64,000 bases of DNA from an uncultured Candidatus Micrarchaeota archaeon. GTDB taxonomy: Archaea; Micrarchaeota; Micrarchaeia; Anstonellales; Bilamarchaeaceae. The stretch spans positions 992,001 through 1,056,000 of the forward strand of contig OY970229.1 in NCBI GenBank assembly GCA_963714085.1. The letters are read 5' to 3'. The notes below the pieces were generated by a model that saw nothing but the letters and a program-made list of their open reading frames with translations, had not been told where the DNA came from and did no database searches. The translations under genes and the position numbers were made by a program. This document shows positions 1 through 64,000 of the stretch, in pieces (within the stretch, counting starts at the first letter, position 1; every line of letters starts with the position of its first letter).

Positions 1-2
1 CC

Positions 3-344
3 GGCCATCTTTCCTACCGCGTCGACGAGCGTTTTCCCGCGCCCGCCTTCATCCACCTTCCTGATGGCTTCGAATACCGTCCTGACAGCACCGCCCACGG
101 CCTGTTCCGTGAAGTCGGCCGTCCCAAGCGTGCGTTCGAATCCGTCTATGGCCGCGCCGACCTCTTCTTCCGGGGCCCTTGCCTTTTCCACCGCGGGCGC
201 AGGCAGCTCGTGCCCTGATGCCCTGAGCGCCTGCCTGTCCAGCGCCCGGGCCGTCACATTGAAGCCCCTGCTACTCCCGTATCCTCGGAGTATCCTGCCG
301 AGGGTTATGGTTCTGTGTAGTTTGTTGGTAGTTGGTTCCTGCAT
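3..344 (-). CDS. hypothetical protein, runs off the left window edge (MQEPTTNKLHRTITLGRILRGYG...)
   Basis: Manual translation: ATG at 344, open frame to the window edge; AT-rich promoter-like tract at ~375-405. Confidence 0.55.
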   Translation of the reverse strand, partial: MQEPTTNKLHRTITLGRILRGYGSSRGFNVTARALDRQALRASGHELPAPAVEKARAPEEEVGAAIDGFERTLGTADFTEQAVGGAVRTVFEAIRKVDEGGRGKTLVDAVGKMA

Positions 345-434
345 GACGATCACTGGTCTTTTCCCATTCTATGTGTTCAAATATGTCCGAAAAGGTTTAA
401 AAATACGTGTGCCGGCCTGGAAGCAGCTGAAATC

Positions 435-542
435 TGGGGTCACGGAGATTTGAACTCCGATATGCAGGTGTCGGCCTCATTGTGCCTTCGTAAGAAGGCG
501 GGATCTGGAGCCTGCCGTACTACCTAGTTATACTATGACCCC
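435..542 (-). tRNA. tRNA-Trp(CCA) with 35-nt intron at 37/38 (intron 470-504)
   Basis: Reverse complement folds: GGGGTCA/TGACCCC acceptor, GCAGG-CTCCAG^A-CCTGC anticodon arm, CGGAG-TTCAAAT-CTCCG T arm. Confidence 0.9.
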
Positions 543-608
543 CTGAGAAGTGGGCGCTCTCTTGATATTACCATATCAATAAAAAGCATTCCTGCCAGAA
601 GCCCTCCT

Positions 609-1388
609 ATGAAAAACACGATATTGGCAGTGGTCCTGCTCTCGATAGCCCTGCTGACCGCCGGGTGCACCGGCCAGCCGCAGCCGCAGCAGAACGCCAC
701 GCTGACTGCGCAGTACGGCGACATGGTCTCTGTGGATTACACGCTCCGCGTGGACGGCGCGGTCGCGGACACGTCGCTCGCGGACGTCGCGAGGCAGGCG
801 GGCGTATATGACGCTTCGAGGACGTACCAGCCCATATCGTTCAGGATGGTGCTCGGCGGCCAGATGATAGACGGGTTCGTGAAGGGCATCGTCGGCATGC
901 ACCAGGGGGAGACCAGGAACTTCACCGTCAGCGCCGCGGACGCCTACGGTTTGGTGGACCCGAGCAAGATAACGAACCAGTCGCGCTATTACAACATGTC
1001 CGTGTACGAGGACGTGCCCATGGATTATTTCGTATCGCAGAACGTCACCCCGGCGGTGGGCTCCGTGTTCCCCTCTGTCGTGGGCTACGTCTCGGTGGAG
1101 AACGTCACCAACACCACGGTCCGGATCAAATACCTGCTCAGCCCAGGGCAGCAGTTCGCCATGGATGGCCTGCCACAGACCGTGGTGAATGTCACCAACG
1201 ACACCCTGCTCATCCGCTTCGACGTGGTGCAGGGCGGCACCTACAACGTGACCGACCAGAGCACCGGGGCGGCAGTCCCAGCAAGGGCGGTCTACGTTGA
1301 CAACCAGACCATGGTCATAGACGAGAACAGCCCGCTCGCCGGCAAGGACCTCGATTTCGAGGTCACGGTGAGGTCCATAACGCAATAG
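609..1388 (+). CDS. FKBP-type (SlyD-like) peptidyl-prolyl isomerase, predicted lipoprotein
   Basis: GDMVSVDYT...DTS, MIDGFVKGIVGM, AYG and DENSPLAGKDLDFEV motifs; signal peptide ending LTAG-C. Confidence 0.85.
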   Translation: MKNTILAVVLLSIALLTAGCTGQPQPQQNATLTAQYGDMVSVDYTLRVDGAVADTSLADVARQAGVYDASRTYQPISFRMVLGGQMIDGFVKGIVGMHQGETRNFTVSAADAYGLVDPSKITNQSRYYNMSVYEDVPMDYFVSQNVTPAVGSVFPSVVGYVSVENVTNTTVRIKYLLSPGQQFAMDGLPQTVVNVTNDTLLIRFDVVQGGTYNVTDQSTGAAVPARAVYVDNQTMVIDENSPLAGKDLDFEVTVRSITQ

Positions 1389-1478
1389 CGCCCCGGACTC
1401 CCGCCTACGACGTTGCAACCATTGCCTAGCCCCGGCCCCTTAACGGTGAATAAGACAAAAAAAACCATAAAACACAAC

Positions 1479-1491
1479 CTTTATAAATGTT
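1479..1491 (+). promoter_or_regulatory. archaeal TATA box about 25 nt upstream of ATG 1510 (likely leaderless mRNA)
   Basis: CTTTATAAATGTT preceded by an A-rich BRE-like tract. Confidence 0.55.
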
Positions 1492-1509
1492 CGATGCGTA
1501 ATACATCAT

Positions 1510-3621
1510 ATGACCGATACTACCACAGCAGTCCAGGTCGTCGCGAGAGTAACAACCCCCACCCCGCAAATCGCCACTAGCACGAGACGGAGCTTTTGGG
1601 CCAAGGCGTTTGACCCGTGGCAGCGCAAGGAAATAAACCGGGCCATCCGCGGGGTTCGCGAGGGCGATGATGACGCTGTTGAAAAGTTCGTCAGCCTGTA
1701 CGCGTCGCTGCGCATGAAACCGAAGCGCCAAGCCACGGTGCTCGATAAGCTGGCATGGGAATTCAAGAGCCAAGCCACGACGCTCGATAAGCTGGCATGG
1801 GAAGCCAAGAGCCAGACCAGCGAAGTGCCCATCGACCAGGAAGCCGCGCTCCCAGCAGATAATCTGGTGTATGCTTTCAGGCAGCTCGTCCGGAGCCGCG
1901 CCCTCGAGATCAAGGACAAGGCCACTGACTGGACGGTGCAGGAAACGGGCATCGCTGACGCAGTACAGAGAATGCAGGACCAGATAAGCGCCATCGTGAG
2001 GGACGAGACGGAGGCTGGCACATATCAGGAATACCCGGAGCTGCGGCTCTCATGCGCCAAGGCGGAATTGGCACTGCTCAAGGACAAAGAAGCGCGCGAG
2101 GACAGGCTATCACGTTTCGTGAGGGATGACCAGCTGCAGGGCTGGGCGCTGGAAATCGCCACGAGGAGCATGTACAGGAGTGTCATCGAGCACGCCTGCC
2201 ACATCGAAAACCTCGTGCCGAGTGTCATCGGAAACGGCTACAGCAGGACGGTCATGGCGGACATGATCACAGCCGCAACGAACGGCGAGCGGGAGGCGCT
2301 GCTCGGATCCATATCTTCAATCTCCGACGCGTCCAAGCCTGGCGGGTCCGGAGTCATGCCGCTGCTCGCAGCGCTGGTGGGTAACCCGGACACGGTTTTC
2401 GACGTGCTCGCCTGCGCTTCTCGCTGCAAGGCGGTCAGTCTGGACGACGAGGTGACACTCACATCGAAGCTGCTGGAGAAAGGCCATAAGGGCGAGAGGA
2501 CCCTGAAAAAGGCGCTCCACAAGCCAGAAACCGTGGTCATAGCCATCCGCTCCCTGGTCGGCTCGGAGAGGGGAAGGCAGCTGGTTATGCGTGCTGTGGA
2601 AGAGGCCGGCAAAGAGCGTGCAAGGACCATGTACTATAGAACATCCGATCCTGCCAGGGAACCCGTTTTCGAGATGGACGACCTGGACGAAAGATCCGCG
2701 AAAAAGCGCATGGCAATGCACCTCAGCGCAAAGGAGAGCACGATGCTGGAAATCCTCGCGGGGCTCGGAGAAGAGAAGATTGTACACGTCCTCGCGGAAT
2801 GGAGTAGCAAGCCCGAGACCAGGGGGTACTTCCTCAGGCTGGCCGCGATGCTCGATGTCCGGTCCGTGATCCTCCATAATTCCGTGTACGGATACACCCA
2901 AGCCGACGAAGCCGACGGGCCGAAAGGAATGAGCAAGTACGAAATGAAGCGCGAGAGAAGGGCGGCAAGGAGATCCATGATCAAAATGATGGAGGCCGAG
3001 GCAGAGCGCAGGATGGTCCCGCTCAGGGACGCGATGCAAAGGATGTTAGATGCAACTTCGAAGATTGTGGAGGCGGATCCTAAAAAAGACGAGATATACA
3101 TGGGAGCCTACGCTGAGATAGACGGCGTGAGAGCGCAGATCAAGGCCGGGTTCAGGTACGGAAAGGCACCTCCTCCGGAGCCTGAGAGGCGGACCGCGAC
3201 CGAAGAGCCCATCCTCACGAGCGCGCAGAGGCAGGCGAAGATCGCCGCTCTCAGGGCGTCTCTGGACGCGAAGCAAGCCGCGAAAGAAAGAGAGGCCGAT
3301 TCCGAAACAGCGGGCGGTTTCGATTCCACGGCTTTCATAGCGAAGGAGTTTAGGGCTGCAGTCGCGAAGCCTGCCGTGTCCGAGGTGACAGAGGCGAACA
3401 CGAGGATCGTCGCTCTCAAGAAGGCGATGGGTGCGCTGTTTTCGAGCTTTTCGCAACAGCTGCGCCTGAAGCAGCGGGCTGTGGGACTAGAAACTGCCTT
3501 CGGAGCCAGAGAGGGCGACGTTGAGCTGCGCGGCATTGCGGAAGTGGAATTCACCAGCGACTCCTTCGTCGACCCCACGATCGCCAGTCCCACCGGGCAA
3601 AGCACGAGCACGCAGGGCTAG
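1510..3621 (+). CDS. hypothetical helical protein (703 aa)
   Basis: Long ORF with its own TATA box; no recognisable motif. Confidence 0.75.
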   Translation: MTDTTTAVQVVARVTTPTPQIATSTRRSFWAKAFDPWQRKEINRAIRGVREGDDDAVEKFVSLYASLRMKPKRQATVLDKLAWEFKSQATTLDKLAWEAKSQTSEVPIDQEAALPADNLVYAFRQLVRSRALEIKDKATDWTVQETGIADAVQRMQDQISAIVRDETEAGTYQEYPELRLSCAKAELALLKDKEAREDRLSRFVRDDQLQGWALEIATRSMYRSVIEHACHIENLVPSVIGNGYSRTVMADMITAATNGEREALLGSISSISDASKPGGSGVMPLLAALVGNPDTVFDVLACASRCKAVSLDDEVTLTSKLLEKGHKGERTLKKALHKPETVVIAIRSLVGSERGRQLVMRAVEEAGKERARTMYYRTSDPAREPVFEMDDLDERSAKKRMAMHLSAKESTMLEILAGLGEEKIVHVLAEWSSKPETRGYFLRLAAMLDVRSVILHNSVYGYTQADEADGPKGMSKYEMKRERRAARRSMIKMMEAEAERRMVPLRDAMQRMLDATSKIVEADPKKDEIYMGAYAEIDGVRAQIKAGFRYGKAPPPEPERRTATEEPILTSAQRQAKIAALRASLDAKQAAKEREADSETAGGFDSTAFIAKEFRAAVAKPAVSEVTEANTRIVALKKAMGALFSSFSQQLRLKQRAVGLETAFGAREGDVELRGIAEVEFTSDSFVDPTIASPTGQSTSTQG
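1727..1810 (+). repeat. 42-bp in-frame tandem duplication (2 copies; QATxLDKLAWExKS)
   Basis: gccaagccacggtgctcgataagctggcatgggaattcaaga / gccaagccacgacgctcgataagctggcatgggaagccaaga. Confidence 0.9.
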
Positions 3622-3732
3622 CGCGCCCGACGGGATGGGAAATCAGGGTTCCGGGTCAGCTCCCTTCTTCAAAACGTATATAAACATTCCGCCATAGTAT
3701 AATCTGTGACGTATTCTCCCGAGGTAAGTTTT

Positions 3733-4362
3733 ATGGACAGCGAATCCAATAGGGAAACTGTGAAGAAAACAGGCACGACGACGATCGGCCTTGTCTGCAA
3801 GGATGGCATAGTGATGGCGTCGGACCGGCGCGCGACCATGGGATATTTCATAGCCTCCAAGGACATCGACAAGATATACGCGATAAACGACCATATCGCC
3901 ATGACCATCGCGGGCGGCGTGGGCGATGCCCAGATGCTGGTGCGCTGGATGAAGGCGGAGTCGAAGCTCTACGAGCTCAAGCAGGAGAAGAAGATAAGCG
4001 TGGAGGCTGCGGCGACGCTGCTTGCCAACATACTCGCCCAGTACAAGTTCTTTCCGTTCTACGTCCAGCTCCTCCTCGGAGGCATGGACGAGAAGCCGCG
4101 GATGTTCAGCGTGGACATGCTGGGCGGCATCACGGAGGAGAAGATGACCTCGACCGGCAGCGGCTCCCCGATAGCCTACGGTGTGCTGGAGGAGCTGTTC
4201 CAGGAGGACAAGCCCGTGGAGGCAAACCTGCCCATAGCGGCCAAGGCCGTGCGCGCGGCGATGAGGCGCGATGCGGGATCCGGCGAGAACATCGACCTGA
4301 CCTATATCACGAGGCAGGGATTCAAGAGGATGGACCGCGAAGATGTGAAGAAGCTGCTCTGA
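3733..4362 (+). CDS. psmB: proteasome beta subunit
   Basis: KTG|TTTIG propeptide junction, DRRAT, GSGS; GAGGT SD before ATG 3733. Confidence 0.95.
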   Translation: MDSESNRETVKKTGTTTIGLVCKDGIVMASDRRATMGYFIASKDIDKIYAINDHIAMTIAGGVGDAQMLVRWMKAESKLYELKQEKKISVEAAATLLANILAQYKFFPFYVQLLLGGMDEKPRMFSVDMLGGITEEKMTSTGSGSPIAYGVLEELFQEDKPVEANLPIAAKAVRAAMRRDAGSGENIDLTYITRQGFKRMDREDVKKLL

Positions 4363-4483
4363 AGGGGCGTTCGAAGTCGCGATTTAACGGTTCTTTTTCC
4401 TTTCCATACGTTTCTTTTCATGCTCAAGACCCGGGCATAAATCCCGGAACCGAGAAAACCGATAACAACAAGGGGGTGTTGCA

Positions 4484-6379
4484 TTGCACTACAAAGACAT
4501 AGAGAAGATAATCACCGAGACCATGCCCAAGGAATGCGAGGTCACGAGGAGCGAGCCCGAAGGCCTCTCCACTGTCATCTACATAAAGAACATAGGGGCG
4601 TTCTACCAGAACGACCAGCTCATCAGGCAGCTGGCCGGCGCGCTCAAGAAGAAGGTCACCATACGCGTGGACCCGTCCGCGCTCATGAACGTCGAGGACG
4701 CCAAGAGGCTCATAGAGCAGACCATACCGGCCGAGGCTTCCATCCGCTCCATCAGGTTCGTACCCGAGATGTGCGAGGTGCACATAGAGGCGCTCAAGCC
4801 CGGCCTCGTCATAGGCAAGGGAGGCTCCGTGCTCAAGGAGATCATGCTCAGGACAGGATGGGCCCCGATAGCGATAAGATCGCCCACCATGCCGTCCGTG
4901 ACATTGGAGGGCGTGCGCAAGATAGCGGTCGCAGAGGCGGCCGAGCGGAAGAAGTTCCTGGTGAACATCGGCAAGAAGATATGCCAGCCGGTCGCCGCCT
5001 CGGACTGGATACGCGTGGTGTCGCTCGGAGGCTTCCGCGAGGTCGGCCGCTCGTGCCTGCTGGTGCAGTCGCCGAACTCCAAGGTCCTCATCGACGTGGG
5101 CGTGAACACCGCCACCGGCGACCCGACCAAGGCCTACCCCTACCTGAACATGACCGGCTTCTCCATCAGCGAGATAGACGCGGTCGTGATATCCCACGGC
5201 CACATGGACCACATGGGCTTCCTGCCCTATCTCTTCGCCTACGGCTACGACGGCCCGGTGTACTGCACCCCGCCGACCAGGGACCTCATGGTGCTCCTGC
5301 AGCAGGACTACATCAACATAGCCAAGAAGGCCTTCAACGTGGAACCAATATACTCCAAGAAGGACATATACAACGAGCTGCGCCACATCATAACCGTGGA
5401 CTACGGCGAGGTGGTGGACATCACGCCGGAGATAAAGATGACGCTCTACAACGCCGGCCACATACTCGGCTCGGCCTCGGTCCACCTGCACGTGGGCGAG
5501 GGCGCGCACAACCTGGTCTACTCCGCGGACATGAAGTTCGGCTTCACGCGGCTCTTCGACCCGGCGAACACGCGGTTCCCGCGGCTCGAGACTCTGCTCA
5601 TAGAGTCGACATACGGCGGCAAGAACGACCATTCCATAGCGAGGTTCGACAGCGAGAAGAACCTGTGGGACATCATAACCGCCACCGTGAACCGGAGGGG
5701 CAAGGTGCTCATCCCGGTCTTCGCTGTGGGGAGGAGCCAGGAGATACTGCTCGTGCTCGAGGACTTCTACAGGCGCAACCCGGAGCTCAACATCCCCGTC
5801 TACATAGACGGCATGGTGCTGGAGGCCTCCGCGATACACACCGCCTACCCGGAATACCTGCGGGAGCAGCTGCAGAGGCGCATACTCTCGGACAGGAGCC
5901 CGTTCGAATCGCCCATGATAAAGGTGGCCAAGGGCGCGGACCGCGAGGCGATAGCCAACGGCGAGCCATGCATCATACTGGCCCCGTCCGGCATGCTCGC
6001 CGGCGGCCCGTCGCTTGATTATCTGAAGATGATGTGCGGCGACGAGAGGAACACGCTGGTGTTCGTCGGCTACCAGAGCGCGCTCTCGTTAGGCGCGAAG
6101 CTGCAGTCCGGCCAGAAGGAGATACCCACCATCGGAGACGACGGCAAGACCAAGATGCTGGATGTCAAGATGCAGATCGCGACCGCCGAGGGCTTCTCCG
6201 GCCACAGCGACCGGGCGCAGCTCATGGCGTACCTGAAGAACCTGAGGCCGACCCCGGAGCGCATAATAACCATGCACGGGGACTGGGGCAAGACCGAGGA
6301 TTTCGCGCGCTCTGCGGGCATGATGCTGCGCAAGGAGTCGCGCGCCATGGCCAACCTCGAGGCAGTAAGGCTGAGATAA
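4484..6379 (+). CDS. fttA: aCPSF1 / FttA KH-domain beta-CASP ribonuclease (transcription termination factor)
   Basis: KPGLVIGKGG KH motif, SHGHMDH, AGHILG, GFSGHSD; usual position after psmB; TTG start. Confidence 0.93.
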   Translation: MHYKDIEKIITETMPKECEVTRSEPEGLSTVIYIKNIGAFYQNDQLIRQLAGALKKKVTIRVDPSALMNVEDAKRLIEQTIPAEASIRSIRFVPEMCEVHIEALKPGLVIGKGGSVLKEIMLRTGWAPIAIRSPTMPSVTLEGVRKIAVAEAAERKKFLVNIGKKICQPVAASDWIRVVSLGGFREVGRSCLLVQSPNSKVLIDVGVNTATGDPTKAYPYLNMTGFSISEIDAVVISHGHMDHMGFLPYLFAYGYDGPVYCTPPTRDLMVLLQQDYINIAKKAFNVEPIYSKKDIYNELRHIITVDYGEVVDITPEIKMTLYNAGHILGSASVHLHVGEGAHNLVYSADMKFGFTRLFDPANTRFPRLETLLIESTYGGKNDHSIARFDSEKNLWDIITATVNRRGKVLIPVFAVGRSQEILLVLEDFYRRNPELNIPVYIDGMVLEASAIHTAYPEYLREQLQRRILSDRSPFESPMIKVAKGADREAIANGEPCIILAPSGMLAGGPSLDYLKMMCGDERNTLVFVGYQSALSLGAKLQSGQKEIPTIGDDGKTKMLDVKMQIATAEGFSGHSDRAQLMAYLKNLRPTPERIITMHGDWGKTEDFARSAGMMLRKESRAMANLEAVRLR

Positions 6380-6415
6380 TCCCTGTTTTTAATCTCTTTC
6401 GAGCATGTCCAGCCC

Positions 6416-7138
6416 ATGGCAGGCGTGGACGGCCTCGTGCCGGCAAGGCAGGACCCTTTCGAGGATGCCATTCATGCCGTGCAACTGGGGACCAGGTCCT
6501 TCGGAGCGACGGGGCCGAACCGCCCCACCGCGCACGACGGAATGGACCTTTTCGTCCCAAAGGGCACGCCGCTCCAGGTGCCCGCGGAAAGGGCGATCCT
6601 CATCGGGATCACGCGGCAGTATTCGAAGCCGGGCGAGACCATGGGGAACGCGCTGCTCTTCTTCGTGCCTGATAAGAAAGGGCCTTATTTCCTCGCGCTG
6701 CTGCATCTTGACCGGAAGACCTTCAAGGTGCTCAATGAGAGGAACCTCGGCACCGAGCTTCTTTCAGAGCCCGGCGTGAGCAGGATCGTGGCATACACCG
6801 GGAATTCCCCCGCAGTACCCCACCCGCACCTGCATGTGACCGCATCCACCCGCTTCCAGATCGCCGCAAAGATGTATACGGCCGCGGATTTCATGGAGAT
6901 ATACGAAGGTAAAGCGCTGAGCCCGGCCTTCCTGGCATCCCTGAACCCGGACGGCAGAAGCGGAGTCAGTTCCATAACACCGCCCAGCTCCCGGGGCATA
7001 AAGGGCAAGAAAGGCCTTCTGGCAGCAGGCTATCTGGACCCGGAGAAACTCATAGGCCATGGCCTCAGGTTCTCCACGGCGCCTCCCCGGCGTCTGACCG
7101 AAGAGACCGTGAAAACGCCCGAGAAGCTGTTGCGCTAA
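6416..7138 (+). CDS. M23 (LytM-like) zinc metallopeptidase domain protein
   Basis: HDGMD (HxxxD), KGTP, GNA, LLHL, YTGNS, PHLH (HxH), YLDP in canonical M23 order. Confidence 0.75.
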   Translation: MAGVDGLVPARQDPFEDAIHAVQLGTRSFGATGPNRPTAHDGMDLFVPKGTPLQVPAERAILIGITRQYSKPGETMGNALLFFVPDKKGPYFLALLHLDRKTFKVLNERNLGTELLSEPGVSRIVAYTGNSPAVPHPHLHVTASTRFQIAAKMYTAADFMEIYEGKALSPAFLASLNPDGRSGVSSITPPSSRGIKGKKGLLAAGYLDPEKLIGHGLRFSTAPPRRLTEETVKTPEKLLR

Positions 7139-7626
7139 CCCACCCGCCCTTTTCCCAGTTCCCTCTCCGCCTCGTGCACTTCCCAGGGATAGACTATCCA
7201 GGCATCCGTGCTCTCCAGGAAAAAATCGGGCTTGAACTCCGATGCCGGCTTGAAGTGCAGCGTGGCCATCCTGCTTTCTTTGGCGCCAAGTTTTTTCACG
7301 TAATCCGCGGCCACGAGCAGGGAGTGCCCGGTGTCCGCCACGTCGTCCACTATGAGCACCCTCTTACCCTTCAGGTCCACGGTGAGCGGCTGGGTTATCT
7401 TCGGGGATTTACCGGTCTTGCCTATGCCGGTATAAAACTCGATCCTCATCACCGCCACGTTGCGGTTGTCCAGCATGTCGGAGAGCAGGCGCACCGGGAC
7501 CAGTCCTCCGCGCGATATGCCCACGAGCACATCCGGTTTGTAGGGCCTCACCTTCTTCGCGAGCGCCTCGCACATCCTCGTTATCCTGCCCCAGCCCGGT
7601 TTTATCAGTCTCACTCTGCGTGCCAT
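7135..7626 (-). CDS. type I phosphoribosyltransferase (purine PRTase-like)
   Basis: GISRGG, VLIVDDVADTGHSL PRPP motif, WIVYPWE; start chosen ~25 nt below a TATA box. Confidence 0.9.
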   Translation of the reverse strand: MARRVRLIKPGWGRITRMCEALAKKVRPYKPDVLVGISRGGLVPVRLLSDMLDNRNVAVMRIEFYTGIGKTGKSPKITQPLTVDLKGKRVLIVDDVADTGHSLLVAADYVKKLGAKESRMATLHFKPASEFKPDFFLESTDAWIVYPWEVHEAERELGKGRVG

Positions 7627-7683
7627 GCGGATATCATGCGGCGCATCAGTATAAATGTTGCGCATTTTTTACGGGAAAAAAGA

Positions 7684-7758
7684 TGCTCCGTCAGGGATTT
7701 GAACCCTGGTCGATGGAGTGAAAGTCCACTATCCTTGACCGGTCTAGACGAACGGAGC
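7684..7758 (-). tRNA. tRNA-Glu(TTC), no intron
   Basis: GCTCCGT acceptor, GTGGA-CTTTCAC-TCCAT anticodon arm, CAGGG-TTCAAAT-CCCTG T arm. Confidence 0.95.
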
Positions 7759-7787
7759 GGCTGCACAACTGTTGGCGCAATCGGTTT

Positions 7788-8363
7788 TTATACCTGTTTT
7801 CCCAGCGCCTTGGCTATCTCCCTGTGGACTTCCTCGATGGATTTCGAGCCGTCTATCTTCCTCCAGTCCTCGCAGAGGAATCTCTCTTCGTACAGCCTGA
7901 GGAAGTTCCCTCTCACCTTGCGCAGGTACTCCATGTCCTCCTCGTAGCGGTCAAGGGCCTTCTGCTTCGCCTTGCGCTCCTGGGATACCTCGGGCGTGAT
8001 GTCGAGCAGCACCACCATGTCGGGCTTGAGGAAGCCAATCCCCTCCACGATCTTCTTCGCCTGGGGATAGAGGAATTCGTTGACCTCGTATGCGATGGTG
8101 GAGAACACGTAGCGGTCCAGTATGACCGTCTTCCCCTCGTCCAGCGCCGCCTTTATCTTCCGCTGCTCGTTGGCGATGTCAGAAAGGAAGAGCAGGAAAA
8201 GGGACTTGGGAGCGAGCTCGAGTTTCCTCTCCAGGTAGTCATTGAGCATCTGGAACGTGTGCGTCGGGTATTTGAAGACCTTCGCCTCGGGGAATTCCTT
8301 CCTCAAGAGGTCTATCTGCGCGCCTTTGCCGCAACCGTCAATCCCTTCTATCACTACAAGCAT
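7788..8363 (-). CDS. tmk: thymidylate kinase
   Basis: IEGIDGCGK P-loop, ILDRY..ST.AY, KPD. Confidence 0.93.
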   Translation of the reverse strand: MLVVIEGIDGCGKGAQIDLLRKEFPEAKVFKYPTHTFQMLNDYLERKLELAPKSLFLLFLSDIANEQRKIKAALDEGKTVILDRYVFSTIAYEVNEFLYPQAKKIVEGIGFLKPDMVVLLDITPEVSQERKAKQKALDRYEEDMEYLRKVRGNFLRLYEERFLCEDWRKIDGSKSIEEVHREIAKALGKQV

Positions 8364-8441
8364 GAGACTGATAATTTCGTGTATACTAATATAAACCTTG
8401 AGACCGATATATAATCCTGATTCTCATATGGAGGCGCGTTT

Positions 8442-9338
8442 ATGGACCTGATTTCGATCCGTGATCTGGAGCAGAAGGACATCGAGCTAATACTCGACAG
8501 CGCGGAGAAGATACTCTCCGGCAAGAAGAAGCCGGACCACGGCGGCGAAATCCTCGCCACGCTCTTCTTCGAGCCCTCCACGCGCACCAAGCTATCATTC
8601 CAGAGCGCGGCCCAGAAGAACAAGATGGGGATCATAGATTTCCTCCCGGAGACCAGCTCTTTGAAAAAAGGCGAGTCGTTCACGGACACGGTCCGCATAA
8701 TAGAGGGATACGCCGACGTGCTGGTGGTCCGGCATCCGGTCGAGGGCTCGGTGCGGCTCGCGGCAGATGTCTGCGAGCGGCCGGTTGTTAACGGTGGTGA
8801 CGGGGCGAACCAGCACCCGACCCAGACGCTAATAGATTTGTTCTCAATCAGGAAAACCAAGGGCAAGATAGAAGGGATGAACGTCCACCTGGTGGGCGAC
8901 CTGAAGCACGCCAGGGCGATGCGCTCACTGGCCTACGGCCTCGCGATGTTCGGCGCGAAGATAACCGCGGTCTCGCCCAAAGGGCTTGAACTGCCAAAGT
9001 CCGACGTGGAAGAGATAAAGGCGAAGTTCGGATGCACAATCGCGACGAAAGACAGCCTCGACCTCGCTGATGCGGACGTGCTCTACGTGTGCAGGATACA
9101 GGAGGAGCGGTTCGCGGACCCCATGGAGGCCAAGCGCATGAAGGAAAAGTTCATGATAAGGAAGGACGACCTGAAGGGCGCGAAGAAAGACCTGGTGATA
9201 CTGCATCCGCTTCCCAAGGTGAACGAGATAGAGAGCTCCATAGACTCGATGCCCCAGGCGAAATACTTCGAGCAGGCGCACTACGGAGTGCCCGTGAGGC
9301 AGGCGGTCCTGGACTGGGTGCTCTCCAAGCGAGGTTGA
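8442..9338 (+). CDS. pyrB: aspartate carbamoyltransferase catalytic subunit
   Basis: FFEPSTRT, KKGES, HPTQTL, RIQEER, HPLP. Confidence 0.97.
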   Translation: MDLISIRDLEQKDIELILDSAEKILSGKKKPDHGGEILATLFFEPSTRTKLSFQSAAQKNKMGIIDFLPETSSLKKGESFTDTVRIIEGYADVLVVRHPVEGSVRLAADVCERPVVNGGDGANQHPTQTLIDLFSIRKTKGKIEGMNVHLVGDLKHARAMRSLAYGLAMFGAKITAVSPKGLELPKSDVEEIKAKFGCTIATKDSLDLADADVLYVCRIQEERFADPMEAKRMKEKFMIRKDDLKGAKKDLVILHPLPKVNEIESSIDSMPQAKYFEQAHYGVPVRQAVLDWVLSKRG

Positions 9339-9342
9339 TGCG

Positions 9343-9774
9343 ATGCTTAAAGTCGACGTCATAGAGAAAGGGACGGTTGTGGACCACATAAAGGCCGGCA
9401 ACGGCCTGAAGGTTTTCACTATGCTCGGCGCTGCAGGCGGCTACTCGGAGCGGGCCGCGCTGGTGATGAACGTGCCCAGCAAACGGCTCGGCAAGAAGGA
9501 CATAGTCAAGATAGAGGGCAAGACGGTGTCGGATGAGGCCGCGAGCATGATCGCGCTGCTCTCGCCCGGCGCGTCCATAAACATAATCGAGAACTCGAAG
9601 GTCTCAAAGAAATACGTGGTCTCGGTCCCGGAGAAGCTAAAGGGCGCGGGCACGTGCCCGAATCCGAACTGCATAACGAACAAGGAGGAGTGCGTCAAGG
9701 AGTTCAACAAGGAAGGAGAAAAGTTCCGCTGCCACTACTGCGAGCGGTTAGTGGGCGCGGAAGAATTGGTCTAA
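9343..9774 (+). CDS. pyrI: aspartate carbamoyltransferase regulatory subunit
   Basis: GTVVDHI, KDIVKIE, CPNPNCI...CHYCE zinc site. Confidence 0.96.
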   Translation: MLKVDVIEKGTVVDHIKAGNGLKVFTMLGAAGGYSERAALVMNVPSKRLGKKDIVKIEGKTVSDEAASMIALLSPGASINIIENSKVSKKYVVSVPEKLKGAGTCPNPNCITNKEECVKEFNKEGEKFRCHYCERLVGAEELV

Positions 9775-9795
9775 CACGCGCGATTCGGTCGGGTG

Positions 9796-10152
9796 CTAAT
9801 AGCCCCTTCCAAGGTTCCTTATCTCTGCTGCAACGTCCTGAAGGAACTCGCGTTTTGAAGCGTTGTCGTGGAGCCCCGCAACTTCATCGAAGGCAGTCGC
9901 GAGTATCTCGCGCTCGTCCTTGTTCCTGCATTTGGCTGAAAGTTCTAGCGCTTCTTGCCTTGCGGAAAATGCCCTAATTACGGCCGGGAATCTGTAGCTA
10001 AGAGCAATGTCGTCTGCCTTTCCCCTGAACGCGGTCAATGCTTCGCACTCCCTGGAAATCAGCAAAGCATCTGCAATATACCTCGCAACTTTCCTATCCT
10101 TCCTAGACACAGTTCCGCCATTTCCCGTGGTGTGCAGTTGGGTTCCATTCAT
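9796..10152 (-). CDS. hypothetical protein
   Basis: ORF fills the gap; AT-rich promoter at ~10165-10200. Confidence 0.55.
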   Translation of the reverse strand: MNGTQLHTTGNGGTVSRKDRKVARYIADALLISRECEALTAFRGKADDIALSYRFPAVIRAFSARQEALELSAKCRNKDEREILATAFDEVAGLHDNASKREFLQDVAAEIRNLGRGY

Positions 10153-10220
10153 GCTATCGACCTGTTAATATAATGCATAAAAGTATTTAAAAATGTTTGT
10201 TTGTGGTGATTAAAATACCA

Positions 10221-10904
10221 TTAAACATCGGGCGTTTCCCGTATGACCTCAGCGCATTCGCGGAATACCCGCTTCCTTCTCATCAGTTCCATGAGGCCGC
10301 CCTTGTAGAATCGGCTGAACTGAGCTGCCGCGAACGCCTGCATGACATCGCTTTTCGTGAGCGCGGCCTCTGCCATATCTCTGGCCGGTTTTGATTTCGC
10401 CTTGCCGGCTTCGTCCTTGAGGAAGGAGGTTATGCTCCCGGAGCACCACGCTTCCATGAGCCTGAACTCGAAGCCGAGTTCCTTTTCTTTCAGCTCTCCG
10501 CTCAAGTAGGACATTATGATCTCGACCGCCTGGAGCAGCGCGAAGCTGTCCTCCGTTTTAGCGGTGACCAATGCGGCGTACCTCTCCAGCCGCGCTCTTT
10601 TGTCCGGTTGGAGCTTCGCCTCGGCCAGAGCCCTCTTCGCCGCCTCGAACTTGTCGAGCGTCGTTTCCTTCGGCCTGATTCCGTAGACGCTCGCCACGTG
10701 CATGGCCCTTTCCGCGACCAAGGGATCGACAGTGCGTATGTTCCCGAAAGGAACGACCTTGTTTCCCGCAGCGCGGGGCGCCTTCGCCTCTGGCATGCAC
10801 CATACTTGCCTGCCAAAGTTTTTAATCCCCCTCGGAGCGCGCGCCGGCTCCTCTGCCTGCCGCAATGCCGCAAGATACGCTAGTTCTGGACGACCACCAT
10901 ACAT
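10221..10904 (-). CDS. hypothetical protein (start may be 10796)
   Basis: ORF with host-like codon pattern; no motif recognised. Confidence 0.6.
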   Translation of the reverse strand: MYGGRPELAYLAALRQAEEPARAPRGIKNFGRQVWCMPEAKAPRAAGNKVVPFGNIRTVDPLVAERAMHVASVYGIRPKETTLDKFEAAKRALAEAKLQPDKRARLERYAALVTAKTEDSFALLQAVEIIMSYLSGELKEKELGFEFRLMEAWCSGSITSFLKDEAGKAKSKPARDMAEAALTKSDVMQAFAAAQFSRFYKGGLMELMRRKRVFRECAEVIRETPDV

Positions 10905-10966
10905 AACTATAAATTAAAACCAAACAGTTTAAAAAACAGGCGCAACGGAAATAATCCTGATTCCAT

Positions 10967-11626
10967 ATGGAAAAGATATTCGACGGCGTGTTCAGGGTGG
11001 ACCCGCGCACCATCGCCACGCGCAACGCGATTCCGGGAATGCGGGTATACGACGAGCGGCTGCTGAAATCAAACGAAGGCGAGCTCCGCACCTGGGACCC
11101 GTTCCGCTCCAAGCTGGCTGCAGCGATACGAAAAGGCCTCAAGGAGTTCCCGTTCGTGGAAGGGAGCAAGACGCTCTACTTGGGCGCCTCCACAGGGACG
11201 ACGATATCCCATCTCTCGGACATAATCGGGGAGAAAGGCGAGCTGTTCGCGGTGGAGATCGCTCCGCAGTGCATGAAGTCTCTGCTCCCCCTCTGCGATA
11301 TCAGGAAGAACATAATCCCCATAAACGCGGACGCGCGGCAGCCCGCCCAGTACAAGGAGGTCGGCGAGGTGGACTGCCTCTACCAGGACGTGGCGCAGCC
11401 CGACCAGGCGGACATACTCGTGAAGAACGCTGAGATGTTCCTCAAGAAGGGCGGGATCGCCATGATCGCCATAAAGAGCCAGAGCATAGACGTCACGAAG
11501 AGCCCGAAGGAGGTCTTCGCCGGGGTCCTCGCGATCCTCGAGAAGAGATTCGACGTGCTAGAAAGATATGAACTTGAGCCTTTCGACAAGGACCACCTGT
11601 TCGTGGTGCTTAAGTGGAAAGGATAA
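10967..11626 (+). CDS. flpA: fibrillarin-like rRNA/tRNA 2'-O-methyltransferase
   Basis: WDPFRSKLAA, LYLGASTGTTISHLSD, YQDVAQPDQ. Confidence 0.96.
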   Translation: MEKIFDGVFRVDPRTIATRNAIPGMRVYDERLLKSNEGELRTWDPFRSKLAAAIRKGLKEFPFVEGSKTLYLGASTGTTISHLSDIIGEKGELFAVEIAPQCMKSLLPLCDIRKNIIPINADARQPAQYKEVGEVDCLYQDVAQPDQADILVKNAEMFLKKGGIAMIAIKSQSIDVTKSPKEVFAGVLAILEKRFDVLERYELEPFDKDHLFVVLKWKG

Positions 11627-13255
11627 TCAGCCTGTTCTGTTCCGGGTACGCGTAACATTCACGATTGGATTGCCGGATTCCGGCGCCCTGAAAGTCTTAT
11701 TCCATGCGCGGTGCTCGCTGCAGAACGTCTTGCCTGGGTGTTCCAAAACCCTTTGGTGCAGTTCTTCACGGAACACCCGTTCAAGGCCAATGACCTGCTG
11801 TGCATCGTTTCGTGCCACATGCCCGATGCAAGTCCCCCGCGTTCCAGGGGAAAAGCAGTGAACCGTAAGCGCGCCGTCAGACCGCACAGTGAACGGAGGA
11901 ACCTCCCCGGTGTGCCCGAGGCCTTTGCACATGGCCAGCTTTCCGCGGTCGGCAAAGGAGGTGTTGTCGTACAGTCCAAAGTCGCGGCGTATGGCGTTTG
12001 ATATCATGGAAGTCAGTACGTCCGCGCTGCAGTCCGTAACCGAAGCAGGCATTTTTTCCAATCCTCTTCCAGAAGAGCCGATCAAACGCATCGGGTAACC
12101 ACCATGAGCGAGTTCCAAGCCATACTTCTGCTGAAGGGAAGCGAACCTTCCCTTGGTTTCAGCTTCATTCTCCTTGGAGTACATCACGATCACATCCTTT
12201 TGGCACGGCAGCCCCGAAAGGAGTTCGAATGTTTCCTCCATGGACTGCACGTAACGGTCGATGCTCCCAATGTCTTTGAAGAAGAAGTTGAAACTCACGG
12301 TTATCGCTATGTCGGAAGCATAAGGCCCCAGGCTTCCCAAACCCTCCAAAACCCGCACTCCGGCCTTTCTATTCTGCGGTATGAGCCCGGCAGTGGTGAA
12401 TTGCACCCCGACCGGCCTGGCAAAAAGGATTTCGCGGATTGCATCAGCCAGGTTTTTCCCCTCTTCTCCGCCCTCGTAGAGCAACACCTCTCCGTCACCA
12501 AGGTGCACCTGCGGCATGAAGGCAATCTGAGGGCTTTCCAGGAGCGCGTGCAGCAGCGCCCAGTCCATCTGCCCGTCGCTTGGACGCGCGTCGATTGAAC
12601 ATCGGGGGCAGCAGCCGAAACACCGTTCGGACAGGTTCAGCCCGCCAATCGGCAGCCTTTTGTCGAGTGTATCCATGTTCACTGCAGGAAGGCTTTCTCC
12701 CCTGCAACGCAAAGCTATCGCATCGCTAAGTCCATCGTAGTACATCCTCTCTTCGACATCGAAGCCGTGCACCGGCCCGCCAAGCCTCCTCAAATCCCTT
12801 TCAAAACCAATCAGCGTTTTCAGGCCGTAAGGGATTGAGTCGAAGTCCTTGCCACACGAAGCATCTATCCAATGGAACCTGAAGAGGCTCTCGAGTATTT
12901 TGAGCGCTGATTCGATCTTCGCTCCTATCTTTTCGCCGAACCAGTAGGAGGCCGGCAGTTCCCTTCGCGCTTTTTGCCCCTTGGCCGATGCGAATTCACG
13001 AAGAGGGGCCTCCCTGAACTCCCGGACCATGGGAAGAACGATGTTCTCCAGGGTCAGCGCGAGCTTGTCCATCGCATAAAAATGTTCCTGCTTAACAGCA
13101 AACGCTAATCCAAGCTCACGTTCTACTGCCCTTGACCTTTCCTGGAATCCGACAATCTCCTGGAACCGTTCTTCCGGGAAGCGCCGGTCTTCGCCGGTAA
13201 GAATCCGCATCACCTTCGCATAGGCGCTGCTGAACGGTGCATAATCAGGCCTCAT
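11627..13255 (-). CDS. radical SAM superfamily protein with long N-terminal extension
   Basis: CFGCCPRC (CxxxCxxC) followed by DGE and TTAG positions; further Cys residues near the C-terminus. Confidence 0.65.
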   Translation of the reverse strand: MRPDYAPFSSAYAKVMRILTGEDRRFPEERFQEIVGFQERSRAVERELGLAFAVKQEHFYAMDKLALTLENIVLPMVREFREAPLREFASAKGQKARRELPASYWFGEKIGAKIESALKILESLFRFHWIDASCGKDFDSIPYGLKTLIGFERDLRRLGGPVHGFDVEERMYYDGLSDAIALRCRGESLPAVNMDTLDKRLPIGGLNLSERCFGCCPRCSIDARPSDGQMDWALLHALLESPQIAFMPQVHLGDGEVLLYEGGEEGKNLADAIREILFARPVGVQFTTAGLIPQNRKAGVRVLEGLGSLGPYASDIAITVSFNFFFKDIGSIDRYVQSMEETFELLSGLPCQKDVIVMYSKENEAETKGRFASLQQKYGLELAHGGYPMRLIGSSGRGLEKMPASVTDCSADVLTSMISNAIRRDFGLYDNTSFADRGKLAMCKGLGHTGEVPPFTVRSDGALTVHCFSPGTRGTCIGHVARNDAQQVIGLERVFREELHQRVLEHPGKTFCSEHRAWNKTFRAPESGNPIVNVTRTRNRTG

Positions 13256-13408
13256 GAGTTATTTACCCAGTTAGTGTTTATAAATGTTTGTTAGTGCTAA
13301 AGATGACCATCTCTTCGTGGTGCTCAGGTACGAATGAGTCATACAGGTCCGGCTGTCCGCTTTCCGCAGATAAGTCCAGATTCTTAAACTTTACTACACA
13401 TAATCACC

Positions 13409-13888
13409 ATGATTGCGATGAGCCATCAGGAATCCCGTATACGCGTGAAACTAATCCGACGCAAACTATGCCAATTGCGTAAGGAAAAAGGCAATACCCA
13501 GTCGTACTACCGCGATCTGCCCAGGGCCGCTAAAGAGTGGGCCGAGCGTTGTCCTAAGCTGGAACCTGCCGAGATGAAGTTCGTGCTCAGGACCGTGGCC
13601 GTGCCTGAGGATTACGACAAGGTGGTCGAGCACCTCGGCAGCTGCAGCCCCAAGACCCGCAGGATAGCCGACCATGCGCTCGGCCTATGGGAGAAAGTCC
13701 AGCCCCAGATATCCATGATCACACTGAAGGGCGCTTTTTTCGACGAACGTGGAAAACTCAAATCTCATGATATCGATGCCCTTTTCAGGGAATTCAATGG
13801 TATGATCAACTACGTTCACGATCGTCTCGCCAAAGACGCGCGCATAATGAAGAAAGACCCACAATCAGATTTGTCCGAGCGCAATTAG
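13409..13888 (+). CDS. hypothetical protein, convergent with and overlapping the 3' end of the HicA-tipped giant gene
   Basis: 159-aa ORF with upstream TATA-like CTTAAA. Confidence 0.65.
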   Translation: MIAMSHQESRIRVKLIRRKLCQLRKEKGNTQSYYRDLPRAAKEWAERCPKLEPAEMKFVLRTVAVPEDYDKVVEHLGSCSPKTRRIADHALGLWEKVQPQISMITLKGAFFDERGKLKSHDIDALFREFNGMINYVHDRLAKDARIMKKDPQSDLSERN

Positions 13889-16800
13889 GAAATCCCTCTC
13901 TTCCACGCCTGCCTGCTTGCAGAGCCTTTTTACGAACGCGACCGGTTCCACCCTGTTCTGCGGTATCGAGACTCTCCTTCCGTCCGGGTGCCCGTATATG
14001 GAGTGGCTGGTGGCGTTCTGCCGCTCGAATCTGAAACCCAGCGCCTTGAACGTAGCATTTATTCTATCCGAGCTCAGCGGCTTCCATGCTGCGGCCACGG
14101 GGCGATTCGGCACGATTCCCGCCGGTATGCGCGCCTCGATCAGTCTGAAGTAATCACGGTCCCCGAGGATGATATCCGCTACCTTCTTCGGGTATCCGTT
14201 GTCCATGAGCCATTTTTCCCCTGCGGTGAAACCGCCGTTTCTAACGGCAGCGACAAGTTCCGCGTCTTTTTTGCCTTTCATCTCGGTCTCCCATCTTTGA
14301 CTAAACCTGTCGCCATGCTTTTCAAGTAACTGCCGTATCTCCTCATGGCCCACGCCCTCCGCCCCGAGCATCTGTCCGATCTCATTTGGAGAGAATGAGC
14401 TTACCATCTCGTCTTCCGTAAAACCGATCTTTCTTAGCGCTGCAGGGGTCTTCATCTCAGGAGGCGGAGTCCTCTTCTCCGCCGCCGCATGCGTAGCCCT
14501 GCCCAGCGCATCCTCCGCCGCTGCCCGCATGCCCGGTTTCACGCCCTCCATTGGCGCCGCATCCTTGTCCAGCGCATTCGCGAAGAGTTCGAATCTCCGA
14601 GCCTCCTTCACGCCGCCCCAATTCATGTCTCTGGCAGTGGTCGTTCTGAACCTGAGGTATGCGTCGAACATGACGTTCTCATCCATCTTCATCGCCGCCG
14701 CAGCCCGTCCCAACGCGTCGTCCGTTACCGTGTTCCATCCGACCCCCGCACGTTTGGCTTCCGCCTGCCTCCGGATGAGTTCCGGGTCGGACACACCCCC
14801 TCCCATCTCGCCTCTGGGAATCCCATATCGTTGTTTGAACGCCGCGTCCCTCGTGCGCTCCTCCCTCAGCTTCCGCAGCGCCTCGTCCGCCCGCGGGGCC
14901 TTCCTCGCAGGCGCAGCCTCCGGCGCAGCGCGCTTCAGTATCCTGTGGGGCAGCGCGTAGATCCTGAAAAGCCTGTCCAGCCCGTCTCCGGTCGCGCCGT
15001 TCCGCAGCAGCGCGGGCCGCAGGTCCTCTATGCCGCGCAGCCATCTCTCCTTCTTAGCCTTTATCGCGGCGTCCACGGTCGGCTGGTCGACGCCGTTCAA
15101 TGAAAGATAATCACGGAACGCCTTCTCGTCCGCGACGTGTATGGCGGATATGAGCTTCTTCGCGTTCATGTCCGCCTGAGGGCTGACCGCCTCGGCCGGC
15201 TCGCCGAAAAGCGCGTCCGCCACGCGGTAGCGGCCCTCCCGCACCGTCGGGGTCCTGAATGTCCTGACATCCTTTACCCCGACGTCCTTAGGGACGCTCT
15301 GCAGGAATCGCTGTTCGGTCCTGCCAAGGACCCGGGCCATGACCCCGCTGTCCACAGGACCGCTGAAGCTGAAGCCGAATGCCATGGGACCGGTCTGGTA
15401 TACCGTCACTTTCCCGGAAAGCCCCGCCTCGGCAGCGGCCTTCTCGAACGCTCTCGCGTAGTGCGCGGAGAGCCCGTCCGTGAACGCGCTTCCCGCCACG
15501 CTGTTCGTGACGCTCGGTCCGATGAGGTTCTTTTCCACGGCGCTGACCCCCTTCCCCTTGATCTCGGCGCCGCGCATGAAAGCGGCCCGCGTGCCATCCT
15601 CGAACGCCACGCGGAAGGTGATCGCCTCGTCTATGCGGACCGGGGCGCCCGAGGAGTCGACAGTCTTGCCCTTCACTTCCTTCACAGGATTGCTCATTGC
15701 CTTCGCTTTCGGGGGCTGGTCCCTGTCGAAGGCCGTGGCGGCACGCTCAAGGCGCTCTGCCGCGGCAGGGTCCACAGCCCTAACCTTCTCCACCACGGAC
15801 TTGGACTCCACCGCGCCCACCGCTGCCTCCATGGTCTTGTAATGCCTGCCGTTGCTCGCCAGCGTCCACTCGCGTTTCACGCCGTTCCGGCCCATCGCGT
15901 CCCCGATCCCAGTGAAGTCGCTCAGCGCATCTGCCAGCGCGGGCGATGTGACGCCCATCTGCCTGCTGGCCGCGCGGGCCTCGTCCCTGAAGCGCCCCAC
16001 CACCAGGTCTATTGCCTGCTTCTCGTTTTTGACCGCGAACCTCTCCTTGAGCCGCTGGAAGCCGAGGTCTGAGACCACTATCGTGGCGTCGTCCGCCCCT
16101 GTGCGCACTATGCTGACGCCCTCGATGCCAAGGCCCTTCACCGTATCGGACGCGGCCCTGAAAAAGACTACCAGCCCCAGGTCCCCGTACTCCCCATGGT
16201 CGCTCAGCGAGTTGAGCAGCCATGTCTTGCCCTTGTCGAGCGATATGACCACCCGGGCGTAATCCTCGGTCGCCAGCGGGCTGACCTTCCTGAATGTGCG
16301 GAATACCCAGTTCTCCCTCGCCCTGACCGCATCGTCCAGTCCCCTGAAGACCGGCCCGGCGGTCTCGATGTTGCCGCGCATGCGGTCCACCGCGGAGTGC
16401 AGCGCATCGGCGTTGGACAGCACGGTCTCGTGCAGCGTCTTCCCGGCTATGGTCGGCTGCGCGGTGAGCACCGCCACGTTCCTCGCGAGCGCGGTGCCGT
16501 CTCCGGCCAGGCTCTTGGCTACGAGCGCAGATGCCTGGGGAGGGGCCGCGCGCACCTTCTCCGCAGACAGAGGCGCCTGGTCCATCTGGACGGCGCGCGG
16601 GCGCTCCATCACCGCCTCGGCCTCGCGCCTTCCGGTTTCCGCCATGAGCACTTTCATCGCGTTCAGGTCCTCGTTTCTCCATAGCCCCCTTTTCGGCAGC
16701 CCCAAAGTCTCGCTTTCCTTAGCGACCAGGGCGGCCATCTCCACCGGAGTCAGCTTCTTGCCGCGTGCGAATTTCGCTTCTGCCCCCGGCGTGATCTCCG

Positions 16801-18676
16801 CCCGCAGCTTGTTGACGGCCGCCACCTTCTCCGCAGTGATCCCGAAGGGCAGGCCCTCCGCGCTCTTGTTCACCGTGATGGCCATCTCGACCCTGGCGCT
16901 GCGTTCCCTTGCCGCAGCCGCATCCACCACTGACAGCTTCCTTGGCATGATTGTCTCCCTGCGGGCCTCCATCATCTTCGTGGCCTTGGAATGCACCACG
17001 CCCGCCGCGATCGGAGCCGCGAGTGTGAGCGTGCTGAAGATGGCCTCCTCGAGCGCCTCCCGGCGCTCCATCCTATCCGATTTCGGGGCTACGTAATACG
17101 CTGCCCATGATTCCGCCATGTGCCTCGCCTGGGGCACTGTGAGCGCAGCCGCTGCGCCGAGCTGGGCGAGCCGGAGCATGGACAAGCCCTCGACCGCCTC
17201 TTTCGCGATGCGGCCCGGCGCTCCGAGCAGCGCGACCGCGGCCATGACGCCGGTCAGGGGGGATATCTCCCCGGTCGCGGCATAATCGTGGGCCGTGCCT
17301 TTTATCACGGAAGCCGAGCCGATGACCGGGACGAAGCTGACCAGGACGTCTATCCCCTGGCCGATCCTCCTGACAGTCCTTACGCGCGCATAGAGGGTCT
17401 CGCTGTCGCTTTTGGCGGCCGCGGAGATCGCCGCGGCTTCTTTTTCCGCAAGCGTCGCCTTCCCTCCGGAAAGCAGCGAAGAATAATTCGCGACCAGCTT
17501 CTCCGAATCCGCTATCACGTTCTGCTGGAGCCTTGCCTCGACCGAAGAAAAAACCTTGTCCGAGGTCACCATGCATATCTCGAGCTGCGTCAATGCCGCG
17601 CCGAGCGGTGCGAGGTTCCTGTCGAACCCGCGGATGGAAGCGTCGTATAGGGAAACTAGCGCGTCCCTGTAGAAAGCGAACTGTTTCGTCGGGTCGTAGG
17701 TCCTGTCAGCCGCGCGCCTGACGTTCTCCGCGATGCTGCTCTCGTTGATGTAAAGCCGCGCGAGCACATCCGTCTTGTCTTCGGCCGCGGCCACGAACTC
17801 TTTCCTCACGCCCTTCATGTTCTCCGGCGCGTACTGCATTATGCGCAGCGCTTCCCTGAGATGCCGCCCCGCGCTTTCCAGGTACTCCAGCGCATAGACC
17901 TTGTTGAGGGAATGGTCCGCAGCCTCGGACTCCCTCAGATAAGCCATGAGGCCGTCGTGCTTCTTCAGTTCGAGGAGCAGCAGCTTCGCCGGGTGGTATT
18001 CGACGTCCACAAGCTGCCGGTAGTCCGACTGCAGCTTTTCCACGCGCGCGGAGAGCGCATCCGGCCCGGCCTTCCCTACCTCCCCCCGCAACGCGTCTAT
18101 CTCTTCGATGATGGTGCCGAGCTTCCTGTAAAGCCAGTAGCCGTCGGACCTTTCCGGGGCGTACATGTCCACCAGGCCGCTGTCGCGCATCTCCGTCCTC
18201 AGCCCCTTGACGACCTCGTGCACGGAGCCGAGCTCGCGCCTGAGGTTCTCCGCGGGATCCGAGACGCGCCTGTCCGCGTCCGCTGCGAGAAAGACGGCGA
18301 AGTCGTGGGCATACTGCCGTCTCAGCTTCTCGAACTCCTCTTTCGGCGCATCCCCGCGCACGGCACGCTGGCGTATGGTTTCGAGTTGCCTCTGCTCCTC
18401 CGCAAGCGCGGGCGGCAGCGCGATGTCCGCGGTCTGCGGATGGAATACGCCGAACTTGAGCGATGCGTCGACGCGTTCGGCGCTGCGCACGGTCCCGTTG
18501 GCCGCGTCCATGGCACGTTTCGCCGCAACCTCCGCCATGACAGGGAGGCCGAGGCCGCTGACTATCTTCTGCGTCTGGTCCTTCCCGAATCTCTCTACCT
18601 GCTCATCCGCCCTGGCCAGCCGCTTCGCCACCTTCGTCGCTTCGAGTCCCTGTTCGGCCAAATGCACACCTTTCAT
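13865..18676 (-). CDS. 1603-aa multidomain protein: helical N-terminus, hydrophobic hairpin, degenerate GGDEF-like palms, C-terminal HicA-like RNase
   Basis: Start set at 18676 (ATGA overlap with upstream gene); C-terminus LGFRFERQNATSHSIYGHPDGRRVSIP...LCKQAGV matches the HicA pattern. Confidence 0.75.
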   Translation of the reverse strand: MKGVHLAEQGLEATKVAKRLARADEQVERFGKDQTQKIVSGLGLPVMAEVAAKRAMDAANGTVRSAERVDASLKFGVFHPQTADIALPPALAEEQRQLETIRQRAVRGDAPKEEFEKLRRQYAHDFAVFLAADADRRVSDPAENLRRELGSVHEVVKGLRTEMRDSGLVDMYAPERSDGYWLYRKLGTIIEEIDALRGEVGKAGPDALSARVEKLQSDYRQLVDVEYHPAKLLLLELKKHDGLMAYLRESEAADHSLNKVYALEYLESAGRHLREALRIMQYAPENMKGVRKEFVAAAEDKTDVLARLYINESSIAENVRRAADRTYDPTKQFAFYRDALVSLYDASIRGFDRNLAPLGAALTQLEICMVTSDKVFSSVEARLQQNVIADSEKLVANYSSLLSGGKATLAEKEAAAISAAAKSDSETLYARVRTVRRIGQGIDVLVSFVPVIGSASVIKGTAHDYAATGEISPLTGVMAAVALLGAPGRIAKEAVEGLSMLRLAQLGAAAALTVPQARHMAESWAAYYVAPKSDRMERREALEEAIFSTLTLAAPIAAGVVHSKATKMMEARRETIMPRKLSVVDAAAARERSARVEMAITVNKSAEGLPFGITAEKVAAVNKLRAEITPGAEAKFARGKKLTPVEMAALVAKESETLGLPKRGLWRNEDLNAMKVLMAETGRREAEAVMERPRAVQMDQAPLSAEKVRAAPPQASALVAKSLAGDGTALARNVAVLTAQPTIAGKTLHETVLSNADALHSAVDRMRGNIETAGPVFRGLDDAVRARENWVFRTFRKVSPLATEDYARVVISLDKGKTWLLNSLSDHGEYGDLGLVVFFRAASDTVKGLGIEGVSIVRTGADDATIVVSDLGFQRLKERFAVKNEKQAIDLVVGRFRDEARAASRQMGVTSPALADALSDFTGIGDAMGRNGVKREWTLASNGRHYKTMEAAVGAVESKSVVEKVRAVDPAAAERLERAATAFDRDQPPKAKAMSNPVKEVKGKTVDSSGAPVRIDEAITFRVAFEDGTRAAFMRGAEIKGKGVSAVEKNLIGPSVTNSVAGSAFTDGLSAHYARAFEKAAAEAGLSGKVTVYQTGPMAFGFSFSGPVDSGVMARVLGRTEQRFLQSVPKDVGVKDVRTFRTPTVREGRYRVADALFGEPAEAVSPQADMNAKKLISAIHVADEKAFRDYLSLNGVDQPTVDAAIKAKKERWLRGIEDLRPALLRNGATGDGLDRLFRIYALPHRILKRAAPEAAPARKAPRADEALRKLREERTRDAAFKQRYGIPRGEMGGGVSDPELIRRQAEAKRAGVGWNTVTDDALGRAAAAMKMDENVMFDAYLRFRTTTARDMNWGGVKEARRFELFANALDKDAAPMEGVKPGMRAAAEDALGRATHAAAEKRTPPPEMKTPAALRKIGFTEDEMVSSFSPNEIGQMLGAEGVGHEEIRQLLEKHGDRFSQRWETEMKGKKDAELVAAVRNGGFTAGEKWLMDNGYPKKVADIILGDRDYFRLIEARIPAGIVPNRPVAAAWKPLSSDRINATFKALGFRFERQNATSHSIYGHPDGRRVSIPQNRVEPVAFVKRLCKQAGVEERDFLIALGQI

Positions 18677-18993
18677 GCGTTCTCGTATTCGTAGCAGATC
18701 TCGACGAATTCGCGCAGCATGTCGATGCGGTCTTCCCTTCCGGCGCGTCCTGCGCGGAGCACGGAGTATTCCACGCCCCATCTCACGAGCGCCGTGCGGA
18801 ACCTCTTGAGCCTCTCTAGGGTCGGCGCCATGTTCCTGGGCTTCACCTTCGCGGCGTTCCATGCGGACATCGCGTTCTCTATCACAGAAACAGTCCTGGC
18901 CGCGTTCCTGAGAGTGTCCGACTCTATCTCGTCCAGCTTCTCTTCGGAAACGGTCGCTCTTCCACCGCCCTGCCGCGGCGCAATGGTTGCCAT
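18673..18993 (-). CDS. small hypothetical protein translationally coupled to the giant gene
   Basis: 106 aa; its stop overlaps the next start; TTTAAA ~25 nt upstream. Confidence 0.7.
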   Translation of the reverse strand: MATIAPRQGGGRATVSEEKLDEIESDTLRNAARTVSVIENAMSAWNAAKVKPRNMAPTLERLKRFRTALVRWGVEYSVLRAGRAGREDRIDMLREFVEICYEYENA

Positions 18994-19046
18994 GTCAATA
19001 CCATGGAATAAACTCTTTAAATAATCGAGCGAAGAACCTATCCTGT

Positions 19047-20183
19047 ATGCACGACGACCAGGACAAGAGAGGCACGCTGCCGCAGCTATTGGCAGCCTAC
19101 ATGCTCTGGATCGCGGCGGGCGTGCTCGGTGGAAGCTTCATGTACCTCTTCTACCTGGAATCAGGCGCCAGCCTCGCCGAGCTCGTGCTGTCCTTCTTCT
19201 TCTGGGCCGCGGCGCCCGTATTCGTCATCCACCTGCTGAGCGGCCGCAAGGGGCTGGACATGCGGACGGTGCTCGTCTCAGGAGTCGTTCTGGTGGTGGC
19301 ATCCTACCTGCTGATGGCTCTTGCCGCACCGACCGCATTGATACTATACGCGGCACAGTTCCTCCAGGGCATGTGCAGCTTCCTGTTCTGGGTGCCGTTC
19401 AACGTGATGTATTTCGAGTTCAGCAAGGACAGGGCCGCGACGCACGGTTCGGTGTACTTCGCCATAAGCCCGCTGTTCGGCGTCTTCCTTCCCCTCATCG
19501 GAGCGGTTCTCGCATCGGCCTACGGATTCGGCCTGGTCTTCCTCCTCTCGGCGCTCGTCTACGCGCTCATAATCCCCTTCGCATTGCTGACGCTCGGGAA
19601 GAGGCGTCTTTCCTTCCGGATCAAGGACTGCCTCGCCGGGCTCAAGGGCTTCAAGACGCTGATGTTCCTGGAGGGCATATACGGGGGCGGGATAACCGCC
19701 GCGATAGCGGTGATACCGCTGCTCTATTTCACGAATCCAAAGGACCTGGGCGTGTACCTCGCGGTGACCACGCTGTTCTCCGTGCTCGCGTCCTTCGTGG
19801 TGAGCAGGCTCTCGGACAAGTCGGGCAAGAGGAAGAGATACATCTCCCTGTTCGGGAGCGGGCTGGGCGTAAGCACCGCGATCGCATCCTTCGCAGGCAC
19901 AGCATTCCTCTGGTCCGCGGCCTCCTCGCTCCGCAACTTCTTCTCCACGCTCTTCTATCCCTTCACGACCGCCATCATCATGGACAACAAGCAGGAATCC
20001 CTGGAGGGCGTGTTCATAGGCAGGGAGTGGCTGCTCAACACCGGCCGCTGCCTGGGGATCGGGCTCGTGTTCCTGTGCACGGCGCTGGTCGAGATCCACC
20101 TCTCGCTCGCGTTCCTCGGGCTCCTCATGGCGGCCTATCCGCTGGTGATAGGGCTCAAAAGGCGCCACATCCGGGTCGACTGA
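19047..20183 (+). CDS. MFS transporter
   Basis: About 12 hydrophobic segments, SRLSDKSGKRK loop motif. Confidence 0.88.
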   Translation: MHDDQDKRGTLPQLLAAYMLWIAAGVLGGSFMYLFYLESGASLAELVLSFFFWAAAPVFVIHLLSGRKGLDMRTVLVSGVVLVVASYLLMALAAPTALILYAAQFLQGMCSFLFWVPFNVMYFEFSKDRAATHGSVYFAISPLFGVFLPLIGAVLASAYGFGLVFLLSALVYALIIPFALLTLGKRRLSFRIKDCLAGLKGFKTLMFLEGIYGGGITAAIAVIPLLYFTNPKDLGVYLAVTTLFSVLASFVVSRLSDKSGKRKRYISLFGSGLGVSTAIASFAGTAFLWSAASSLRNFFSTLFYPFTTAIIMDNKQESLEGVFIGREWLLNTGRCLGIGLVFLCTALVEIHLSLAFLGLLMAAYPLVIGLKRRHIRVD

Positions 20184-20272
20184 TACCTTTAAATATCATT
20201 ATCAGCATTACTTTTCGTTGCTTGTTTACGGCTAATTACGGTGCAACGTAATCTGGCTTATGAGGTGAACCA

Positions 20273-20695
20273 ATGGTTACAGCGTTAGATGTCGACACGA
20301 ACAGGCTCATGGAGAACGTGGCCAACAAGCTGAAGGCCATGAAAATCGAGAAGCCCGCATTCGTGGGGTTAGTGAAGACCGGCAGCCAGAAGGACCGGCC
20401 TCCGGAGCAGGAGGATTTCTGGTTCGTCAGGTGCGCTTCCATAATGCGCCATATCTATGTGCGCGGCTCGGTGGGCACCAACAAGCTCAGACGCCACTAC
20501 GGGGGCAGGAAGGCCCGCGGAGTGAGGCCGGAGCATCACCGCCAGTCCGGCGGCAACACCATACGCAAGGCGATGCAGCAGCTCGAGAAGGCTGGACTGC
20601 TCGTCAAGCCGAAGACCGGCGGCAGGAAGCTGACGGCCAAGGGCCAGGCGCTCCTGGACAAGGCAGCCAAGGAAGTCGCCCGCACCCAGGAATGA
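20273..20695 (+). CDS. rps19e: 30S ribosomal protein S19e
   Basis: VKTG..K.RPP, W.VRCASIMR, YGG.K.RG; GAGGTGA SD. Confidence 0.96.
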   Translation: MVTALDVDTNRLMENVANKLKAMKIEKPAFVGLVKTGSQKDRPPEQEDFWFVRCASIMRHIYVRGSVGTNKLRRHYGGRKARGVRPEHHRQSGGNTIRKAMQQLEKAGLLVKPKTGGRKLTAKGQALLDKAAKEVARTQE

Positions 20696-20702
20696 CCTGG
20701 GG

Positions 20703-21017
20703 ATGAAGATGGACGAGGACGAGCCCGAGGAGGCCAAGAAGCGGAGGCTGGCCGAGAGGCGCAAGGCCTCCGAGTCGAGCGCCGCCGAGGAGCAGCTCAA
20801 GGAGGCGCTCCGCAGCGCGCTGGACCCCGGGGCGTACGACCGGATGTCCAACGTCGCCATGGCCAACAAGGAGCTCTATGTGATGGCCGCGCAGCAGGTG
20901 CTCATGGCGCGCAAGCGCATCGGGCGCCCGATAACCGAGGACGAGCTCCTCACGGTGCTGCGGGCGCTCAAGGCGCGGACGGAGAAGGAGACGTCGATAA
21001 CGTTCCATAAGAAATGA
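20703..21017 (+). CDS. PDCD5/TFAR19-family DNA-binding protein
   Basis: L...A.DR.SNV...N, ITEDEL..VL; conserved position after rps19e. Confidence 0.85.
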   Translation: MKMDEDEPEEAKKRRLAERRKASESSAAEEQLKEALRSALDPGAYDRMSNVAMANKELYVMAAQQVLMARKRIGRPITEDELLTVLRALKARTEKETSITFHKK

Positions 21018-21035
21018 GGAAACCAAGGTGATCCT

Positions 21036-21200
21036 ATGGGAAACAAATCGCTTGCTAAGAAGATAAGGCTCGCGAAGGCATGGAGGAAGAGCAGGAGGCT
21101 CCCGGCGTTCGTGATGGTACGGACCAAGAGGAAGGTCACCCAGAACCGCAACAGGCGCTCCTGGCGCACGGACAAGCTCAGGATAAAGGAAGAGGAATGA
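21036..21200 (+). CDS. rpl39e: 50S ribosomal protein L39e (not in the ORF track)
   Basis: Manual translation MGNKSLAKKIRLAKAWRKSRRLPAFVMVRTKRKVTQNRNRRSWRTDKLRIKEEE*; GGTGAT SD. Confidence 0.93.
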   Translation: MGNKSLAKKIRLAKAWRKSRRLPAFVMVRTKRKVTQNRNRRSWRTDKLRIKEEE

Positions 21201-21204
21201 TCAC

Positions 21205-21642
21205 ATGGCAGAGGAAAAGCTCGAGAGGATATACACGGTGCCGCTGGCAGCGGCTTTCGAATACAAGCGCACGAACAGGGTGCCGCGCGCAGTCAAGGTG
21301 CTGAGGCAGTTCATATCAAGGCACATGAAGACGGAGCTCGATAGCGTGCTTCTGAGCAACTCGCTCAACAGCAAGCTCTGGGCGCGCAGCATACAGAAGC
21401 CGCCGCGCAGAATCAAGGTGCGTGCCATAAGGAAGGAGGGCATCACCCACGTCTACCTGCCTGACGAGGCCACCGAGGATGAGAAGAAGGCTAAGAAGGA
21501 GGCCGAGGAGAAGGCCAGGAAAGAGGCCGAGGCGAAGACCGCGAAGCCGGCAGCCGCGGTCACTGCCCCGAAGGCCGTTCCGGCCGCGGCGCCGAAGCCG
21601 CCGGCCGCCCCGGCTCCGCCAGCAGAAGCGAAAACGAAGTGA
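21205..21642 (+). CDS. rpl31e: 50S ribosomal protein L31e with Lys/Ala/Pro-rich C-terminal tail
   Basis: ERIYTVPL, RAVK.LR.F..RHMK, LWARSIQKPPRRIKV. Confidence 0.95.
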   Translation: MAEEKLERIYTVPLAAAFEYKRTNRVPRAVKVLRQFISRHMKTELDSVLLSNSLNSKLWARSIQKPPRRIKVRAIRKEGITHVYLPDEATEDEKKAKKEAEEKARKEAEAKTAKPAAAVTAPKAVPAAAPKPPAAPAPPAEAKTK

Positions 21643-21649
21643 GCTCGAG

Positions 21650-22312
21650 ATGCGCGAGAGGTGCACGTATTACGGGAATCCGTGGATCGGCATGTTCGTC
21701 AAGGCCAGCGACAGCGTGGTGCTCACCCCGCTCGACTGCCCGGACAAGCTCCTAGCGAGCCTCCGCGAGAGCCTGAAGGCCGAGGTGCGCAGGGTGTCGG
21801 TGGGGGACTCGAACCTCGTGGGCGTCTATCTCGCGATGAACAACAACGGCGTCATAATGCCCAACATCTCATCGCCCGAGGAGGTCGCGGTGTTCAGGTC
21901 CGCGGGCCTGAACGTATACCATTCCCCGGAGAGGCAGAACGCCCACGGCAACAATCTCGCGATCAACGACAAGGGCGGCGTGATAAACCCGCACATACAC
22001 GCGGCGGAGCGCGGGAAGATGGAGGACGCATTGGGGATCGAGCTCTTGCCCATGCGCATAGGCGACTATGCCACCGTCGGCTCGTCCTGCCTCGCGGGCA
22101 ACAAGGGGTTCCTGGCGCACTACGCCGCCAGCGACGACGACATGAAGGCGCTGGAGTCCGCGTTCAAGGTCAAGGGGGAGCGCGGGACCGTCAACATGGG
22201 CACGGGCTTCGTGTCCTTCGGAGTGGTCGCGAACCGCCACGGCTACAGCGCCGGCGAGGCGACGAGCGCGCACGAGCTCGGGCGCGTGGAATCGGCATTG
22301 GGTTATATTTGA
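21650..22312 (+). CDS. eif6: translation initiation factor 6 (aIF6)
   Basis: GNPWIG, GNNLAINDKG, TVGS, GTVNMG, ELGRVESALG; start reset to ATG 21650. Confidence 0.94.
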   Translation: MRERCTYYGNPWIGMFVKASDSVVLTPLDCPDKLLASLRESLKAEVRRVSVGDSNLVGVYLAMNNNGVIMPNISSPEEVAVFRSAGLNVYHSPERQNAHGNNLAINDKGGVINPHIHAAERGKMEDALGIELLPMRIGDYATVGSSCLAGNKGFLAHYAASDDDMKALESAFKVKGERGTVNMGTGFVSFGVVANRHGYSAGEATSAHELGRVESALGYI

Positions 22313-22325
22313 TCGGGGTGATTTG

Positions 22326-22505
22326 ATGAAATGGAACGTTTGCGGAAAGATAAAGCTCGGCAGGGGCGAGAGGAAGTTCTCCAAGGTCGTGGATGCGGAG
22401 ACTGAGAACGCGGCGCGGGAGAAGGCTTATGCGCTTTTCGGTTCCAATAACGGCGTGAAGCGCTCCCGCATGGAGATAGAGCGCGTCGAGAAATCAGGTG
22501 GATGA
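22326..22505 (+). CDS. rpl18a: 50S ribosomal protein L18Ae/LX (eL20)
   Basis: KFSK.V.A..E..A.EK.YA.FGS..GVKR..I.IE; operon position. Confidence 0.9.
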   Translation: MKWNVCGKIKLGRGERKFSKVVDAETENAAREKAYALFGSNNGVKRSRMEIERVEKSGG

Positions 22506-24365
22506 ATGGTTTCGCTCGAGGAGAACAGGGTAAGGATGAACTACGAGGTCGCGGTCTACCGCGAGCAGCTCACCATGCTCCGCAGGGAGATGGAGAGGGT
22601 CTCGCTGACCACCCTGGACCTCACCAGCGCGGTGCAGGCCGTAAACGGGCTCAAGAACTCGCAGATACTCGCTCCGATAGGGGGCGGGGTGTACGTGAGG
22701 TCCGACATAAAGGACACCCGCGTGATCGTGCCTATCGGCGCCGAGTTCGCCGTCGACATGGAGAAGGGCGAGGCCGCGGCCGAGCTCCAGCGCAGGGTGG
22801 ACGCCACGCGCCAGGCTGTGATGAAGCTCAACGAGGAGTTCGAGAAGATAAACAAGAAGCTCCGCGAGGTCTCACTCAGCCTCCAGGAGGTAGAGCAGCA
22901 GCTTCGGATAAGCAAGCAGGTGGATGCCGGAGTGAAAGAGGATTACATCCGATTTCCCATGTTCGATTTCCTCAAGAAGAAGATAAGCGGCTTCATCGAC
23001 GGCTTCACTGGCAAGGAGGAGGCGAAGGCCGGGCCGGAGCCAGTTGAAAGAGAGCCCGAAGTCGTAGAAAAGCCAGAGCCGGCGGTTGAAAGGGAAAAAC
23101 CGGAAACAAAGCCGGAACCGATTTTTGAAAAGCCCGCGGTCGAAAAACCGCAGGTGAGAGCCGAAGCGAAGCCGGAACCGGTTGTCGCGAAGCCTCAGGC
23201 GAAGCCCGCGATTCAAACCAAACCCGTAGAGCCGAAGCCCCTGCCCGCGATTGAAACGAAGCCAATACTCGAAAAGAAAAAACCGGAACCAAAGGCGAAG
23301 CCCGAGCCCGTAATCAGGAAAGAAAAGCCTGAAACCATAGAGACCAAGCCCGCGGCCGAAAAGCGGAAGCCTGAACCGAAAGCTGTTCCTGAGAAACCGA
23401 AAACCGAAACGAAGCCCGAGCCCGCGGTCTCGCTGCCGCAGTTCCGCGAGGAGAAGGAGCGGGCGAAGAAATCCGCGGTCTCGTTCAGCCCGCTCAAGGC
23501 CATAAGGACGCTGGTGAGCCGGGAGGTCGAGATCTCCGAGGACGATGTGAAATCCCTGCTGGAGAACTTCGAGCTCGAGCTCCTAGAGAGCGACGTGGAG
23601 CTGAGCGTGGCTGAATCCATAAGGCAGGAGTTGGCGCAGAAGCTTGTCGGCGCGAAGGTGGAGAAGGCCAATCTCAGCCAATTCGTGAAGCAGGCAATAG
23701 CCACCACCCTGGTGGACACCATGTCCGTGGGGGAGCCGCTGGACATGCTCGGATACGTCAGGGATAGGGAGAAGCCGGTTAAGATAGTCTTCCTGGGCAT
23801 CAACGGGGCCGGGAAAACCACCACAATAGCAAAAATGGCCAACATGCTCATGCAGGATGGGCGCACGGTGGTGTTCGCGGCCGCGGACACGTTCCGCGCC
23901 GCGGCCATAGAGCAGATGGAGGTCCACGCGGCGAAGCTCGACGTCCGACTCATAAAGAGGGAATACGGCTCTGACCCGACATCGGTTGCCTACGACGCGG
24001 TGAATTACGCGAAGGCGCACGGCATAGACGCGGTGCTGATCGACACCGCCGGCAGGCAGGACACCAACGTGAACCTCATCAACGAGCTCAAGAAGATGGA
24101 CCGCGTCATCAAGCCCGACCTGAAGATATACATCGGGGAGTCCATAGCCGGCTCCTCCATAATCGGCCAGGTGTCCTCGTTCAACCGGGAGATAGGCGTG
24201 GACGGGGTGATACTCACAAAGCTGGACTGCGACCCAAAGGGCGGCACAGTGCTCTCGGTGTCGAAGGCGACCGGCATACCCATAATCTACATCGGGACCG
24301 GCCAGAAGTACGAGGATATCGAGCGCTTCGACGCGAAGAAGATGGCAGAAAGGATAATCTCCTAG
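22506..24365 (+). CDS. pfdA-ftsY: in-frame fusion of prefoldin alpha (22506-22949) and SRP receptor FtsY (from ATG 22959)
   Basis: PIGGGVYV and VPIGAE prefoldin hairpins; MFDFLKKKIS FtsY start, GINGAGKTTT, DTFRAAA, DTAGR, TKLD, KGG. Confidence 0.9.
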   Translation: MVSLEENRVRMNYEVAVYREQLTMLRREMERVSLTTLDLTSAVQAVNGLKNSQILAPIGGGVYVRSDIKDTRVIVPIGAEFAVDMEKGEAAAELQRRVDATRQAVMKLNEEFEKINKKLREVSLSLQEVEQQLRISKQVDAGVKEDYIRFPMFDFLKKKISGFIDGFTGKEEAKAGPEPVEREPEVVEKPEPAVEREKPETKPEPIFEKPAVEKPQVRAEAKPEPVVAKPQAKPAIQTKPVEPKPLPAIETKPILEKKKPEPKAKPEPVIRKEKPETIETKPAAEKRKPEPKAVPEKPKTETKPEPAVSLPQFREEKERAKKSAVSFSPLKAIRTLVSREVEISEDDVKSLLENFELELLESDVELSVAESIRQELAQKLVGAKVEKANLSQFVKQAIATTLVDTMSVGEPLDMLGYVRDREKPVKIVFLGINGAGKTTTIAKMANMLMQDGRTVVFAAADTFRAAAIEQMEVHAAKLDVRLIKREYGSDPTSVAYDAVNYAKAHGIDAVLIDTAGRQDTNVNLINELKKMDRVIKPDLKIYIGESIAGSSIIGQVSSFNREIGVDGVILTKLDCDPKGGTVLSVSKATGIPIIYIGTGQKYEDIERFDAKKMAERIIS

Positions 24366-24476
24366 TTACAAATACTCTTCTTTCCACATACTGATACATT
24401 TAAAAGCGTTCCCCGTAAAACGTTTTCGTTGTAAATTTTCCTCTTATTTATAATCTTTTCCCATCCATATTATACC

Positions 24477-26303
24477 ATGGGTGATACCACTTTCGCCCCG
24501 CAAAAGAAACAGGGGGAGACAGCAGCACGGAACGCGGCACTCGAGGCCGTGCCCCAGAAGAAGGAAGTGGAGAAGCTGCGCGGTCAGCTCAATGCCCTGG
24601 ACCGCCAGTACGACTTCCTGAAACAGAGGTTCGACAGCACCTGGGCCACCAACGACCGGACAGTGAAGCTAGAATCGATGTTCCTCGGAAGGAAGCCTAA
24701 CGACGACGAATTCCTGGCCATGCTCATGAACGCTGGCATGGGCGGGGAGAAGCCCATAACCAGCCAGGTCGAGAAGCTGCACCAGCAGTGCTCGGAGCTG
24801 TTCAAGAAGCTCCTGGACGCGGGGCTCGACAATTTCGCAGGCACCGACGTTTATAACCGTGTCTTCATCGGCAACGACCCGCGCTGGCAAATCGTCGTCG
24901 AATCGGCGACCGACATGCACGTCTCCTGGGGAAAACAGCAGAAGCAGCTCATGAAAGACCTCGAGCCCAAGCCCTACCCAACCATCGGGGCGCGGGAATG
25001 GGAGCCACCTACCGTGGAATTCCCTAGAACCGGGGTCGACCTGCTTCACGGGGAGAGAGTGTTCGTGGGTGAGGGCGGCAGGGTGGTCCCGGAGTCCGTG
25101 CTCACGCTGGAGCGCGAAATCAGGCGCAGGGGCCGTGTGACGCCCAAGGGCGTGAGGGTGGAACTCTCCTTCCAGGAGTTCTACGACATGTTCGTGCCCG
25201 TGCTCCCTTCCCTGGACGCCGCGATAACCAATGTCCAGGTGATGTGGGACAAGGGCGTGAGCGCGAAAGGCGTGGTTAAAGTCGTATTCAATCTCGTCAT
25301 GGCAGGGGTCGACGTGGTGCTCGTGGGCCAGCTCGCGACGAAGAGCGCCGCGCGCCTCAGCGGCAGGGAACTGATGGACTCATTGGAGAAGACCGAAGGC
25401 AGGTCCTTCATGTCCAGGCAGGAGTGGGACGTGCTCGAAACCGCGATCCGCGAGCTCAAGCCCGGCGAAGTGAACGACCTGTTCAGACTGGCGAGGCCCG
25501 CGATAGGCACAGGCTTCGATTGGACGGTGTTCGAGGAGCTGGCGCTCAGGGCAGGAGACGAGGAGGTAAGCGGAGACCTGATCCGTGCCTATCTGCGCGA
25601 GCAGACCGGTGCGACGAGACTCAGCCGCGCGGCCTGGAGGCTCAAAGCCGGCACACTTGATTTCTGCGAGAACGGGCTGAGCCTGCTCGGAAGGGAGAAG
25701 TTCAGGAAAAGAGTCGCCGCGGAGATATTCAACGAGCTCAGGATGAGCATCGACCACAAGGCGTCGAAGAGGCTCGCGGAACTTCTTGTGGAGTCGGGCA
25801 TGCCCGAGGCCTCCCGGCATCTGGCGTCCGATGCGATGTTCAGTACGCTCACCTCATTCAGCAAGGCGCCGCAGCGTGCCCTGCTCAAGCTCGTGGAGAA
25901 AGAGGGCTGGCCCAACGTCGTGGCCAGGCTGAAGAAGGACGGCCTTGAGAAGATGCTGCCCGAATACGCGGCAGCGTTCCGCTACGCGCCCATGCACAGG
26001 CTGGTGGAGTACGGTGTGTTCCGCGCGACGTTCCCCTATGCGGTGCAAGCGGTCTATGGCGTGATAAGCGACATGTCCGCGAGCAAGGTGAAGGAGCCGG
26101 AGATACTGACGTACGATGACATGCTCAGGAATTATTTCGAATCCATGCACAGATTCGGGAAACCGCTGACTCTTACGGAAGAGGAAAGACGCAGGAGATA
26201 CTCCGACCTTTCCGATAAATTAGGGAAACCGACCAAAGAGGACATACGCAAGAGATACTCTAAAGTAATGGATGAATTAGAAAAAAACGGTATGAAGAAG
26301 TGA
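24477..26303 (+). CDS. hypothetical protein (608 aa) with central hydrophobic hairpin; first gene of the giant-protein operon
   Basis: Long ORF, TTTATAA ~25 nt upstream; DMFVPVLP...VVFNLVMAGVDVVLVG segment. Confidence 0.8.
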   Translation: MGDTTFAPQKKQGETAARNAALEAVPQKKEVEKLRGQLNALDRQYDFLKQRFDSTWATNDRTVKLESMFLGRKPNDDEFLAMLMNAGMGGEKPITSQVEKLHQQCSELFKKLLDAGLDNFAGTDVYNRVFIGNDPRWQIVVESATDMHVSWGKQQKQLMKDLEPKPYPTIGAREWEPPTVEFPRTGVDLLHGERVFVGEGGRVVPESVLTLEREIRRRGRVTPKGVRVELSFQEFYDMFVPVLPSLDAAITNVQVMWDKGVSAKGVVKVVFNLVMAGVDVVLVGQLATKSAARLSGRELMDSLEKTEGRSFMSRQEWDVLETAIRELKPGEVNDLFRLARPAIGTGFDWTVFEELALRAGDEEVSGDLIRAYLREQTGATRLSRAAWRLKAGTLDFCENGLSLLGREKFRKRVAAEIFNELRMSIDHKASKRLAELLVESGMPEASRHLASDAMFSTLTSFSKAPQRALLKLVEKEGWPNVVARLKKDGLEKMLPEYAAAFRYAPMHRLVEYGVFRATFPYAVQAVYGVISDMSASKVKEPEILTYDDMLRNYFESMHRFGKPLTLTEEERRRRYSDLSDKLGKPTKEDIRKRYSKVMDELEKNGMKK

Positions 26304-26307
26304 TGTT

Positions 26308-29300
26308 ATGGCAGAAGCCCAAAAACCGCCTGAGGAGGAGCCCCCGAAAGTGAAAACACCTGCGCAACCACCGCCCGCGCAACCACCCGCGGAACAGAGA
26401 CAGCTTCCGGCGTTGACCAAGGCCAAGAGGTATGTGTTTGGCTATGACCCTGCCAAGGCAAGCGCGACCGCGGCGGGCAAAGCCAGGAAGGCACATGACA
26501 AGGCGGCAGCGAAGGCTGCGAAGAACCTAGCCGGCCCATCCGTGTACGCCGACCTGGAGGAGATGAAAACCCTCTGCGAGAAATACCGGAAGGGAATAGA
26601 TTCGTTGAGGCCTGCTGACGCGATAGAGCTGATGAAGAAGATCTACGTGCACTTGGAGACCGGCACTCTGGACGCGGACACTACGAGTTCGCTCTATGGA
26701 ATACTGGAGCGGCTCTACCTGCGGCCGAACGTGCTTGCAGCCGTTAATAGTTCTACGGACCCCATCGTCGCCAAGGGTTTCCGCCAGCATCCGGGTATGC
26801 GAGAGGCTCTCGAGAAACATATCGCCCGCTCAGCTGCAAAGAAAAAATTGACTCCGGCAAATTATCAGGACCTCGCACGGCTCAAGCCCGAGATGCGGAG
26901 GCTTGAAAATGACCAGATAATCCGGATGGCAAGGATAATAGGGAAAGACGAGGCAGACCCTGTCGCTGCCATCACTAGGTCATTCGGCGTCGGCGCCAAA
27001 GCAACCACACTGCCCGAGCAGGCGGCCCTCATGCTCGAGCTCAATTCCAAAGGGATAGTGACGGAGAGAGCGGTGGCTGAATTATACATCAATCATGCGG
27101 ATAACGCAATAGCTGCTTTGGGGAAGATGAGAACAAGTGACGCCGCGACCCAGCGCGTACTTCTGGAGATTCAAAATGATATCCTCTCCGGCAAGGTCGC
27201 CAGCGCGGACGATGCTATAGTCGGGATATTCAAGAATGAAAAGCTCAGGGAAGACCTCCAGAAGATTCTCGGTCCGGGATCCAAGTCGTTGCTCGATGAG
27301 CTCTCGAAGGCAACTAATCTGAAGGAGATGGCTGCATTGCTCAAAGGGGTGGAGAAGTTTCCTAAAGGTGTACCTAACCCGGAGCGTTTAGTAAACGCCC
27401 TAAACAGCTTTGCGGTTCCTCTCAATGCAGAACACTTCATAAATAACCTGAGTGTTATGGGTAATCGGGTCGAGCTTGTCGGCGCGCTCCAAGCAAGGCG
27501 CGTGCTGGACAGCAGCACAACGGAGATGTTCAATGCGGTACGTGCTCTCAGCCTGCAACGGGCCAAAGACATGAGGGGCCTGGGCCCGGCTGCGATTGAG
27601 ACAAGCACGAATGCCGTCGTGGGAGGGGCTAAGCTCGTCAAGTTCGGGCTCTCACCAGTCATCGCGCCAGGAACCAGAGCATTCGAGAATTTCGCGGAAG
27701 CCGAAGTCGCTAGTGTGAGGCCGAGAAAGATCATCAAGGGCACTCTATGGACTACCGCAGCCGTAGGCTCGTTTGCCTTGATGAGCTGGCTCGTATACCA
27801 TTTCGAGTGGGGCAAGGACAAGACCGAGCGCGAGGAGGCCAGGCTGAAGCTCCAGAAATTATGGAAAGTGAGTATCACCACCGCCACTGCCAACAGCATA
27901 AGGGACTCCCCCATCGCGGACGGGTTCTTCAGGAACTGGTTTGACATCCACTCGCTCGAAAAACTCGGGTCCCGTCTCGTGCCGAAGAACGATAAGGAGC
28001 TCAACGAGCTGCTGACAGAGGGAGGATCCTCGGCGTCAGCTAAGAAGCAAGTGCCCCTCTACGTACACCCGGCTTGGATAAACGAACTGGCCGCAGAGGT
28101 CGACGCACAGATAAAGGACATGAAGAAGCAGGGAAAAACCGACACTGAGATAAAGGCAGCGCTTACCGCCATGGTTACGACCAGCTGGAGGGACAAGGGT
28201 TATTTCCTGACCCCAGGGGAGGCTTTCATAGAGAGCTTCGCAAGGGACCTCTTTGGAAATGACCCTGAAAAGCGCCCCATGATAGATTACATGAAGGCCG
28301 CAGTGCTCGGCGAAAAGAAACCAGAGACCAGCGTCAAGAAACCAGAGACCAGCGTCAAGCACCCCGAGCTCTTCACGCTGCTTTGGTCCGGGATACGCGA
28401 CGGCTCGCTGCCGCGTACCTTCGCCGCGGACGTCGCATTGAACCTCTACGCTATAATCAGCGACGACACCCTGGATCCTAAGACCGGCAAGATCAAAGGC
28501 GAGCTGGCATTCGAGAGAATAAAGAAGCAATTGGAGGTGCGGAAGGCCGCGGTCTATCCGAACCTGCCTTCTGTGCGGGACACCCTGGCCAAGGCAGAAA
28601 TAACCGACCAGTACCTGCTCAAGAAGCCGATACCGCCCGGCTCGCTCATGGATATCTACGACCAGCACGTGGTCGCATCCCATGACGAGGGTATGGAGAT
28701 GGGCTTCAAGGCCGTGCTCGAAGCGTACCAGAGCGACGAGAATACAGCGGCGCGGCTGGATGCATTCAGGCTGAATCCCGACGAGGTGATATATGGGGAC
28801 GTGCCGGATATAGTGGCCCAAGTGGCTGGCGGCACGCTCACACTGGACGCCGCCAGGGACCAGCACGTAGTAGCTGACGGTATATTCGCCCGCTTTAACA
28901 CCATCAACACGGCTTCTCAATTTGACGAGAAGAACAAAGGGCTCATCGAATTCGTCTATGAGAATTCGTCTGTCTCAGCAAACGGAAAGACGCAAGGCGT
29001 GCTGGACTGGCTCAAGCGCAATGCCAAGAACATACGGAACGCCCCGAAGCTGATAGAGGATCTCGAGGCCAGCAGCGCGCTTTTCGCCGCAGCACCCATG
29101 GAAAACACCAACGACAAAGACAACCCGAGCAAATCCCAACTGTGCGACAGGCTTGCCAACCAGCTCATAGCAGGGTATATCAAGGAAGAGAAGGACCGGG
29201 GCATGCTGTCCAAAGGGTGGGGCGCGACCAAAACATGGTGGAGCGGGAAGCCGGAAGAGCTGCCTGAGCGCTGGTACGTGAGGACGAATGAGCCGTTCGT

Positions 29301-29919
29301 GAGCCATACGCCGCGCGACATCATGCCAAGAGGCCAAACCGATGTCGCGCAACCCACTCCAGTGGTGGACGTGACGAGCGCGGCATCGCTCAGGGAAAAG
29401 CTCGGCGTTCTAATCTATCCCAAGAAAAACGAGGCTACGTTCAGCCCGCAGGACAAACGGGTGAGGGAAGAGGTCTACCAAACTATCGCGGACAAGGCTC
29501 CACAGACCGCCGGCAGGAAAGGCCTCGCCGCTTCTGGAATAGAAGTGAAAGACGGCCCGGTCGGCCTTGTCATCAGCTCTCCTGAGCCAGATGCCAAGGA
29601 ATACCCCGCTTTCCAGAAGCTCGTCAGTGATGCCGTAAAAACCGAGTTGGCCACCATCGCGGTGGAAGACGCCCTGCGCCCGAGCGTGACTGCCGTGCTG
29701 AAGTCCGATAAATCCGAGAAGCCGAAGCACATCTCCGATGTCATCGGAGCGATAGCTGGTGTGATAGTGGACGGTACAGACCAGGAGAACGCAAGGCTCT
29801 CCAAGAACGGCATCAACGTGACGCGGAACAGGAAAGGGGTCCTGGTCGTGAAGGTGCCGGAGGCCACGGAAAATTTCCAGAAGTTAGTCAAGGGCATGGC
29901 AGCCGAGGTGCCCAAATAA
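26308..29919 (+). CDS. hypothetical protein (1203 aa) with one probable TM helix
   Basis: Long ORF 4 nt after the previous stop; TLWTTAAVGSFALMSWLVY hydrophobic segment. Confidence 0.8.
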   Translation: MAEAQKPPEEEPPKVKTPAQPPPAQPPAEQRQLPALTKAKRYVFGYDPAKASATAAGKARKAHDKAAAKAAKNLAGPSVYADLEEMKTLCEKYRKGIDSLRPADAIELMKKIYVHLETGTLDADTTSSLYGILERLYLRPNVLAAVNSSTDPIVAKGFRQHPGMREALEKHIARSAAKKKLTPANYQDLARLKPEMRRLENDQIIRMARIIGKDEADPVAAITRSFGVGAKATTLPEQAALMLELNSKGIVTERAVAELYINHADNAIAALGKMRTSDAATQRVLLEIQNDILSGKVASADDAIVGIFKNEKLREDLQKILGPGSKSLLDELSKATNLKEMAALLKGVEKFPKGVPNPERLVNALNSFAVPLNAEHFINNLSVMGNRVELVGALQARRVLDSSTTEMFNAVRALSLQRAKDMRGLGPAAIETSTNAVVGGAKLVKFGLSPVIAPGTRAFENFAEAEVASVRPRKIIKGTLWTTAAVGSFALMSWLVYHFEWGKDKTEREEARLKLQKLWKVSITTATANSIRDSPIADGFFRNWFDIHSLEKLGSRLVPKNDKELNELLTEGGSSASAKKQVPLYVHPAWINELAAEVDAQIKDMKKQGKTDTEIKAALTAMVTTSWRDKGYFLTPGEAFIESFARDLFGNDPEKRPMIDYMKAAVLGEKKPETSVKKPETSVKHPELFTLLWSGIRDGSLPRTFAADVALNLYAIISDDTLDPKTGKIKGELAFERIKKQLEVRKAAVYPNLPSVRDTLAKAEITDQYLLKKPIPPGSLMDIYDQHVVASHDEGMEMGFKAVLEAYQSDENTAARLDAFRLNPDEVIYGDVPDIVAQVAGGTLTLDAARDQHVVADGIFARFNTINTASQFDEKNKGLIEFVYENSSVSANGKTQGVLDWLKRNAKNIRNAPKLIEDLEASSALFAAAPMENTNDKDNPSKSQLCDRLANQLIAGYIKEEKDRGMLSKGWGATKTWWSGKPEELPERWYVRTNEPFVSHTPRDIMPRGQTDVAQPTPVVDVTSAASLREKLGVLIYPKKNEATFSPQDKRVREEVYQTIADKAPQTAGRKGLAASGIEVKDGPVGLVISSPEPDAKEYPAFQKLVSDAVKTELATIAVEDALRPSVTAVLKSDKSEKPKHISDVIGAIAGVIVDGTDQENARLSKNGINVTRNRKGVLVVKVPEATENFQKLVKGMAAEVPK
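28315..28359 (+). repeat. perfect 21-bp in-frame tandem duplication (KKPETSV x2)
   Basis: aagaaaccagagaccagcgtc x2 followed by aag. Confidence 0.9.
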
Positions 29920-29931
29920 GGAGGGAGTGGC

Positions 29932-31248
29932 ATGGCAGATAACGAGACTAGGAAAAAACTGCGTGCGTTCCTCGATGCCCTTCCCGACGAGAAGAAAGAA
30001 CCGCAGGGGAAAAACAAAGCCGAGCCGCCTACGACGATCAAGGGCGCGACGCCGAAGCGGATGCACGCCGAGAAACCACCCCGGCAAGAGAAGCCGGCAA
30101 AGACCAAAGCCGGGCGCGCCGCGAAACCAACAGCGGAAGCGAAACCCGCAGCCGAGGCGAAACCCGCGAAGGAGTCCAAGCCCATGAAGGTCGTCATGCC
30201 GACCGTGACGAAGGCGCTCAGGGGCCACAATCCGAGCGCCATAATATCCCTCGCAAGGACCAAGGACGGGCTCGAGAACCTGCTCGCGGCGGGCAGGAAC
30301 CGCGAGACGGTCTCAGCGATCATAGTCAACGGCCTGGCTGCCGTGATGAAGGCCAACGGGCTCGAGAGCCCGAAGGAACTCATCCTGAACGCCAGCTCGG
30401 ACGTGAAGCGCATGAGCCTCGTGAGGGGCTTCCTCCAGAGCTATATCGGCCCTGGCAACGAGCTCTACCAGAAGGAGATCGTGCCGCTCAAGAAATACAA
30501 GAAGGACGAGATGGGCGCTCCGCTCGACGCGGACACGGTCGTGGCAGCCGCGGACTACCTCTGGCGCTGGAGCAAGAACAACCCGAAGAACCAGCTGGAC
30601 CTCACTCCGACCCTCCCGCAGGACAAGGCGAAGGAGGTGCCGTCCATCAAGGCGCCCGAAGCCAAGGCTGACGACTCAGTGCTCGCACAGGCCAAGGGCA
30701 TGCTCGACCTTTCGACCTCGGCCAAGGCATCCGACCTGCTCAAGCTGATCCAGGACGCTGAGAAGAAAGGCGGGGCGAAGCTCGAAGACGCCAAGACCAT
30801 CGCGGTGCAGGGGCTGTTCAACGACCTCAAGTCGCACGATAGGGGTTTCACGGCCTACCTGGAGATGTTCTCGCGTTACGACACGATACGGGCGCAAGCC
30901 GATAGTCTGCGCACAGACAAGGTCGACCCGAGGGCAGACCTAGCATTGGAAGGCATCATCGGATTCCTCAACCAAAGGGCGAACATCGGCGTGTGGAGGA
31001 TAGAGAACCTCAACTGGGACTTCCGCGCGCTCAATCTCGAGCTGGGCAGGAAAGTCCCGGAAAACGGGGGCACCACCCTTCCGAAGGACAAGCCGCAGTT
31101 CGCCGATGCGCTGCTCGGCTGCGCGGTCTTACGATGGCGCCAGGCCAACCCGACCAAGGACGGTGGCGCATGGGCGAGGCCGCCGGAGCCAAAGAAGGCC
31201 GAGGAGCCGGCGTCCAAGAACAGCTGGCTCATGGAGGGGCGGCATTAA
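29932..31248 (+). CDS. hypothetical protein (438 aa) with internal two-fold repeat
   Basis: GGAGG SD; Lys/Pro/Ala N-terminal linker; duplicated module. Confidence 0.8.
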   Translation: MADNETRKKLRAFLDALPDEKKEPQGKNKAEPPTTIKGATPKRMHAEKPPRQEKPAKTKAGRAAKPTAEAKPAAEAKPAKESKPMKVVMPTVTKALRGHNPSAIISLARTKDGLENLLAAGRNRETVSAIIVNGLAAVMKANGLESPKELILNASSDVKRMSLVRGFLQSYIGPGNELYQKEIVPLKKYKKDEMGAPLDADTVVAAADYLWRWSKNNPKNQLDLTPTLPQDKAKEVPSIKAPEAKADDSVLAQAKGMLDLSTSAKASDLLKLIQDAEKKGGAKLEDAKTIAVQGLFNDLKSHDRGFTAYLEMFSRYDTIRAQADSLRTDKVDPRADLALEGIIGFLNQRANIGVWRIENLNWDFRALNLELGRKVPENGGTTLPKDKPQFADALLGCAVLRWRQANPTKDGGAWARPPEPKKAEEPASKNSWLMEGRH

Positions 31249-31273
31249 TAACATACTAAAGGCAGGAATCACC

Positions 31274-34200
31274 ATGGCAGCACCACTTCAGGTATCCCGG
31301 ACGGACCGCCAGCAAGTCGAGGCGGATGCGAAAGAGTGCGCGGCTTCGCTCAAAAGCTTCCTCGAGACGGGGAACGCAGCCAAGTACGTGCAGTTCACCG
31401 AGCTGTTCAGGAGATACTACGGATTTTCCACGTCCAAGGACGCCACCGAAGCGGAGAAGCAGAAGGGTTCCATGTTCCGCGATGTCTTCTTCGGCAAGGA
31501 GGCGTCCGGATACGCGGCCCAGCTGCGGGAAGGCAGGTCCGCCGACATGGTCTCGGCATTCGGGAAAAGCCATCCCAATGGGTTCCTGCCGAACGAGCTC
31601 GCAGACGCAGCCTATGAGGTATACTCGAAATGCACAAAGCGCGAGCGCATCCCCGAGGATTTCAACAAGAAGTACGGCGAGGACTTCATGAGAGCATCCA
31701 GGGAGGCGTACTATGCGGCGCATCCGGGCGAGATCTCGATAGCGCCGCCCTCAGAGGTGGTGCCTGTCCGCGTGCCGCCGCTCCCCCAGAGCGTCACCGA
31801 AAGCACGGTAGACATATTCCTGGGCCAGTTCGGCATGTTGGACCAGTTCTCGGCCGAGAGCCGGGACGGGAAGTACAGGGGGCTCGTCGCTACCGTGGTG
31901 ATCCCATTCAACCTCAAGAACCTGCGGGACGCGGGCGACCTCGCAGGAGCGCTCATGCAGGCCTACCAGCGCCTAGGGACCGATGACAGGGAGAGTTTCC
32001 TCTACTGGCTCTCTGGCATGGACCAGAAAGAGAGGGCTGCGCTCGGAGCTAGCGTGGTGTCCATAACCGCGGCCAGGGGAGGCACGATCCCGAACCAGGA
32101 GGTCAAGAAGAGGTTCGATGAATGGGAGTCAGCACACGTCGGCGTGCAGCAGAAGATATACGCGCTCGAAGGGAGGCTGAAGGCTTATCCGAAAGCAATC
32201 CGCGATACCACCCTTGTCCAGATGTCGGACGCGTTCGAGCAGAAACCCGGGGACTACACGCTGGAGCAGATGGAGATACGCATGGTCTACCTGCAGAAGA
32301 AGCGCGAGGTGCTCCAGCTCAAGCGCGCGGAGGGCAAATCCGAGCTCTCTTCGGTGGACAAGGAGCTCTCGGCCATGCAGGCGTGGCTGCATACCCTGGA
32401 TGTGGACAAGAAGACGCCGGACGAGGGGCTGTCCGCCCTGAGGGGCGGCTTCACCGCGCTCCAGCACGCCTACTACACCATCGACAATAACAATCTGAGG
32501 CTCGCAGACATTCTCGACTCAACGAAATCAAACGATAAGCTATTCCTCATCCTCACCAAATTCGTTTTCGAAATGGACCAGCACTCGCTCCACATACTAA
32601 ACGAGACGCGCCCAGGAGACAAAAATTTCACGAGCGTCATGAGGAGAGTCGCAGGTTCGCCAGACTTCGCGAAGGACGCGAACACGGGCAAGCAGATGTG
32701 GCAGGCTGATTATTATGGTCTGCTCTCGCCGGCTTCCGGCACCGCTCTCCCGACTCCGAACCAGACCGCCATATACCAGCGGGCAGCCACGCTCAGCACC
32801 GCGGCAGCGTTCGCCTTCAATGATTACGTCAAGACGCTCAAGGATAACGGGCTCGACACCGGCACCATGCGCTCCCAGACAGCAACCGGGCGTTATCTGG
32901 ATGCCAGTTCTGGGAAGCCAGTCTCGATACCAGCTGGGGACAAGGTGAACAGCAACGGCAAGATCGTCGACAGTTCCGGAAACGTCGTCTCCGACTATTC
33001 CAATCTGACACTCCGTGCGGAGAGCCAGGCAGCCACGTTCGACCCGACTGGCACGAGGACCCTGGTCGCGAACGCGGTGGCCGCGCTCAATGCCGTGCAT
33101 CCTGCGCTGGTTGTCACATACTTCAATGCGATACGGCACGTGGCCGAGATATGCGAGCAGGATCCCACCTCGTTCCACAACGCGCTGAGCGAGATGACGC
33201 TCAGCATCGAGGCCGAGACCAGCGTCCTCACATCCCGCAGCTCGCCAGCCAATACGCTGCCAACCAACATCCGGAAGACCATGGAAAGGCTTGGCCGGGC
33301 CCTGGAGGAGGTCGCGAAGATAAGCAAGGGGACAATCGCGCAGTTCGACAGGTTCAACCTCCTTGACAGGTATCTGCTCATAGACCAGACCCCGCCGCAC
33401 CTGATACACCAGAGGACGCCCAGCTGGGCGCCAAGGCTCTTATCCTCCCAGTCGCAGCTGGGCGGCCTGTTCACGCCGTCCCCGTTCGGCAATTTCATAA
33501 TGTCTCCGGTTCCAGGAGGCCTGTTCACATCGGGCGGGGTCTACACGTCCCAGCCCAACTACGGCGGCGGCCTGACGCTGCCTACCATGAGGCCGCTCCA
33601 GGTGCACACCTCCGTGGCCGCGGTGCAGGCGGCCATGTTCAGCTACCTCTATCCGCAGCATCCGGTGCTGTCCATATCCTCCATGCTTCCGGGCGTGACC
33701 ATCCCCAAGATGAGCCCCACGAAGCTCCTCATCGAGATCCGGCGCTCGTTCGTCCAGACCGACAGGCCGCAGTACGCCAGCCTCAGGGACGTGGTCAGCG
33801 GAGGCATGGCACTCGGGCTGACAGGCACAAAGTCCTCGGACGACTGGGTCATCGGAGGCGGCGGCCTCGGCACCCTGCTCACGCCCACAGGCGGAGCTGC
33901 CATCGGCGGCATGAAAGACCTCAACGGTACTTATGGAGGGATGTCATGGCTTGCGGTCCCGATCGGCACGGTCAAGGGGAAGGAAGTCACCCTGGACACC
34001 TCGGTGACAGGTGTGGAGAAGGACATGGACAACTCATGGAAGATACTCCAGCGCGCGATAACCACGCAATGGGACCCGAAGAACCCGAGCCAGACGCTGG
34101 TGGTCGTCAACAGCGACGCCACTGCGGATGGCAAATGGTACACCACCGCGAGGACCGTCCTGGTGGAGAAGGACGGCACGATATATGACCTCAAAGGAGG

Positions 34201-36271
34201 GCAGGACGACCTGGTGCCGATGCTCAACTTCATGGCAGGATTCGTGAACAAGGCGTTCGCCACGCCCTCTACCGTTGCATTCGACTACGAGCCGACGGTG
34301 CAACGGGGCGGAGGCGCGCTCGTGTTCGACTTGGGCAGGACGCCCCTGCTTTTCGAGGCCCAGTCCATACCGTTCCTGGAGCCGACCGGCACGCCCCAGC
34401 CTCTTCTCGTGCAGTGGACGCTCGGGGGAGCGCACACAGCGGAAACGACGGGCGGGAAGACCGACATACAGGCCGTCGCATTCCCTGGCCAGATGCTCCA
34501 GCTCAAGCCCGGCAGCGACGCCGGCAATCCCGGGAGTTACAAGATGCAGGGCGTCGACTACATGTTCAGGCGCGTGAGGAAGGATAGGGCATGGGAGCTG
34601 TCCATGGGCGGAGATTACGCCTCCACGCCCGTGGGCTCGGAGGGCGGGGCAGGATTCTTCATAAAGACCCAGCAACCTGGTTCCAGGCTCGGCGGCGGCA
34701 TCTCCTACGAGGCCAGCGCGACGAACCTGGAGGCGCTCGCCATGCTGCAGCAATCCCAGGAGGCCGTGGACTACGTGAACAGCATACACAGGATCGCGAC
34801 CACGATCTACGGGAGCAAGCAGTTGTCCACCAACTGGGAGGCGGGCAGCCTCCTCTACGTGGTCAACCAGCTCCAATCGCAGCCAGGCAAGGGCCTTTCC
34901 TACGACACCACGTTCTACAGGGCGGTCGGCCTGCTCAGGGGCCTGAAATTCGCCGGCAGGTTCGATTTCAGCAGGATGAGCGGCATGGACGACATGCTGG
35001 CCGCATACGATAGCATGGCATCCAAGGTCGGCAACGATCCCACCCAGGCCGCGAGCCAGATAACCGCTTTCCAGCAAAAATACTCGCCGCAGTACCTCCA
35101 GCAGGTGCTGGACAAGTACTACCTTGGCGTACAGGTGAACAAGGATTTCTCCATAGAAGGGCTCGTGGTGGCGCAGGAGGACGAAAACAAATTCTCGAAG
35201 CAGGTGCCTGACACCGTGTACGCAAGGAGCCTCTGGACCTGGAAGGCCGGAGAGCGGACCGGATTCTTCAGGGCCTTCGCCTCAATGCCGGTGATGGTCT
35301 CCGGGGGAGTCAACCTGCAGAACTCCACCACGCAGGTCGGGCTTGTCGGAGCCGGCACGGGCTTCGACGTATTCGACTCGGTGTTCCTCCAGCGCATAGC
35401 CGCGGACGCGGGCATGATAGTGTCGAGGATAGAGAACGACACGACCTCCACCCAGATAGAGAAGTGGGGCATCGACGCCTCGAAGAACGAGGGCGGCTTC
35501 TTCGTGCAGGGAGCGGCTGTCGCATATTCAGGTTTGGCCGAGGACTCGAGGTCCTACCGGAGGCTGGTCGAGAACCTGGACAAATTCAAGGCCATGATCA
35601 GCGCCGGCGTATTCTCGCAGATCCCGACGCCCGTGCGCGAAGCCATGTGCCAGGACTTGGATCCGGCAACGTTCAAGCCCACGGAGATCCAGGACATCCG
35701 CGAGGGCAGGGACTTCAAGCCGTCCACGAGCCAGGCGGGCGACCTCGAGGACGGGCTTTGGAGGAACTGGTTCTCCGAAAGGAAGACGGACCTGCAGGAG
35801 AAGTTCAACGGCAACATGCGTGTGCTTCTCGGAGCCAGCCGCTACAAGTATTTCGGCGGCCCGGCCTACTGGGACATCGGCACCTTTGTGGAATACGTGG
35901 ACAGCTTCAAGCTGTACGCCATAGCAGCCAAGCGCGAGGAGCTGGGCCTGTTCACCGGCATGGAATACAAGAAGGACAGCCTGAGAATGGCGCTCGGAGG
36001 AGGCGTGACGCGCACGAGCATAGGCGGCTCGGCATCCGTGGGATACACGTTCATAAAAGCCGGCATACCGATGGAGGTCGGGGTGTCCGGCTACGGGACC
36101 GCGGCGGACCTGCCGCAATACGCTGCGCCGATGTATACGACTGTCCCGCGCACATTCACGCCGCAGTTCGGGGTAATGTTCTGGTACACGATCGGCGCCC
36201 AGGGGCCGCCGACCTTCATGCAGGCCACACCGAGCACGACATTCGGAGGTCCGGCAGGGCAATATCATTAA
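31274..36271 (+). CDS. 1665-aa protein, helical N-half and beta-strand-rich (beta-barrel-like) C-half
   Basis: Start reset to ATG 31274; many alternating hydrophobic/Gly/aromatic strands from ~33790 to the end. Confidence 0.8.
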   Translation: MAAPLQVSRTDRQQVEADAKECAASLKSFLETGNAAKYVQFTELFRRYYGFSTSKDATEAEKQKGSMFRDVFFGKEASGYAAQLREGRSADMVSAFGKSHPNGFLPNELADAAYEVYSKCTKRERIPEDFNKKYGEDFMRASREAYYAAHPGEISIAPPSEVVPVRVPPLPQSVTESTVDIFLGQFGMLDQFSAESRDGKYRGLVATVVIPFNLKNLRDAGDLAGALMQAYQRLGTDDRESFLYWLSGMDQKERAALGASVVSITAARGGTIPNQEVKKRFDEWESAHVGVQQKIYALEGRLKAYPKAIRDTTLVQMSDAFEQKPGDYTLEQMEIRMVYLQKKREVLQLKRAEGKSELSSVDKELSAMQAWLHTLDVDKKTPDEGLSALRGGFTALQHAYYTIDNNNLRLADILDSTKSNDKLFLILTKFVFEMDQHSLHILNETRPGDKNFTSVMRRVAGSPDFAKDANTGKQMWQADYYGLLSPASGTALPTPNQTAIYQRAATLSTAAAFAFNDYVKTLKDNGLDTGTMRSQTATGRYLDASSGKPVSIPAGDKVNSNGKIVDSSGNVVSDYSNLTLRAESQAATFDPTGTRTLVANAVAALNAVHPALVVTYFNAIRHVAEICEQDPTSFHNALSEMTLSIEAETSVLTSRSSPANTLPTNIRKTMERLGRALEEVAKISKGTIAQFDRFNLLDRYLLIDQTPPHLIHQRTPSWAPRLLSSQSQLGGLFTPSPFGNFIMSPVPGGLFTSGGVYTSQPNYGGGLTLPTMRPLQVHTSVAAVQAAMFSYLYPQHPVLSISSMLPGVTIPKMSPTKLLIEIRRSFVQTDRPQYASLRDVVSGGMALGLTGTKSSDDWVIGGGGLGTLLTPTGGAAIGGMKDLNGTYGGMSWLAVPIGTVKGKEVTLDTSVTGVEKDMDNSWKILQRAITTQWDPKNPSQTLVVVNSDATADGKWYTTARTVLVEKDGTIYDLKGGQDDLVPMLNFMAGFVNKAFATPSTVAFDYEPTVQRGGGALVFDLGRTPLLFEAQSIPFLEPTGTPQPLLVQWTLGGAHTAETTGGKTDIQAVAFPGQMLQLKPGSDAGNPGSYKMQGVDYMFRRVRKDRAWELSMGGDYASTPVGSEGGAGFFIKTQQPGSRLGGGISYEASATNLEALAMLQQSQEAVDYVNSIHRIATTIYGSKQLSTNWEAGSLLYVVNQLQSQPGKGLSYDTTFYRAVGLLRGLKFAGRFDFSRMSGMDDMLAAYDSMASKVGNDPTQAASQITAFQQKYSPQYLQQVLDKYYLGVQVNKDFSIEGLVVAQEDENKFSKQVPDTVYARSLWTWKAGERTGFFRAFASMPVMVSGGVNLQNSTTQVGLVGAGTGFDVFDSVFLQRIAADAGMIVSRIENDTTSTQIEKWGIDASKNEGGFFVQGAAVAYSGLAEDSRSYRRLVENLDKFKAMISAGVFSQIPTPVREAMCQDLDPATFKPTEIQDIREGRDFKPSTSQAGDLEDGLWRNWFSERKTDLQEKFNGNMRVLLGASRYKYFGGPAYWDIGTFVEYVDSFKLYAIAAKREELGLFTGMEYKKDSLRMALGGGVTRTSIGGSASVGYTFIKAGIPMEVGVSGYGTAADLPQYAAPMYTTVPRTFTPQFGVMFWYTIGAQGPPTFMQATPSTTFGGPAGQYH

Positions 36272-36306
36272 AAAGATAGCACGAGTGGTTTCAACGGGGT
36301 TATCAC

Positions 36307-36690
36307 ATGAAACTTGAGAACATGGAACTGGTTTTCTGCGATGCGAGGAAGAACACTGCCACTGCGTCGAAGACCATAAACACGAACATCGCGCTCACCT
36401 CGGTCTCGGAGCAGAAGGGCCAACTCAAGGTGGAGTTCGAGCACACGGTCACCTACGATCCGGACGGCAGCCACATACGCACCGGGGGCAGGGCGGTCTA
36501 CTCCGGTAGCGAGGGCAAGGCCGCTGCCGACGAGTGGACGAAGAACGGCAGGATCACCGGGGCTTCCGGGGAGTTCATCATGAACTCCATAAACTACGCC
36601 GCATCGGTGAACGGGGTGCTCATAGCGCGGGCGTTCAACCTGCTGCCCCCCGTGGCGCTTGCGACGCTTGCGTTCACGCCCAAGAAGTGA
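36307..36690 (+). CDS. small protein, possible archaeal SecB-like fold
   Basis: Four beta strands (VEFEHTVTYDP..HIRTGGRAVY) then helices ending NLLPP. Confidence 0.5.
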   Translation: MKLENMELVFCDARKNTATASKTINTNIALTSVSEQKGQLKVEFEHTVTYDPDGSHIRTGGRAVYSGSEGKAAADEWTKNGRITGASGEFIMNSINYAASVNGVLIARAFNLLPPVALATLAFTPKK

Positions 36691-36857
36691 TGCCGGCTAC
36701 AGGTCCTACGCGGGGATGCTGAAGCACGGTCCCATCTCCCAAGACAGGATCGCGATTTCTTGTTTCCGCGGACAAATCGTAGCCGGACGATGCACAAAAA
36801 AGCTTCCGTAGAGCTATCCAAATCACCGGGATACATGACTACAAGATTGAACCATTC

Positions 36858-37418
36858 TCAATCCTTCTGATTCGTGTTTATGATGGTCTTCCCCCGCTCG
36901 TTAGGGGTTATCCTCACTTTGCCGCCGAAATCCTGCGGCATGAGCTCCTTCCCATCGGTTATCCTGTCCAGCGTTATGGCGAGCGCGGCGACCTCGGAAT
37001 GGGGCTGCCCTGTCACGGATATGTTGAAATCCGCCAGCTGGTACACCTCGCCAGGCACGGCCTCGCTTCCCACCACGACGAGCACCCGCTCCGCCTTCCT
37101 GATGGCGTCCAGCTTCTGCGTCAGAGGCATGCCGTACATGGTCAGATGGCAGACGCTGAACCCGTTTGCCTTGTGCTCCTTTATCACTTTCCTGAAATTC
37201 TTGTCATAGGACACGCTGAAATCCCCGCCCCAGTTCGCGACGAGCCTCGCCACGCTGGACTCCAGGCCCGAGTCGTGCTGCCCGGAGTAGACCATGCGCC
37301 TGGCTCCGAAGGCCCGCGCCACCAGCGCCACGTGCGTGCTCATGCGCTCGTCGCGCGGAAGCCGGTGCCCTAGCCTCAGTATCACTATCTCTCTTGCCTC
37401 GTCCATCGCCATCGTCAT
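36858..37418 (-). CDS. trm56: tRNA (cytidine(56)-2'-O)-methyltransferase
   Basis: LRLGHR..RD.R.STHVALVARAFGA, HLTMYG, QPHSEVAALA. Confidence 0.95.
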   Translation of the reverse strand: MTMAMDEAREIVILRLGHRLPRDERMSTHVALVARAFGARRMVYSGQHDSGLESSVARLVANWGGDFSVSYDKNFRKVIKEHKANGFSVCHLTMYGMPLTQKLDAIRKAERVLVVVGSEAVPGEVYQLADFNISVTGQPHSEVAALAITLDRITDGKELMPQDFGGKVRITPNERGKTIINTNQKD

Positions 37419-37459
37419 GAGTTATAAATAACATAGAATAAATACCCTTAGGAGTTTCC

Positions 37460-38380
37460 ATGAAAGTGCTAGTAACAGGAGGGGCAGGATTCATAGGCTC
37501 GCACATCGTAGAGGAGCTTCTCGCGGGGAAGCACGAGGTGCGCGTGCTGGACGACCTCAGCACCGGCAGCATGGCGAATCTCCCGAAGCACGGGGTGAAA
37601 TTCATTAAAGGGAGCATCACGGACAGGGCCGCGCTGGAGAAATCCGTGAAGGGCATCGAAGCGGTGTTCCACGAGGCGGCCCAGGTGTCCGTCGCACGCT
37701 CCATGGAACATCCGAAGGAGACCTGGGAGACGAACATAAGGGGCACGAAGCTGCTGCTTAATGCTGCGGTGGAAGCTGGCGTGAAGCGCGTGGTGTTCGC
37801 ATCCTCTGCCGCGGTCTACGGCAATGCGATACCGCCGCTGAAAGAGAGCCAGGAGCTAAAGCCCATCTCGCCGTACGGGGATTCCAAGCGCATGGGCGAG
37901 CTGCTCATGGAGGAGTACGCATCCAAAGAGCGCATCAGCACGGTCTCGCTACGCTACGCCAACGTCTACGGCCCTCGGCAGGACCCCAAGTCCAGCTATT
38001 CCGGGGTGATATCCAAATTCATAGACCGCATGGGGAGGGGCGATCGGCCGGTGGTATTCGGCAACGGGATGCAGACCAGGGATTTCATATTCGTCAGGGA
38101 TGTCGCGCGCGCGAACATGCTCGCCATGGAGGCACGGAAGGTCAAGGGCGTCTACAACATCTCGACCGGGGCTGGCATAACTATAAACGAGCTCGTCAAG
38201 ACCCTCAACTCCGTGCTCTCCACGGAGCTGGAGCCGGTGTTCGAGGCTGAGAAGCAGGGGGACATAAAGTACTCCTGGGCAGACGCCTCGCTCGCGAAAG
38301 AGAAGCTGGGATTCGAGGCCAATACCCAGCTTTCGGACGGGCTGAAACAGACCGTGGCCTGGTATAAACAGGGAAAGTGA
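37460..38380 (+). CDS. NAD-dependent epimerase/dehydratase (UDP-glucose 4-epimerase-like)
   Basis: GGAGFIGS, SSAAVYG, YxxxK, NVYGPRQ. Confidence 0.92.
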   Translation: MKVLVTGGAGFIGSHIVEELLAGKHEVRVLDDLSTGSMANLPKHGVKFIKGSITDRAALEKSVKGIEAVFHEAAQVSVARSMEHPKETWETNIRGTKLLLNAAVEAGVKRVVFASSAAVYGNAIPPLKESQELKPISPYGDSKRMGELLMEEYASKERISTVSLRYANVYGPRQDPKSSYSGVISKFIDRMGRGDRPVVFGNGMQTRDFIFVRDVARANMLAMEARKVKGVYNISTGAGITINELVKTLNSVLSTELEPVFEAEKQGDIKYSWADASLAKEKLGFEANTQLSDGLKQTVAWYKQGK

Positions 38381-38385
38381 CGCTT

Positions 38386-39717
38386 ATGGCGAAGTATTTC
38401 GGGACGAACGGGGTGCGCGGCCTTTTCAGCGAGCTCGACCCCATGCTGGCCATGAGGCTGGCCAGGGCGATTGGCGTCTATTTCGGCCACGGCAGGGTCC
38501 TGGTGGCCAGGGACGCGAGGCTCACCGGGGAATGCCTCAAGCACGCGGTCGTGGCAGGCTTGCAGTCCGCGGGCTGCGAAGTCGTGGACCTGGACTACGC
38601 GACCGCGCCGACCGCGGAATTCATGGTGAAGAGGCTGAAGGCGGACGGCCTGATAATCATAACCGCGTCCCACAACCCCCCGGAGTGGAACGCGCTCAAG
38701 GTCGTGGACGCGAAGGACGTCACGGTGTCCAGGGAGCGCGGCGCATCCATAGAGAAGCTGATGGACAAGCCGGGTTCCGTGTCCTGGGACAGGGTCAGGC
38801 CCTGCACGGCTTGCAATACTTCCGCCGCGGAGCACAGCGACGCCATAGCCTCGCTCGTCAACGCCGCGAGGATCAGGACCCGCAGGCTCAAGCTCGTCCT
38901 GGACTGCGGGAACGGGACCGCGGCGCTCATCGCGCCCGGGCTGTTCGAGCGCCTGGGGTGCGATCTGGTGATCATCAACGGCGTGATGGACGGCCGTTTC
39001 CCCGGAAGGCCTTCGGAGCCGACCGAAGCCAATGTCCACGAGCTCATGAGCACGGTGAAGATCTCCGGAGCTGATGCCGGCATCGCATGGGACGGGGACG
39101 GCGACAGGGTGGTCTTCGTAGACGAGACCGGCAACTACGTCATCGGCGACAGGGTGTTCGCGCTGAGCGTGCTCTGGAAGCTCGCGAAGAACAAAGGCGA
39201 CATAGTCACAACGGTAGCCACGAGCAGGGCGGCCGAGGACGTGGCAGCGCGGTTCAAATGCAGGGCGCGCTACACGGCGATCGGAGCGCCCTATCTCTCC
39301 GAGGCGGTCGCCAGAGGCCCGGCTTCGATAGCCGGCGAGGAGGTCGGCGGCGTCATATGGCCCGAGCTCTCGCTCGCGAAAGACGGCTTCATGACCGCGG
39401 CAAGGCTCGCAGAGGCGCTCTGCGACAAGCCGCTGGGCGCGTGGCTCAGGGAGCTCCCGGTATACTACAACGTCAAGAAGAAGATCGTCGCGGACGCGGA
39501 GGCGAAGAAGGGGATTGTCGCACGCGCGCTCGCGCACGCCAAAAGCGGAAAGCTGAACTACACCACAGTGGACGGGGTGCGCGTCAACTTCCCGGACTCC
39601 TGGGTGATCGTGCGCGCATCCGGGACCGAGAACTACGCGCGCGTGTTCGCAGAGGCGAAAAGCGAGGCTGAAGCCGAGAAGCTGGCCGAGGAATGGAAGA
39701 AGATAGCGGAAGGCTGA
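38386..39717 (+). CDS. phosphoglucosamine mutase / phosphomannomutase
   Basis: FGTNGVRG, TASHNP, DGDGDR, RASGTE. Confidence 0.93.
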   Translation: MAKYFGTNGVRGLFSELDPMLAMRLARAIGVYFGHGRVLVARDARLTGECLKHAVVAGLQSAGCEVVDLDYATAPTAEFMVKRLKADGLIIITASHNPPEWNALKVVDAKDVTVSRERGASIEKLMDKPGSVSWDRVRPCTACNTSAAEHSDAIASLVNAARIRTRRLKLVLDCGNGTAALIAPGLFERLGCDLVIINGVMDGRFPGRPSEPTEANVHELMSTVKISGADAGIAWDGDGDRVVFVDETGNYVIGDRVFALSVLWKLAKNKGDIVTTVATSRAAEDVAARFKCRARYTAIGAPYLSEAVARGPASIAGEEVGGVIWPELSLAKDGFMTAARLAEALCDKPLGAWLRELPVYYNVKKKIVADAEAKKGIVARALAHAKSGKLNYTTVDGVRVNFPDSWVIVRASGTENYARVFAEAKSEAEAEKLAEEWKKIAEG

Positions 39718-39757
39718 GTCGTCCGAAAGACCGGCCTTTTCTCTTTAAAACGGTTCC

Positions 39758-40669
39758 ATGCACAATCATCCCATGGACATCGCAGGCAGGGCCATGCTCG
39801 CGCCCATGTCTACTTTCACCAACCTGCCCTTCCGGCTGCTCTGCCAGAGGCACGGCTGCCAGGGCGCGGTCGTACCTCTCATCAGTGCGAAAGCGCTCAT
39901 CATGCACAAGGGAGTGTCGAAAGAGCTCGACCCGTCCAGCTCCGAGCGGTTCGTCGGGGTCCAGGTCTTCGGCGCGTCGGTGGATGATATCGGGAAAGCG
40001 GCGCGCCTTATCGCGGAACGCTATGGTTTCATAAGATACATAGACATCAACTGCGCCTGCCCGGTGAAAAAGGTCGTCAGGAACGGGGCCGGCTCGGCCC
40101 TGCTGCACAAGCCGGGCGTGGTCGCTGACATGATAAGGGCTGCTGGCAAGGCCGGGGTCCCGGTGACTGTGAAGCTGCGCAAGCTCAGGGACGATTCCGC
40201 CACCCTGGGGTTCTGCAGGCGCTGCGAGGATGCCGGCGCCTCGGCGCTTTTCGTCCACGGGAGGCTTCCCAGCCAGGGCTATTCCGGGGAAGCGGACTGG
40301 GGGGCGATATCGCGCATCGCGCAAAGCGTTTCCGTGCCAGTGATCGGAAGCGGGGACATCCGGAGCATGGAGGAGGGGAAGCTGCTCGCAAAGGAGTCGG
40401 GCTGCGCAGGCTTCATGGTCGGAAGGGCGGCGATGACCGACCCTGGGATCTTCTCGTCCCCGAAGGAGGAGAGCCCGGAGCGCAAGCGCTCGCTCTTCCT
40501 TGAATACCTGTCGCTCTGCGAGGAGCTGGGCATGAAAAGGTTCCCGGACCTCAAATCCAAGGCTATCCAGATGTTCAGCGGATTCGGGAACAGCGCTGCC
40601 GTGCGCCGCGGCATCTGCGGCTGCGGCGACGAGGCCGGGTTGATGGGGATAGTGGAAGGCCTCTCATGA
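39758..40669 (+). CDS. dus: tRNA-dihydrouridine synthase
   Basis: LAPM, DINCACP, GAGSALL, TVKLR, VHGR, GSGDI, MVGR. Confidence 0.92.
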   Translation: MHNHPMDIAGRAMLAPMSTFTNLPFRLLCQRHGCQGAVVPLISAKALIMHKGVSKELDPSSSERFVGVQVFGASVDDIGKAARLIAERYGFIRYIDINCACPVKKVVRNGAGSALLHKPGVVADMIRAAGKAGVPVTVKLRKLRDDSATLGFCRRCEDAGASALFVHGRLPSQGYSGEADWGAISRIAQSVSVPVIGSGDIRSMEEGKLLAKESGCAGFMVGRAAMTDPGIFSSPKEESPERKRSLFLEYLSLCEELGMKRFPDLKSKAIQMFSGFGNSAAVRRGICGCGDEAGLMGIVEGLS

Positions 40670-41614
40670 GGCCTGCGGTTCCCAGGTGCATTGGCGCTTC
40701 ACGCAGCCGCAGGTCAGCTTATAGGGGGTCGGGTCGTAGCAGGACCTCCAATCGCAGGTCGTGAATATGTGCTTGTCGTTGACCGAGTCGCAGACCTCGG
40801 AGTTGCACCCGTCCCTCCTGCAGTCGGAATTGGTGGAGCAGCTGCCTGTGCTCCATCCGCAGAATGGGTTGGAATCCGTGTACACGCGCTTTCCTTCGTA
40901 GTAGACGTCCACGGAGTCGTTCGATCCGTTTATGTCCGCAAGCCAGCGTATGGCTCCAGCGCACTGGACGCAGGTCGCGGAGGTTTCGAGCGGCGCCGTG
41001 GTGATGTTCACCACGTAGACGCTGCCGTTATGGTCCAGCTCCGCGCTCGCAGCGTAGCAGGGGTTCGGGACGCTTATCGAGCCGCTCATCACGGTCCTGT
41101 ACGGGGTGATGTTCTTCGTCGGCTCGACCTCGTTTCCGCACCCGGGCTGGCCGAGCATCCTGAAGTAGAACTCGTCTTCGCTCTGGTTCGTGGTCTCGTT
41201 CGCCACCAGGGGCACCGCCACGCACTTGTTCTGCCTGCATACGCCCATGGACGGCTGGCCCGCGCAGGCGCACACCGGGCCGGTGCAGTTCGGGGTCTCC
41301 AGATTATACCTGTTCACGTATTCGCCCGGGCCGCAGTCGCAGCATTCATTCTGCCTCACGCAGTCCCCGTCCTTCTCGCAGTAATCCTTGACCTCGTAGC
41401 CGGCCGGTATCTGTATCGTGATGTTCGTGGCGTTGGACGCATTGGTAACGTTGCTTGCATTAGTCTCAGTGGTGGTGGCATTGATGGTGGCATTGGTGCC
41501 CGGCGGGGCGATCGCTTTGCTCTGGTTGGTGGAGTTCGCCACCGGCGCCTGGGGCTGAAGGCAGCCCGGAACCAAGAGAATCCCTATCGCGAGAAGCACC
41601 AATATCGCTCTCAT
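40664..41614 (-). CDS. Cys-rich lipoprotein with C-terminal eight-cysteine-cluster domain
   Basis: LVPG-C lipobox, many NxS/T sequons, FCGWST..C..NSDC...GC..EVC...C.W..CY...CGC....C.W. Confidence 0.8.
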   Translation of the reverse strand: MRAILVLLAIGILLVPGCLQPQAPVANSTNQSKAIAPPGTNATINATTTETNASNVTNASNATNITIQIPAGYEVKDYCEKDGDCVRQNECCDCGPGEYVNRYNLETPNCTGPVCACAGQPSMGVCRQNKCVAVPLVANETTNQSEDEFYFRMLGQPGCGNEVEPTKNITPYRTVMSGSISVPNPCYAASAELDHNGSVYVVNITTAPLETSATCVQCAGAIRWLADINGSNDSVDVYYEGKRVYTDSNPFCGWSTGSCSTNSDCRRDGCNSEVCDSVNDKHIFTTCDWRSCYDPTPYKLTCGCVKRQCTWEPQAS

Positions 41615-41655
41615 GAGGATGGATTAGAAAGAGAAGGGTTAAGAAAATACGGATT

Positions 41656-43104
41656 TTATTTGGGCGTAATCAGCCAGTTTAAGAACGCGAGTACACCATA
41701 GCCGACGAGCGGAAGACCTATTAGCGTTAGGATAATCTGAGCTGCTATCTGACGCTCGGAATTCCAAAAAGTTTTGCCCGGTTTCTGAAACCTGCCAAGC
41801 TCCTGTTCAGATTCCTCTGAGGCGACCGGAGCCGCTCGTTTCGTTGGGGCTGGCGGCCGAACAGGCGCAGCGCGAGCCGGAGGTACCGCAGGCCGTTGAA
41901 CCATTGGAACTGGAGGCCGGACAGGCGCAGGCCGGGACGCTTGTTGCGCAGCAACCGCCAGTGGATGTTCGAGTTTCGTAGCTAGCGGCCGAAGAGGAAC
42001 AGCTGTATGCGCCGGCTCCGAAGTCGATGTGCCGTCGTCACGACGTACTATCCTCGTCAACTTCACTCTCACAGACCCGAACATCAGTTCGTCGCCTTTC
42101 CTAATCGGTCCTTTGGTGGTTCTTATTCCATTGACGTAAGTGCCGTTGCTAGAACCGAGGTCGACTATGTGGCAATCGGTATCAGTCAGTTCTATCAATG
42201 CATGCATCTCCGAAACCGATGGGTCGTCGATGTACACAACCGAATACGGGAGTTTGCCTATGCTGATGATGTCGCGTTTCAGATAGGGTCTATGCCATAC
42301 CTTGATTTCCTCGAACGCCGGACCGTCTGGTCTCAATTCGGAAAACCCGATGAAAGAGCTGCTTTCTTTTGCATTGGCAAGTGCCGACACCCTAACAATT
42401 GGCGCCGATTCCTGGACAGGCGCAGCGCGAGCCGGAGGAGCTGCCGACGTCTGAACAGAGGCAGCTGCATGTGTCGGCTCTGAAGCTGACGCATCCGGGC
42501 TCCATTCTATCTTCGTCACCATCAATTTCACATCTCCCACTCTTATCTCGTCGCCTTGCTTGATGGACGGTCCCGCTCCCCACATGGAGATTCTTTTTCC
42601 ATTGACATAAGTGCCTTGGGAACCACAATCCACTATCATGCAAACAGTCCTGCACAGCTTTATTGCCGCATGCCTCTTCGAAACTGTCAAGTCGTCGACG
42701 ACGATATGCGAATTCTCGAGTGTCCCTATTTCAATGTTGACTACGGCGGCGTCCAGATTAGATCCATGCACCGTGATTTCCGGGCCTAGCGAGTCGTCTG
42801 CTCTCACTTCGCGAAACACAAACGAAGATCTGCTCGGGTTTATATGATGACCTACTGACACCCGGCCAACAATTGGAGCCGCCGCCTTAGCAGCAGGCGC
42901 AGCCGCTTTTTGAGCAACGGCCGGTGGAGCAACTTGAGCAGGCGCGTCTGCACTCCTCGCGCCTTCTGGCTGGATTTTGTGCGGTTCCAGTGCGTCAGCC
43001 GCCGGCTTTGCTTGGGGCGGTCGGTTTCCAGACGGTTTGCTTCCTTGAGCCAGGAGCGCTGCCCTGAAGCTTGCTAGGACCGGATCGACGTTCTTTGCCA
43101 TCAC
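41656..43104 (-). CDS. double FHA-domain protein with C-terminal membrane anchor
   Basis: VSKRHA..DCGS.GTYVNG and VSEMHA..DLGSSNGTYVNG; C-terminal TM segment. Confidence 0.88.
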   Translation of the reverse strand: MMAKNVDPVLASFRAALLAQGSKPSGNRPPQAKPAADALEPHKIQPEGARSADAPAQVAPPAVAQKAAAPAAKAAAPIVGRVSVGHHINPSRSSFVFREVRADDSLGPEITVHGSNLDAAVVNIEIGTLENSHIVVDDLTVSKRHAAIKLCRTVCMIVDCGSQGTYVNGKRISMWGAGPSIKQGDEIRVGDVKLMVTKIEWSPDASASEPTHAAASVQTSAAPPARAAPVQESAPIVRVSALANAKESSSFIGFSELRPDGPAFEEIKVWHRPYLKRDIISIGKLPYSVVYIDDPSVSEMHALIELTDTDCHIVDLGSSNGTYVNGIRTTKGPIRKGDELMFGSVRVKLTRIVRRDDGTSTSEPAHTAVPLRPLATKLEHPLAVAAQQASRPAPVRPPVPMVQRPAVPPARAAPVRPPAPTKRAAPVASEESEQELGRFQKPGKTFWNSERQIAAQIILTLIGLPLVGYGVLAFLNWLITPK

Positions 43105-43117
43105 CGCACCGTTCCGC

Positions 43118-45283
43118 TCATTTGGATACTGACAATCTGAGTGCTTCGGCCATCATGTTGAACCTGTCAGTGATCTCAGCAGCGCCGCCCGTGTCCCTGT
43201 CTACGACCGTGCCATCGCGCAGTTTGTCACTTTGTTTGCACCTCTCAATCATCCTCTTGGCAGATTCCGTGTCTCCGATTTCGACGTATGTGAGCCCTGC
43301 TTTCCTATAATCCCCACCAGCCTCGCTGTTCTTGGCGCTCATGCGCAGGGCTTCCATTTCCACGCCGCTCGGGCATCCCTTCGGCACCGTCCTTGCGCAC
43401 CTGCCCGGGTCGGCTATCTGCGCGTCGAGGAGCGTACTCATCTCAGCGCTGAGTTGTTCAGCGGGATCCGCATCTGCTGGCGCGGGGGTCCCTTCACCGT
43501 TTTTTGAGTACTGTCTCAAGTCTTTCGCTATGATGTCCCTTGCTTTGTCCCACTCTCCCAGTCTGAAGCGAGCGCGTACGGCAGTTGTATAATACCCGAG
43601 CTTTTTGCCCTGGTCAGCGGCAGAATCTCCAAGCTTTTCGTATTGCTCAGCGACAGTTCTCACTTCCCTTTTATCGGCATCTGAAAGGCACCCCTTGGGC
43701 AGAGGGCCGGGCCTGCAGCTCTTGATTTTGTCAGCCATCTGCGTTATGCGGGCCTGCCTCTCCGCAGCGCGCGCTTCCGCGGCCTTTCTCTCATTGTGGT
43801 GGTGTAATCCAATCAGAGCCGCGCATGCGGCGAAACCCGCAAGCGCCACGACTGCGATGGTTCTTTTTTTTGGCAAATGAGTAAGGCCCGTACGCTTTGC
43901 CTGGGTAGGGGCTGATGTTGGTGCAGCTGTTGGCGGCTGAACCGGACCAGCAGGAGCCGGCGGAACACGAGTGCCCGCAATAGCCGGAGGAACTACAGGC
44001 GGCTGCTTGGCGGGGGCAGGGCGAGCCTGCCGAATAGGAGGCGGCAGTTGAACTCCTGTAGCCGGCGGCCTAACGGGTGCGACAGGTTGCGGGTGGGTGG
44101 GAGCAGCTTCGCGCACCGGCTCGCCTGCACTGTAGGTTAGCCTCTGCACCCGGAATCTCACAGCTCCCACTCTTATCGTGTTGCCTTCTTCAAGCAAGCC
44201 TTCAAGCGCGGGGCCCGTGATTTTCTTTTCACCTTCGCCTTTATCGACAAAAGTGCCATTACTAGAACCATTATCAAATATCTGGCAATGACCATTGACC
44301 AGACCTATCGTTGCATGCCTCCTAGAAACTGTTTCGTCTTCTAGTCCGAGCACGCAATCTTCGAGTTTACCTATTCTGACGAATGGCACCTTTTCAAATT
44401 TGAATTCGGCGAGTGTCGAGCCATCCGGTCCTATCTGGGCAAGCTGAATCGAAAACCTGGTTGCAATCAGATGGGCGGCTGAAGGCCGCGCTAATGGTGC
44501 AACAAACGGAGCGTCTTTCGGCGGCTGAACAGCTGCAGCCGGAGGGGCTGCGGGCTCTTTTAGCGGGAAAACTGGCGCTCGCCCGATTGCGGTTTTATGC
44601 GAAACCTGGGCAGCACGAGCCGTAGGGACTGCCGATGACTGAACGGGGGCAGGCGCATGTTCCGATTCTGGAGTTAAAGGAGCGGGGTCGTATTTTATCC
44701 TCGTCACCTTCAATTCCACATCCCCGAATTTTAGCACGTCGCCTTCCTTGAACGACCATTTGGCGATTTTTTCTCCATTGATACAAGTGCCTCGCGTAGA
44801 ACCAAGGTCAATTAGTTCGTAACCCTTCTCTGAAAGCTCTACCACTGCATGCATCCTCGAAACCGTTACGTCATCGACGATGATATGTGAAGTCGGGAGT
44901 TTGCCTATTTTCAAGGCGACTAACTTTCTGTCCGAATAGAATTCCCCATGTACTATGATTTCCGGACCTAGCGAGCCGTCCCTTAATTCGGAAACCACAA
45001 ACAAAGAATTGCTCGGGCTTATATGACTGCCTACCGAAACACAGCCCGCGGTTGGAGCCGCTGGCTTAACAGCAGGCGGAGCCGCTTTTGGCGCAGCAGC
45101 CGGTGGAGCAACTTGAGCGGGCGCTTTAGCTTCAACACCTCTTGCGCCTTCTGGCGGAGCTTTGTGTGGTTCCACTGCGTCAGCCGCCTTTGCTTGGGGT
45201 GGTTGGTTTCCAGACGCTTTGCTTCTTTGAATCACGAGCGCTGCCCTAAATCCTGCGAGTCGGTCGTCTTTTTTTTCTGCCAT
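43118..45283 (-). CDS. double FHA-domain membrane protein with C-terminal TPR-like region
   Basis: VSRMHA..DLGSTRGT..NG and VSRRHA..DNGSSNGTFV; TM IAVVALAGFAACAALIGL. Confidence 0.88.
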   Translation of the reverse strand: MAEKKDDRLAGFRAALVIQRSKASGNQPPQAKAADAVEPHKAPPEGARGVEAKAPAQVAPPAAAPKAAPPAVKPAAPTAGCVSVGSHISPSNSLFVVSELRDGSLGPEIIVHGEFYSDRKLVALKIGKLPTSHIIVDDVTVSRMHAVVELSEKGYELIDLGSTRGTCINGEKIAKWSFKEGDVLKFGDVELKVTRIKYDPAPLTPESEHAPAPVQSSAVPTARAAQVSHKTAIGRAPVFPLKEPAAPPAAAVQPPKDAPFVAPLARPSAAHLIATRFSIQLAQIGPDGSTLAEFKFEKVPFVRIGKLEDCVLGLEDETVSRRHATIGLVNGHCQIFDNGSSNGTFVDKGEGEKKITGPALEGLLEEGNTIRVGAVRFRVQRLTYSAGEPVREAAPTHPQPVAPVRPPATGVQLPPPIRQARPAPAKQPPVVPPAIAGTRVPPAPAGPVQPPTAAPTSAPTQAKRTGLTHLPKKRTIAVVALAGFAACAALIGLHHHNERKAAEARAAERQARITQMADKIKSCRPGPLPKGCLSDADKREVRTVAEQYEKLGDSAADQGKKLGYYTTAVRARFRLGEWDKARDIIAKDLRQYSKNGEGTPAPADADPAEQLSAEMSTLLDAQIADPGRCARTVPKGCPSGVEMEALRMSAKNSEAGGDYRKAGLTYVEIGDTESAKRMIERCKQSDKLRDGTVVDRDTGGAAEITDRFNMMAEALRLSVSK

Positions 45284-45368
45284 TGCTATCCGCCTCTCTT
45301 ATCACATGTAATAGTAGGTGTATAAATGAGGCAAACTGTTTAAAAATCCACCACACCCGCGCTTTTTC

Positions 45369-46211
45369 TCAAACAAGTCCTTTCGCTTTCAGCACAGGCA
45401 TGAAATCCACTTCGGAGACACCGGACGCTATGGAATTGGTCGCGAACACCCCGTCGCACGACGCCCTGAGCCTCTGCAGCGAGTCCTTGAGGAAGAATCC
45501 GTGCGTTGCTGCGCAGAGGACCTTTTTCGCACCTCCTTTCCTCACGTTCTCCACAGCCCTCACCATGGTGCCGCCGGTGGACACCATGTCGTCCAGGATG
45601 AGCACGTTCTTCCCCTTCACGTCGAAACCGCGCTCGAGCTTCTCGATCCTCCTGTACGTCTCGCTCCCCTGGACGTAATCGCCCCTCAGCTTGCGCATGG
45701 ACTTGCCGCCATGGCCTTCCACCATGTAGTTTGCGCCGACGTCCGGGGAGATGACCTCCAGCTCCCCGACTTTCGACTTCGCGTGGCTTATGAGCGCTTC
45801 TGCCATGGACACGTTCTCTATGGCCAGGCCGCCGTACTCCATCCTGCCCTCCTTTTTGAGGAAATGGCAGTCCAGCGTCACGAGGCGCTCGGCCCCGGCT
45901 GACTTGAGCATCCTGCAGAGCACCTCGGCGCTCAGCGCCTCGCCGTCCAGGAATGTCTTGTCCTGGCGCGAGTACGGGAGGTAAGGCGAGACCAAGACCG
46001 GCTTCGCCCCGGCTCTCCTGAGCGTGTCCAGCATGAGCATGGCCTGGAATATGCACCTGTCCTGCTCGGGGTAGAGCCTGTGGAGGATTTGGACCTCCTT
46101 CCCCTCCAGCGCGGCTATGCCAGGGATGCGGATGTACGCGTCGCCGTCAGGGAAGGTCTTCGTCTCCACGTCCGGTTTCATGAGATCCGCGCAATTAGGG
46201 CTGATGAGCAT
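45369..46211 (-). CDS. prs: ribose-phosphate pyrophosphokinase
   Basis: FPDGD, PYLPYSRQDK, SPDVGA, LDDMVSTGGT, ATHG. Confidence 0.93.
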   Translation of the reverse strand: MLISPNCADLMKPDVETKTFPDGDAYIRIPGIAALEGKEVQILHRLYPEQDRCIFQAMLMLDTLRRAGAKPVLVSPYLPYSRQDKTFLDGEALSAEVLCRMLKSAGAERLVTLDCHFLKKEGRMEYGGLAIENVSMAEALISHAKSKVGELEVISPDVGANYMVEGHGGKSMRKLRGDYVQGSETYRRIEKLERGFDVKGKNVLILDDMVSTGGTMVRAVENVRKGGAKKVLCAATHGFFLKDSLQRLRASCDGVFATNSIASGVSEVDFMPVLKAKGLV

Positions 46212-46273
46212 GAGCCTGATTAGCCTGCAAATATATTAAACTCTTGCCCGAGAAAACAGTCCAGGGTGGTGGA

Positions 46274-46795
46274 ATGGCAAAAGTCCTCATGATAGTCGCC
46301 CAGTCCGGTTTCAGGGACGAGGAGCTTCTCGTGCCGCAGGAGGTGCTGGAAGCAGGGAAGCACGAGGTCAAGATCGCGAGCATCGCCAGGTCCAGGGCCA
46401 CGGGCGCGCTCGGCGCGTCGGTGAACCCGGATTTCGCAGTGCACGAGGTGAATCCTGATTTTTTCGACGCCATCGTGGTCGTCGGGGGTCCGGGCGCGAT
46501 GAAGCTCGCCGAGAGCGAGGACGTGCTCAAGTTCGTGCAGGGCGCGTTCAGCAAGGGCAAGATAGTCGCGGCGATATGCCTCGGGCCCGTGACGCTCGCG
46601 AGGGCGGGCGTGCTGGCCGGCAGGCGGGCCACGGTGTTCCGGTCCTCGGACGCCACCAGGGCGCTCAGGGACGGGGGCGCCAGGTACACCGCGGAGCGCG
46701 TGACCGTGGACGGCAAGCTCCTGACCGCGTGCGGCCCGGAGGTGGCCGGCGAGTTCGGAAGGAAGCTCGTTGATATGCTGGAGGGCCGCGAATAG
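46274..46795 (+). CDS. DJ-1/PfpI family protein
   Basis: FRDEE, VVGGPGA, AAICLGP. Confidence 0.92.
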   Translation: MAKVLMIVAQSGFRDEELLVPQEVLEAGKHEVKIASIARSRATGALGASVNPDFAVHEVNPDFFDAIVVVGGPGAMKLAESEDVLKFVQGAFSKGKIVAAICLGPVTLARAGVLAGRRATVFRSSDATRALRDGGARYTAERVTVDGKLLTACGPEVAGEFGRKLVDMLEGRE

Positions 46796-46869
46796 CTCCG
46801 GAAGGGCGGTTTTTCCAGGACTCCGCCCCGCCGGCAGCTATTTAAAACGTTCGCAGCACAAATGTTGTT

Positions 46870-47565
46870 ATGAGAGGATTAATGCGGAGCTGCCCCGGTA
46901 CGGTTAGGACCGCCGTAACCGTGGCTGCGCTCGGTTTCATCATGCACCTGCCCTCGTATGAGCGGGCTGCGCACGCGATCCCACAAGCGCCGAGGGACGA
47001 AAACGCCCTTGCGGCCGCGAAACCGCAGCAGGGCAAATCCAGGCCGACCGGGGATGGCGGCAGGTTCATGCCTGAGAAGAGCCCGCAGCAGGAGCGGGAA
47101 GAGGCCACATATTCGTTAACCGCATCCATGAGGGTCCGGCCCGGCACTGACGTGATGAAGGCGCTGCTCGATGAGAATTATGACATGCTCCTCCAAAGGC
47201 ACCAAATGCTCGACCCGCTGGCTCCAAGAATAACCTCGGCAAAAGAGGCGGAGGATTGGCTTGCCGCGGAATTGGGCGTGTTCAAGGAAGCCAAGGATTT
47301 CGCCCCAAAAGACCAGCTTGCGATAATGATCGCATCAGTATCCACTCATGCAGGCACCATCCTGAGGACCTGGTCTCTGGAAGGAGGGCAGGAAAAGCCT
47401 GGGCACCCTTACACGAAAGCATATCTGGGTTCCATACGGTCGCACGGCTTCCCGAAGCTGGCAGACTCAGTCGAGCAATGGCTTAAAAACGGGAAAGGAG
47501 ATACACTAACGCTCTACAAAGGCATGCGGGGATGCATGCTAAACGGATGCATGATACCAAGGTGA
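46870..47565 (+). CDS. hypothetical protein with N-terminal hydrophobic segment
   Basis: ORF with TTTAAA ~25 nt upstream. Confidence 0.6.
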   Translation: MRGLMRSCPGTVRTAVTVAALGFIMHLPSYERAAHAIPQAPRDENALAAAKPQQGKSRPTGDGGRFMPEKSPQQEREEATYSLTASMRVRPGTDVMKALLDENYDMLLQRHQMLDPLAPRITSAKEAEDWLAAELGVFKEAKDFAPKDQLAIMIASVSTHAGTILRTWSLEGGQEKPGHPYTKAYLGSIRSHGFPKLADSVEQWLKNGKGDTLTLYKGMRGCMLNGCMIPR

Positions 47566-47570
47566 TATGA

Positions 47571-48281
47571 ATGGCTCAAATACAAATAGGGTCACAGGAT
47601 CTGGAACGGGCTGTCAGTGCCGCTGCAAGAACCGCATTGAAAGCGGTGAATATCTCGGTCCCTCCCGACCACCAGATATTCTCCGACCTCAGGGATTTTG
47701 CAAACGGCCGGAACCAGCCCAATACAACTGTTGAGCAGGACTTCAATAACGCAGCAAAAGCCAAAAAATTCGTTTCAGTGTTCACATCCGAAATCAAGAA
47801 AGCCGGAGTCTACGAGCAATATGCGAAAACCATGGACGTCACGGCCAGCGGCACCAACGTCGTGTTCACACAGAAGGCGGCCGGTGAAAAAGCTTCTCCC
47901 GCCGTAGGCGAGGCGATCGCATCCGGGCCTCTTGGCGATGCCATCAAGGCAGCTGCGAAAAAGACCGGCGTCACGATTCCAGCAAAAATAGATGTGGCAT
48001 CCTTTGCTCTTGTCTACAAGCCGTACCTGAAGGACAAGGCGGAAGGCAATTATAACGGAGGCGCCACCCTTCAGTTGGTACTCGGGCCAAAAAAAACTGC
48101 GCAGGACTTTGCCGCCACTTTCCTGGGCGCTTTGGACAAACCAACTGCGGTAATCGGCATTACGGCCAAGGTGGTTGAGGACTCGCCTAACAAATTTGCG
48201 GTGGTGCTGGAGATCCCCCCTCTCAACGGGGACATGAAGTTCAGCGACGCGGAAGCATTCAAGCCGAAAAAAGCCAGGTAA
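47571..48281 (+). CDS. hypothetical protein with internal two-fold repeat
   Basis: GGTGAT SD; two similar halves. Confidence 0.7.
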   Translation: MAQIQIGSQDLERAVSAAARTALKAVNISVPPDHQIFSDLRDFANGRNQPNTTVEQDFNNAAKAKKFVSVFTSEIKKAGVYEQYAKTMDVTASGTNVVFTQKAAGEKASPAVGEAIASGPLGDAIKAAAKKTGVTIPAKIDVASFALVYKPYLKDKAEGNYNGGATLQLVLGPKKTAQDFAATFLGALDKPTAVIGITAKVVEDSPNKFAVVLEIPPLNGDMKFSDAEAFKPKKAR

Positions 48282-48340
48282 GCGCCCAAACAAAGGCTTT
48301 TTGTTACTTTCTTTCCAATTCCCCATCAGGAGGCATCACT

Positions 48341-48562
48341 ATGATCACCATAGAGCATGCAGGCTGTATCTTCTGCGTCGGATGCTCGTCCGTGTGCCCT
48401 GCAAACGCCATAGAGGCCGTGGGCACCAGGATGAAGCACTATCCTGAGAAATGCATAGACTGCGGGCTTTGCGCCAAGGTCTGCCCGGCGAACGTCATAA
48501 CGCTGCACAAGGGCGTCAAGGACCCAAGCCAGCTGAAGGCATCGAAGGGGGCGGGAAAATGA
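48341..48562 (+). CDS. 2x[4Fe-4S] ferredoxin
   Basis: CIFCVGCSSVCP and CIDCGLCAKVCP. Confidence 0.93.
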   Translation: MITIEHAGCIFCVGCSSVCPANAIEAVGTRMKHYPEKCIDCGLCAKVCPANVITLHKGVKDPSQLKASKGAGK

Positions 48563-49776
48563 AATACGACCACGACGTCATAGTCATCGGCGGCGGGCCG
48601 GCCGGCTCCACGTTTGCGCGCTACTGCGCGGGCGCTGGCATGGACGTGCTCGTAGTCGACAAGAGGAGGGAGATCGGCGTCCCGGTGCGCTGCGGCGAGG
48701 GCCTCGGCACCAGGGAGGTGCTCGCCCAAGATCTCGAGCTGCCCAAAAGGTGCATATCCACCAATGTCGTCGGAGCGCGGGTGGTCGCTCCCAACGGCAA
48801 GGAGATAATATGGAAGGACCAGGAGACCACGGGCTGGGTGCTCGAGAGGAAGATGTTCGACAAGTGGCTCTGCGAGCTGGCTGTGGACAAGGGCGCCAAG
48901 GTGCACACCTACACGCGCGCCACAGAGCTCGTCGTGGAGAACGGGAAGCCCGCCGGGGTGAAGCTCTCGCACGGCGGCCAGGAGCCCTACGAGGTGCGCG
49001 CGCCGCTCGTCGTCTCGGCGGAAGGCATGGAGAGCATGATCGCGAGGGCGGCAGGCTTCCGGACCGTGCACTCGCTCTACGACGTAGACACGTGCTACCA
49101 GTACGAGATGAAGCCCTATGACCACGAGAACCTCCTCGAGCTCTATTTCGGCAACTCCATCGCGCCACGCGGTTACGTCTGGATATTCCCGAAATCAGAC
49201 CGCAAGGCGAACGTCGGCATCGGCATAGGCGGCAACCACATCAACGCCAAGAAGGGCGCCAGCGGCGTGGACGGCGCAGACCCGAAGGCGTACCTCGAGA
49301 AGTTCATAGCGTCGCATCCCAAGCTCAAGGACGCCAGCACGCTGCTGGATTTCGGCGGCGTGATATCCGTGGGGGCGCCCATGGACGAGTTCGTGAAGGA
49401 CAATTTCATGGTGATCGGCACCGCGGCCAAGCAGGTGGACCCGGTGCACGGCGGCGGGATGGCCGTCGCCATGGAGACCGCGGCGATTGCCGCCAGCACG
49501 GCCATAGACGCCCACAAGAGGAAGGACTTCTCGAAAGCAGCGCTCCTGCCATACGAGGCGAAATGGAAGGCCACGGTCGGGAAGAAGATGGCGAAGCGGC
49601 TCATGCTGCGCAAGGCCATAGAGAAGCTGAACGACGACGACCTGGACTACATCTTCAACGCAATAACCGCCAAAGACCTCAACGAGACCATGGACGGGAA
49701 ATTCGCCGGGCCGGTGGCCAAGATCGTGGCAGGAAGGCCTCAGCTCCTCAAGGTCCTGAGCGCGCTGCTCTCATGA
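48559..49776 (+). CDS. digeranylgeranylglycerophospholipid reductase (GGR)
   Basis: GGGPAGS, PVRCGEG, GYVWIFPK, GGG; coupled to ferredoxin (ATGA overlap). Confidence 0.9.
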   Translation: MKYDHDVIVIGGGPAGSTFARYCAGAGMDVLVVDKRREIGVPVRCGEGLGTREVLAQDLELPKRCISTNVVGARVVAPNGKEIIWKDQETTGWVLERKMFDKWLCELAVDKGAKVHTYTRATELVVENGKPAGVKLSHGGQEPYEVRAPLVVSAEGMESMIARAAGFRTVHSLYDVDTCYQYEMKPYDHENLLELYFGNSIAPRGYVWIFPKSDRKANVGIGIGGNHINAKKGASGVDGADPKAYLEKFIASHPKLKDASTLLDFGGVISVGAPMDEFVKDNFMVIGTAAKQVDPVHGGGMAVAMETAAIAASTAIDAHKRKDFSKAALLPYEAKWKATVGKKMAKRLMLRKAIEKLNDDDLDYIFNAITAKDLNETMDGKFAGPVAKIVAGRPQLLKVLSALLS

Positions 49777-50483
49777 CGCCCGCTTGAGAACGATTGCCTT
49801 GCCAAGGGCATGAGGCGCGGCATAAGGCGCGGTTCGACCCTGCGCTTGCGCATCGCCTTAGAAGCGAGGTCCTGGAACCTGTCGTTGCTCAGGGACACCT
49901 CCCTTTCTTTCGTGCCCCTGCGCGCTTCGTGGAAGACGTCCCTGGCGATGAGCATGCCCAGGTCGCCGGGCGCCCTGCCATCATCGAATACCCGCTGGAC
50001 ATCGTGCATTATGCCCAGCAGCATATCCCTGTTGAATTCGGAGGTTGCGATGACGAGCATCTCTCCGGAAAGCAGCGCCCTCCACTCGGAGCGCTGATTG
50101 CTTATGGAGCATATCTGGCCGATGGTCTCGACGCCCAGCGCGATGCTCCTTAGGCAGGCGATGGGCGTATTGCCGAGCTCCACGTTTATCGCATTGGTCC
50201 TGGCCCTCGGAGCCAGTATGTAAGCGCAGGGGACGTCACGGTCGCCGCTCGCGAGTTCTGCCGCCGAGAACACCGCTCCCCACACATCCGAGCGGTTCTG
50301 CTTCAGCCAGTCTGTCAGCCAGATCCCCCTGGCCTTGTGGAACGTGGATATCAGCCTCAGCTTATAGTCAAGCGCGATCATGAGCGTGGACGTGCCGTAT
50401 CCGCTGTCTTCGAAGGCCGGGGAAGCCTCCTTTTTGTCGTATATCCTGCCCCCTGACGGTATCTGCATGACGTTATTATGCAC
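49740..50483 (-). CDS. hypothetical protein
   Basis: ORF filling the gap below an AT-rich divergent promoter. Confidence 0.6.
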   Translation of the reverse strand: MHNNVMQIPSGGRIYDKKEASPAFEDSGYGTSTLMIALDYKLRLISTFHKARGIWLTDWLKQNRSDVWGAVFSAAELASGDRDVPCAYILAPRARTNAINVELGNTPIACLRSIALGVETIGQICSISNQRSEWRALLSGEMLVIATSEFNRDMLLGIMHDVQRVFDDGRAPGDLGMLIARDVFHEARRGTKEREVSLSNDRFQDLASKAMRKRRVEPRLMPRLMPLARQSFSSGRHESSALRTLRS

Positions 50484-50553
50484 CGAAATGTTTTAAAACC
50501 TATAAATTAGTGGTTTACAACAGTATAAAAACTCTTTCTGGAAAAAGCCGCAC

Positions 50554-52134
50554 ATGGCGGAAGAATTCTCGGACGAGGAGAAAAGGCTCCTCGCCCCATT
50601 CGTATCCAATCTAGAGCGGTCTGTGTTCGTGCTGCGCAACCTCCCCGAGGTCGTCAAGGGCGCGCTCTTCTCGCGATATTCGCGCTCCGCCAAGAGCCTC
50701 AGGCGCACGCTGCTCGACGAGTTCGTAAAGAACAAGGACATCGGCTTCGAGCCCGGCGGCCCCGGCTTCGAGGGCGTGGTCGCTACCGAGAAGGCCGAGG
50801 CGTTCTACGACCGCGTGCTGCTGGGCTACGGCGACGATTCCGTAGCCGAGCTGGCCGGCGCGCACATCGCGCTCGAGGACATCTCCATAATCGCCACCAA
50901 AGCGGTGGAGGACGCGCGCATCGGCCTCTCGCCTCTTGAGAAGTCCACGCGCTACGTCTATTTCGACCAGAAGGGCTCGGACGGGAGATGGAGGTATTAC
51001 AGCGACGCGCAGCTGGAGGCTTTCGACAAATACGCCGAGACCTGCGACCTGCTCTTCGAGACCTACGCCAGGTTCATCCCAAAGATCTCCAAATACGTCT
51101 CCGGGCGCCTGGGCGAGGAGGAGAAAAAGGGCCTCAGCGACAGGGCGGTCGAGGCGGTCGTGCGCTCCAAGACCTGCGACATCATCCGAGGCCTGCTTCC
51201 TGCTTCGACAAAGACCAACATGGGCTTCTTCGGGAACGGAAGGGCGTACGAGTACCTGATAACCAAGATGTACGCGGACCCGCTCGCCGAGATGAGGGCG
51301 CTCGCCAAATCCATGCAGGTGGAGCTCAGGACTACGATCCCGTCGTTCGTGAAGCGGCCGGACACCGAGCTCGGGCTCATCATGCAGAATTATCTGAAGG
51401 AGACGCGGCTAGACGGCTCCGGATTCCAAAGCGAGCCGGACGCCGAGGACGTCGTCCTGGTGGATTACGACAAGGACGCGGAGGAGCGCGTCGTCGCGGC
51501 TGCCCTCTATCCGTTCACCCACCGTTCCATGGCATCGCTGATGGCGGACGCCGGGCGCATGGGCGCTGAGCAGCGCGGGAAGATAATCTCGTCCTATTGC
51601 GGCAACCGGCTCAACCGCAGGCACAAACCGGGCAGGGGATTCGAATCCACGCTCTACACGTTCGACGTCTGCGCGAACTTCGGCTGCTACCGCGACATCC
51701 ACAGGCACAGGATGATGACCCAGCAGAGGCAGCTGCTCGGATGCCTGCACGGCTACACGCTCCCGAGGGAGATCGTGGAAGCGGGCTGCGAGGCGGAGTT
51801 CCGCGGCGCCATGGACGCCGCCAAAGAGGCCTGGGAGGCAATGGTCAAAACCCATCCGTACGAGGCGCAATACGTCGTACCGCTCGCCTACCGCATAAGG
51901 TGGCAGATGTCCCTCACGCTGCGGGAGGCGTTCCACTTCTGCGAGCTGCGCTCCTCGAGGCAGGGGCATATAGATTATAGGAGGGTGGCGCAGAGGATGT
52001 ACGAAGAGATGAAGCGCGTGCACCCTTCCCTCGCAAAGCACATGAAGTTCGTGGACATGAACGACTACGCGTTCGAGCGGCTCGAGGCCGAGAAGCAGCT
52101 GGACAGGAGAATGAAGGAGATGGGGCGTGAATGA
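50554..52134 (+). CDS. thyX: FAD-dependent thymidylate synthase, long two-domain form
   Basis: GYGDDSVAEL, EKSTRY, RDIHRHR, ELRS..QGH..YR. Confidence 0.9.
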   Translation: MAEEFSDEEKRLLAPFVSNLERSVFVLRNLPEVVKGALFSRYSRSAKSLRRTLLDEFVKNKDIGFEPGGPGFEGVVATEKAEAFYDRVLLGYGDDSVAELAGAHIALEDISIIATKAVEDARIGLSPLEKSTRYVYFDQKGSDGRWRYYSDAQLEAFDKYAETCDLLFETYARFIPKISKYVSGRLGEEEKKGLSDRAVEAVVRSKTCDIIRGLLPASTKTNMGFFGNGRAYEYLITKMYADPLAEMRALAKSMQVELRTTIPSFVKRPDTELGLIMQNYLKETRLDGSGFQSEPDAEDVVLVDYDKDAEERVVAAALYPFTHRSMASLMADAGRMGAEQRGKIISSYCGNRLNRRHKPGRGFESTLYTFDVCANFGCYRDIHRHRMMTQQRQLLGCLHGYTLPREIVEAGCEAEFRGAMDAAKEAWEAMVKTHPYEAQYVVPLAYRIRWQMSLTLREAFHFCELRSSRQGHIDYRRVAQRMYEEMKRVHPSLAKHMKFVDMNDYAFERLEAEKQLDRRMKEMGRE

Positions 52135-53102
52135 TGGCCAAGAAGAACATCTATGTCACCGGAGCTTCGGGCAGGCTGGGCAGGGAGGTCCTCAAGGTCA
52201 TCCCCGAAGCGATACCGATAGTGCGGCAGGCATCTGGGCTGGAAAACGAGATCGTCACAGACTACTCCTTCCACGACCTTGAGCGCATGCTCCGCAACGC
52301 GGACGTCGTCATACATCTGGCGGCGTCCCGCGACTTCCTGGACATGAACAAGGCGCGCGAGGGCAATGTCATACTCACCCAGAGGCTGGCGACCGCGGTC
52401 CCGCCGACGGCCCGCATAATCTTCGCCAGCTCGATATCCGTCTATGGCAAGCATCTGGCGGCGATGCCCGCGGACGAGGCCACGGCCACGCGGCCGGACA
52501 CCCCGTACGCGGAGACCAAGCTCCAGGCGGAGAAGATCGTAGCGTCCAAGCCCGACCACGTGATACTCAGGATCGGCCCGCTCTACGGCCCGGGGTTCGA
52601 CGACTATTTCAAGGTCCTGCGCATGATCAAGGACGGCACCATGCGCGTCATCGGCAGCGGGAGCAACCACATCCCCTTCGTGCATGCGGAGGACGTTGCG
52701 ACGGCCATAGCGGCGGCGGTCTCCGACGGCAGGGGCGTCTACGTGCTCGTGGGCGAGTGCCTCACGCAGACCGAGGTCTATGCGATCGCCGCCAAAGAGC
52801 TCGGAGTCGAGCCGCCTAGGAAGCACGTGCCGACCCTGTTGGCCGCACTGATGGCGCAGCTGTCCCTCATCCGCTCGTCCCTGACCAAGACGAAACCGAA
52901 GTTCATACCCGAAGACATCGCGGTGCTCTCAAGCGACAGGAGGTTCAACTCCTCAAGGGCGCGGAAGGAGCTGGGCTTCAGCCCGAGGCCGCTCGCAGAC
53001 GGGATAAAGGAGATGGTCGCGCTCATGGGGGAGCAGGGTGACAAGGTCAGGCTCGCGCAGATGAAGGCGTTCGGGACGCCCAAGACGCCGGAAGAGGGAT
53101 GA
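52131..53102 (+). CDS. NAD-dependent epimerase/dehydratase family protein
   Basis: TGASGRLG, HLAA, SSISVYG, YAETK. Confidence 0.88.
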   Translation: MMAKKNIYVTGASGRLGREVLKVIPEAIPIVRQASGLENEIVTDYSFHDLERMLRNADVVIHLAASRDFLDMNKAREGNVILTQRLATAVPPTARIIFASSISVYGKHLAAMPADEATATRPDTPYAETKLQAEKIVASKPDHVILRIGPLYGPGFDDYFKVLRMIKDGTMRVIGSGSNHIPFVHAEDVATAIAAAVSDGRGVYVLVGECLTQTEVYAIAAKELGVEPPRKHVPTLLAALMAQLSLIRSSLTKTKPKFIPEDIAVLSSDRRFNSSRARKELGFSPRPLADGIKEMVALMGEQGDKVRLAQMKAFGTPKTPEEG

Positions 53103-53152
53103 GCGGCATCTATCCTTATAAACTTCACAGTAAACGTATCTGCGGTGTTGAA

Positions 53153-53830
53153 ATGGGGAGGCGATATCTTCTTGTAGCGCTGCTGGCGGTCTGCCTGCTG
53201 CTCTTCGGTAGCACGCAGACCTACGTGCAGACGTTCGATTCGTCCGGCAATTCCATGATCGTGGAGCAGAAAGACATGTCCAGCTATCTCCACTCCTATC
53301 CCGTGGGCTCCCTGAACAGGCTGGCGGCGGCATGCAGCGCCAGCCCATCGCTCGGATGCTCGCTCAACGGGACGCTCATGACGCTCAGGATCATGCTGGC
53401 TCCGGATAGCGGCTATTACGCGTTCCAGTCGCGCTATGGCCTGCCTTTCGTAACGTCCACTGCGACGGTGGACAAAATCCCGTCCGACCTGTTCGACTCC
53501 GCCCTCAACCAGGTATTCATCGCGACAGACCTCACGAACAGCAGCAGCTCGGCCAAGGCCGTGGACCTCAATGACAAGGCGACGGACGCGCGGCTGTCAA
53601 CCGCCTGGAAATCGGTCGGCATAAACGAGACCTACACCATCGTGATGCCGAACGGATACAGCGAGACCTACGACCTCGTCGCGCTGCTCGCGGACGCCAA
53701 GCCAATGACCATGACCGTGCAGGAGCCCAACCTGGGCGCCATCGTGCTGATCGTCGGCATCCTCGTGCTCGCGGCGTTCGCAGCAAGCTTCTTCTTCACG
53801 AAGCAGAAAAAGAAGAAGGGCAAGCGCTGA
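53153..53830 (+). CDS. exported protein with C-terminal TM anchor and basic tail
   Basis: Signal peptide, TM segment, KQKKKKGKR tail. Confidence 0.75.
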   Translation: MGRRYLLVALLAVCLLLFGSTQTYVQTFDSSGNSMIVEQKDMSSYLHSYPVGSLNRLAAACSASPSLGCSLNGTLMTLRIMLAPDSGYYAFQSRYGLPFVTSTATVDKIPSDLFDSALNQVFIATDLTNSSSSAKAVDLNDKATDARLSTAWKSVGINETYTIVMPNGYSETYDLVALLADAKPMTMTVQEPNLGAIVLIVGILVLAAFAASFFFTKQKKKKGKR

Positions 53831-53904
53831 GGGTCCTATCCGAGAGAAACGGCGACATTTTTAAACAGGGGTTGCCATATCCATAATACACTTCTGTGAT
53901 AACT

Positions 53905-54945
53905 ATGGCAGGCATTGTTGGTTATGGGTCTTACATCCCGCTATACCGGATAAAGTCGTCCCAGATCGCCCTTGTGTGGGGCGAGGAGCCGGACAGGATA
54001 GAGAAGGGCCTCGGCATAATCGAGAAGGCGGTCGGCGGAGTGGACGAGGACGCGGCCACCATAGCCGTGGAATCTGCCAGGAACGCGGTGGCGCGGGCCG
54101 GCATAGACCCCAAGAGGATAGGAGCGATCTACGTGGGCAGCGAGTCGCACCCGTACGCGGTGAAGCCCACGGCCACCGTTGTCGCCGAAGCCCTGGGGGC
54201 AACGCCCAACCTCACCGCAGCGGACCTGGAGTTCGCATGCAAGGCCGGAACCGCCGGCATACAGATGGCCATGGGCATGTGCATGGCGAAGATGATCGAT
54301 TACGGCATGTCCGTGGGCGCGGACACCGCCCAGGGAAGGCCCGGGGACGCGCTGGAATACTCCGCGGCATCGGGCGGCGCGGCGTTCATCGTGGGCCCTG
54401 ACAACGAATCCGTCGCGACCATAGAAGCCACTTTCTCGTTCACGACCGATACGCCGGACTTCTGGAGGCGGCAGGGAGCGGACTACCCGTCCCACGGCGG
54501 GCGGTTCACCGGCGCGCCCGCATATTTCAAGCACGTGATCGGGGCCACGAAGGGCCTGCTGGAGAAGACCGGCATGAACGTCAACGATTTCGACTACGTG
54601 GTCTTCCACCAGCCGAACGCCAAGTTCCCGATATCCGTAGCCGAGAAGCTCGGCATCCCGAAGGAGAAGCTCAAGGCCGGGCTGCTCGTGCCAGTCGTGG
54701 GGAACACCTATTCAGGAGCCTCCATGCTGGGGCTGAGCGCGGTCCTCGACGAGGCCAAGCCGGGCAATAAAATACTGGTCACGTCCTTCGGTTCAGGCGC
54801 TGGTTCGGACTCGTTCGCAATCACGGTCACGGACCGCATCGACCAGGTGCGGGACAAGGCGCCCAAGACGCAGGATTACATCTCGAAGAAGAAGTACATA
54901 GACTACGCGACCTACCTGAAGTTCAGGCGCAAGATAAAGACCTGA
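53905..54945 (+). CDS. hydroxymethylglutaryl-CoA synthase (archaeal type)
   Basis: [39 protein letters not shown]. Confidence 0.95.
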
Positions 54946-54955
54946 ACCAGAAGAT

Positions 54956-55092
54956 TGGGCCTGCGGAGATTTGAACTCCGGACTTCCGCGGGGTTTTAAC
55001 CCCTCTACGGCTAGCCCAGACTCGTCCTAATAACCGTGTATTAGAACGTGCCATATAAGACCGTCGCTCTAACCGAGCTGAGCTACAGGCCC
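54956..55092 (-). tRNA. tRNA-Ile(TAT) with two introns: 37/38 (55013-55053, 41 nt) and 45/46 (54984-55004, 21 nt)
   Basis: GGGCCTG acceptor; ACGGT-CTTATA^A-GCCGT arm; removing intron 2 restores AGGTC variable loop; both introns show BHB-like geometry. Confidence 0.88.
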
Positions 55093-55186
55093 AATCGAAC
55101 TCTATGTTGTGGGATAAGTTTAAAATAAAGTCGTCCAAACCTGCCTTATAGCAACATTTATAAACTGATTACGACCTAATACACTT

Positions 55187-55633
55187 ATGAATAACTCACA
55201 TTCAGCCAGAGGCACCCCTCTCGCTCACGGAAAACAGGAAAAACCGCAGCCAGTTACGGGCTGTACGTTCGCCCATGCATATAGTGTTATGGTTCATTTG
55301 GGGCAGCGCCTACCGCCACCTCTAAAACCAGAAGGAAGTGCCTGCCAGGTGAAACCGGTAAAAGCCTCGCCACCCGCAAGCGAAACTTCGACCCATGAAC
55401 CCTTCACGCTTCGCGATGGAAACGTGATCGCTCGCGGTCTGGGGAGATTGGATAGGTGGTCCAAGGAACCCGAGACACCTTCAACGAATCAAACGACCGC
55501 GGGTTCGCTCGAGACAAGTGTGCTAACCGACGATTTGCTCAGGGCAAGATTCAGAAGGATGCATCACAAGCTTCCTAGTGAGTTACGTATTCCTGAACCT
55601 GAAGTTGAACCGGTGGCCTCCAAAGTCGACTGA
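55187..55633 (+). CDS. hypothetical protein
   Basis: ORF with TTTATAAA ~25 nt upstream; AT-richer than flanks. Confidence 0.5.
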   Translation: MNNSHSARGTPLAHGKQEKPQPVTGCTFAHAYSVMVHLGQRLPPPLKPEGSACQVKPVKASPPASETSTHEPFTLRDGNVIARGLGRLDRWSKEPETPSTNQTTAGSLETSVLTDDLLRARFRRMHHKLPSELRIPEPEVEPVASKVD

Positions 55634-55663
55634 TTTTAAACCGTTCTTCTCATTATTCCTCTT

Positions 55664-56491
55664 ATGTACCGGACGCTTTCAGGCAAGGAGCCGGCAGAAG
55701 CCGTGCTCTCTGAAATCAAGGCGCGCGTGGCGAAACTCGGCAGGAGCCCAAGGCTCGTCATAGTGCAGGTCGGCGACGACCCCGCGTCCACGACTTATGT
55801 CACCAGCAAGCTGAAGAAAGCCGCAGCCGTCGGCATAGCCGCGGAGCTGAAAAAACTCCCCAAAGATGCCGCAGAGAAGGAGCTCATTTCCCTGGTGAAA
55901 GCGCTCAACAAGGACAAGTCCGTGGACGGCTTCATAGTCCAGACCCCGCTGCCGAAGCAGATGGACGAGAAGGCGATACTGGACGCCGTGGACGCGTCGA
56001 AGGACGTGGACGGCTGGACTTCGACATCCGCAGGCAGATTGTTCTCCGGTTTAGACACGTTCGAGCCGGCCACTCCCGCAGGCGTGATGCGCATGCTGGA
56101 TTTCTACAAGGTCCAGATCGAAGGGAAGCACGCCGTAGTGGTCGGCAGGAGCAACACGGTCGGCAAGCCCATGGCGCTCATGCTGCTCGCAAGGAACGCG
56201 ACGGTAACCATCTGCCACTCCAGGACGCCGGACCTCGCGAAACACACAGTGTCCGCGGACATCATAGTGGCCGCGGTCGGGAAACCGGGCCTCATAACCG
56301 CGGACATGGTCAAGGAAGGCGCATCCGTCGTGGATGTAGGAACGACGAAGGTCGGGGAAAAGCTCTCCGGAGACGTGGATTTCGCGGGCGTCATAAAGAA
56401 GGCCAACTGCTCGCCCGTTCCTGGCGGTGTCGGTCCGCTCACCGTAGCGATGCTGATGTACAACGTCCTCAAATCAGCCGAAAGGCGGTGA
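55664..56491 (+). CDS. folD: bifunctional methylenetetrahydrofolate dehydrogenase/cyclohydrolase
   Basis: KDVDG, PATPAG, GRSNTVGKP, PVPGGVGPLT. Confidence 0.96.
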   Translation: MYRTLSGKEPAEAVLSEIKARVAKLGRSPRLVIVQVGDDPASTTYVTSKLKKAAAVGIAAELKKLPKDAAEKELISLVKALNKDKSVDGFIVQTPLPKQMDEKAILDAVDASKDVDGWTSTSAGRLFSGLDTFEPATPAGVMRMLDFYKVQIEGKHAVVVGRSNTVGKPMALMLLARNATVTICHSRTPDLAKHTVSADIIVAAVGKPGLITADMVKEGASVVDVGTTKVGEKLSGDVDFAGVIKKANCSPVPGGVGPLTVAMLMYNVLKSAERR

Positions 56492-56501
56492 AAATTCCCA
56501 T

Positions 56502-57737
56502 ATGGGACTCGATTTCATAGACGCCAAGCTCGGGAGTTTCGGCTCCAGGCCCGGGCTCGAGCGCATAAGCAGGATAATGGCGGAGTTCGGCAACCCCCAG
56601 GAGCGCATGCGCGTCGTCATAGTGACCGGAACCAACGGCAAGGGCTCGGTGACGTCGTTCATCGCCTCCATGCTCGCCGCGGCAGGGCATAAGACAGGCT
56701 CGTATTTCTCGCCTCATCTTGTGGATTACAGGGAACGCTTCATGCTCAACGGCAAAAAGATCCCAATGGTGAAGCTCGAGAAGTACGAGCGCGGCCTGGA
56801 GTCGCTCTTCGACAAGGGTTTCGAGATGACCGCATTCGAGGCGCTCACCGCCATGGCGTACCGGTGTTTCGCCGACGAGAAGGTCGATTTCGCAGTCATG
56901 GAGGTCGGTATGGGCGGCGAGTTCGATGCTACCGCAATCGCAAAACCTGAAGTCGGGGTCATTACAAACATCGCGCTCGAGCATACCGAATACCTGGGCG
57001 ACACCATAGAGAAAATAGCCAAGACGAAAGCGGGAATCCTGAAAAAGGGCTCCAGATGCGTCACCGGGTGCTCGGGCGAGGCGCTCTACGCTGTGGAGGA
57101 CGTCGCGGCCTCGCACAAGGCCGCTTCAGTGGCCGCCTTGGGAAGGGATTTCTTCGTGGAGCCCAAGGAGATAAGCAGGAAAGGCACGGTGTTCAATTAC
57201 ATAGGCAAGACGCCTTACACGGAGCTCCGGACCAGGCTTCTGGGCAGGCACCAGGTGGACAACGCCGCGATCGCGGTCGCTGCAGTGGAGGAGCTTGATC
57301 CGGAGGTAGGGGAAAAGGCGATACGCAAGGGGCTTCTGGACGCGCAGAACCAGGGCAGGCTCCAGGTGATATCCGAAAAGCCTCTCGTCCTAGTGGACGC
57401 AGCCCACAACCCAGCTGGCATTGGATCCCTGGTCTCCAGCCTCTCGCTTTTCGATTTCGAGCGGCTCATCGTGGTATTCGGCGTCCTTGAGAGAAAAGAC
57501 TGGAAATCCATGCTCGCGCTGCTCGGCCTTCATGCCGACGTCATAATCGTCAACCGGCAGAAGCACGAGGGCGCGGCAGATCCGGATGATATAGTCAAAG
57601 AGGCGTCGTGCTACGCTGAAGCGGTGAAAGTCGAGGACGTGAAGAAGAGCCTGGAATACGCTAAATCCATCGCAGGCCCCAAGGACATGATAGTCGTCTG
57701 CGGCTCCATATACATGCTGGGCGAGCTCCTAGGCTAG
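56502..57737 (+). CDS. folC: folylpolyglutamate synthase/dihydrofolate synthase
   Basis: VTGTNGKGS, SPHL, EVGMGG..DAT, DAAHNP, CGSIY. Confidence 0.93.
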   Translation: MGLDFIDAKLGSFGSRPGLERISRIMAEFGNPQERMRVVIVTGTNGKGSVTSFIASMLAAAGHKTGSYFSPHLVDYRERFMLNGKKIPMVKLEKYERGLESLFDKGFEMTAFEALTAMAYRCFADEKVDFAVMEVGMGGEFDATAIAKPEVGVITNIALEHTEYLGDTIEKIAKTKAGILKKGSRCVTGCSGEALYAVEDVAASHKAASVAALGRDFFVEPKEISRKGTVFNYIGKTPYTELRTRLLGRHQVDNAAIAVAAVEELDPEVGEKAIRKGLLDAQNQGRLQVISEKPLVLVDAAHNPAGIGSLVSSLSLFDFERLIVVFGVLERKDWKSMLALLGLHADVIIVNRQKHEGAADPDDIVKEASCYAEAVKVEDVKKSLEYAKSIAGPKDMIVVCGSIYMLGELLG

Positions 57738-58481
57738 GCTTCGGAGCTCCTTCGCGTGCCTCACTATGATGCTGTGGATCCCGGAGCCGTACTGCATCGC
57801 CCGCTTGCGGCGCAGGAGCACGATCTCAGGCACGCCGAGGAGTTTGCCCGCCTCGCGTAGCACGCCCTTCTTGAGCGCCTTGTCCTCCATGAGGACCTCG
57901 AGGGGGACCTGCCTCACAAAGCGTTCCAGTTCCTTCTTGTATAGCGGGAACCGCGCCTCTATGCCGAATCTCCTGCACACCTTGCCCATCCAGGCAATCT
58001 CCCTCTGCGCAAGGCCGCTGAACTCGCTCACTAAAAGCGCCTGCAGGTCCTTTCCTTCATCGAGATAATCGTAATAGCGCTTGTAGCCCACGAAAAGCTC
58101 CTCCGCAGCGCTGCCGAAAAGCAGCACGCTGTGGCCGGCCGCCTTCGCAGCCTCGGCGCATTTGTACACCGGGACCAGCAGCTCGACCTTGAGCAGGTCC
58201 CCGGGCACGATCTCATTGCATTTCCGGTATGTCTCGAGCACCGCTTCCTCGCTCATCACGCTCTTATGGAGCGGAAGCCCCAGCAGCCGGGCTGTGTCTT
58301 CGGCATACCTCAGGTCATCGGACCTCTCCGTGCCGCAGGCGAACAGCTCCGTGGCCGCATCCTGCTTCGCGACGGCGGCTATGAGCGTGGAGTCCAGGCC
58401 GCCCGAGAACGCGACCGCCACCCTGTCCTCCAGGCTTTCTGCGATGGAACCGCGCAGGAGCTCTGCCAGTTCTGGAATCAT
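57729..58481 (-). CDS. asparagine synthase C-terminal (PP-loop) domain protein
   Basis: VAFSGGLDS, GSAAEELF.GY, K.AMQYGSG; no glutaminase domain. Confidence 0.85.
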   Translation of the reverse strand: MIPELAELLRGSIAESLEDRVAVAFSGGLDSTLIAAVAKQDAATELFACGTERSDDLRYAEDTARLLGLPLHKSVMSEEAVLETYRKCNEIVPGDLLKVELLVPVYKCAEAAKAAGHSVLLFGSAAEELFVGYKRYYDYLDEGKDLQALLVSEFSGLAQREIAWMGKVCRRFGIEARFPLYKKELERFVRQVPLEVLMEDKALKKGVLREAGKLLGVPEIVLLRRKRAMQYGSGIHSIIVRHAKELRSLA

Positions 58482-58574
58482 GTTCTTCTGTATCTGGCGA
58501 TGGTTTTTTAATGCGCAGGCGGCGGCTTCGGAAGCAATAAAAAAGAGAGCGCACAACATTAAATCCGCTGTTTC

Positions 58575-58673
58575 GGGCCCGTAGCTCAGCTTGGATAGAG
58601 CGACGCTCTCCTATCTTTTCCTGCATCGCAGGGGGAAAGGCGAAGGTCACGAGTTCAAATCTCGTCGGGCCCG
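58575..58673 (+). tRNA. tRNA-Arg(CCT) with 24-nt intron at 37/38 (58614-58637)
   Basis: GGGCCCG acceptor, CTCCTA^A loop, CTCC/GGGG central helix, ACGAG-TTCAAAT-CTCGT T arm. Confidence 0.9.
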
Positions 58674-58741
58674 TTTCATTTCCTATTTTTCAACCGCGAT
58701 AAGGGATAAAATACCTTTGGCGTGTAATATTCTTGAGTTTT

Positions 58742-59338
58742 ATGGAAGCAAGGCAGTTACCTCCAGGCACCAAGGCAAAACCATCTGCTAAAAGGCGGTT
58801 TTTTACACGGGTCCTGCCATTGGTCGCCGGGGCGGCTCTCCTGTGGTATGTACTCAGCCCGAAGTGGGGGCGCGACAAAAACGCAGGGACGAATGAAGCG
58901 ATCGCGGCGGCAGTGGAAAAAGCCAAAAAAATCGAACTTGTTGCTCCTGACAATTGCACCAAGAAAGCCGAGATATACTTCAGGGCTGGCATGGACGCCG
59001 AAGCCGCGAAGGTGGCTGATGACTGCAATGCCATATACCTCGCCCTGAACCTGCCGAAGGTGAGAGTTACCTCCATCGACGTCCAGAACCCGCTCGGCCA
59101 TCTGATTCTCAACTCGCCTCCTGGCGGCTGGAATCTGAAAGGCGTCGATTGGTGGGTCGCGCCCATCACAATATGCCTCAATGCGGGCTTTGACGAAAAG
59201 CTCGGTGATATATTCATGTCGCGCGGCGAGTACTGGCGGGCCGCAAGAGCTTACCATTCCGCAGGAGCCAAGGCAAAGGAAGAATCAGCCCGCCAGCAGG
59301 ACAGGTTGCAGTTTGAGAGGGATAATAAAAAGGAATGA
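58742..59338 (+). CDS. membrane-anchored hypothetical protein with TPR-like C-terminus
   Basis: TM VLPLVAGAALLWYVL; EKLGD....GEYWRAARAY. Confidence 0.65.
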   Translation: MEARQLPPGTKAKPSAKRRFFTRVLPLVAGAALLWYVLSPKWGRDKNAGTNEAIAAAVEKAKKIELVAPDNCTKKAEIYFRAGMDAEAAKVADDCNAIYLALNLPKVRVTSIDVQNPLGHLILNSPPGGWNLKGVDWWVAPITICLNAGFDEKLGDIFMSRGEYWRAARAYHSAGAKAKEESARQQDRLQFERDNKKE

Positions 59339-59354
59339 ACAATCGAACGGCGAA

Positions 59355-59948
59355 TCACAGCGGCTCCTGGCTGCCCGTCTTCTTGTACATGTAATGCAGG
59401 GCCGCGAGCCCGAACATGCCCACGACCAGTATCACGAGCACTATTATGCCGGACTGGTCCGGGGCTTGTATCGTCCTCTTGGTGACTATGGTCGTCACAT
59501 TGGCGAGCGGAGCCGGCTGGCTGACCTGAGACTGGTTGGCCTGCGGCTGGTTGGTTACGTTTTCCGGAGGCTGCACCGGCCGTGGCGCCGCCTGGCTTGT
59601 ATTCGTAACAGGGGTCTGCTGCGCCTTGCACACGCTCTTATTGCCGCAGATGTTCGGGACGGAGAGCTGGGCGCATTCCGCGCTCCTCTGTGATAATGCG
59701 ACCACAGGGCAGTTTATCACCATGCCGTCCGGCCTGTAGAACGTGGAGCCCGCGCCGGCCACTGACGAGACCGCTTCGACCACGTTGCCGCTGCAGATGT
59801 ACACTGCGGACACGTTGCCCTGGCCGCATTGGACGAGCGACACGTTCGCCGCGAAGCCCGCCCCGTTATCGCCTGATTGGACCTCGGCATGGCACATGGC
59901 CGCGAGGCAGAAAACCATCAACGCCGCTAAAAAGAGCTTTCTCATCAT
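59355..59948 (-). CDS. exported Cys-containing protein with C-terminal TM anchor
   Basis: Signal peptide, Cys pairs, Q/P-rich stalk, TM segment. Confidence 0.7.
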   Translation of the reverse strand: MMRKLFLAALMVFCLAAMCHAEVQSGDNGAGFAANVSLVQCGQGNVSAVYICSGNVVEAVSSVAGAGSTFYRPDGMVINCPVVALSQRSAECAQLSVPNICGNKSVCKAQQTPVTNTSQAAPRPVQPPENVTNQPQANQSQVSQPAPLANVTTIVTKRTIQAPDQSGIIVLVILVVGMFGLAALHYMYKKTGSQEPL

Positions 59949-59997
59949 GTTCCCCTCAATCGGTATATTGAAGACCAAGGATTATAACTTTATTTCT

Positions 59998-61167
59998 TCA
60001 TGGCTGTATCCATTCTATCTCGAAGTACTCGTAATCGCTTCCAGGGAGCGAGATGCGCCTTATCATGTACTGCGTGACTGAGGACTCCCTGTCCGATATG
60101 GCCATGATCATCTCCAGGCCGAACCTTCTGCACTCGTCTAGCGCGCCTGCCAGCTCCTCGCCGCCTATGTACTCGTCCTCGGTGAGCGAGTACATGAGGT
60201 ATTTCGGGCTTCCGTCCTTGGGCGTCTCTATGCCGCCGTCCCTGCGGTGGTAGAGGAGGAAGTCCAGCTGGGCGTGCTTGCGTTTGGACGACTTCGACTT
60301 GCCCGGGATCGCTAGTATGAACGTCTTCTTCACCGAGTGCGCGACCCTTATAGCGCGCGCCCATTCTGATATTATCATCTTAGCGCGGCGCGGGAACACG
60401 TGCAGCACGTGCTTGGAGTGCATCCAGTCTGCCTCCAGCCGCACGGGCGACGCACCCGGGAAGTATATCCTGAAATGGGTGCCGAACTTGAAGCCGCTCT
60501 TCACCACGTAGCCGCGCTTCATCCAGTCCTCGTAGACATCGTACATCTCGTCGAAGAACTTCAGGCGCTTGGAGGCTGCTAAGACCACCCTCCTGGGGTC
60601 CGAGTTCGCTAGCCTCAAGCCGCCGTGCTTCATGAGGAACACGGTCTCGTAGATGTCCAGCTTGGTTATCCTGCCACGGTGGGCGGCCTTGTACGTCCCG
60701 AATTGCCCTATCCAGTGCCGCTCGTAGAGCTCCCTGCCGACCACCTCGTCGTCCAGCACCGTGAGCAGGTCGTCCGGGAAGAACATGCCTTCGAACGAGT
60801 AGGCGTCCAGCTCCAGCTTGCCGCCGGTGTACTTCTTTATCGAGGTCCTTCCGTAGTTGCCGGTGGCCTCCTTAGCATCGCGGGCGATGAGCCCCTTGTC
60901 CCTCCAGTCCTTGTATGTGAGGTAGCGCGCCAGGAGCTTCCTCTCCTTGATGTAGACCGAGGCGAGGCCGTTGAACATGAGTGCGTTGCCCGCGTCGTCG
61001 TAGCACCTGCCGTTCCGTATGTCCATCACGTAGAGCGCTTCCTCTGGGGAAAGCGTGATCACTCCCTTTCTCATCTGGCCGTAGAAGCCGTTCTGCAACG
61101 AGGAGACGTCGGCCGGCTCCCTCACGCTCACCGAACGCTTTTTCCGGTCCAGCTCAAGCCTTATCAT
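59998..61167 (-). CDS. endA: tRNA-intron endonuclease, three-unit epsilon (ARMAN) type
   Basis: 389 aa; LSPEEALY, GQFGTYK loop, KSGFKFGTHFRIY, HS.H, RVAHSVKK, EIEW. Confidence 0.9.
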   Translation of the reverse strand: MIRLELDRKKRSVSVREPADVSSLQNGFYGQMRKGVITLSPEEALYVMDIRNGRCYDDAGNALMFNGLASVYIKERKLLARYLTYKDWRDKGLIARDAKEATGNYGRTSIKKYTGGKLELDAYSFEGMFFPDDLLTVLDDEVVGRELYERHWIGQFGTYKAAHRGRITKLDIYETVFLMKHGGLRLANSDPRRVVLAASKRLKFFDEMYDVYEDWMKRGYVVKSGFKFGTHFRIYFPGASPVRLEADWMHSKHVLHVFPRRAKMIISEWARAIRVAHSVKKTFILAIPGKSKSSKRKHAQLDFLLYHRRDGGIETPKDGSPKYLMYSLTEDEYIGGEELAGALDECRRFGLEMIMAISDRESSVTQYMIRRISLPGSDYEYFEIEWIQP

Positions 61168-61816
61168 GGAAACCATCCAGCAACTCAAGCGGGAACTCCG
61201 AGAAGCTGTCTATTATCTTGACGCATGGGCTATTTAAGGATTCCCTGGCAGGGGAATCGAAGCACACGAGGGCCATTCCCGCCCGTTTAGCCGATTCCGC
61301 GCCGACTATGGAGTCCTCCACCGCCACGCATTCGGCAGGGGGAAGCCCGAGCCGCTCCGCGGCCTTGAGGAAGATCTCGGGATGCGGCTTCCTGTTCCTC
61401 GCCTCCTCGCAGCCGACGATGGCGTCGAACTGTTTCAGCAGCCCGAATTTCCCCAATATCAGCTCGATGTTCTCCCTGTGGCCTCCGGAAGCTATGGCCG
61501 TCCGTATGCCCCTCCTCCTTATCTTCGTCAGGAACCTGCGCAGCCCCCGGGTCGGCCCCAGTCTGCCCTGCTCCACATAGGCGCTGAAAAGCTCCCTGCG
61601 CGACCTGACGAGCGCATCCAGGTCCGCTTGCACACCGTTCTCCTCGAGCAGACGCACTATTATGCTGTGCGAGCCGGTGCCTGCGAACTCCTTGTACCAG
61701 CGCCTCCGGTCTATGGAGATGCCCAAAGGGGCGAGAATTTCGCTGAAAGTCCGGTAGTGCAGCGGCTCGCTCTTCACTATCACTCCGTCGAAATCGAAAA
61801 CCACCGCCTGGTGCAT
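61154..61816 (-). CDS. HAD-superfamily phosphatase (beta-PGM-like)
   Basis: FDFDGVI, KPHP, VEDS..G; start reset to 61816. Confidence 0.9.
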   Translation of the reverse strand: MHQAVVFDFDGVIVKSEPLHYRTFSEILAPLGISIDRRRWYKEFAGTGSHSIIVRLLEENGVQADLDALVRSRRELFSAYVEQGRLGPTRGLRRFLTKIRRRGIRTAIASGGHRENIELILGKFGLLKQFDAIVGCEEARNRKPHPEIFLKAAERLGLPPAECVAVEDSIVGAESAKRAGMALVCFDSPARESLNSPCVKIIDSFSEFPLELLDGFHDKA

Positions 61817-61880
61817 GGCGCTGTTGAGGGTGGGAACTTTTTTAATCCATCCCGGGCATATCATGTGCAGGTGAAAATGG

Positions 61881-62603
61881 ATGAACAAGACTATTCTCCT
61901 CATGGTCGCCCTGCTGGCGGCATCGCTGTTTTTCCCAGGGTGCCTGGGCAAAGCGCCGGCCGCGAATAACGTTACCAATGTCACCCCCTCCACGCCGTCC
62001 GCGCCGGCCCCGTCCTTCATGATCACGGAACCGGCCCAGGGCGATTCCATAACAACGACCGATGACACGGCGAACGTCAGCGTCACGCTGTCGCCTTCGA
62101 ATCTCCGGGTCGAGCCCTCCGGCATGCCCAATGCCGCCGGAGAGGGGCATTTCGAGATAAGCATCGACGGCGGCGATTACTCGTCCCTCTACGAAAAGAG
62201 CTACACTGTCCCGGAGGTGCCCGTCGGCACGTACACGGTCGAGGTGCAGCTGGTGAACAACGACGGCACGCCATATTCGCCGCCAGTGACCCAGTCCGTG
62301 ACCTTCGCCGTGGTGCAGTCCCAGTCCTCGGTCTACACCCCGGAGACGTACAGCGTCTCCATAGGGAACTTCTCCTATTCCCCGGCCAGCCTCACCGTGA
62401 ACGTGGGTGACAGCATAAACTGGACGAACACGGGCGCATATCCGCGCTCCGCGACCAGCACCGGCAACTTCGACACCAAGGTGCTCGCGCCCGGGGCCTC
62501 GGTCGTCACGGTGATGTACGAGGAAGGCACGTTCGACTACTTCTCGCTGACCGATGTCGCGATGAAGGGGACCATAATCGTGGAGAGCAACAGCAGCGAC
62601 TAG
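61881..62603 (+). CDS. lipoprotein with Ig-like and cupredoxin-like domains
   Basis: FFPG-C lipobox; FSYSP..LTV.VGD.I.WTN...G.FDY....MKG.I.V. Confidence 0.75.
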   Translation: MNKTILLMVALLAASLFFPGCLGKAPAANNVTNVTPSTPSAPAPSFMITEPAQGDSITTTDDTANVSVTLSPSNLRVEPSGMPNAAGEGHFEISIDGGDYSSLYEKSYTVPEVPVGTYTVEVQLVNNDGTPYSPPVTQSVTFAVVQSQSSVYTPETYSVSIGNFSYSPASLTVNVGDSINWTNTGAYPRSATSTGNFDTKVLAPGASVVTVMYEEGTFDYFSLTDVAMKGTIIVESNSSD

Positions 62604-62875
62604 TACTCTATCTCCACTTCCCCTTTCTTTATTACGATCTGGCAGGCCAGGCGCTGGGTCGGGTAGGCGCCCATCTTCGCGAGCGTGAGCTCCTCCCGCT
62701 GCGTCTTGGGGTTCACGTTGTCCTTGCCCTTGGAGACCGAGCATATGCAGACCCCGCACTCGCCCTTGCCGCACCCGAAGAGCATGCCGCTCTTCTCCTG
62801 GGCGTAGGGCATCAGCGGGCTGTTGTCAGGGACTTCGAACTCTACCCCCTCGTTCCGTATGCGCACCTTGGCCAT
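62600..62875 (-). CDS. 2Fe-2S ferredoxin
   Basis: FGCGKGECGVC...RLACQ; start reset to 62875. Confidence 0.9.
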   Translation of the reverse strand: MAKVRIRNEGVEFEVPDNSPLMPYAQEKSGMLFGCGKGECGVCICSVSKGKDNVNPKTQREELTLAKMGAYPTQRLACQIVIKKGEVEIEY

Positions 62876-62877
62876 GC

Positions 62878-63510
62878 CTAATCCTCGAAAAGCTTCCTTT
62901 GCTTGATGGTATCCAGCGTCTTCCAGCGCTCCCTCACGAAAGGCTTCAGCCTCTCCCGCATGGGACCGTCTTTCAACGCGGCCCTGGTCTTGGGGTCCGA
63001 CGGGTAGCCAGAGCCGAAATCGCCCACCTGGGACTTTATCTGCTCGATTTTCGCGTCCCGCGTGAGCTTCGCGCAGATGGAAGCGGCTGCGACTATGGGG
63101 TAGGTCTCGTCGGCCTTGTGCTCGGCCTCGAACCTGCTGGCTCCGAAACGCTCCATGCGTTTCCTGAAGGTCCAGGCGTAGCGGTCCGGCATGTCTATCA
63201 TCAGGTCGCCTTCCTTCATTTGCTTGGCCAGGTCGGCCATGGCCTTGGCTTCTATGTCGTTGAGGTTCATCTCCGGCATGAGGCGGTTGAGGTCCGCGGC
63301 GCTTATCTCCACCCACCTGAATGAGCAGAACTTCTTGAGCTCGGCGTAGGCCTCCTCCCTCTGCTTGGCGCTGAGCTGCTTGCTATCCTTGCTGCAGAGC
63401 CTCTTGAGCGTCTTCTCCTTATTCCGGTCGCAAAATGCAGAACATACGACCAGCGGTCCGATTACCGAACCGCGGCCGGCTTCATCAATCCCAGCTATAT
63501 AGGAAAACAT
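62878..63510 (-). CDS. rnhB: ribonuclease HII
   Basis: GIDEAGRG, DSK.L, HKAD, AAASI.AK, GSGYPSDP. Confidence 0.96.
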   Translation of the reverse strand: MFSYIAGIDEAGRGSVIGPLVVCSAFCDRNKEKTLKRLCSKDSKQLSAKQREEAYAELKKFCSFRWVEISAADLNRLMPEMNLNDIEAKAMADLAKQMKEGDLMIDMPDRYAWTFRKRMERFGASRFEAEHKADETYPIVAAASICAKLTRDAKIEQIKSQVGDFGSGYPSDPKTRAALKDGPMRERLKPFVRERWKTLDTIKQRKLFED

Positions 63511-63518
63511 AAAAAAAA

Positions 63519-63776
63519 TCAGTAGGTCATGTTCCTCTTCTCGACGATCACGTAATCGCCGACCGCGAGGACCGACTCGTACTGGAGCCTGACCATGCCG
63601 TCTTCCTTCGGCATCTTCGTCGCCACCGAGCTGTCCGGGTTCGGCTCCACAAGGAGCGTCTCGATCTTCCCCGAAACCTCGTTAACGTTCAGGTCCACAA
63701 GCCTTCCGAAATCCTCGCCCTCGTTGGTCACAACCTTCTTTCCTGAGAGTTGCCTTGCAATCAGATACTTGGCCAT
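63519..63776 (-). CDS. PRC-barrel domain protein
   Basis: L.GK.V....G...G.L.D...N..SG.I, AVGDYVIV; AGGTGA SD. Confidence 0.88.
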   Translation of the reverse strand: MAKYLIARQLSGKKVVTNEGEDFGRLVDLNVNEVSGKIETLLVEPNPDSSVATKMPKEDGMVRLQYESVLAVGDYVIVEKRNMTY

Positions 63777-63850
63777 AATATTCACCTATGCGAACAATAC
63801 TAGGTTATTCGGATTCAAGTTTATAAATCTATCCTGATTTTCCGCGGCCT

Positions 63851-64000
63851 CTAGCCACTCCGGAAATCCAGCGTCCTGAGCCTGTTGGTCTTCATCTCAT
63901 ACACCGGAACCATGGCCGGGGTCGGCACATGGCCCTGCTTGACCTGGTACTCGGTGCGGTCCTGGAACGTGCCTGAGTTTATGAGCAGCGTGCCGCGGTA
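63851..64000 (-). CDS. DNA polymerase D small subunit (DP1), C-terminal end only
   Basis: Manual translation YRGTLLINSGTFQDRTEYQVKQGHVPTP...RLRTLDFRSG*. Confidence 0.85.
   Translation of the reverse strand, partial: YRGTLLINSGTFQDRTEYQVKQGHVPTPAMVPVYEMKTNRLRTLDFRSG

Follow-up and report, generated by a model that had tools for sequence, protein, structure and literature searches.

Single chains that pair a palm domain carrying metal-binding acids with a second palm lacking them are known from Cas10/Cmr2 and from class III adenylyl cyclase pseudo-dimers, and immunity genes do not usually lie in convergent orientation. In bacteria, HicA is found at the C-termini of polymorphic toxins, including S8-PTS BetaH toxins and an RHS toxin, according to the accessible part of the published description (PMC9424270). 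Kinase, GNAT, RelA/SpoT, GGDEF and Pol-beta nucleotidyltransferase domains belong to the stock of conflict cargo, as far as the available portion of its survey goes (PMC5512222), and GGDEF proteins are also known in archaea, where c-di-GMP is given as not yet detected in the accessible text of another account (PMC13725321). Little is settled about how DPANN archaea act on hosts and rivals, and the locus described here, found in a window of 64,000 nucleotides (the whole stretch of DNA analysed) from an uncultured Candidatus Micrarchaeota archaeon, bears on it (Table 1).

We propose, with a probability of roughly 60%, that the 1603-aa protein P0001 belongs to a family of giant modular proteins in Micrarchaeota that share their front and exchange enzyme-like cargo, and that it is likely delivered into host or competitor cells as a multi-effector toxin. 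The reading as a weapon delivered into neighbouring cells relies on the front part being shared and the rear parts being swapped between relatives. P0001 has at least three modules, HicA among them, and the most conserved is a GGDEF-like nucleotidyltransferase fold. A literature search of main article texts found no description of this family.

Table 1. Coordinates of P0001, its modules and associated genes in the window
Feature	Positions	Strand	Basis or remark
227-aa gene, possible accessory	10221-10904	-	Homologues in four other giant-gene loci
159-aa gene, candidate immunity or partner gene for domain Y, possibly for the tip	13409-13888	+	Inside divergent block
P0001, 1603-aa modular protein	13865-18676	-	Stop-free reading; syntenic 1613-aa orthologue in G001
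HicA-family tip with His1558	13865-14086	-	PF07927 above cut-off; PDB 1whz
Domain Y (aa 1415-1515), directly before the tip	14132-14434	-	29% to G001; also in G318
Breakpoint and variable linker (aa ~1247-1410)	14447-14936	-	blastn and protein comparison to G001
Probable palm 2 (aa ~1017-1157)	15206-15628	-	Motif and secondary structure
Palm 1, GGDEF-fold domain (aa ~764-961)	15794-16387	-	AlphaFold2, VIA-align, hhalign
Gly/Ala-rich hydrophobic helices, predicted membrane-insertion segment (aa 440-563)	16988-17359	-	Kyte-Doolittle
N-terminal carrier (aa 1-430)	17387-18676	-	Helical by sequence impression; without signal-peptide-like hydrophobic stretch
106-aa helical partner gene, translationally coupled	18673-18993	-	Family marker; 81% identical in G001

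A sequence-only reading of this DNA had described a 1603-aa ORF tipped with HicA, and this description held: the frame is open throughout, the tip matches Pfam above its cut-off, and an independent genome, G001, has a syntenic orthologue. The same reading recognized the tip and the carrier, but its picture of the architecture was incomplete, as it overlooked the core (aa ~764-1255) and the pre-tip domain of about 100 aa that we call domain Y. The ATG of the ORF lies on the stop of the 106-aa gene in a 4-nt overlap (ATGA). An alternative in-frame ATG upstream would lengthen P0001 to 1665 aa; the G001 orthologue begins at the start residue of the 1603-aa form. The locus is chromosomal and lies between MFS and fibrillarin genes, in an order conserved in two species (G000 and G001); its neighbours are housekeeping genes or genes of unknown function, with no delivery machine in the locus. 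A word search with the whole protein returned P0001 itself and one orthologue only, and a pattern scan of the genome contigs with P0001 gave no match.

The N-terminal part of P0001 reaches a hydropathy maximum of 1.08, and Pfam and NCBIfam matched neither a trafficking domain (RHS, LXG, BetaH) nor a signal peptide in the protein. Moderately hydrophobic helices follow at residues 440-484 and 545-563 (Kyte-Doolittle peaks of 1.4-1.6), and most relatives have similar hydrophobic segments upstream of their cargo. That C-termini might vary among N-terminal homologues had been put forward as a check, and they do: a 1255-aa protein of G259 shares 52% identity over aa 26-655, after which a kinase-like module follows with no palm core, P0017 likewise joins the carrier to a kinase-like module, and P0023 has the carrier at 26% to P0001, no core, and a RelA/SpoT end (RelA_SpoT, E 1.6e-15). 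Other family cargo includes Metallophos (6 of the 33 sequences scanned), PolyA_pol (1/33) and, as a weak hit, a CHAT peptidase. Cargo thus differs between close relatives, and a chain may hold two or more unrelated enzyme domains, the palm core and HicA in P0001 and up to several in relatives. In a quick tree of the core, from which length filters skipped two rows and duplicates were left out, a clade of seven (SH-aLRT 99) comprises three members with no tail, one with a cut tail, one with a kinase-like tail and two with GNAT-like tails. Note that the evidence for the kinase-like and GNAT-like labels consists of motifs, atlas scores below 0.9 and one hit at E 0.039; the kinase-like module has no match in Pfam or PDB, so that its label stays at motif level, and its single-sequence model is poor (pLDDT 40.6), which makes a fold search with it not meaningful.

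The 106-aa family occurs in 46 of 75 same-family genomes, with up to 10 copies in each, and in its best 30 loci the small gene is directly followed in 28 by an ORF that stays open to the end of the locus. The small upstream gene and the giant ORF therefore occur together, and they do so whatever the cargo. A role of the 106-aa protein in immunity against HicA, considered in the sequence-only reading, is not supported and was rejected, since the gene precedes giant ORFs with any cargo. The protein is likely instead to assist the carrier as a chaperone or in export. It has no identity in Pfam or PDB, including no match to WXG100, and its resemblance to a WXG100/Lap-type export partner consists of size and helical look only. 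In addition, the family of the 227-aa gene is found near a giant gene in G001, G192, G029 and G113, and in none of 20 further loci.

The rear end of P0001 and the 159-aa gene, which is convergent and overlaps the end of the ORF by 24 nt, constitute one sharply bounded divergent block relative to G001. By blastn, similarity runs at 79.6% from position 22956 down to 14936 and comes back only at 13410; aa 1256-1410 give no significant protein alignment to G001, and GC3, at 0.81-0.86 over aa 1-1255, is only 0.62-0.70 over aa 1411-1603 and 0.64 in the 159-aa gene. The 159-aa protein stands at 40% to its G001 orthologue, whereas eight other neighbours stand at 58-91%. Together with the one carrier and its varying C-terminal cargo, this block supports the polymorphic architecture suggested earlier. 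Lying within it, the 159-aa gene is a candidate for the proposed immunity function, but HicA as the target is weakened by a third homologue in G318, which is convergent to a protein carrying domain Y (recurring there at E 2e-8) and a non-HicA tip. By co-occurrence the family adjoins domain Y in 3/3 loci and HicA in 2/3, and it thus tracks the former; the 159-aa protein has no homologue in a large protein database. The G318 tip is RelE-like by eye only, a label without Pfam or PDB support, and the core-like stretch of the same protein is not significant (hhalign 0.5%). In 9 of 11 loci, genes with a kinase-like module face a member of a second small family at their 3' end, again as a co-occurrence; this family is absent from the present genome, where no kinase-like module occurs, and in two loci the small gene is present with no kinase-like module detected. 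Small convergent genes accordingly co-vary with particular cargo.

Residues ~764-1255 are the conserved core of the family and the best conserved part of P0001 (73-81% to G001). The AlphaFold2 model of palm 1 (pLDDT 87) superposes on diguanylate cyclases in VIA-align (Z 11.7, rmsd 2.8 Å, 140 residues aligned), and hhalign gives 97.4% against true GGDEF proteins. Palm 1 has D814, N822 and D832, and G-A-D862-D863 in place of GGDEF; D814, D862 and an acid at 863 are kept in 30/30 alignment rows, N822 in 29/30 and D832 in 26/30, and we take these residues, from the alignment, to bind metal and read the base. PF00990 gives no hit for P0001, and all members scanned fall below its cut-off of 23.8 bits, the best relatives reaching 22.5 and 16.6. 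The second half of the core is probably a degenerate second palm, to judge from motifs and predicted secondary structure: the latter is compatible with a palm, the GGDEF acids are missing, and K1042 (30/30), N1058 (30/30) and D1067 (28/30) are kept, with hhalign to palm 1 giving only 26% (E 7e-4). The structural aligner lists for the core were filled by palm 1 matches and did not reach palm 2, and ESM Atlas returned no usable hit for the core. The last helices of the core resemble colicin E1 in a profile comparison (E 9e-4), which is probably a match of helical composition. In many relatives the protein is short, about 560-720 aa, and consists of the core alone, and some genomes with these do not have the 106-aa family.

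It is conceivable, if unlikely, that P0001 stays in the cell that makes it and serves there as a defence or stress module anchored in the membrane, in which the palm pair would produce a nucleotide as a signal and the infected cell would be arrested by HicA or by another cargo. The absence of a signal-peptide-like stretch from the hydropathy profile agrees with this, as do the joining of a nucleotide-cyclase fold to toxin-antitoxin-type domains, the weak Foldseek rows of the core for Cas10/Cmr2 and soluble adenylyl cyclase, and a HicA-like paralogue in G395 that sits ahead of a HicB-like gene; this genome also encodes a diverged core that stands alone, without a carrier, as would suit a cellular enzyme. 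However, the core is dispensable, since of 20 giant ORFs that follow the 106-aa family only 2 have it, self-arrest needs neither carriers of thousands of residues nor cargo-specific convergent genes, and comparison of the window's proteins with PADLOC gave no match below E 0.003.

Searched alone, the tip (residues 1541-1591) matches PF07927 HicA with 32.3 bits (E 1.1e-7; cut-off 27), full-length P0001 scoring 26.6 bits against the same cut-off, and PDB entry 1whz is matched at E 1.6e-6. The histidine noticed in the sequence-only reading was borne out as the conserved HicA histidine, His1558 (codon 14003-14005). No HicB partner was found in the rest of the genome either: PF15919 and PF05534 are without a match at E≤1 in the genome contig (87.65% complete), in which the tip of P0001 is the sole PF07927 match. 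That this histidine is kept and the Pfam cut-off passed although no HicB was found tells against a further possibility, namely that a palm-pair enzyme on a membrane tether is the working part and HicA a recently captured, possibly inactive RNA-binding appendage. We regard it as quite improbable, even with the core being the best conserved module and the P0001 and G001 tips giving no blastp alignment. The G001 tip has drifted past detection (no HicA match in Pfam or NCBIfam) and carries a 13-residue insert, its histidine being placed by eye only; most core homologues end without a tip, and in a G395 protein a HicA-like stretch is seen by eye to be without the histidine. The different domain at the tip position in G318 also speaks against an appendage of this kind and is as expected of an exchangeable effector slot.

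The fusion as an assembly artefact or chance read-through has a negligible probability and was rejected: none of the short-read contigs listed is shown bridging core to tip, but in G001 a single uninterrupted ORF of 1613 aa lies in the same gene order and includes domain Y and a HicA-like tip, and run X1, which may be the source sample, covers 30/30 bins at ≥99% with no joints. The genome itself is a single 1.57-Mb contig. Runs X2 and X3 hold small shares of the sequence, which are no evidence of habitat. No RNA run was among the holders of the sequence that were listed, which carries no information on expression.

Several observations count against the preferred reading: a locus among housekeeping genes that holds no delivery machine, a G001 tip beyond HicA detection, kinase-like and GNAT-like labels at motif level, the short core-only relatives, some of them in genomes lacking the 106-aa family, the stand-alone core of this genome, two loci in which the kinase-linked small gene has no kinase-like module detected beside it, and the unusual convergent orientation of the candidate immunity genes. 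Taking this reading of P0001 as a delivered toxin, the 106-aa protein would accompany the carrier to an export route that is dedicated to it and independent of Sec, and the hydrophobic helices would enter the target membrane and take the C-terminal part across. Palms 1 and 2 might then pair within one chain as a pseudo-dimer and, at a single metal site, link two nucleotides (probably guanine nucleotides) to each other, which could drain NTP or jam nucleotide signalling, while the HicA tip would cut RNA. The convergent 159-aa protein may shield the producer and its kin from domain Y, and perhaps from the tip. More tentatively, and as something we hold possible rather than probable, Micrarchaeota may have a lineage-wide effector-delivery system not previously described, consisting of a marker gene of about 100 aa, carriers of 1,200-7,700 aa, shuffled enzymes and convergent cargo-specific immunity genes, one cargo being a GGDEF pseudo-dimer within one chain that produces a nucleotide messenger in the host archaeon. 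If true, such a system would give DPANN archaea the molecular means to subvert or kill the cells to which they attach. The 106-aa marker gene finds the whole family, and the cargo and partner genes are small and separable and can be tested in laboratory strains, with no need to grow the archaeon itself. The tandem GGDEF-like core, as an enzyme family that Pfam misses, has invariant predicted catalytic acids and a directly assayable product, and bears on archaeal nucleotide messengers.

P0001 shares with HicAB pairs (PF07927 with PF15919/PF05534) a HicA domain with the conserved histidine; unlike in these pairs, the domain is fused to 1530 residues, and filing as HicAB was rejected for a 1603-aa fusion that is not a small stand-alone toxin next to hicB. 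With GGDEF diguanylate cyclases (PadC 5llw, GcbC 5euh, WspR 3i5c, PleD 1w25) it has in common the palm 1 fold (Z 10-11.8), the first Asp, the N and D positions that read the base, and a pair of acids where the GGDEF turn lies. It differs from them in the canonical GG[DE]EF motif, which reads GADDA in P0001 and [GAS]-D-E in most relatives, in its probable degenerate second palm and in having no sensor domains; the GADDA motif and the lack of a PF00990 match led to rejection of filing as a canonical GGDEF protein. Like Cas10/Cmr2 and class III adenylyl cyclases, the core would pair an acid-bearing palm with a probable acid-less one, but in contrast to Cas10 the active palm comes first and the Foldseek rows are weak (E 0.015-0.05, rmsd 14-23 Å); filing as Cas10 was rejected, there being no type III CRISPR-Cas gene context among the neighbours.

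The SPEARE proteins of Nanohaloarchaeota are giant proteins of DPANN archaea as well, and an action on host cells has been proposed for them. In the accessible part of their description they have laminin-G adhesion, serine protease and restriction-like domains and a membrane anchor, none of which was matched in P0001, and their intracellular part is the most conserved and is not swapped, unlike in the P0001 family (PMC6642349). Polyvalent proteins of phages and conjugative elements, as far as the available portion of the survey describes them, resemble the family in carrying several enzyme domains per chain from the same stock, and differ from P0001, which is chromosomal in housekeeping synteny and has a hydrophobic segment, a dedicated small partner and no ArdC-N, MPTase or helicase match (PMC5512222). 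Compared with bacterial polymorphic toxin systems in the accessible part of their account, P0001 is archaeal, has no known trafficking domain matched, serial cargo domains and convergent partners, and no S8 peptidase in its locus; like them, its family has a conserved N-terminus, an exchangeable C-terminal toxin-type domain, a HicA tip and small neighbours that vary with the cargo (PMC9424270). A shared carrier with exchangeable cargo is found here, together with C-termini from known toxin families, PF07927 in P0001 and RelA_SpoT in a carrier homologue.

The open reading frame of the 1603-aa protein P0001, its coupled upstream gene and its convergent neighbour were all found as the sequence-only reading had described them, in the window at G000:C1:992001-1056000 on a single 1.57-Mb contig whose genes flanking the locus, named from their translations, presumably belong to archaeal housekeeping (fibrillarin, pyrB, ribosomal proteins, FtsY). 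The tip is indeed a HicA by Pfam (32.3 bits versus a cut-off of 27) and by its match to PDB 1whz (E 1.6e-6), and the claimed absence of HicB held across the genome (completeness 87.65%), where two HicB models gave no matches. The fusion is real, because G001, a genome of the same genus, holds an uninterrupted, syntenic 1613-aa orthologue in identical gene order, which also disposes of the misassembly that had been raised as a possible objection. Short-read contigs of the sequencing run X1, possibly the source sample, covered 30 of 30 bins to at least 99% with no joints, the tip being unbridged among the pieces listed.

Features of the locus and of related loci (window positions unless a contig or locus is named)
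Feature	Position	Strand	Observation
P0001	13865-18676	-	1603 aa
106-aa gene	18673-18993	-	upstream, coupled
159-aa gene	13409-13888	+	convergent
542-aa gene	11627-13255	-	CxxxCxxC motif, presumably radical-SAM-like; GC3 0.64; no Pfam match; missing at the corresponding place in G001
Prefoldin-alpha-like/FtsY frame	22506-24365	+	in-frame, 619 aa in total; fusion or lost stop; FtsY is a separate 467-aa ORF in G001
Four consecutive large unknown genes	24477-36271	+	608, 1203, 438 and ~1700 aa; no significant Pfam match; a similar large gene adjoins FtsY in G001
Stand-alone core	G000:C1:1368756-1370369	-	outside the window; diverged, ~520 aa; lacks a carrier; the core profile matches each half
Split giant gene (G306)	L067:3158-20839		single TGA inside palm 1 gives 2699 + 3193 aa
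Giant protein (G318)	L083:2328-9842		CHAT/caspase-like segment, kinase-like module, domain Y, RelE-like tip (by eye); both convergent gene families adjoin
Neighbouring paralogues (G395)	L073:4115-7641		alike in the N-terminal domain; the C-terminus is the core in one and, by eye, a HicA-like stretch in the other, with a weak HicB-like gene (E 8e-4) after the latter
7702-aa open frame (G185:C2)	L052/L053		core together with two kinase-like modules and, by eye, an HD-like motif; poly(A)-polymerase head domain at the C-terminus; second giant gene (5879 aa) directly upstream
Short core-only genes	L029, L048, L049, L050, L058, L059, L060		tightly coupled same-strand genes of ~100-190 aa come next
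Canonical stand-alone GGDEF proteins	L063, L076, L077, L078		intact motif; four genomes of the same class

Sound as to ORF, tip and neighbours, the sequence-only description overlooked a core: P0001 is matched in 7 of 61 genomes, its own counted, and what the more distant of these have in common is aa ~720-1220. Across the phylum, a profile built from 30 core sequences matched 33 of 401 genomes (E<=1e-5); four of the matches are ordinary GGDEF proteins. The predicted structure of aa 748-1254 is confident (pLDDT 87.1), and its first half (palm 1) resembles diguanylate cyclases (Z 11.7, rmsd 2.8 A, 140 residues) and class III cyclases (Z ~7); all 30 aligned core rows have D814, D862 and an acidic residue at position 863. 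In the second half, K1042 and N1058 occur in all 30 rows and D1067 in 28, mostly Gly-Pro is found at the positions expected for acids, and hhalign gives a weak match to palm 1 (26%, E 7e-4); we read it as a putative degenerate second palm. Diguanylate cyclases act as dimers in which each domain binds one GTP, and in Cas10 an active palm is joined by an inactive one. With a single metal site, such a palm pair would form one phosphodiester bond per cycle, and the N/D positions suggest guanine specificity. The small genes coupled to short core-only genes may encode partners of the core or proteins conferring immunity to it.

The C-termini of homologues vary, as the sequence-only reading had proposed to check, while the carrier is kept: a G259 protein has 52% identity over aa 26-655 and then a kinase-like module (a label given by motifs and atlas neighbours scoring <0.9), and the carrier homologue P0023 has RelA_SpoT (E 1.6e-15) as its last domain; neither contains the core. 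Where the core is present, the tails behind it run from 0 to >3,800 residues. Seven of 39 cores placed in a quick tree form a clade (SH-aLRT 99) of three proteins without a tail, one with a cut tail, one with a kinase-like tail and two with GNAT-like tails, the last label being given by a single match of E 0.039. Pfam scans gave Metallophos in 3/17 and 3/16 sequences and PolyA_pol in one; the G318 giant protein has a weak CHAT-peptidase match (E 0.0014).

The 106-aa profile matched 57/401 genomes at E<=0.001, its weakest matches (long ORFs, E >1e-4) being probably chance; 46 of 75 genomes of the same family carry it, in up to 10 copies. Among the best 30 loci, 28 have an ORF whose start lies between -32 and +18 nt and which has no stop before the locus ends. 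Behind 20 copies chosen non-randomly on long contigs, some also among those 30, the next ORF spans 1,255 to >6,500 aa in 19 cases and 379 aa in one, none with an N-terminal hydrophobic stretch >1.0, and carries the palm core (2/20), a kinase-like module (8/20) or a GNAT-like module (2/20). The gene thus tracks the carrier, whatever cargo comes behind, and its proposed role as immunity for HicA must be abandoned; the core, present in two of 20 giant ORFs, is therefore itself optional cargo.

P0001 and its G001 orthologue share 64-81% identity in five segments spanning aa 1-1255 and 29% over aa 1411-1525, with no significant alignment for aa 1256-1410 and 1526-1603. DNA similarity of ~80% stops at 14936 and restarts at 13410, so that the divergent block, of lower GC3, is exactly the last ~350 codons plus the 159-aa gene. 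The G001 tip resembles HicA by alignment alone and has no Pfam or NCBIfam match. The 159-aa protein and its G001 orthologue are 40% identical, versus 58-91% for eight other neighbours. Among 400 other genomes one match was found, in G318, also convergent to a giant gene with domain Y but another tip; the family therefore tracks domain Y at 3/3 loci and HicA at 2/3, which weakens its proposed role as immunity for HicA. At 11 loci the 3' end of the giant gene is faced by a member of a second small family, and nine of these loci have a kinase-like module, a count that omits three further kinase-bearing loci without 3' flank sequence. These counts for the convergent genes are co-occurrences among kin.

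We favour, at roughly 60%, a delivered multi-effector. A partner protein would escort the carrier, the helices would insert into the membrane, and behind them would come an enzyme that joins nucleotides, then domain Y, then an RNase, with convergent genes conferring immunity; the target may be host or rival, and the effect killing or modulation. G019, G010, G082 and G140, in which no member of the 106-aa family was found, have short proteins made of the core and a single hydrophobic segment; these and the stand-alone core of G000 speak against a simple carrier-cargo picture. A self-directed defence module appears unlikely, and a tethered enzyme with HicA as an inactive appendage more unlikely still.

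No description of the P0001 family was found in the literature searched. PMC13725321 deals, in the portions consulted, with canonical archaeal GGDEF proteins, and its text contains neither "Micrarchaeota" nor "tandem"; the portions of PMC6222260 consulted proved not relevant. P0001 fits none of three known types: the HicAB pair, the canonical GGDEF protein and Cas10. According to the portions consulted, bacterial polymorphic toxins can bear HicA tips (PMC9424270), the cargo stock of the P0001 family matches the one seen in polyvalent proteins that mobile elements encode (PMC5512222), and the giant SPEARE proteins of DPANN archaea are proposed to target hosts (PMC6642349). P0001 is like polymorphic toxins in combining a conserved front with exchangeable cargo, and by this architecture it would work like one, with putative export, immunity and toxicity.

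Follow-up and report, generated by a model that had tools for sequence, protein, structure and literature searches.

A predicted giant membrane beta-barrel and its SecB-fold partner in a Micrarchaeota archaeon

Two adjacent genes of a Micrarchaeota archaeon, D and E, are supported as two parts of an undescribed envelope or host-interaction machine: D is predicted to be a giant membrane beta-barrel and E a partner with the SecB fold, and no known family was matched by either. They belong to a five-gene locus (A to E; Table 1) that lies between ftsY and a convergent trm56 in the window, a stretch of 64,000 nucleotides of a genome that consists of a single contig of 1.57 Mb. A sequence-only reading had proposed such a machine, and for D and E the proposal stands. 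The five genes are, as it described, co-oriented and closely spaced, with gaps of 4 (A-B), 12 (B-C), 25 (C-D) and 35 nt (D-E); their reading frames lack internal stops and have GC3 values of 0.70–0.85. For none of the five proteins did Pfam, NCBIfam or PHROGs give a family match with an E below 0.05, in agreement with the same reading. Pfam and PHROGs likewise gave no S-layer or viral match, the kind of match that this reading had named as a refutation, and viral contigs scanned with short patterns for D and C contained neither. Elsewhere in the genome, an S-layer-type gene is present (E 1.4e-13). Another giant gene, with a hairpin and a HicA tip, sits 5.6 kb upstream of the locus.

Table 1. 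Features of the locus, in positions of the window.
Feature	Position	Strand	Description
TATA box of A	24447–24454	+	At -30, leaderless promoter; score 15.4, reached by 0/6428 internal ATGs
Gene A	24477–26303	+	608 aa, accessory; no family
Hydrophobic hairpin of A	25194–25346	+	Residues ~240–290
Gene B	26308–29919	+	1203 aa, accessory; C-terminal half conserved; no family
Marginal membrane segment of B	27748–27807	+	Residues ~481–500
Shine-Dalgarno motif before C	29920–29927	+	Sequence motif; C has no TATA box
Gene C	29932–31248	+	438 aa
Helical repeats of C	30394–30579, 30934–31155	+	Two repeats
Deletion junction	31232–31233		~125 nt absent relative to the 88%-identical relative L097
TATA box of the retained D start	31244–31251	+	At -30; score 11.3 (0.09% of the 6428 internal ATGs score as high); same spacing in homologs
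Gene D	31274–36271	+	1665 aa
D, N-terminal region	31274–33340	+	Residues 1–689, less conserved; 590–689 helical in the model, 1–589 not folded
D, plug-like segment	33341–33796	+	Residues ~690–841; structural matches pair it with the plug of TonB-dependent transporters
D, predicted barrel	33797–36193	+	Residues 842–1640, 38 predicted amphipathic strands; Pro-rich tail to 36271
TATA box of E	36268–36274	+	At about -39, overlaps the D stop codon; score 13.7; position in line with the second peak of the genome at -37/-38
Gene E	36307–36690	+	127 aa; predicted SecB fold

The structure model of residues 590–1665 of D (pLDDT 77.8, pTM 0.67, from an alignment of 21 sequences) contains 38 consecutive strands, and three of the five models have pLDDT values of 76–78. 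On the model strands, the lipid-facing side has a mean KD of 1.25 against -0.30 for the inside, a contrast that was reached by one of 2000 within-strand shuffles; a cruder lag-2 hydrophobicity test over the whole sequence gave no alternation in the barrel region (-0.03). Seven of the eight loops longer than 10 residues follow odd-numbered strands (13, 15, 19, 23, 27, 29 and 37), the sole exception being the loop after strand 30, a helical insert of 95 residues. The even strand count and the loop asymmetry suggest the topology of outer-membrane proteins (OMPs). Each of the 50 VIA-align matches listed is a membrane barrel, the best with a Z of 13.2 and an rmsd of 10.3. TM-scores to known barrels are only 0.1–0.2. 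The nearest named ESM-Atlas clusters all belong to OMP-type families (0.82–0.83, a lead only). A PDB sequence search with D returned no match. Structure prediction is in line with the earlier description of D as beta-barrel-like, and points to an outer-membrane-type barrel of roughly 38 strands that is likely to form a wide pore. We regard it as very unlikely that this barrel is a modelling artefact and that the strands of D instead make up a sheet that stays open, a pair of smaller barrels or a soluble shell that carries lipid, resembling apoB or vitellogenin. The pTM, the small alignment, the null lag-2 test and the second rank of apoB100 in the Foldseek search (TMq 0.08) would fit an artefact; the agreement among three models, the strand count, the loop pattern and the uniformly barrel-type structural matches and clusters argue against it.

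Transmembrane beta-barrels count as a trait of diderm bacteria and their organelles. The top structural matches of D are TonB-dependent transporters (FecA, FptA, BtuB) and LptD (Z 12–13.7; rmsd mostly 8–11 Å, TM 0.1–0.2), in which, as in D, a plug-like N-terminal segment precedes an amphipathic barrel. Their barrels have 22–26 strands. D differs in its 38 predicted strands, where a TonB-dependent transporter has 22, in the lack of a Pfam match, and in its helical parts, a large N-terminal region and two inserts. A parallel in size is the giant single-chain barrel SprA/Sov, the translocon of type 9 secretion (PDB 6h3i), which has 36 strands (PMC10994853, partial text). The match between SprA and D, with a Z of 8.9 and an rmsd of 5.0 for 183 aligned residues, spans model positions 255–1053 and has rank 42 among the matches listed. 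By contrast, no Pfam, NCBIfam or PDB-sequence similarity links the two; D is archaeal and half as long, and its plug-like segment is built in, whereas SprA has a separate Plug protein.

The model of E (pLDDT 93.6) displays the SecB fold, with four strands and two helices. All ten top Foldseek matches are Rv1957 or SecB (TM 0.49–0.65, probability 1.0), the best being the TAC chaperone Rv1957. The structure prediction and Foldseek check recommended by the sequence-only reading, run for D and E, thus returned a membrane barrel and a SecB fold, respectively, and the predicted fold agrees with its SecB-like assignment of E. The likeness to SecB and Rv1957 (PDB 1qyn, 5mtw) is one of fold, with TM up to 0.65, and not of sequence: E did not match PF02556, a profile comparison with E. 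coli SecB gave a probability of 0.1%, and a PDB sequence search found nothing. Moreover, this archaeal paralog is associated with a giant barrel, not with SecA or an antitoxin; to our knowledge, archaea have no SecA. Nearly every genome searched contains a protein of this kind, and E is a second copy linked to the barrel, the first copy here being located at G000:C1:959572-959970.

The conserved core of the locus is D with E, and A, B and C are patchy. D was found in 10 of 60 relatives, A in three and B in four, while E lies directly 3' of D in all 19 readable loci. D-type genes, or one of two alternative giant genes (D2 and D3), are present in 22 of 37 family genomes; in the other 15, which are incomplete genomes, no giant gene was found. 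A giant gene is present in 20 of the 22 genomes with at least two E matches; of the 39 that have a single E match or lack one, 3 contain such a gene. In a congener (G001), the giant gene after A-B-C is another one and the E copy lies in the opposite orientation; upstream of many D loci there are only housekeeping genes. The expected conservation of co-occurrence and order was consequently seen for the D-E pair and not for A, B and C. Swapping of alleles at one chromosomal slot between congeners fits a role in host interaction. D3 is homologous to D (hhalign probability 98%, E 1e-14), whereas hhalign detected no homology of D2 to D or D3 (probability ≤1.2%); D2 appears barrel-like from the look of its sequence and its terminal residue only. 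The last residue is F, W or Y in 18 of 24 complete C-termini of the D2 and D3 families, kin that are not independent, compared with 74 of 1270 ORFs of this genome, and presumably resembles the beta-signal of BAM substrates. D-type proteins, this D included, instead end in a Pro-rich tail. Bacterial homologs of D may exist among the distant relatives. An Acidobacteriota match (L098; 62 residues, E 3e-5) is likely due to chance.

Promoters were scored with a TATA matrix built from 131 of 608 ORFs of the same genome with clean upstream regions, against a background of 6428 internal ATGs. A, D and E each carry a TATA box of their own, which contradicts the single promoter proposed for all five genes. 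The region upstream of B scores 7.1 (reached by 0.2% of internal ATGs), and C is likely read from an A-B-C message, to judge by the motifs before it. A scan for sigma-70 promoters and terminators, of a type that does not apply to archaea, stayed at chance level. The separate TATA boxes, the patchy A and B, the exchanged giant gene in G001 and the housekeeping-only upstream regions led us to reject a fixed five-part operon.

Among the accessory proteins, A has one hydrophobic peak (KD 2.12 at residues 265–283), consistent with the hydrophobic hairpin assigned to it. By eye, this hairpin resembles what we take to be a PT-TG/pre-toxin region; Pfam gave no such match for A or its homologs. The single transmembrane segment attributed to B is marginal: no window of B itself exceeds a KD of 1.4, and three homologs reach 1.39–1.54. 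The two repeats of C were confirmed. In the C family, 2 of 13 repeats match PG_binding_1 (PF01471; best E 2.6e-4) and the helix-insert-helix motif is alike, whereas C itself has no match, a long insert and no catalytic domain; the best genome match of the family, 18.4 bits, is below the cut-off of 23, and a PDB search with the repeat profile found no peptidoglycan-binding structure. A held-out member of the C family adjoins another D locus (E 4e-15), and in two relatives (L132 and L136) a protein with a weak PG_binding_1 match adjoins a small signal-peptide protein ending in F. The proteins of the C slot thus bear a weak sequence resemblance to peptidoglycan-binding domains. The ESM-Atlas neighbours of C are unnamed phage clusters (0.91–0.92, a lead only).

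The locus could also encode an antibacterial weapon, in which D would be a released pore-forming toxin, A to C co-toxins, and E the protector of the producer, as in toxin-antitoxin-chaperone modules. The monomeric, plugged, multi-strand barrel predicted here is unlike oligomeric pore-forming toxins; in addition, no gene for a small immunity protein or antitoxin is present, A to C lack a catalytic domain, and a chain of 1665 residues would be costly for a simple lesion. We therefore hold a weapon to be improbable to a marked degree, even with the Rv1957 match of E, the hypervariable giant genes, the hairpin-plus-HicA giant upstream, and the peptidoglycan hydrolase homologs of archaea, notably Nanoarchaeota (PMC12352652, partial text), in its favour.

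D lacks a signal peptide here because of a deletion of ~125 nt relative to L097, which removed the old stop of C, the upstream promoter of D and most of its signal-peptide-like leader. An assembly error is ruled out, since a contig from a second study (X2 record 12) bridges the C/D junction (31160–31443) with 0 differences. The observation that the five genes carry no signal peptide is correct for this locus and does not extend to the D family: a crude test found signal-peptide-like leaders in 20 of the 22 giant genes, and most D relatives have two in-frame starts, one with and one without such a leader. Of the 20 leader-bearing genes, 12 retain a separate TATA box for the signal-less start, which suggests that a cytoplasmic form matters. 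Dual starts are no evident habit of the genome: of its 1887 early internal ATGs, 44 score high, and none of these looked convincing on inspection by eye. In yeast genes of the SUC2 type, two promoters give secreted and cytoplasmic forms; the two in-frame starts and two promoters are alike here, in archaeal membrane-barrel genes and at the level of DNA motifs only.

These features bear on the main rival to the reading preferred below, namely that D is a plugged, gated pore inserted from the cytoplasm into the single membrane of the archaeon. Its helical domains would lie inside and its long loops outside, like a SprA in one membrane, and it would serve either to release folded proteins that lack a signal (A, B, C and the HicA-tipped giant) or, at a contact site, to take up large molecules. 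The retained signal-less start with its TATA box, conserved in relatives, the cytoplasmic E, the plug-like segment and SprA-like size of D, and the large neighbours without signal peptides are consistent with such a pore. It leaves the terminal aromatics of D2 and D3, the peptidoglycan-binding-like neighbour and the Sec-type leaders of most relatives without account, and many D loci lack large signal-less neighbours. We know of no precedent for a 38-strand barrel in an energised membrane without an insertase, and consider this pore unlikely, if plausible.

A search for Omp85/BamA (PF01103, E 0.01) matched none of 61 genomes, the control being matched in 7 of 14, and a crude screen found no second membrane barrel in the genome; a signal-bearing candidate (G000:C1:215212-217020) was rejected as DUF4015 glycosidase-like. 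D therefore departs from bacterial BAM-assembled OMPs in its deleted Sec signal peptide and in the missing Omp85 match. The latter, the S-layer-type gene and the glycosidase-like nature of the sole other signal-bearing candidate make an outer membrane of its own unlikely for this archaeon. For Micrarchaeota ARM-1, an inner and an outer membrane were reported from thin-section electron microscopy (PMC8784108, partial text), and the Sec-type leaders of most D homologs and small OMP-like proteins in two relatives would suit a diderm lineage with D as main channel or translocon; in cryo-tomography, however, the outer layer of ARM-1 was reinterpreted as an S-layer (PMC11329633, partial text), no giant gene was found in the 15 incomplete family genomes, and D here cannot use a signal peptide. 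We judge such a lineage quite unlikely.

The reading that we tentatively prefer, as a serious possibility rather than a probability, is that D, aided by a chaperone, ends up as a giant pore in the outer membrane of a diderm bacterium that is its host or prey. E would likely keep D unfolded in the archaeal cytoplasm until delivery to a contact site, where D would insert into the outer membrane of the partner, helped by the partner's own BAM machine, and form a wide channel. C would likely grip the cell wall, and A and B would likely be swappable membrane-active accessories; nutrients might leave the partner through the pore, or A, B and the HicA-tipped giant enter it. This placement is favoured by the OMP-type model of D, the missing Omp85, the terminal aromatics of D2 and D3, the PG_binding_1-like C slot, the linkage to a SecB-fold E, the leaders on 20 of 22 giants and the allele swapping. 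Against it count the intact, signal-less D and the equally signal-less A, B, C and E, the Pro-rich tail of D, the unmatched C, the low TM-scores, the lag-2 null, the cytoplasmic-form TATA boxes, the lack of profile homology of D2 to D, and the hosts of Micrarchaeota named in PMC12892359 (partial text), which are archaea. The trans-envelope conduit or effector apparatus proposed earlier stays one option for the archaeon's own envelope, and the bacterial-type features point at least equally to that of a partner. More speculatively, DPANN archaea would parasitise or prey on Gram-negatives by inserting the largest known single-chain barrel (38 strands) into the victim's outer membrane, probably via its BAM, anchored by an archaeal peptidoglycan-binding protein, with two promoters giving exported and cytoplasmic forms of D that could align in the membranes of both partners to form a cross-domain junction; this we find doubtful.

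The existence of a bacterial host for any DPANN archaeon is stated to be an open question (PMC8204110, partial text), which the locus makes directly testable. The same partial text describes giant murein-transglycosylase proteins of Woesearchaeota and Pacearchaeota, likewise lineage-specific large DPANN proteins, with a proposed role in bacterial-wall attachment; they belong to another phylum and have an enzyme domain, none being detected here, and a barrel is not mentioned in that portion. The literature searched, mostly without subscription papers, held no work joining Micrarchaeota, beta-barrel and outer membrane, and no title on archaeal barrels; the words barrel, outer membrane, peptidoglycan and secretion occur 0 times in the available main text of PMC12892359. 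Barrels predicted to exceed the 36 strands of SprA, in S-layer archaea without detectable BAM, would need a novel way of insertion or a target membrane that is not the archaeon's own. The pair of starts is a further peculiarity open to test, and a very wide monomeric pore would also be of interest to membrane-protein engineering.

The five genes of the locus, A to E, were found as the sequence-only reading had them, separated by gaps of 4, 12, 25 and 35 nt and enclosed by ftsY on one side and a convergent trm56 on the other, in a 1.57-Mb genome comprising one contig. Searches of Pfam, NCBIfam and PHROGs returned no match better than E 0.05 for any of them, in agreement with the earlier description of them as unknown proteins. 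The D homologs are labelled Candidatus Bilamarchaeum sp., from a genus of Anstonellales, and Micrarchaeota archaeon.

Positions of the genes and of other features (in the window unless a genome, contig or locus is named; G, C and L numbers denote genomes, contigs and loci, G000 being the genome of the window and G001 its congener; D2 and D3 are alternative giant genes)
Feature	Position	Strand	Description
A	24477-26303	+	608 aa
B	26308-29919	+	1203 aa
C	29932-31248	+	438 aa
D	31274-36271	+	1665 aa
E	36307-36690	+	127 aa
Prefoldin alpha and ftsY	22506-24365	+	single open frame, 619 aa; possibly a genuine fusion, or else two starts
HicA-tipped giant	13865-18862	-	1665 aa; hydrophobic hairpin near residues 500-625; C-terminal HicA domain
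Small ORF	18673-18993		overlaps start of HicA-tipped giant
FHA protein	41656-43104	-	two FHA domains, E about 1e-28
FHA protein	43118-45283	-	tandem with preceding; two FHA domains, E about 1e-28
Very long ORFs	G000:C1, e.g. 337404-378431, 1399728-1424693, 1-24177, 310666-330843		several, 6,700-13,700 aa; some start signal-peptide-like
Additional gene	L056:14814-19100 (G001)		1428 aa, central hydrophobic segment, between ftsY and A homolog; no family in Pfam passes the cut-off
D2 then D	G143:C10:6723-17455 (L104)		single locus, E copy after each
D2 then D3	G267:C15		single locus
Two inserted genes	L021:10319-11714 (G003)		between C-slot gene and D
Weak PG_binding_1 proteins	L132:1415-6437 (G025:C2); L136:5658-8136 (G018:C3)		adjoin small Phe-terminal signal-peptide proteins, 554 and 236 aa; OMP-barrel look, no Pfam family

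The AlphaFold2 model of D (residues 590-1665, 21 sequences; pLDDT 77.8, pTM 0.67) predicts helices, a plug-like segment and then 38 consecutive strands (residues 842-1640) with helical inserts, and thus upholds, at the level of structure prediction, the proposal that D is barrel-like. Across the homologs, mean KD is 1.25 on one strand face and -0.30 on the other, a contrast reached by one of 2000 shuffles; a cruder lag-2 test on the whole D sequence found nothing. Seven of the eight model loops longer than 10 residues lie on the same side, a pattern of bacterial outer-membrane proteins. The best Foldseek matches were FepA, FecA and LptD; apoB100 ranked second, and none of these exceeded a TM of 0.2 to the query. 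When the model was compared with 48,161 chains using VIA-align, all 50 matches listed were membrane barrels; the rmsd was mostly large, as a wider barrel would be expected to give. The match to SprA, which is described as having 36 strands (PMC10994853), extends over the whole span, with 183 residues aligned (Z 8.9, rmsd 5.0). A D profile gave 60 matches at E 0.001 among 1.84 billion representative proteins, the ten names looked up being uninformative, and a pattern scan of viral contigs found neither D nor C.

For E, the ten best Foldseek matches of the model (pLDDT 93.6) are all Rv1957 and SecB, with probability 1.0 and TM values of 0.49-0.65, so that the suggested SecB likeness holds for the predicted fold; tests of E against SecB by sequence were negative. 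D and E form the constant link of the locus: apart from two of the 21 D loci that stop at a contig edge, E lies immediately downstream on the same strand in 19 of 19. From the fold and this linkage we infer that E chaperones D.

The five genes did not prove to be a fixed set: the search of 60 relatives found D in 10, B in four and A in three, and the congener carries a different 2180-aa gene after A-B-C, with its E copy flipped. All 10 D genomes are among the 36 of the same family; when the phylum as a whole was sampled, a profile of D matched 22 of 401 genomes, and 19 of these matches came from the 75 same-family genomes. The order A-B-C-D-E is complete in a near relative (L097, identity 57-94%) and in another genus (L106, A identity about 24%), and housekeeping genes alone lie upstream of many other D loci. 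Two alternative families occupy the slot of D: D3, a homolog of D according to hhalign (98%, E 1e-14), and D2, for which homology to D is undetectable. At least 22 of 37 family genomes have D, D2 or D3, a lower bound since the genomes are incomplete and the D3 search covered part of them. E is the second copy of a protein with matches in 59 of 61 genomes; on the genome lists from the D, E, D2 and D3 searches, a giant gene is present in 20 of 22 genomes with at least two E matches versus 3 of the 39 that have at most one, counts in which kin are non-independent. In G003, G033 and G005 (L030, L066), D-type genes are each split between two ORFs; these breaks, like the two-gene insert in G003, are signs of turnover or assembly error.

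Using a TATA matrix trained on 131 of 608 clean-upstream ORFs of the genome, A and D scored 15.4 and 11.3, both with leaderless spacing; among 6428 internal ATGs taken as background, none reached the score of A and 0.09% that of D. A TATA element lies at about -39 of E, that of B is weak (7.1), and C has a Shine-Dalgarno motif and no TATA. The single promoter once proposed for all five genes thus gives way to likely transcription units A-B-C, D and E, as judged from these motifs.

Most giant genes begin with a leader, basic and then hydrophobic, which in several of them runs to an Ala-Gln site; their second in-frame ATG stands 28-30 nt after a TATA box located within the leader coding sequence. 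By a crude leader test that some non-signal sequences also pass, 20 of the 22 giant genes examined bear a leader; internal starts scoring at least 9 were found in 12 of these 20, in all five leader-bearing neighbour genes (11 examined) and in none of 48 control ORFs of the same loci (140 examined, 28 with an ATG in range). Since the residues over the box vary while A/T-rich DNA and spacing are kept, the constraint looks like one on DNA, and the motifs suggest two starts in leader-bearing giant genes. In the genome of the window, a deletion of ~125 nt took most of the D leader together with the promoter upstream of it; the contig of a second study spans the junction with no differences, implying that this genome can make only signal-less D.

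C contains two copies of a motif that it shares, across several genera, with the genes preceding D, D2 or a B-like gene, consistent with its earlier description as a two-repeat protein. A held-out gene adjoining another D locus is found by the repeat profile (E 4e-15); one slot gene (L023) escapes it. PG_binding_1 matched 2 of 13 C-family repeats (best E 2.6e-4), with genome search scores under the cut-off, and did not match C itself. The hydrophobic hairpin assigned to A was retrieved and is conserved; of the single transmembrane segment assigned to B, one membrane segment was found, and it is marginal. The model is at its weakest in the putative roles of A and B.

Complete D2 and D3 proteins end in F, W or Y in 18 of 24 cases (13/18 and 5/6, respectively) versus 74 of 1270 ORFs in the genome of the window, and these ends resemble the BAM beta-signal; D-type proteins have a Pro-rich C-terminal tail, not F/W/Y. 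Omp85 (PF01103) had no match in the 61 genomes searched; of 14 controls, 7 were positive. Given a predicted topology of the outer-membrane protein type, C-termini like beta-signals, a partner resembling wall-binding proteins and the swapping of alleles, in cells with no BAM detected, we tentatively place the putative D pore in a diderm bacterial partner. A gated pore in the archaeon's own membrane is a close, somewhat less likely alternative, kept in play by the signal-less D, the conserved cytoplasmic start, the weak peptidoglycan evidence and the absence of any known host, all of which count against the bacterial partner. An S-layer-type gene is present in the genome; one further candidate tested from a crude barrel screen proved glycosidase-like. 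In the micrarchaeon ARM-1, two membranes were described in thin sections (PMC8784108), and the outer layer was reassigned to an S-layer by tomography (PMC11329633).

Judged by the predicted structures, the D/E system would function much as a giant outer-membrane channel that has a plug and a dedicated SecB-fold protein, its closest likeness. D is similar to SprA in size and to TonB-dependent transporters in layout, but the system falls outside these and SecB by sequence, strand number or absent partners. The fold class is already known; what appears to be undescribed so far is the system as such, its presence in archaea, the number of strands predicted and the dual-start design, and no prior description was found in the open text of the literature searched (including PMC12892359, PMC8204110, PMC12352652 and PMC6349945).

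Among the flanking genes, the HicA-tipped giant (PF07927, E 1.6e-6, over the cut-off) looks like a polymorphic toxin; its G001 homolog, about 61% identical, indicates that the true start is probably about 62 codons in. The tandem FHA proteins have Pro/Ala-rich linkers and one hydrophobic segment, and in a relative's locus (L107) a gene for a Ser/Thr kinase stands two genes upstream of trm56, the neighbour of the D homolog. A secretion or contact system might be regulated by phosphorylation.
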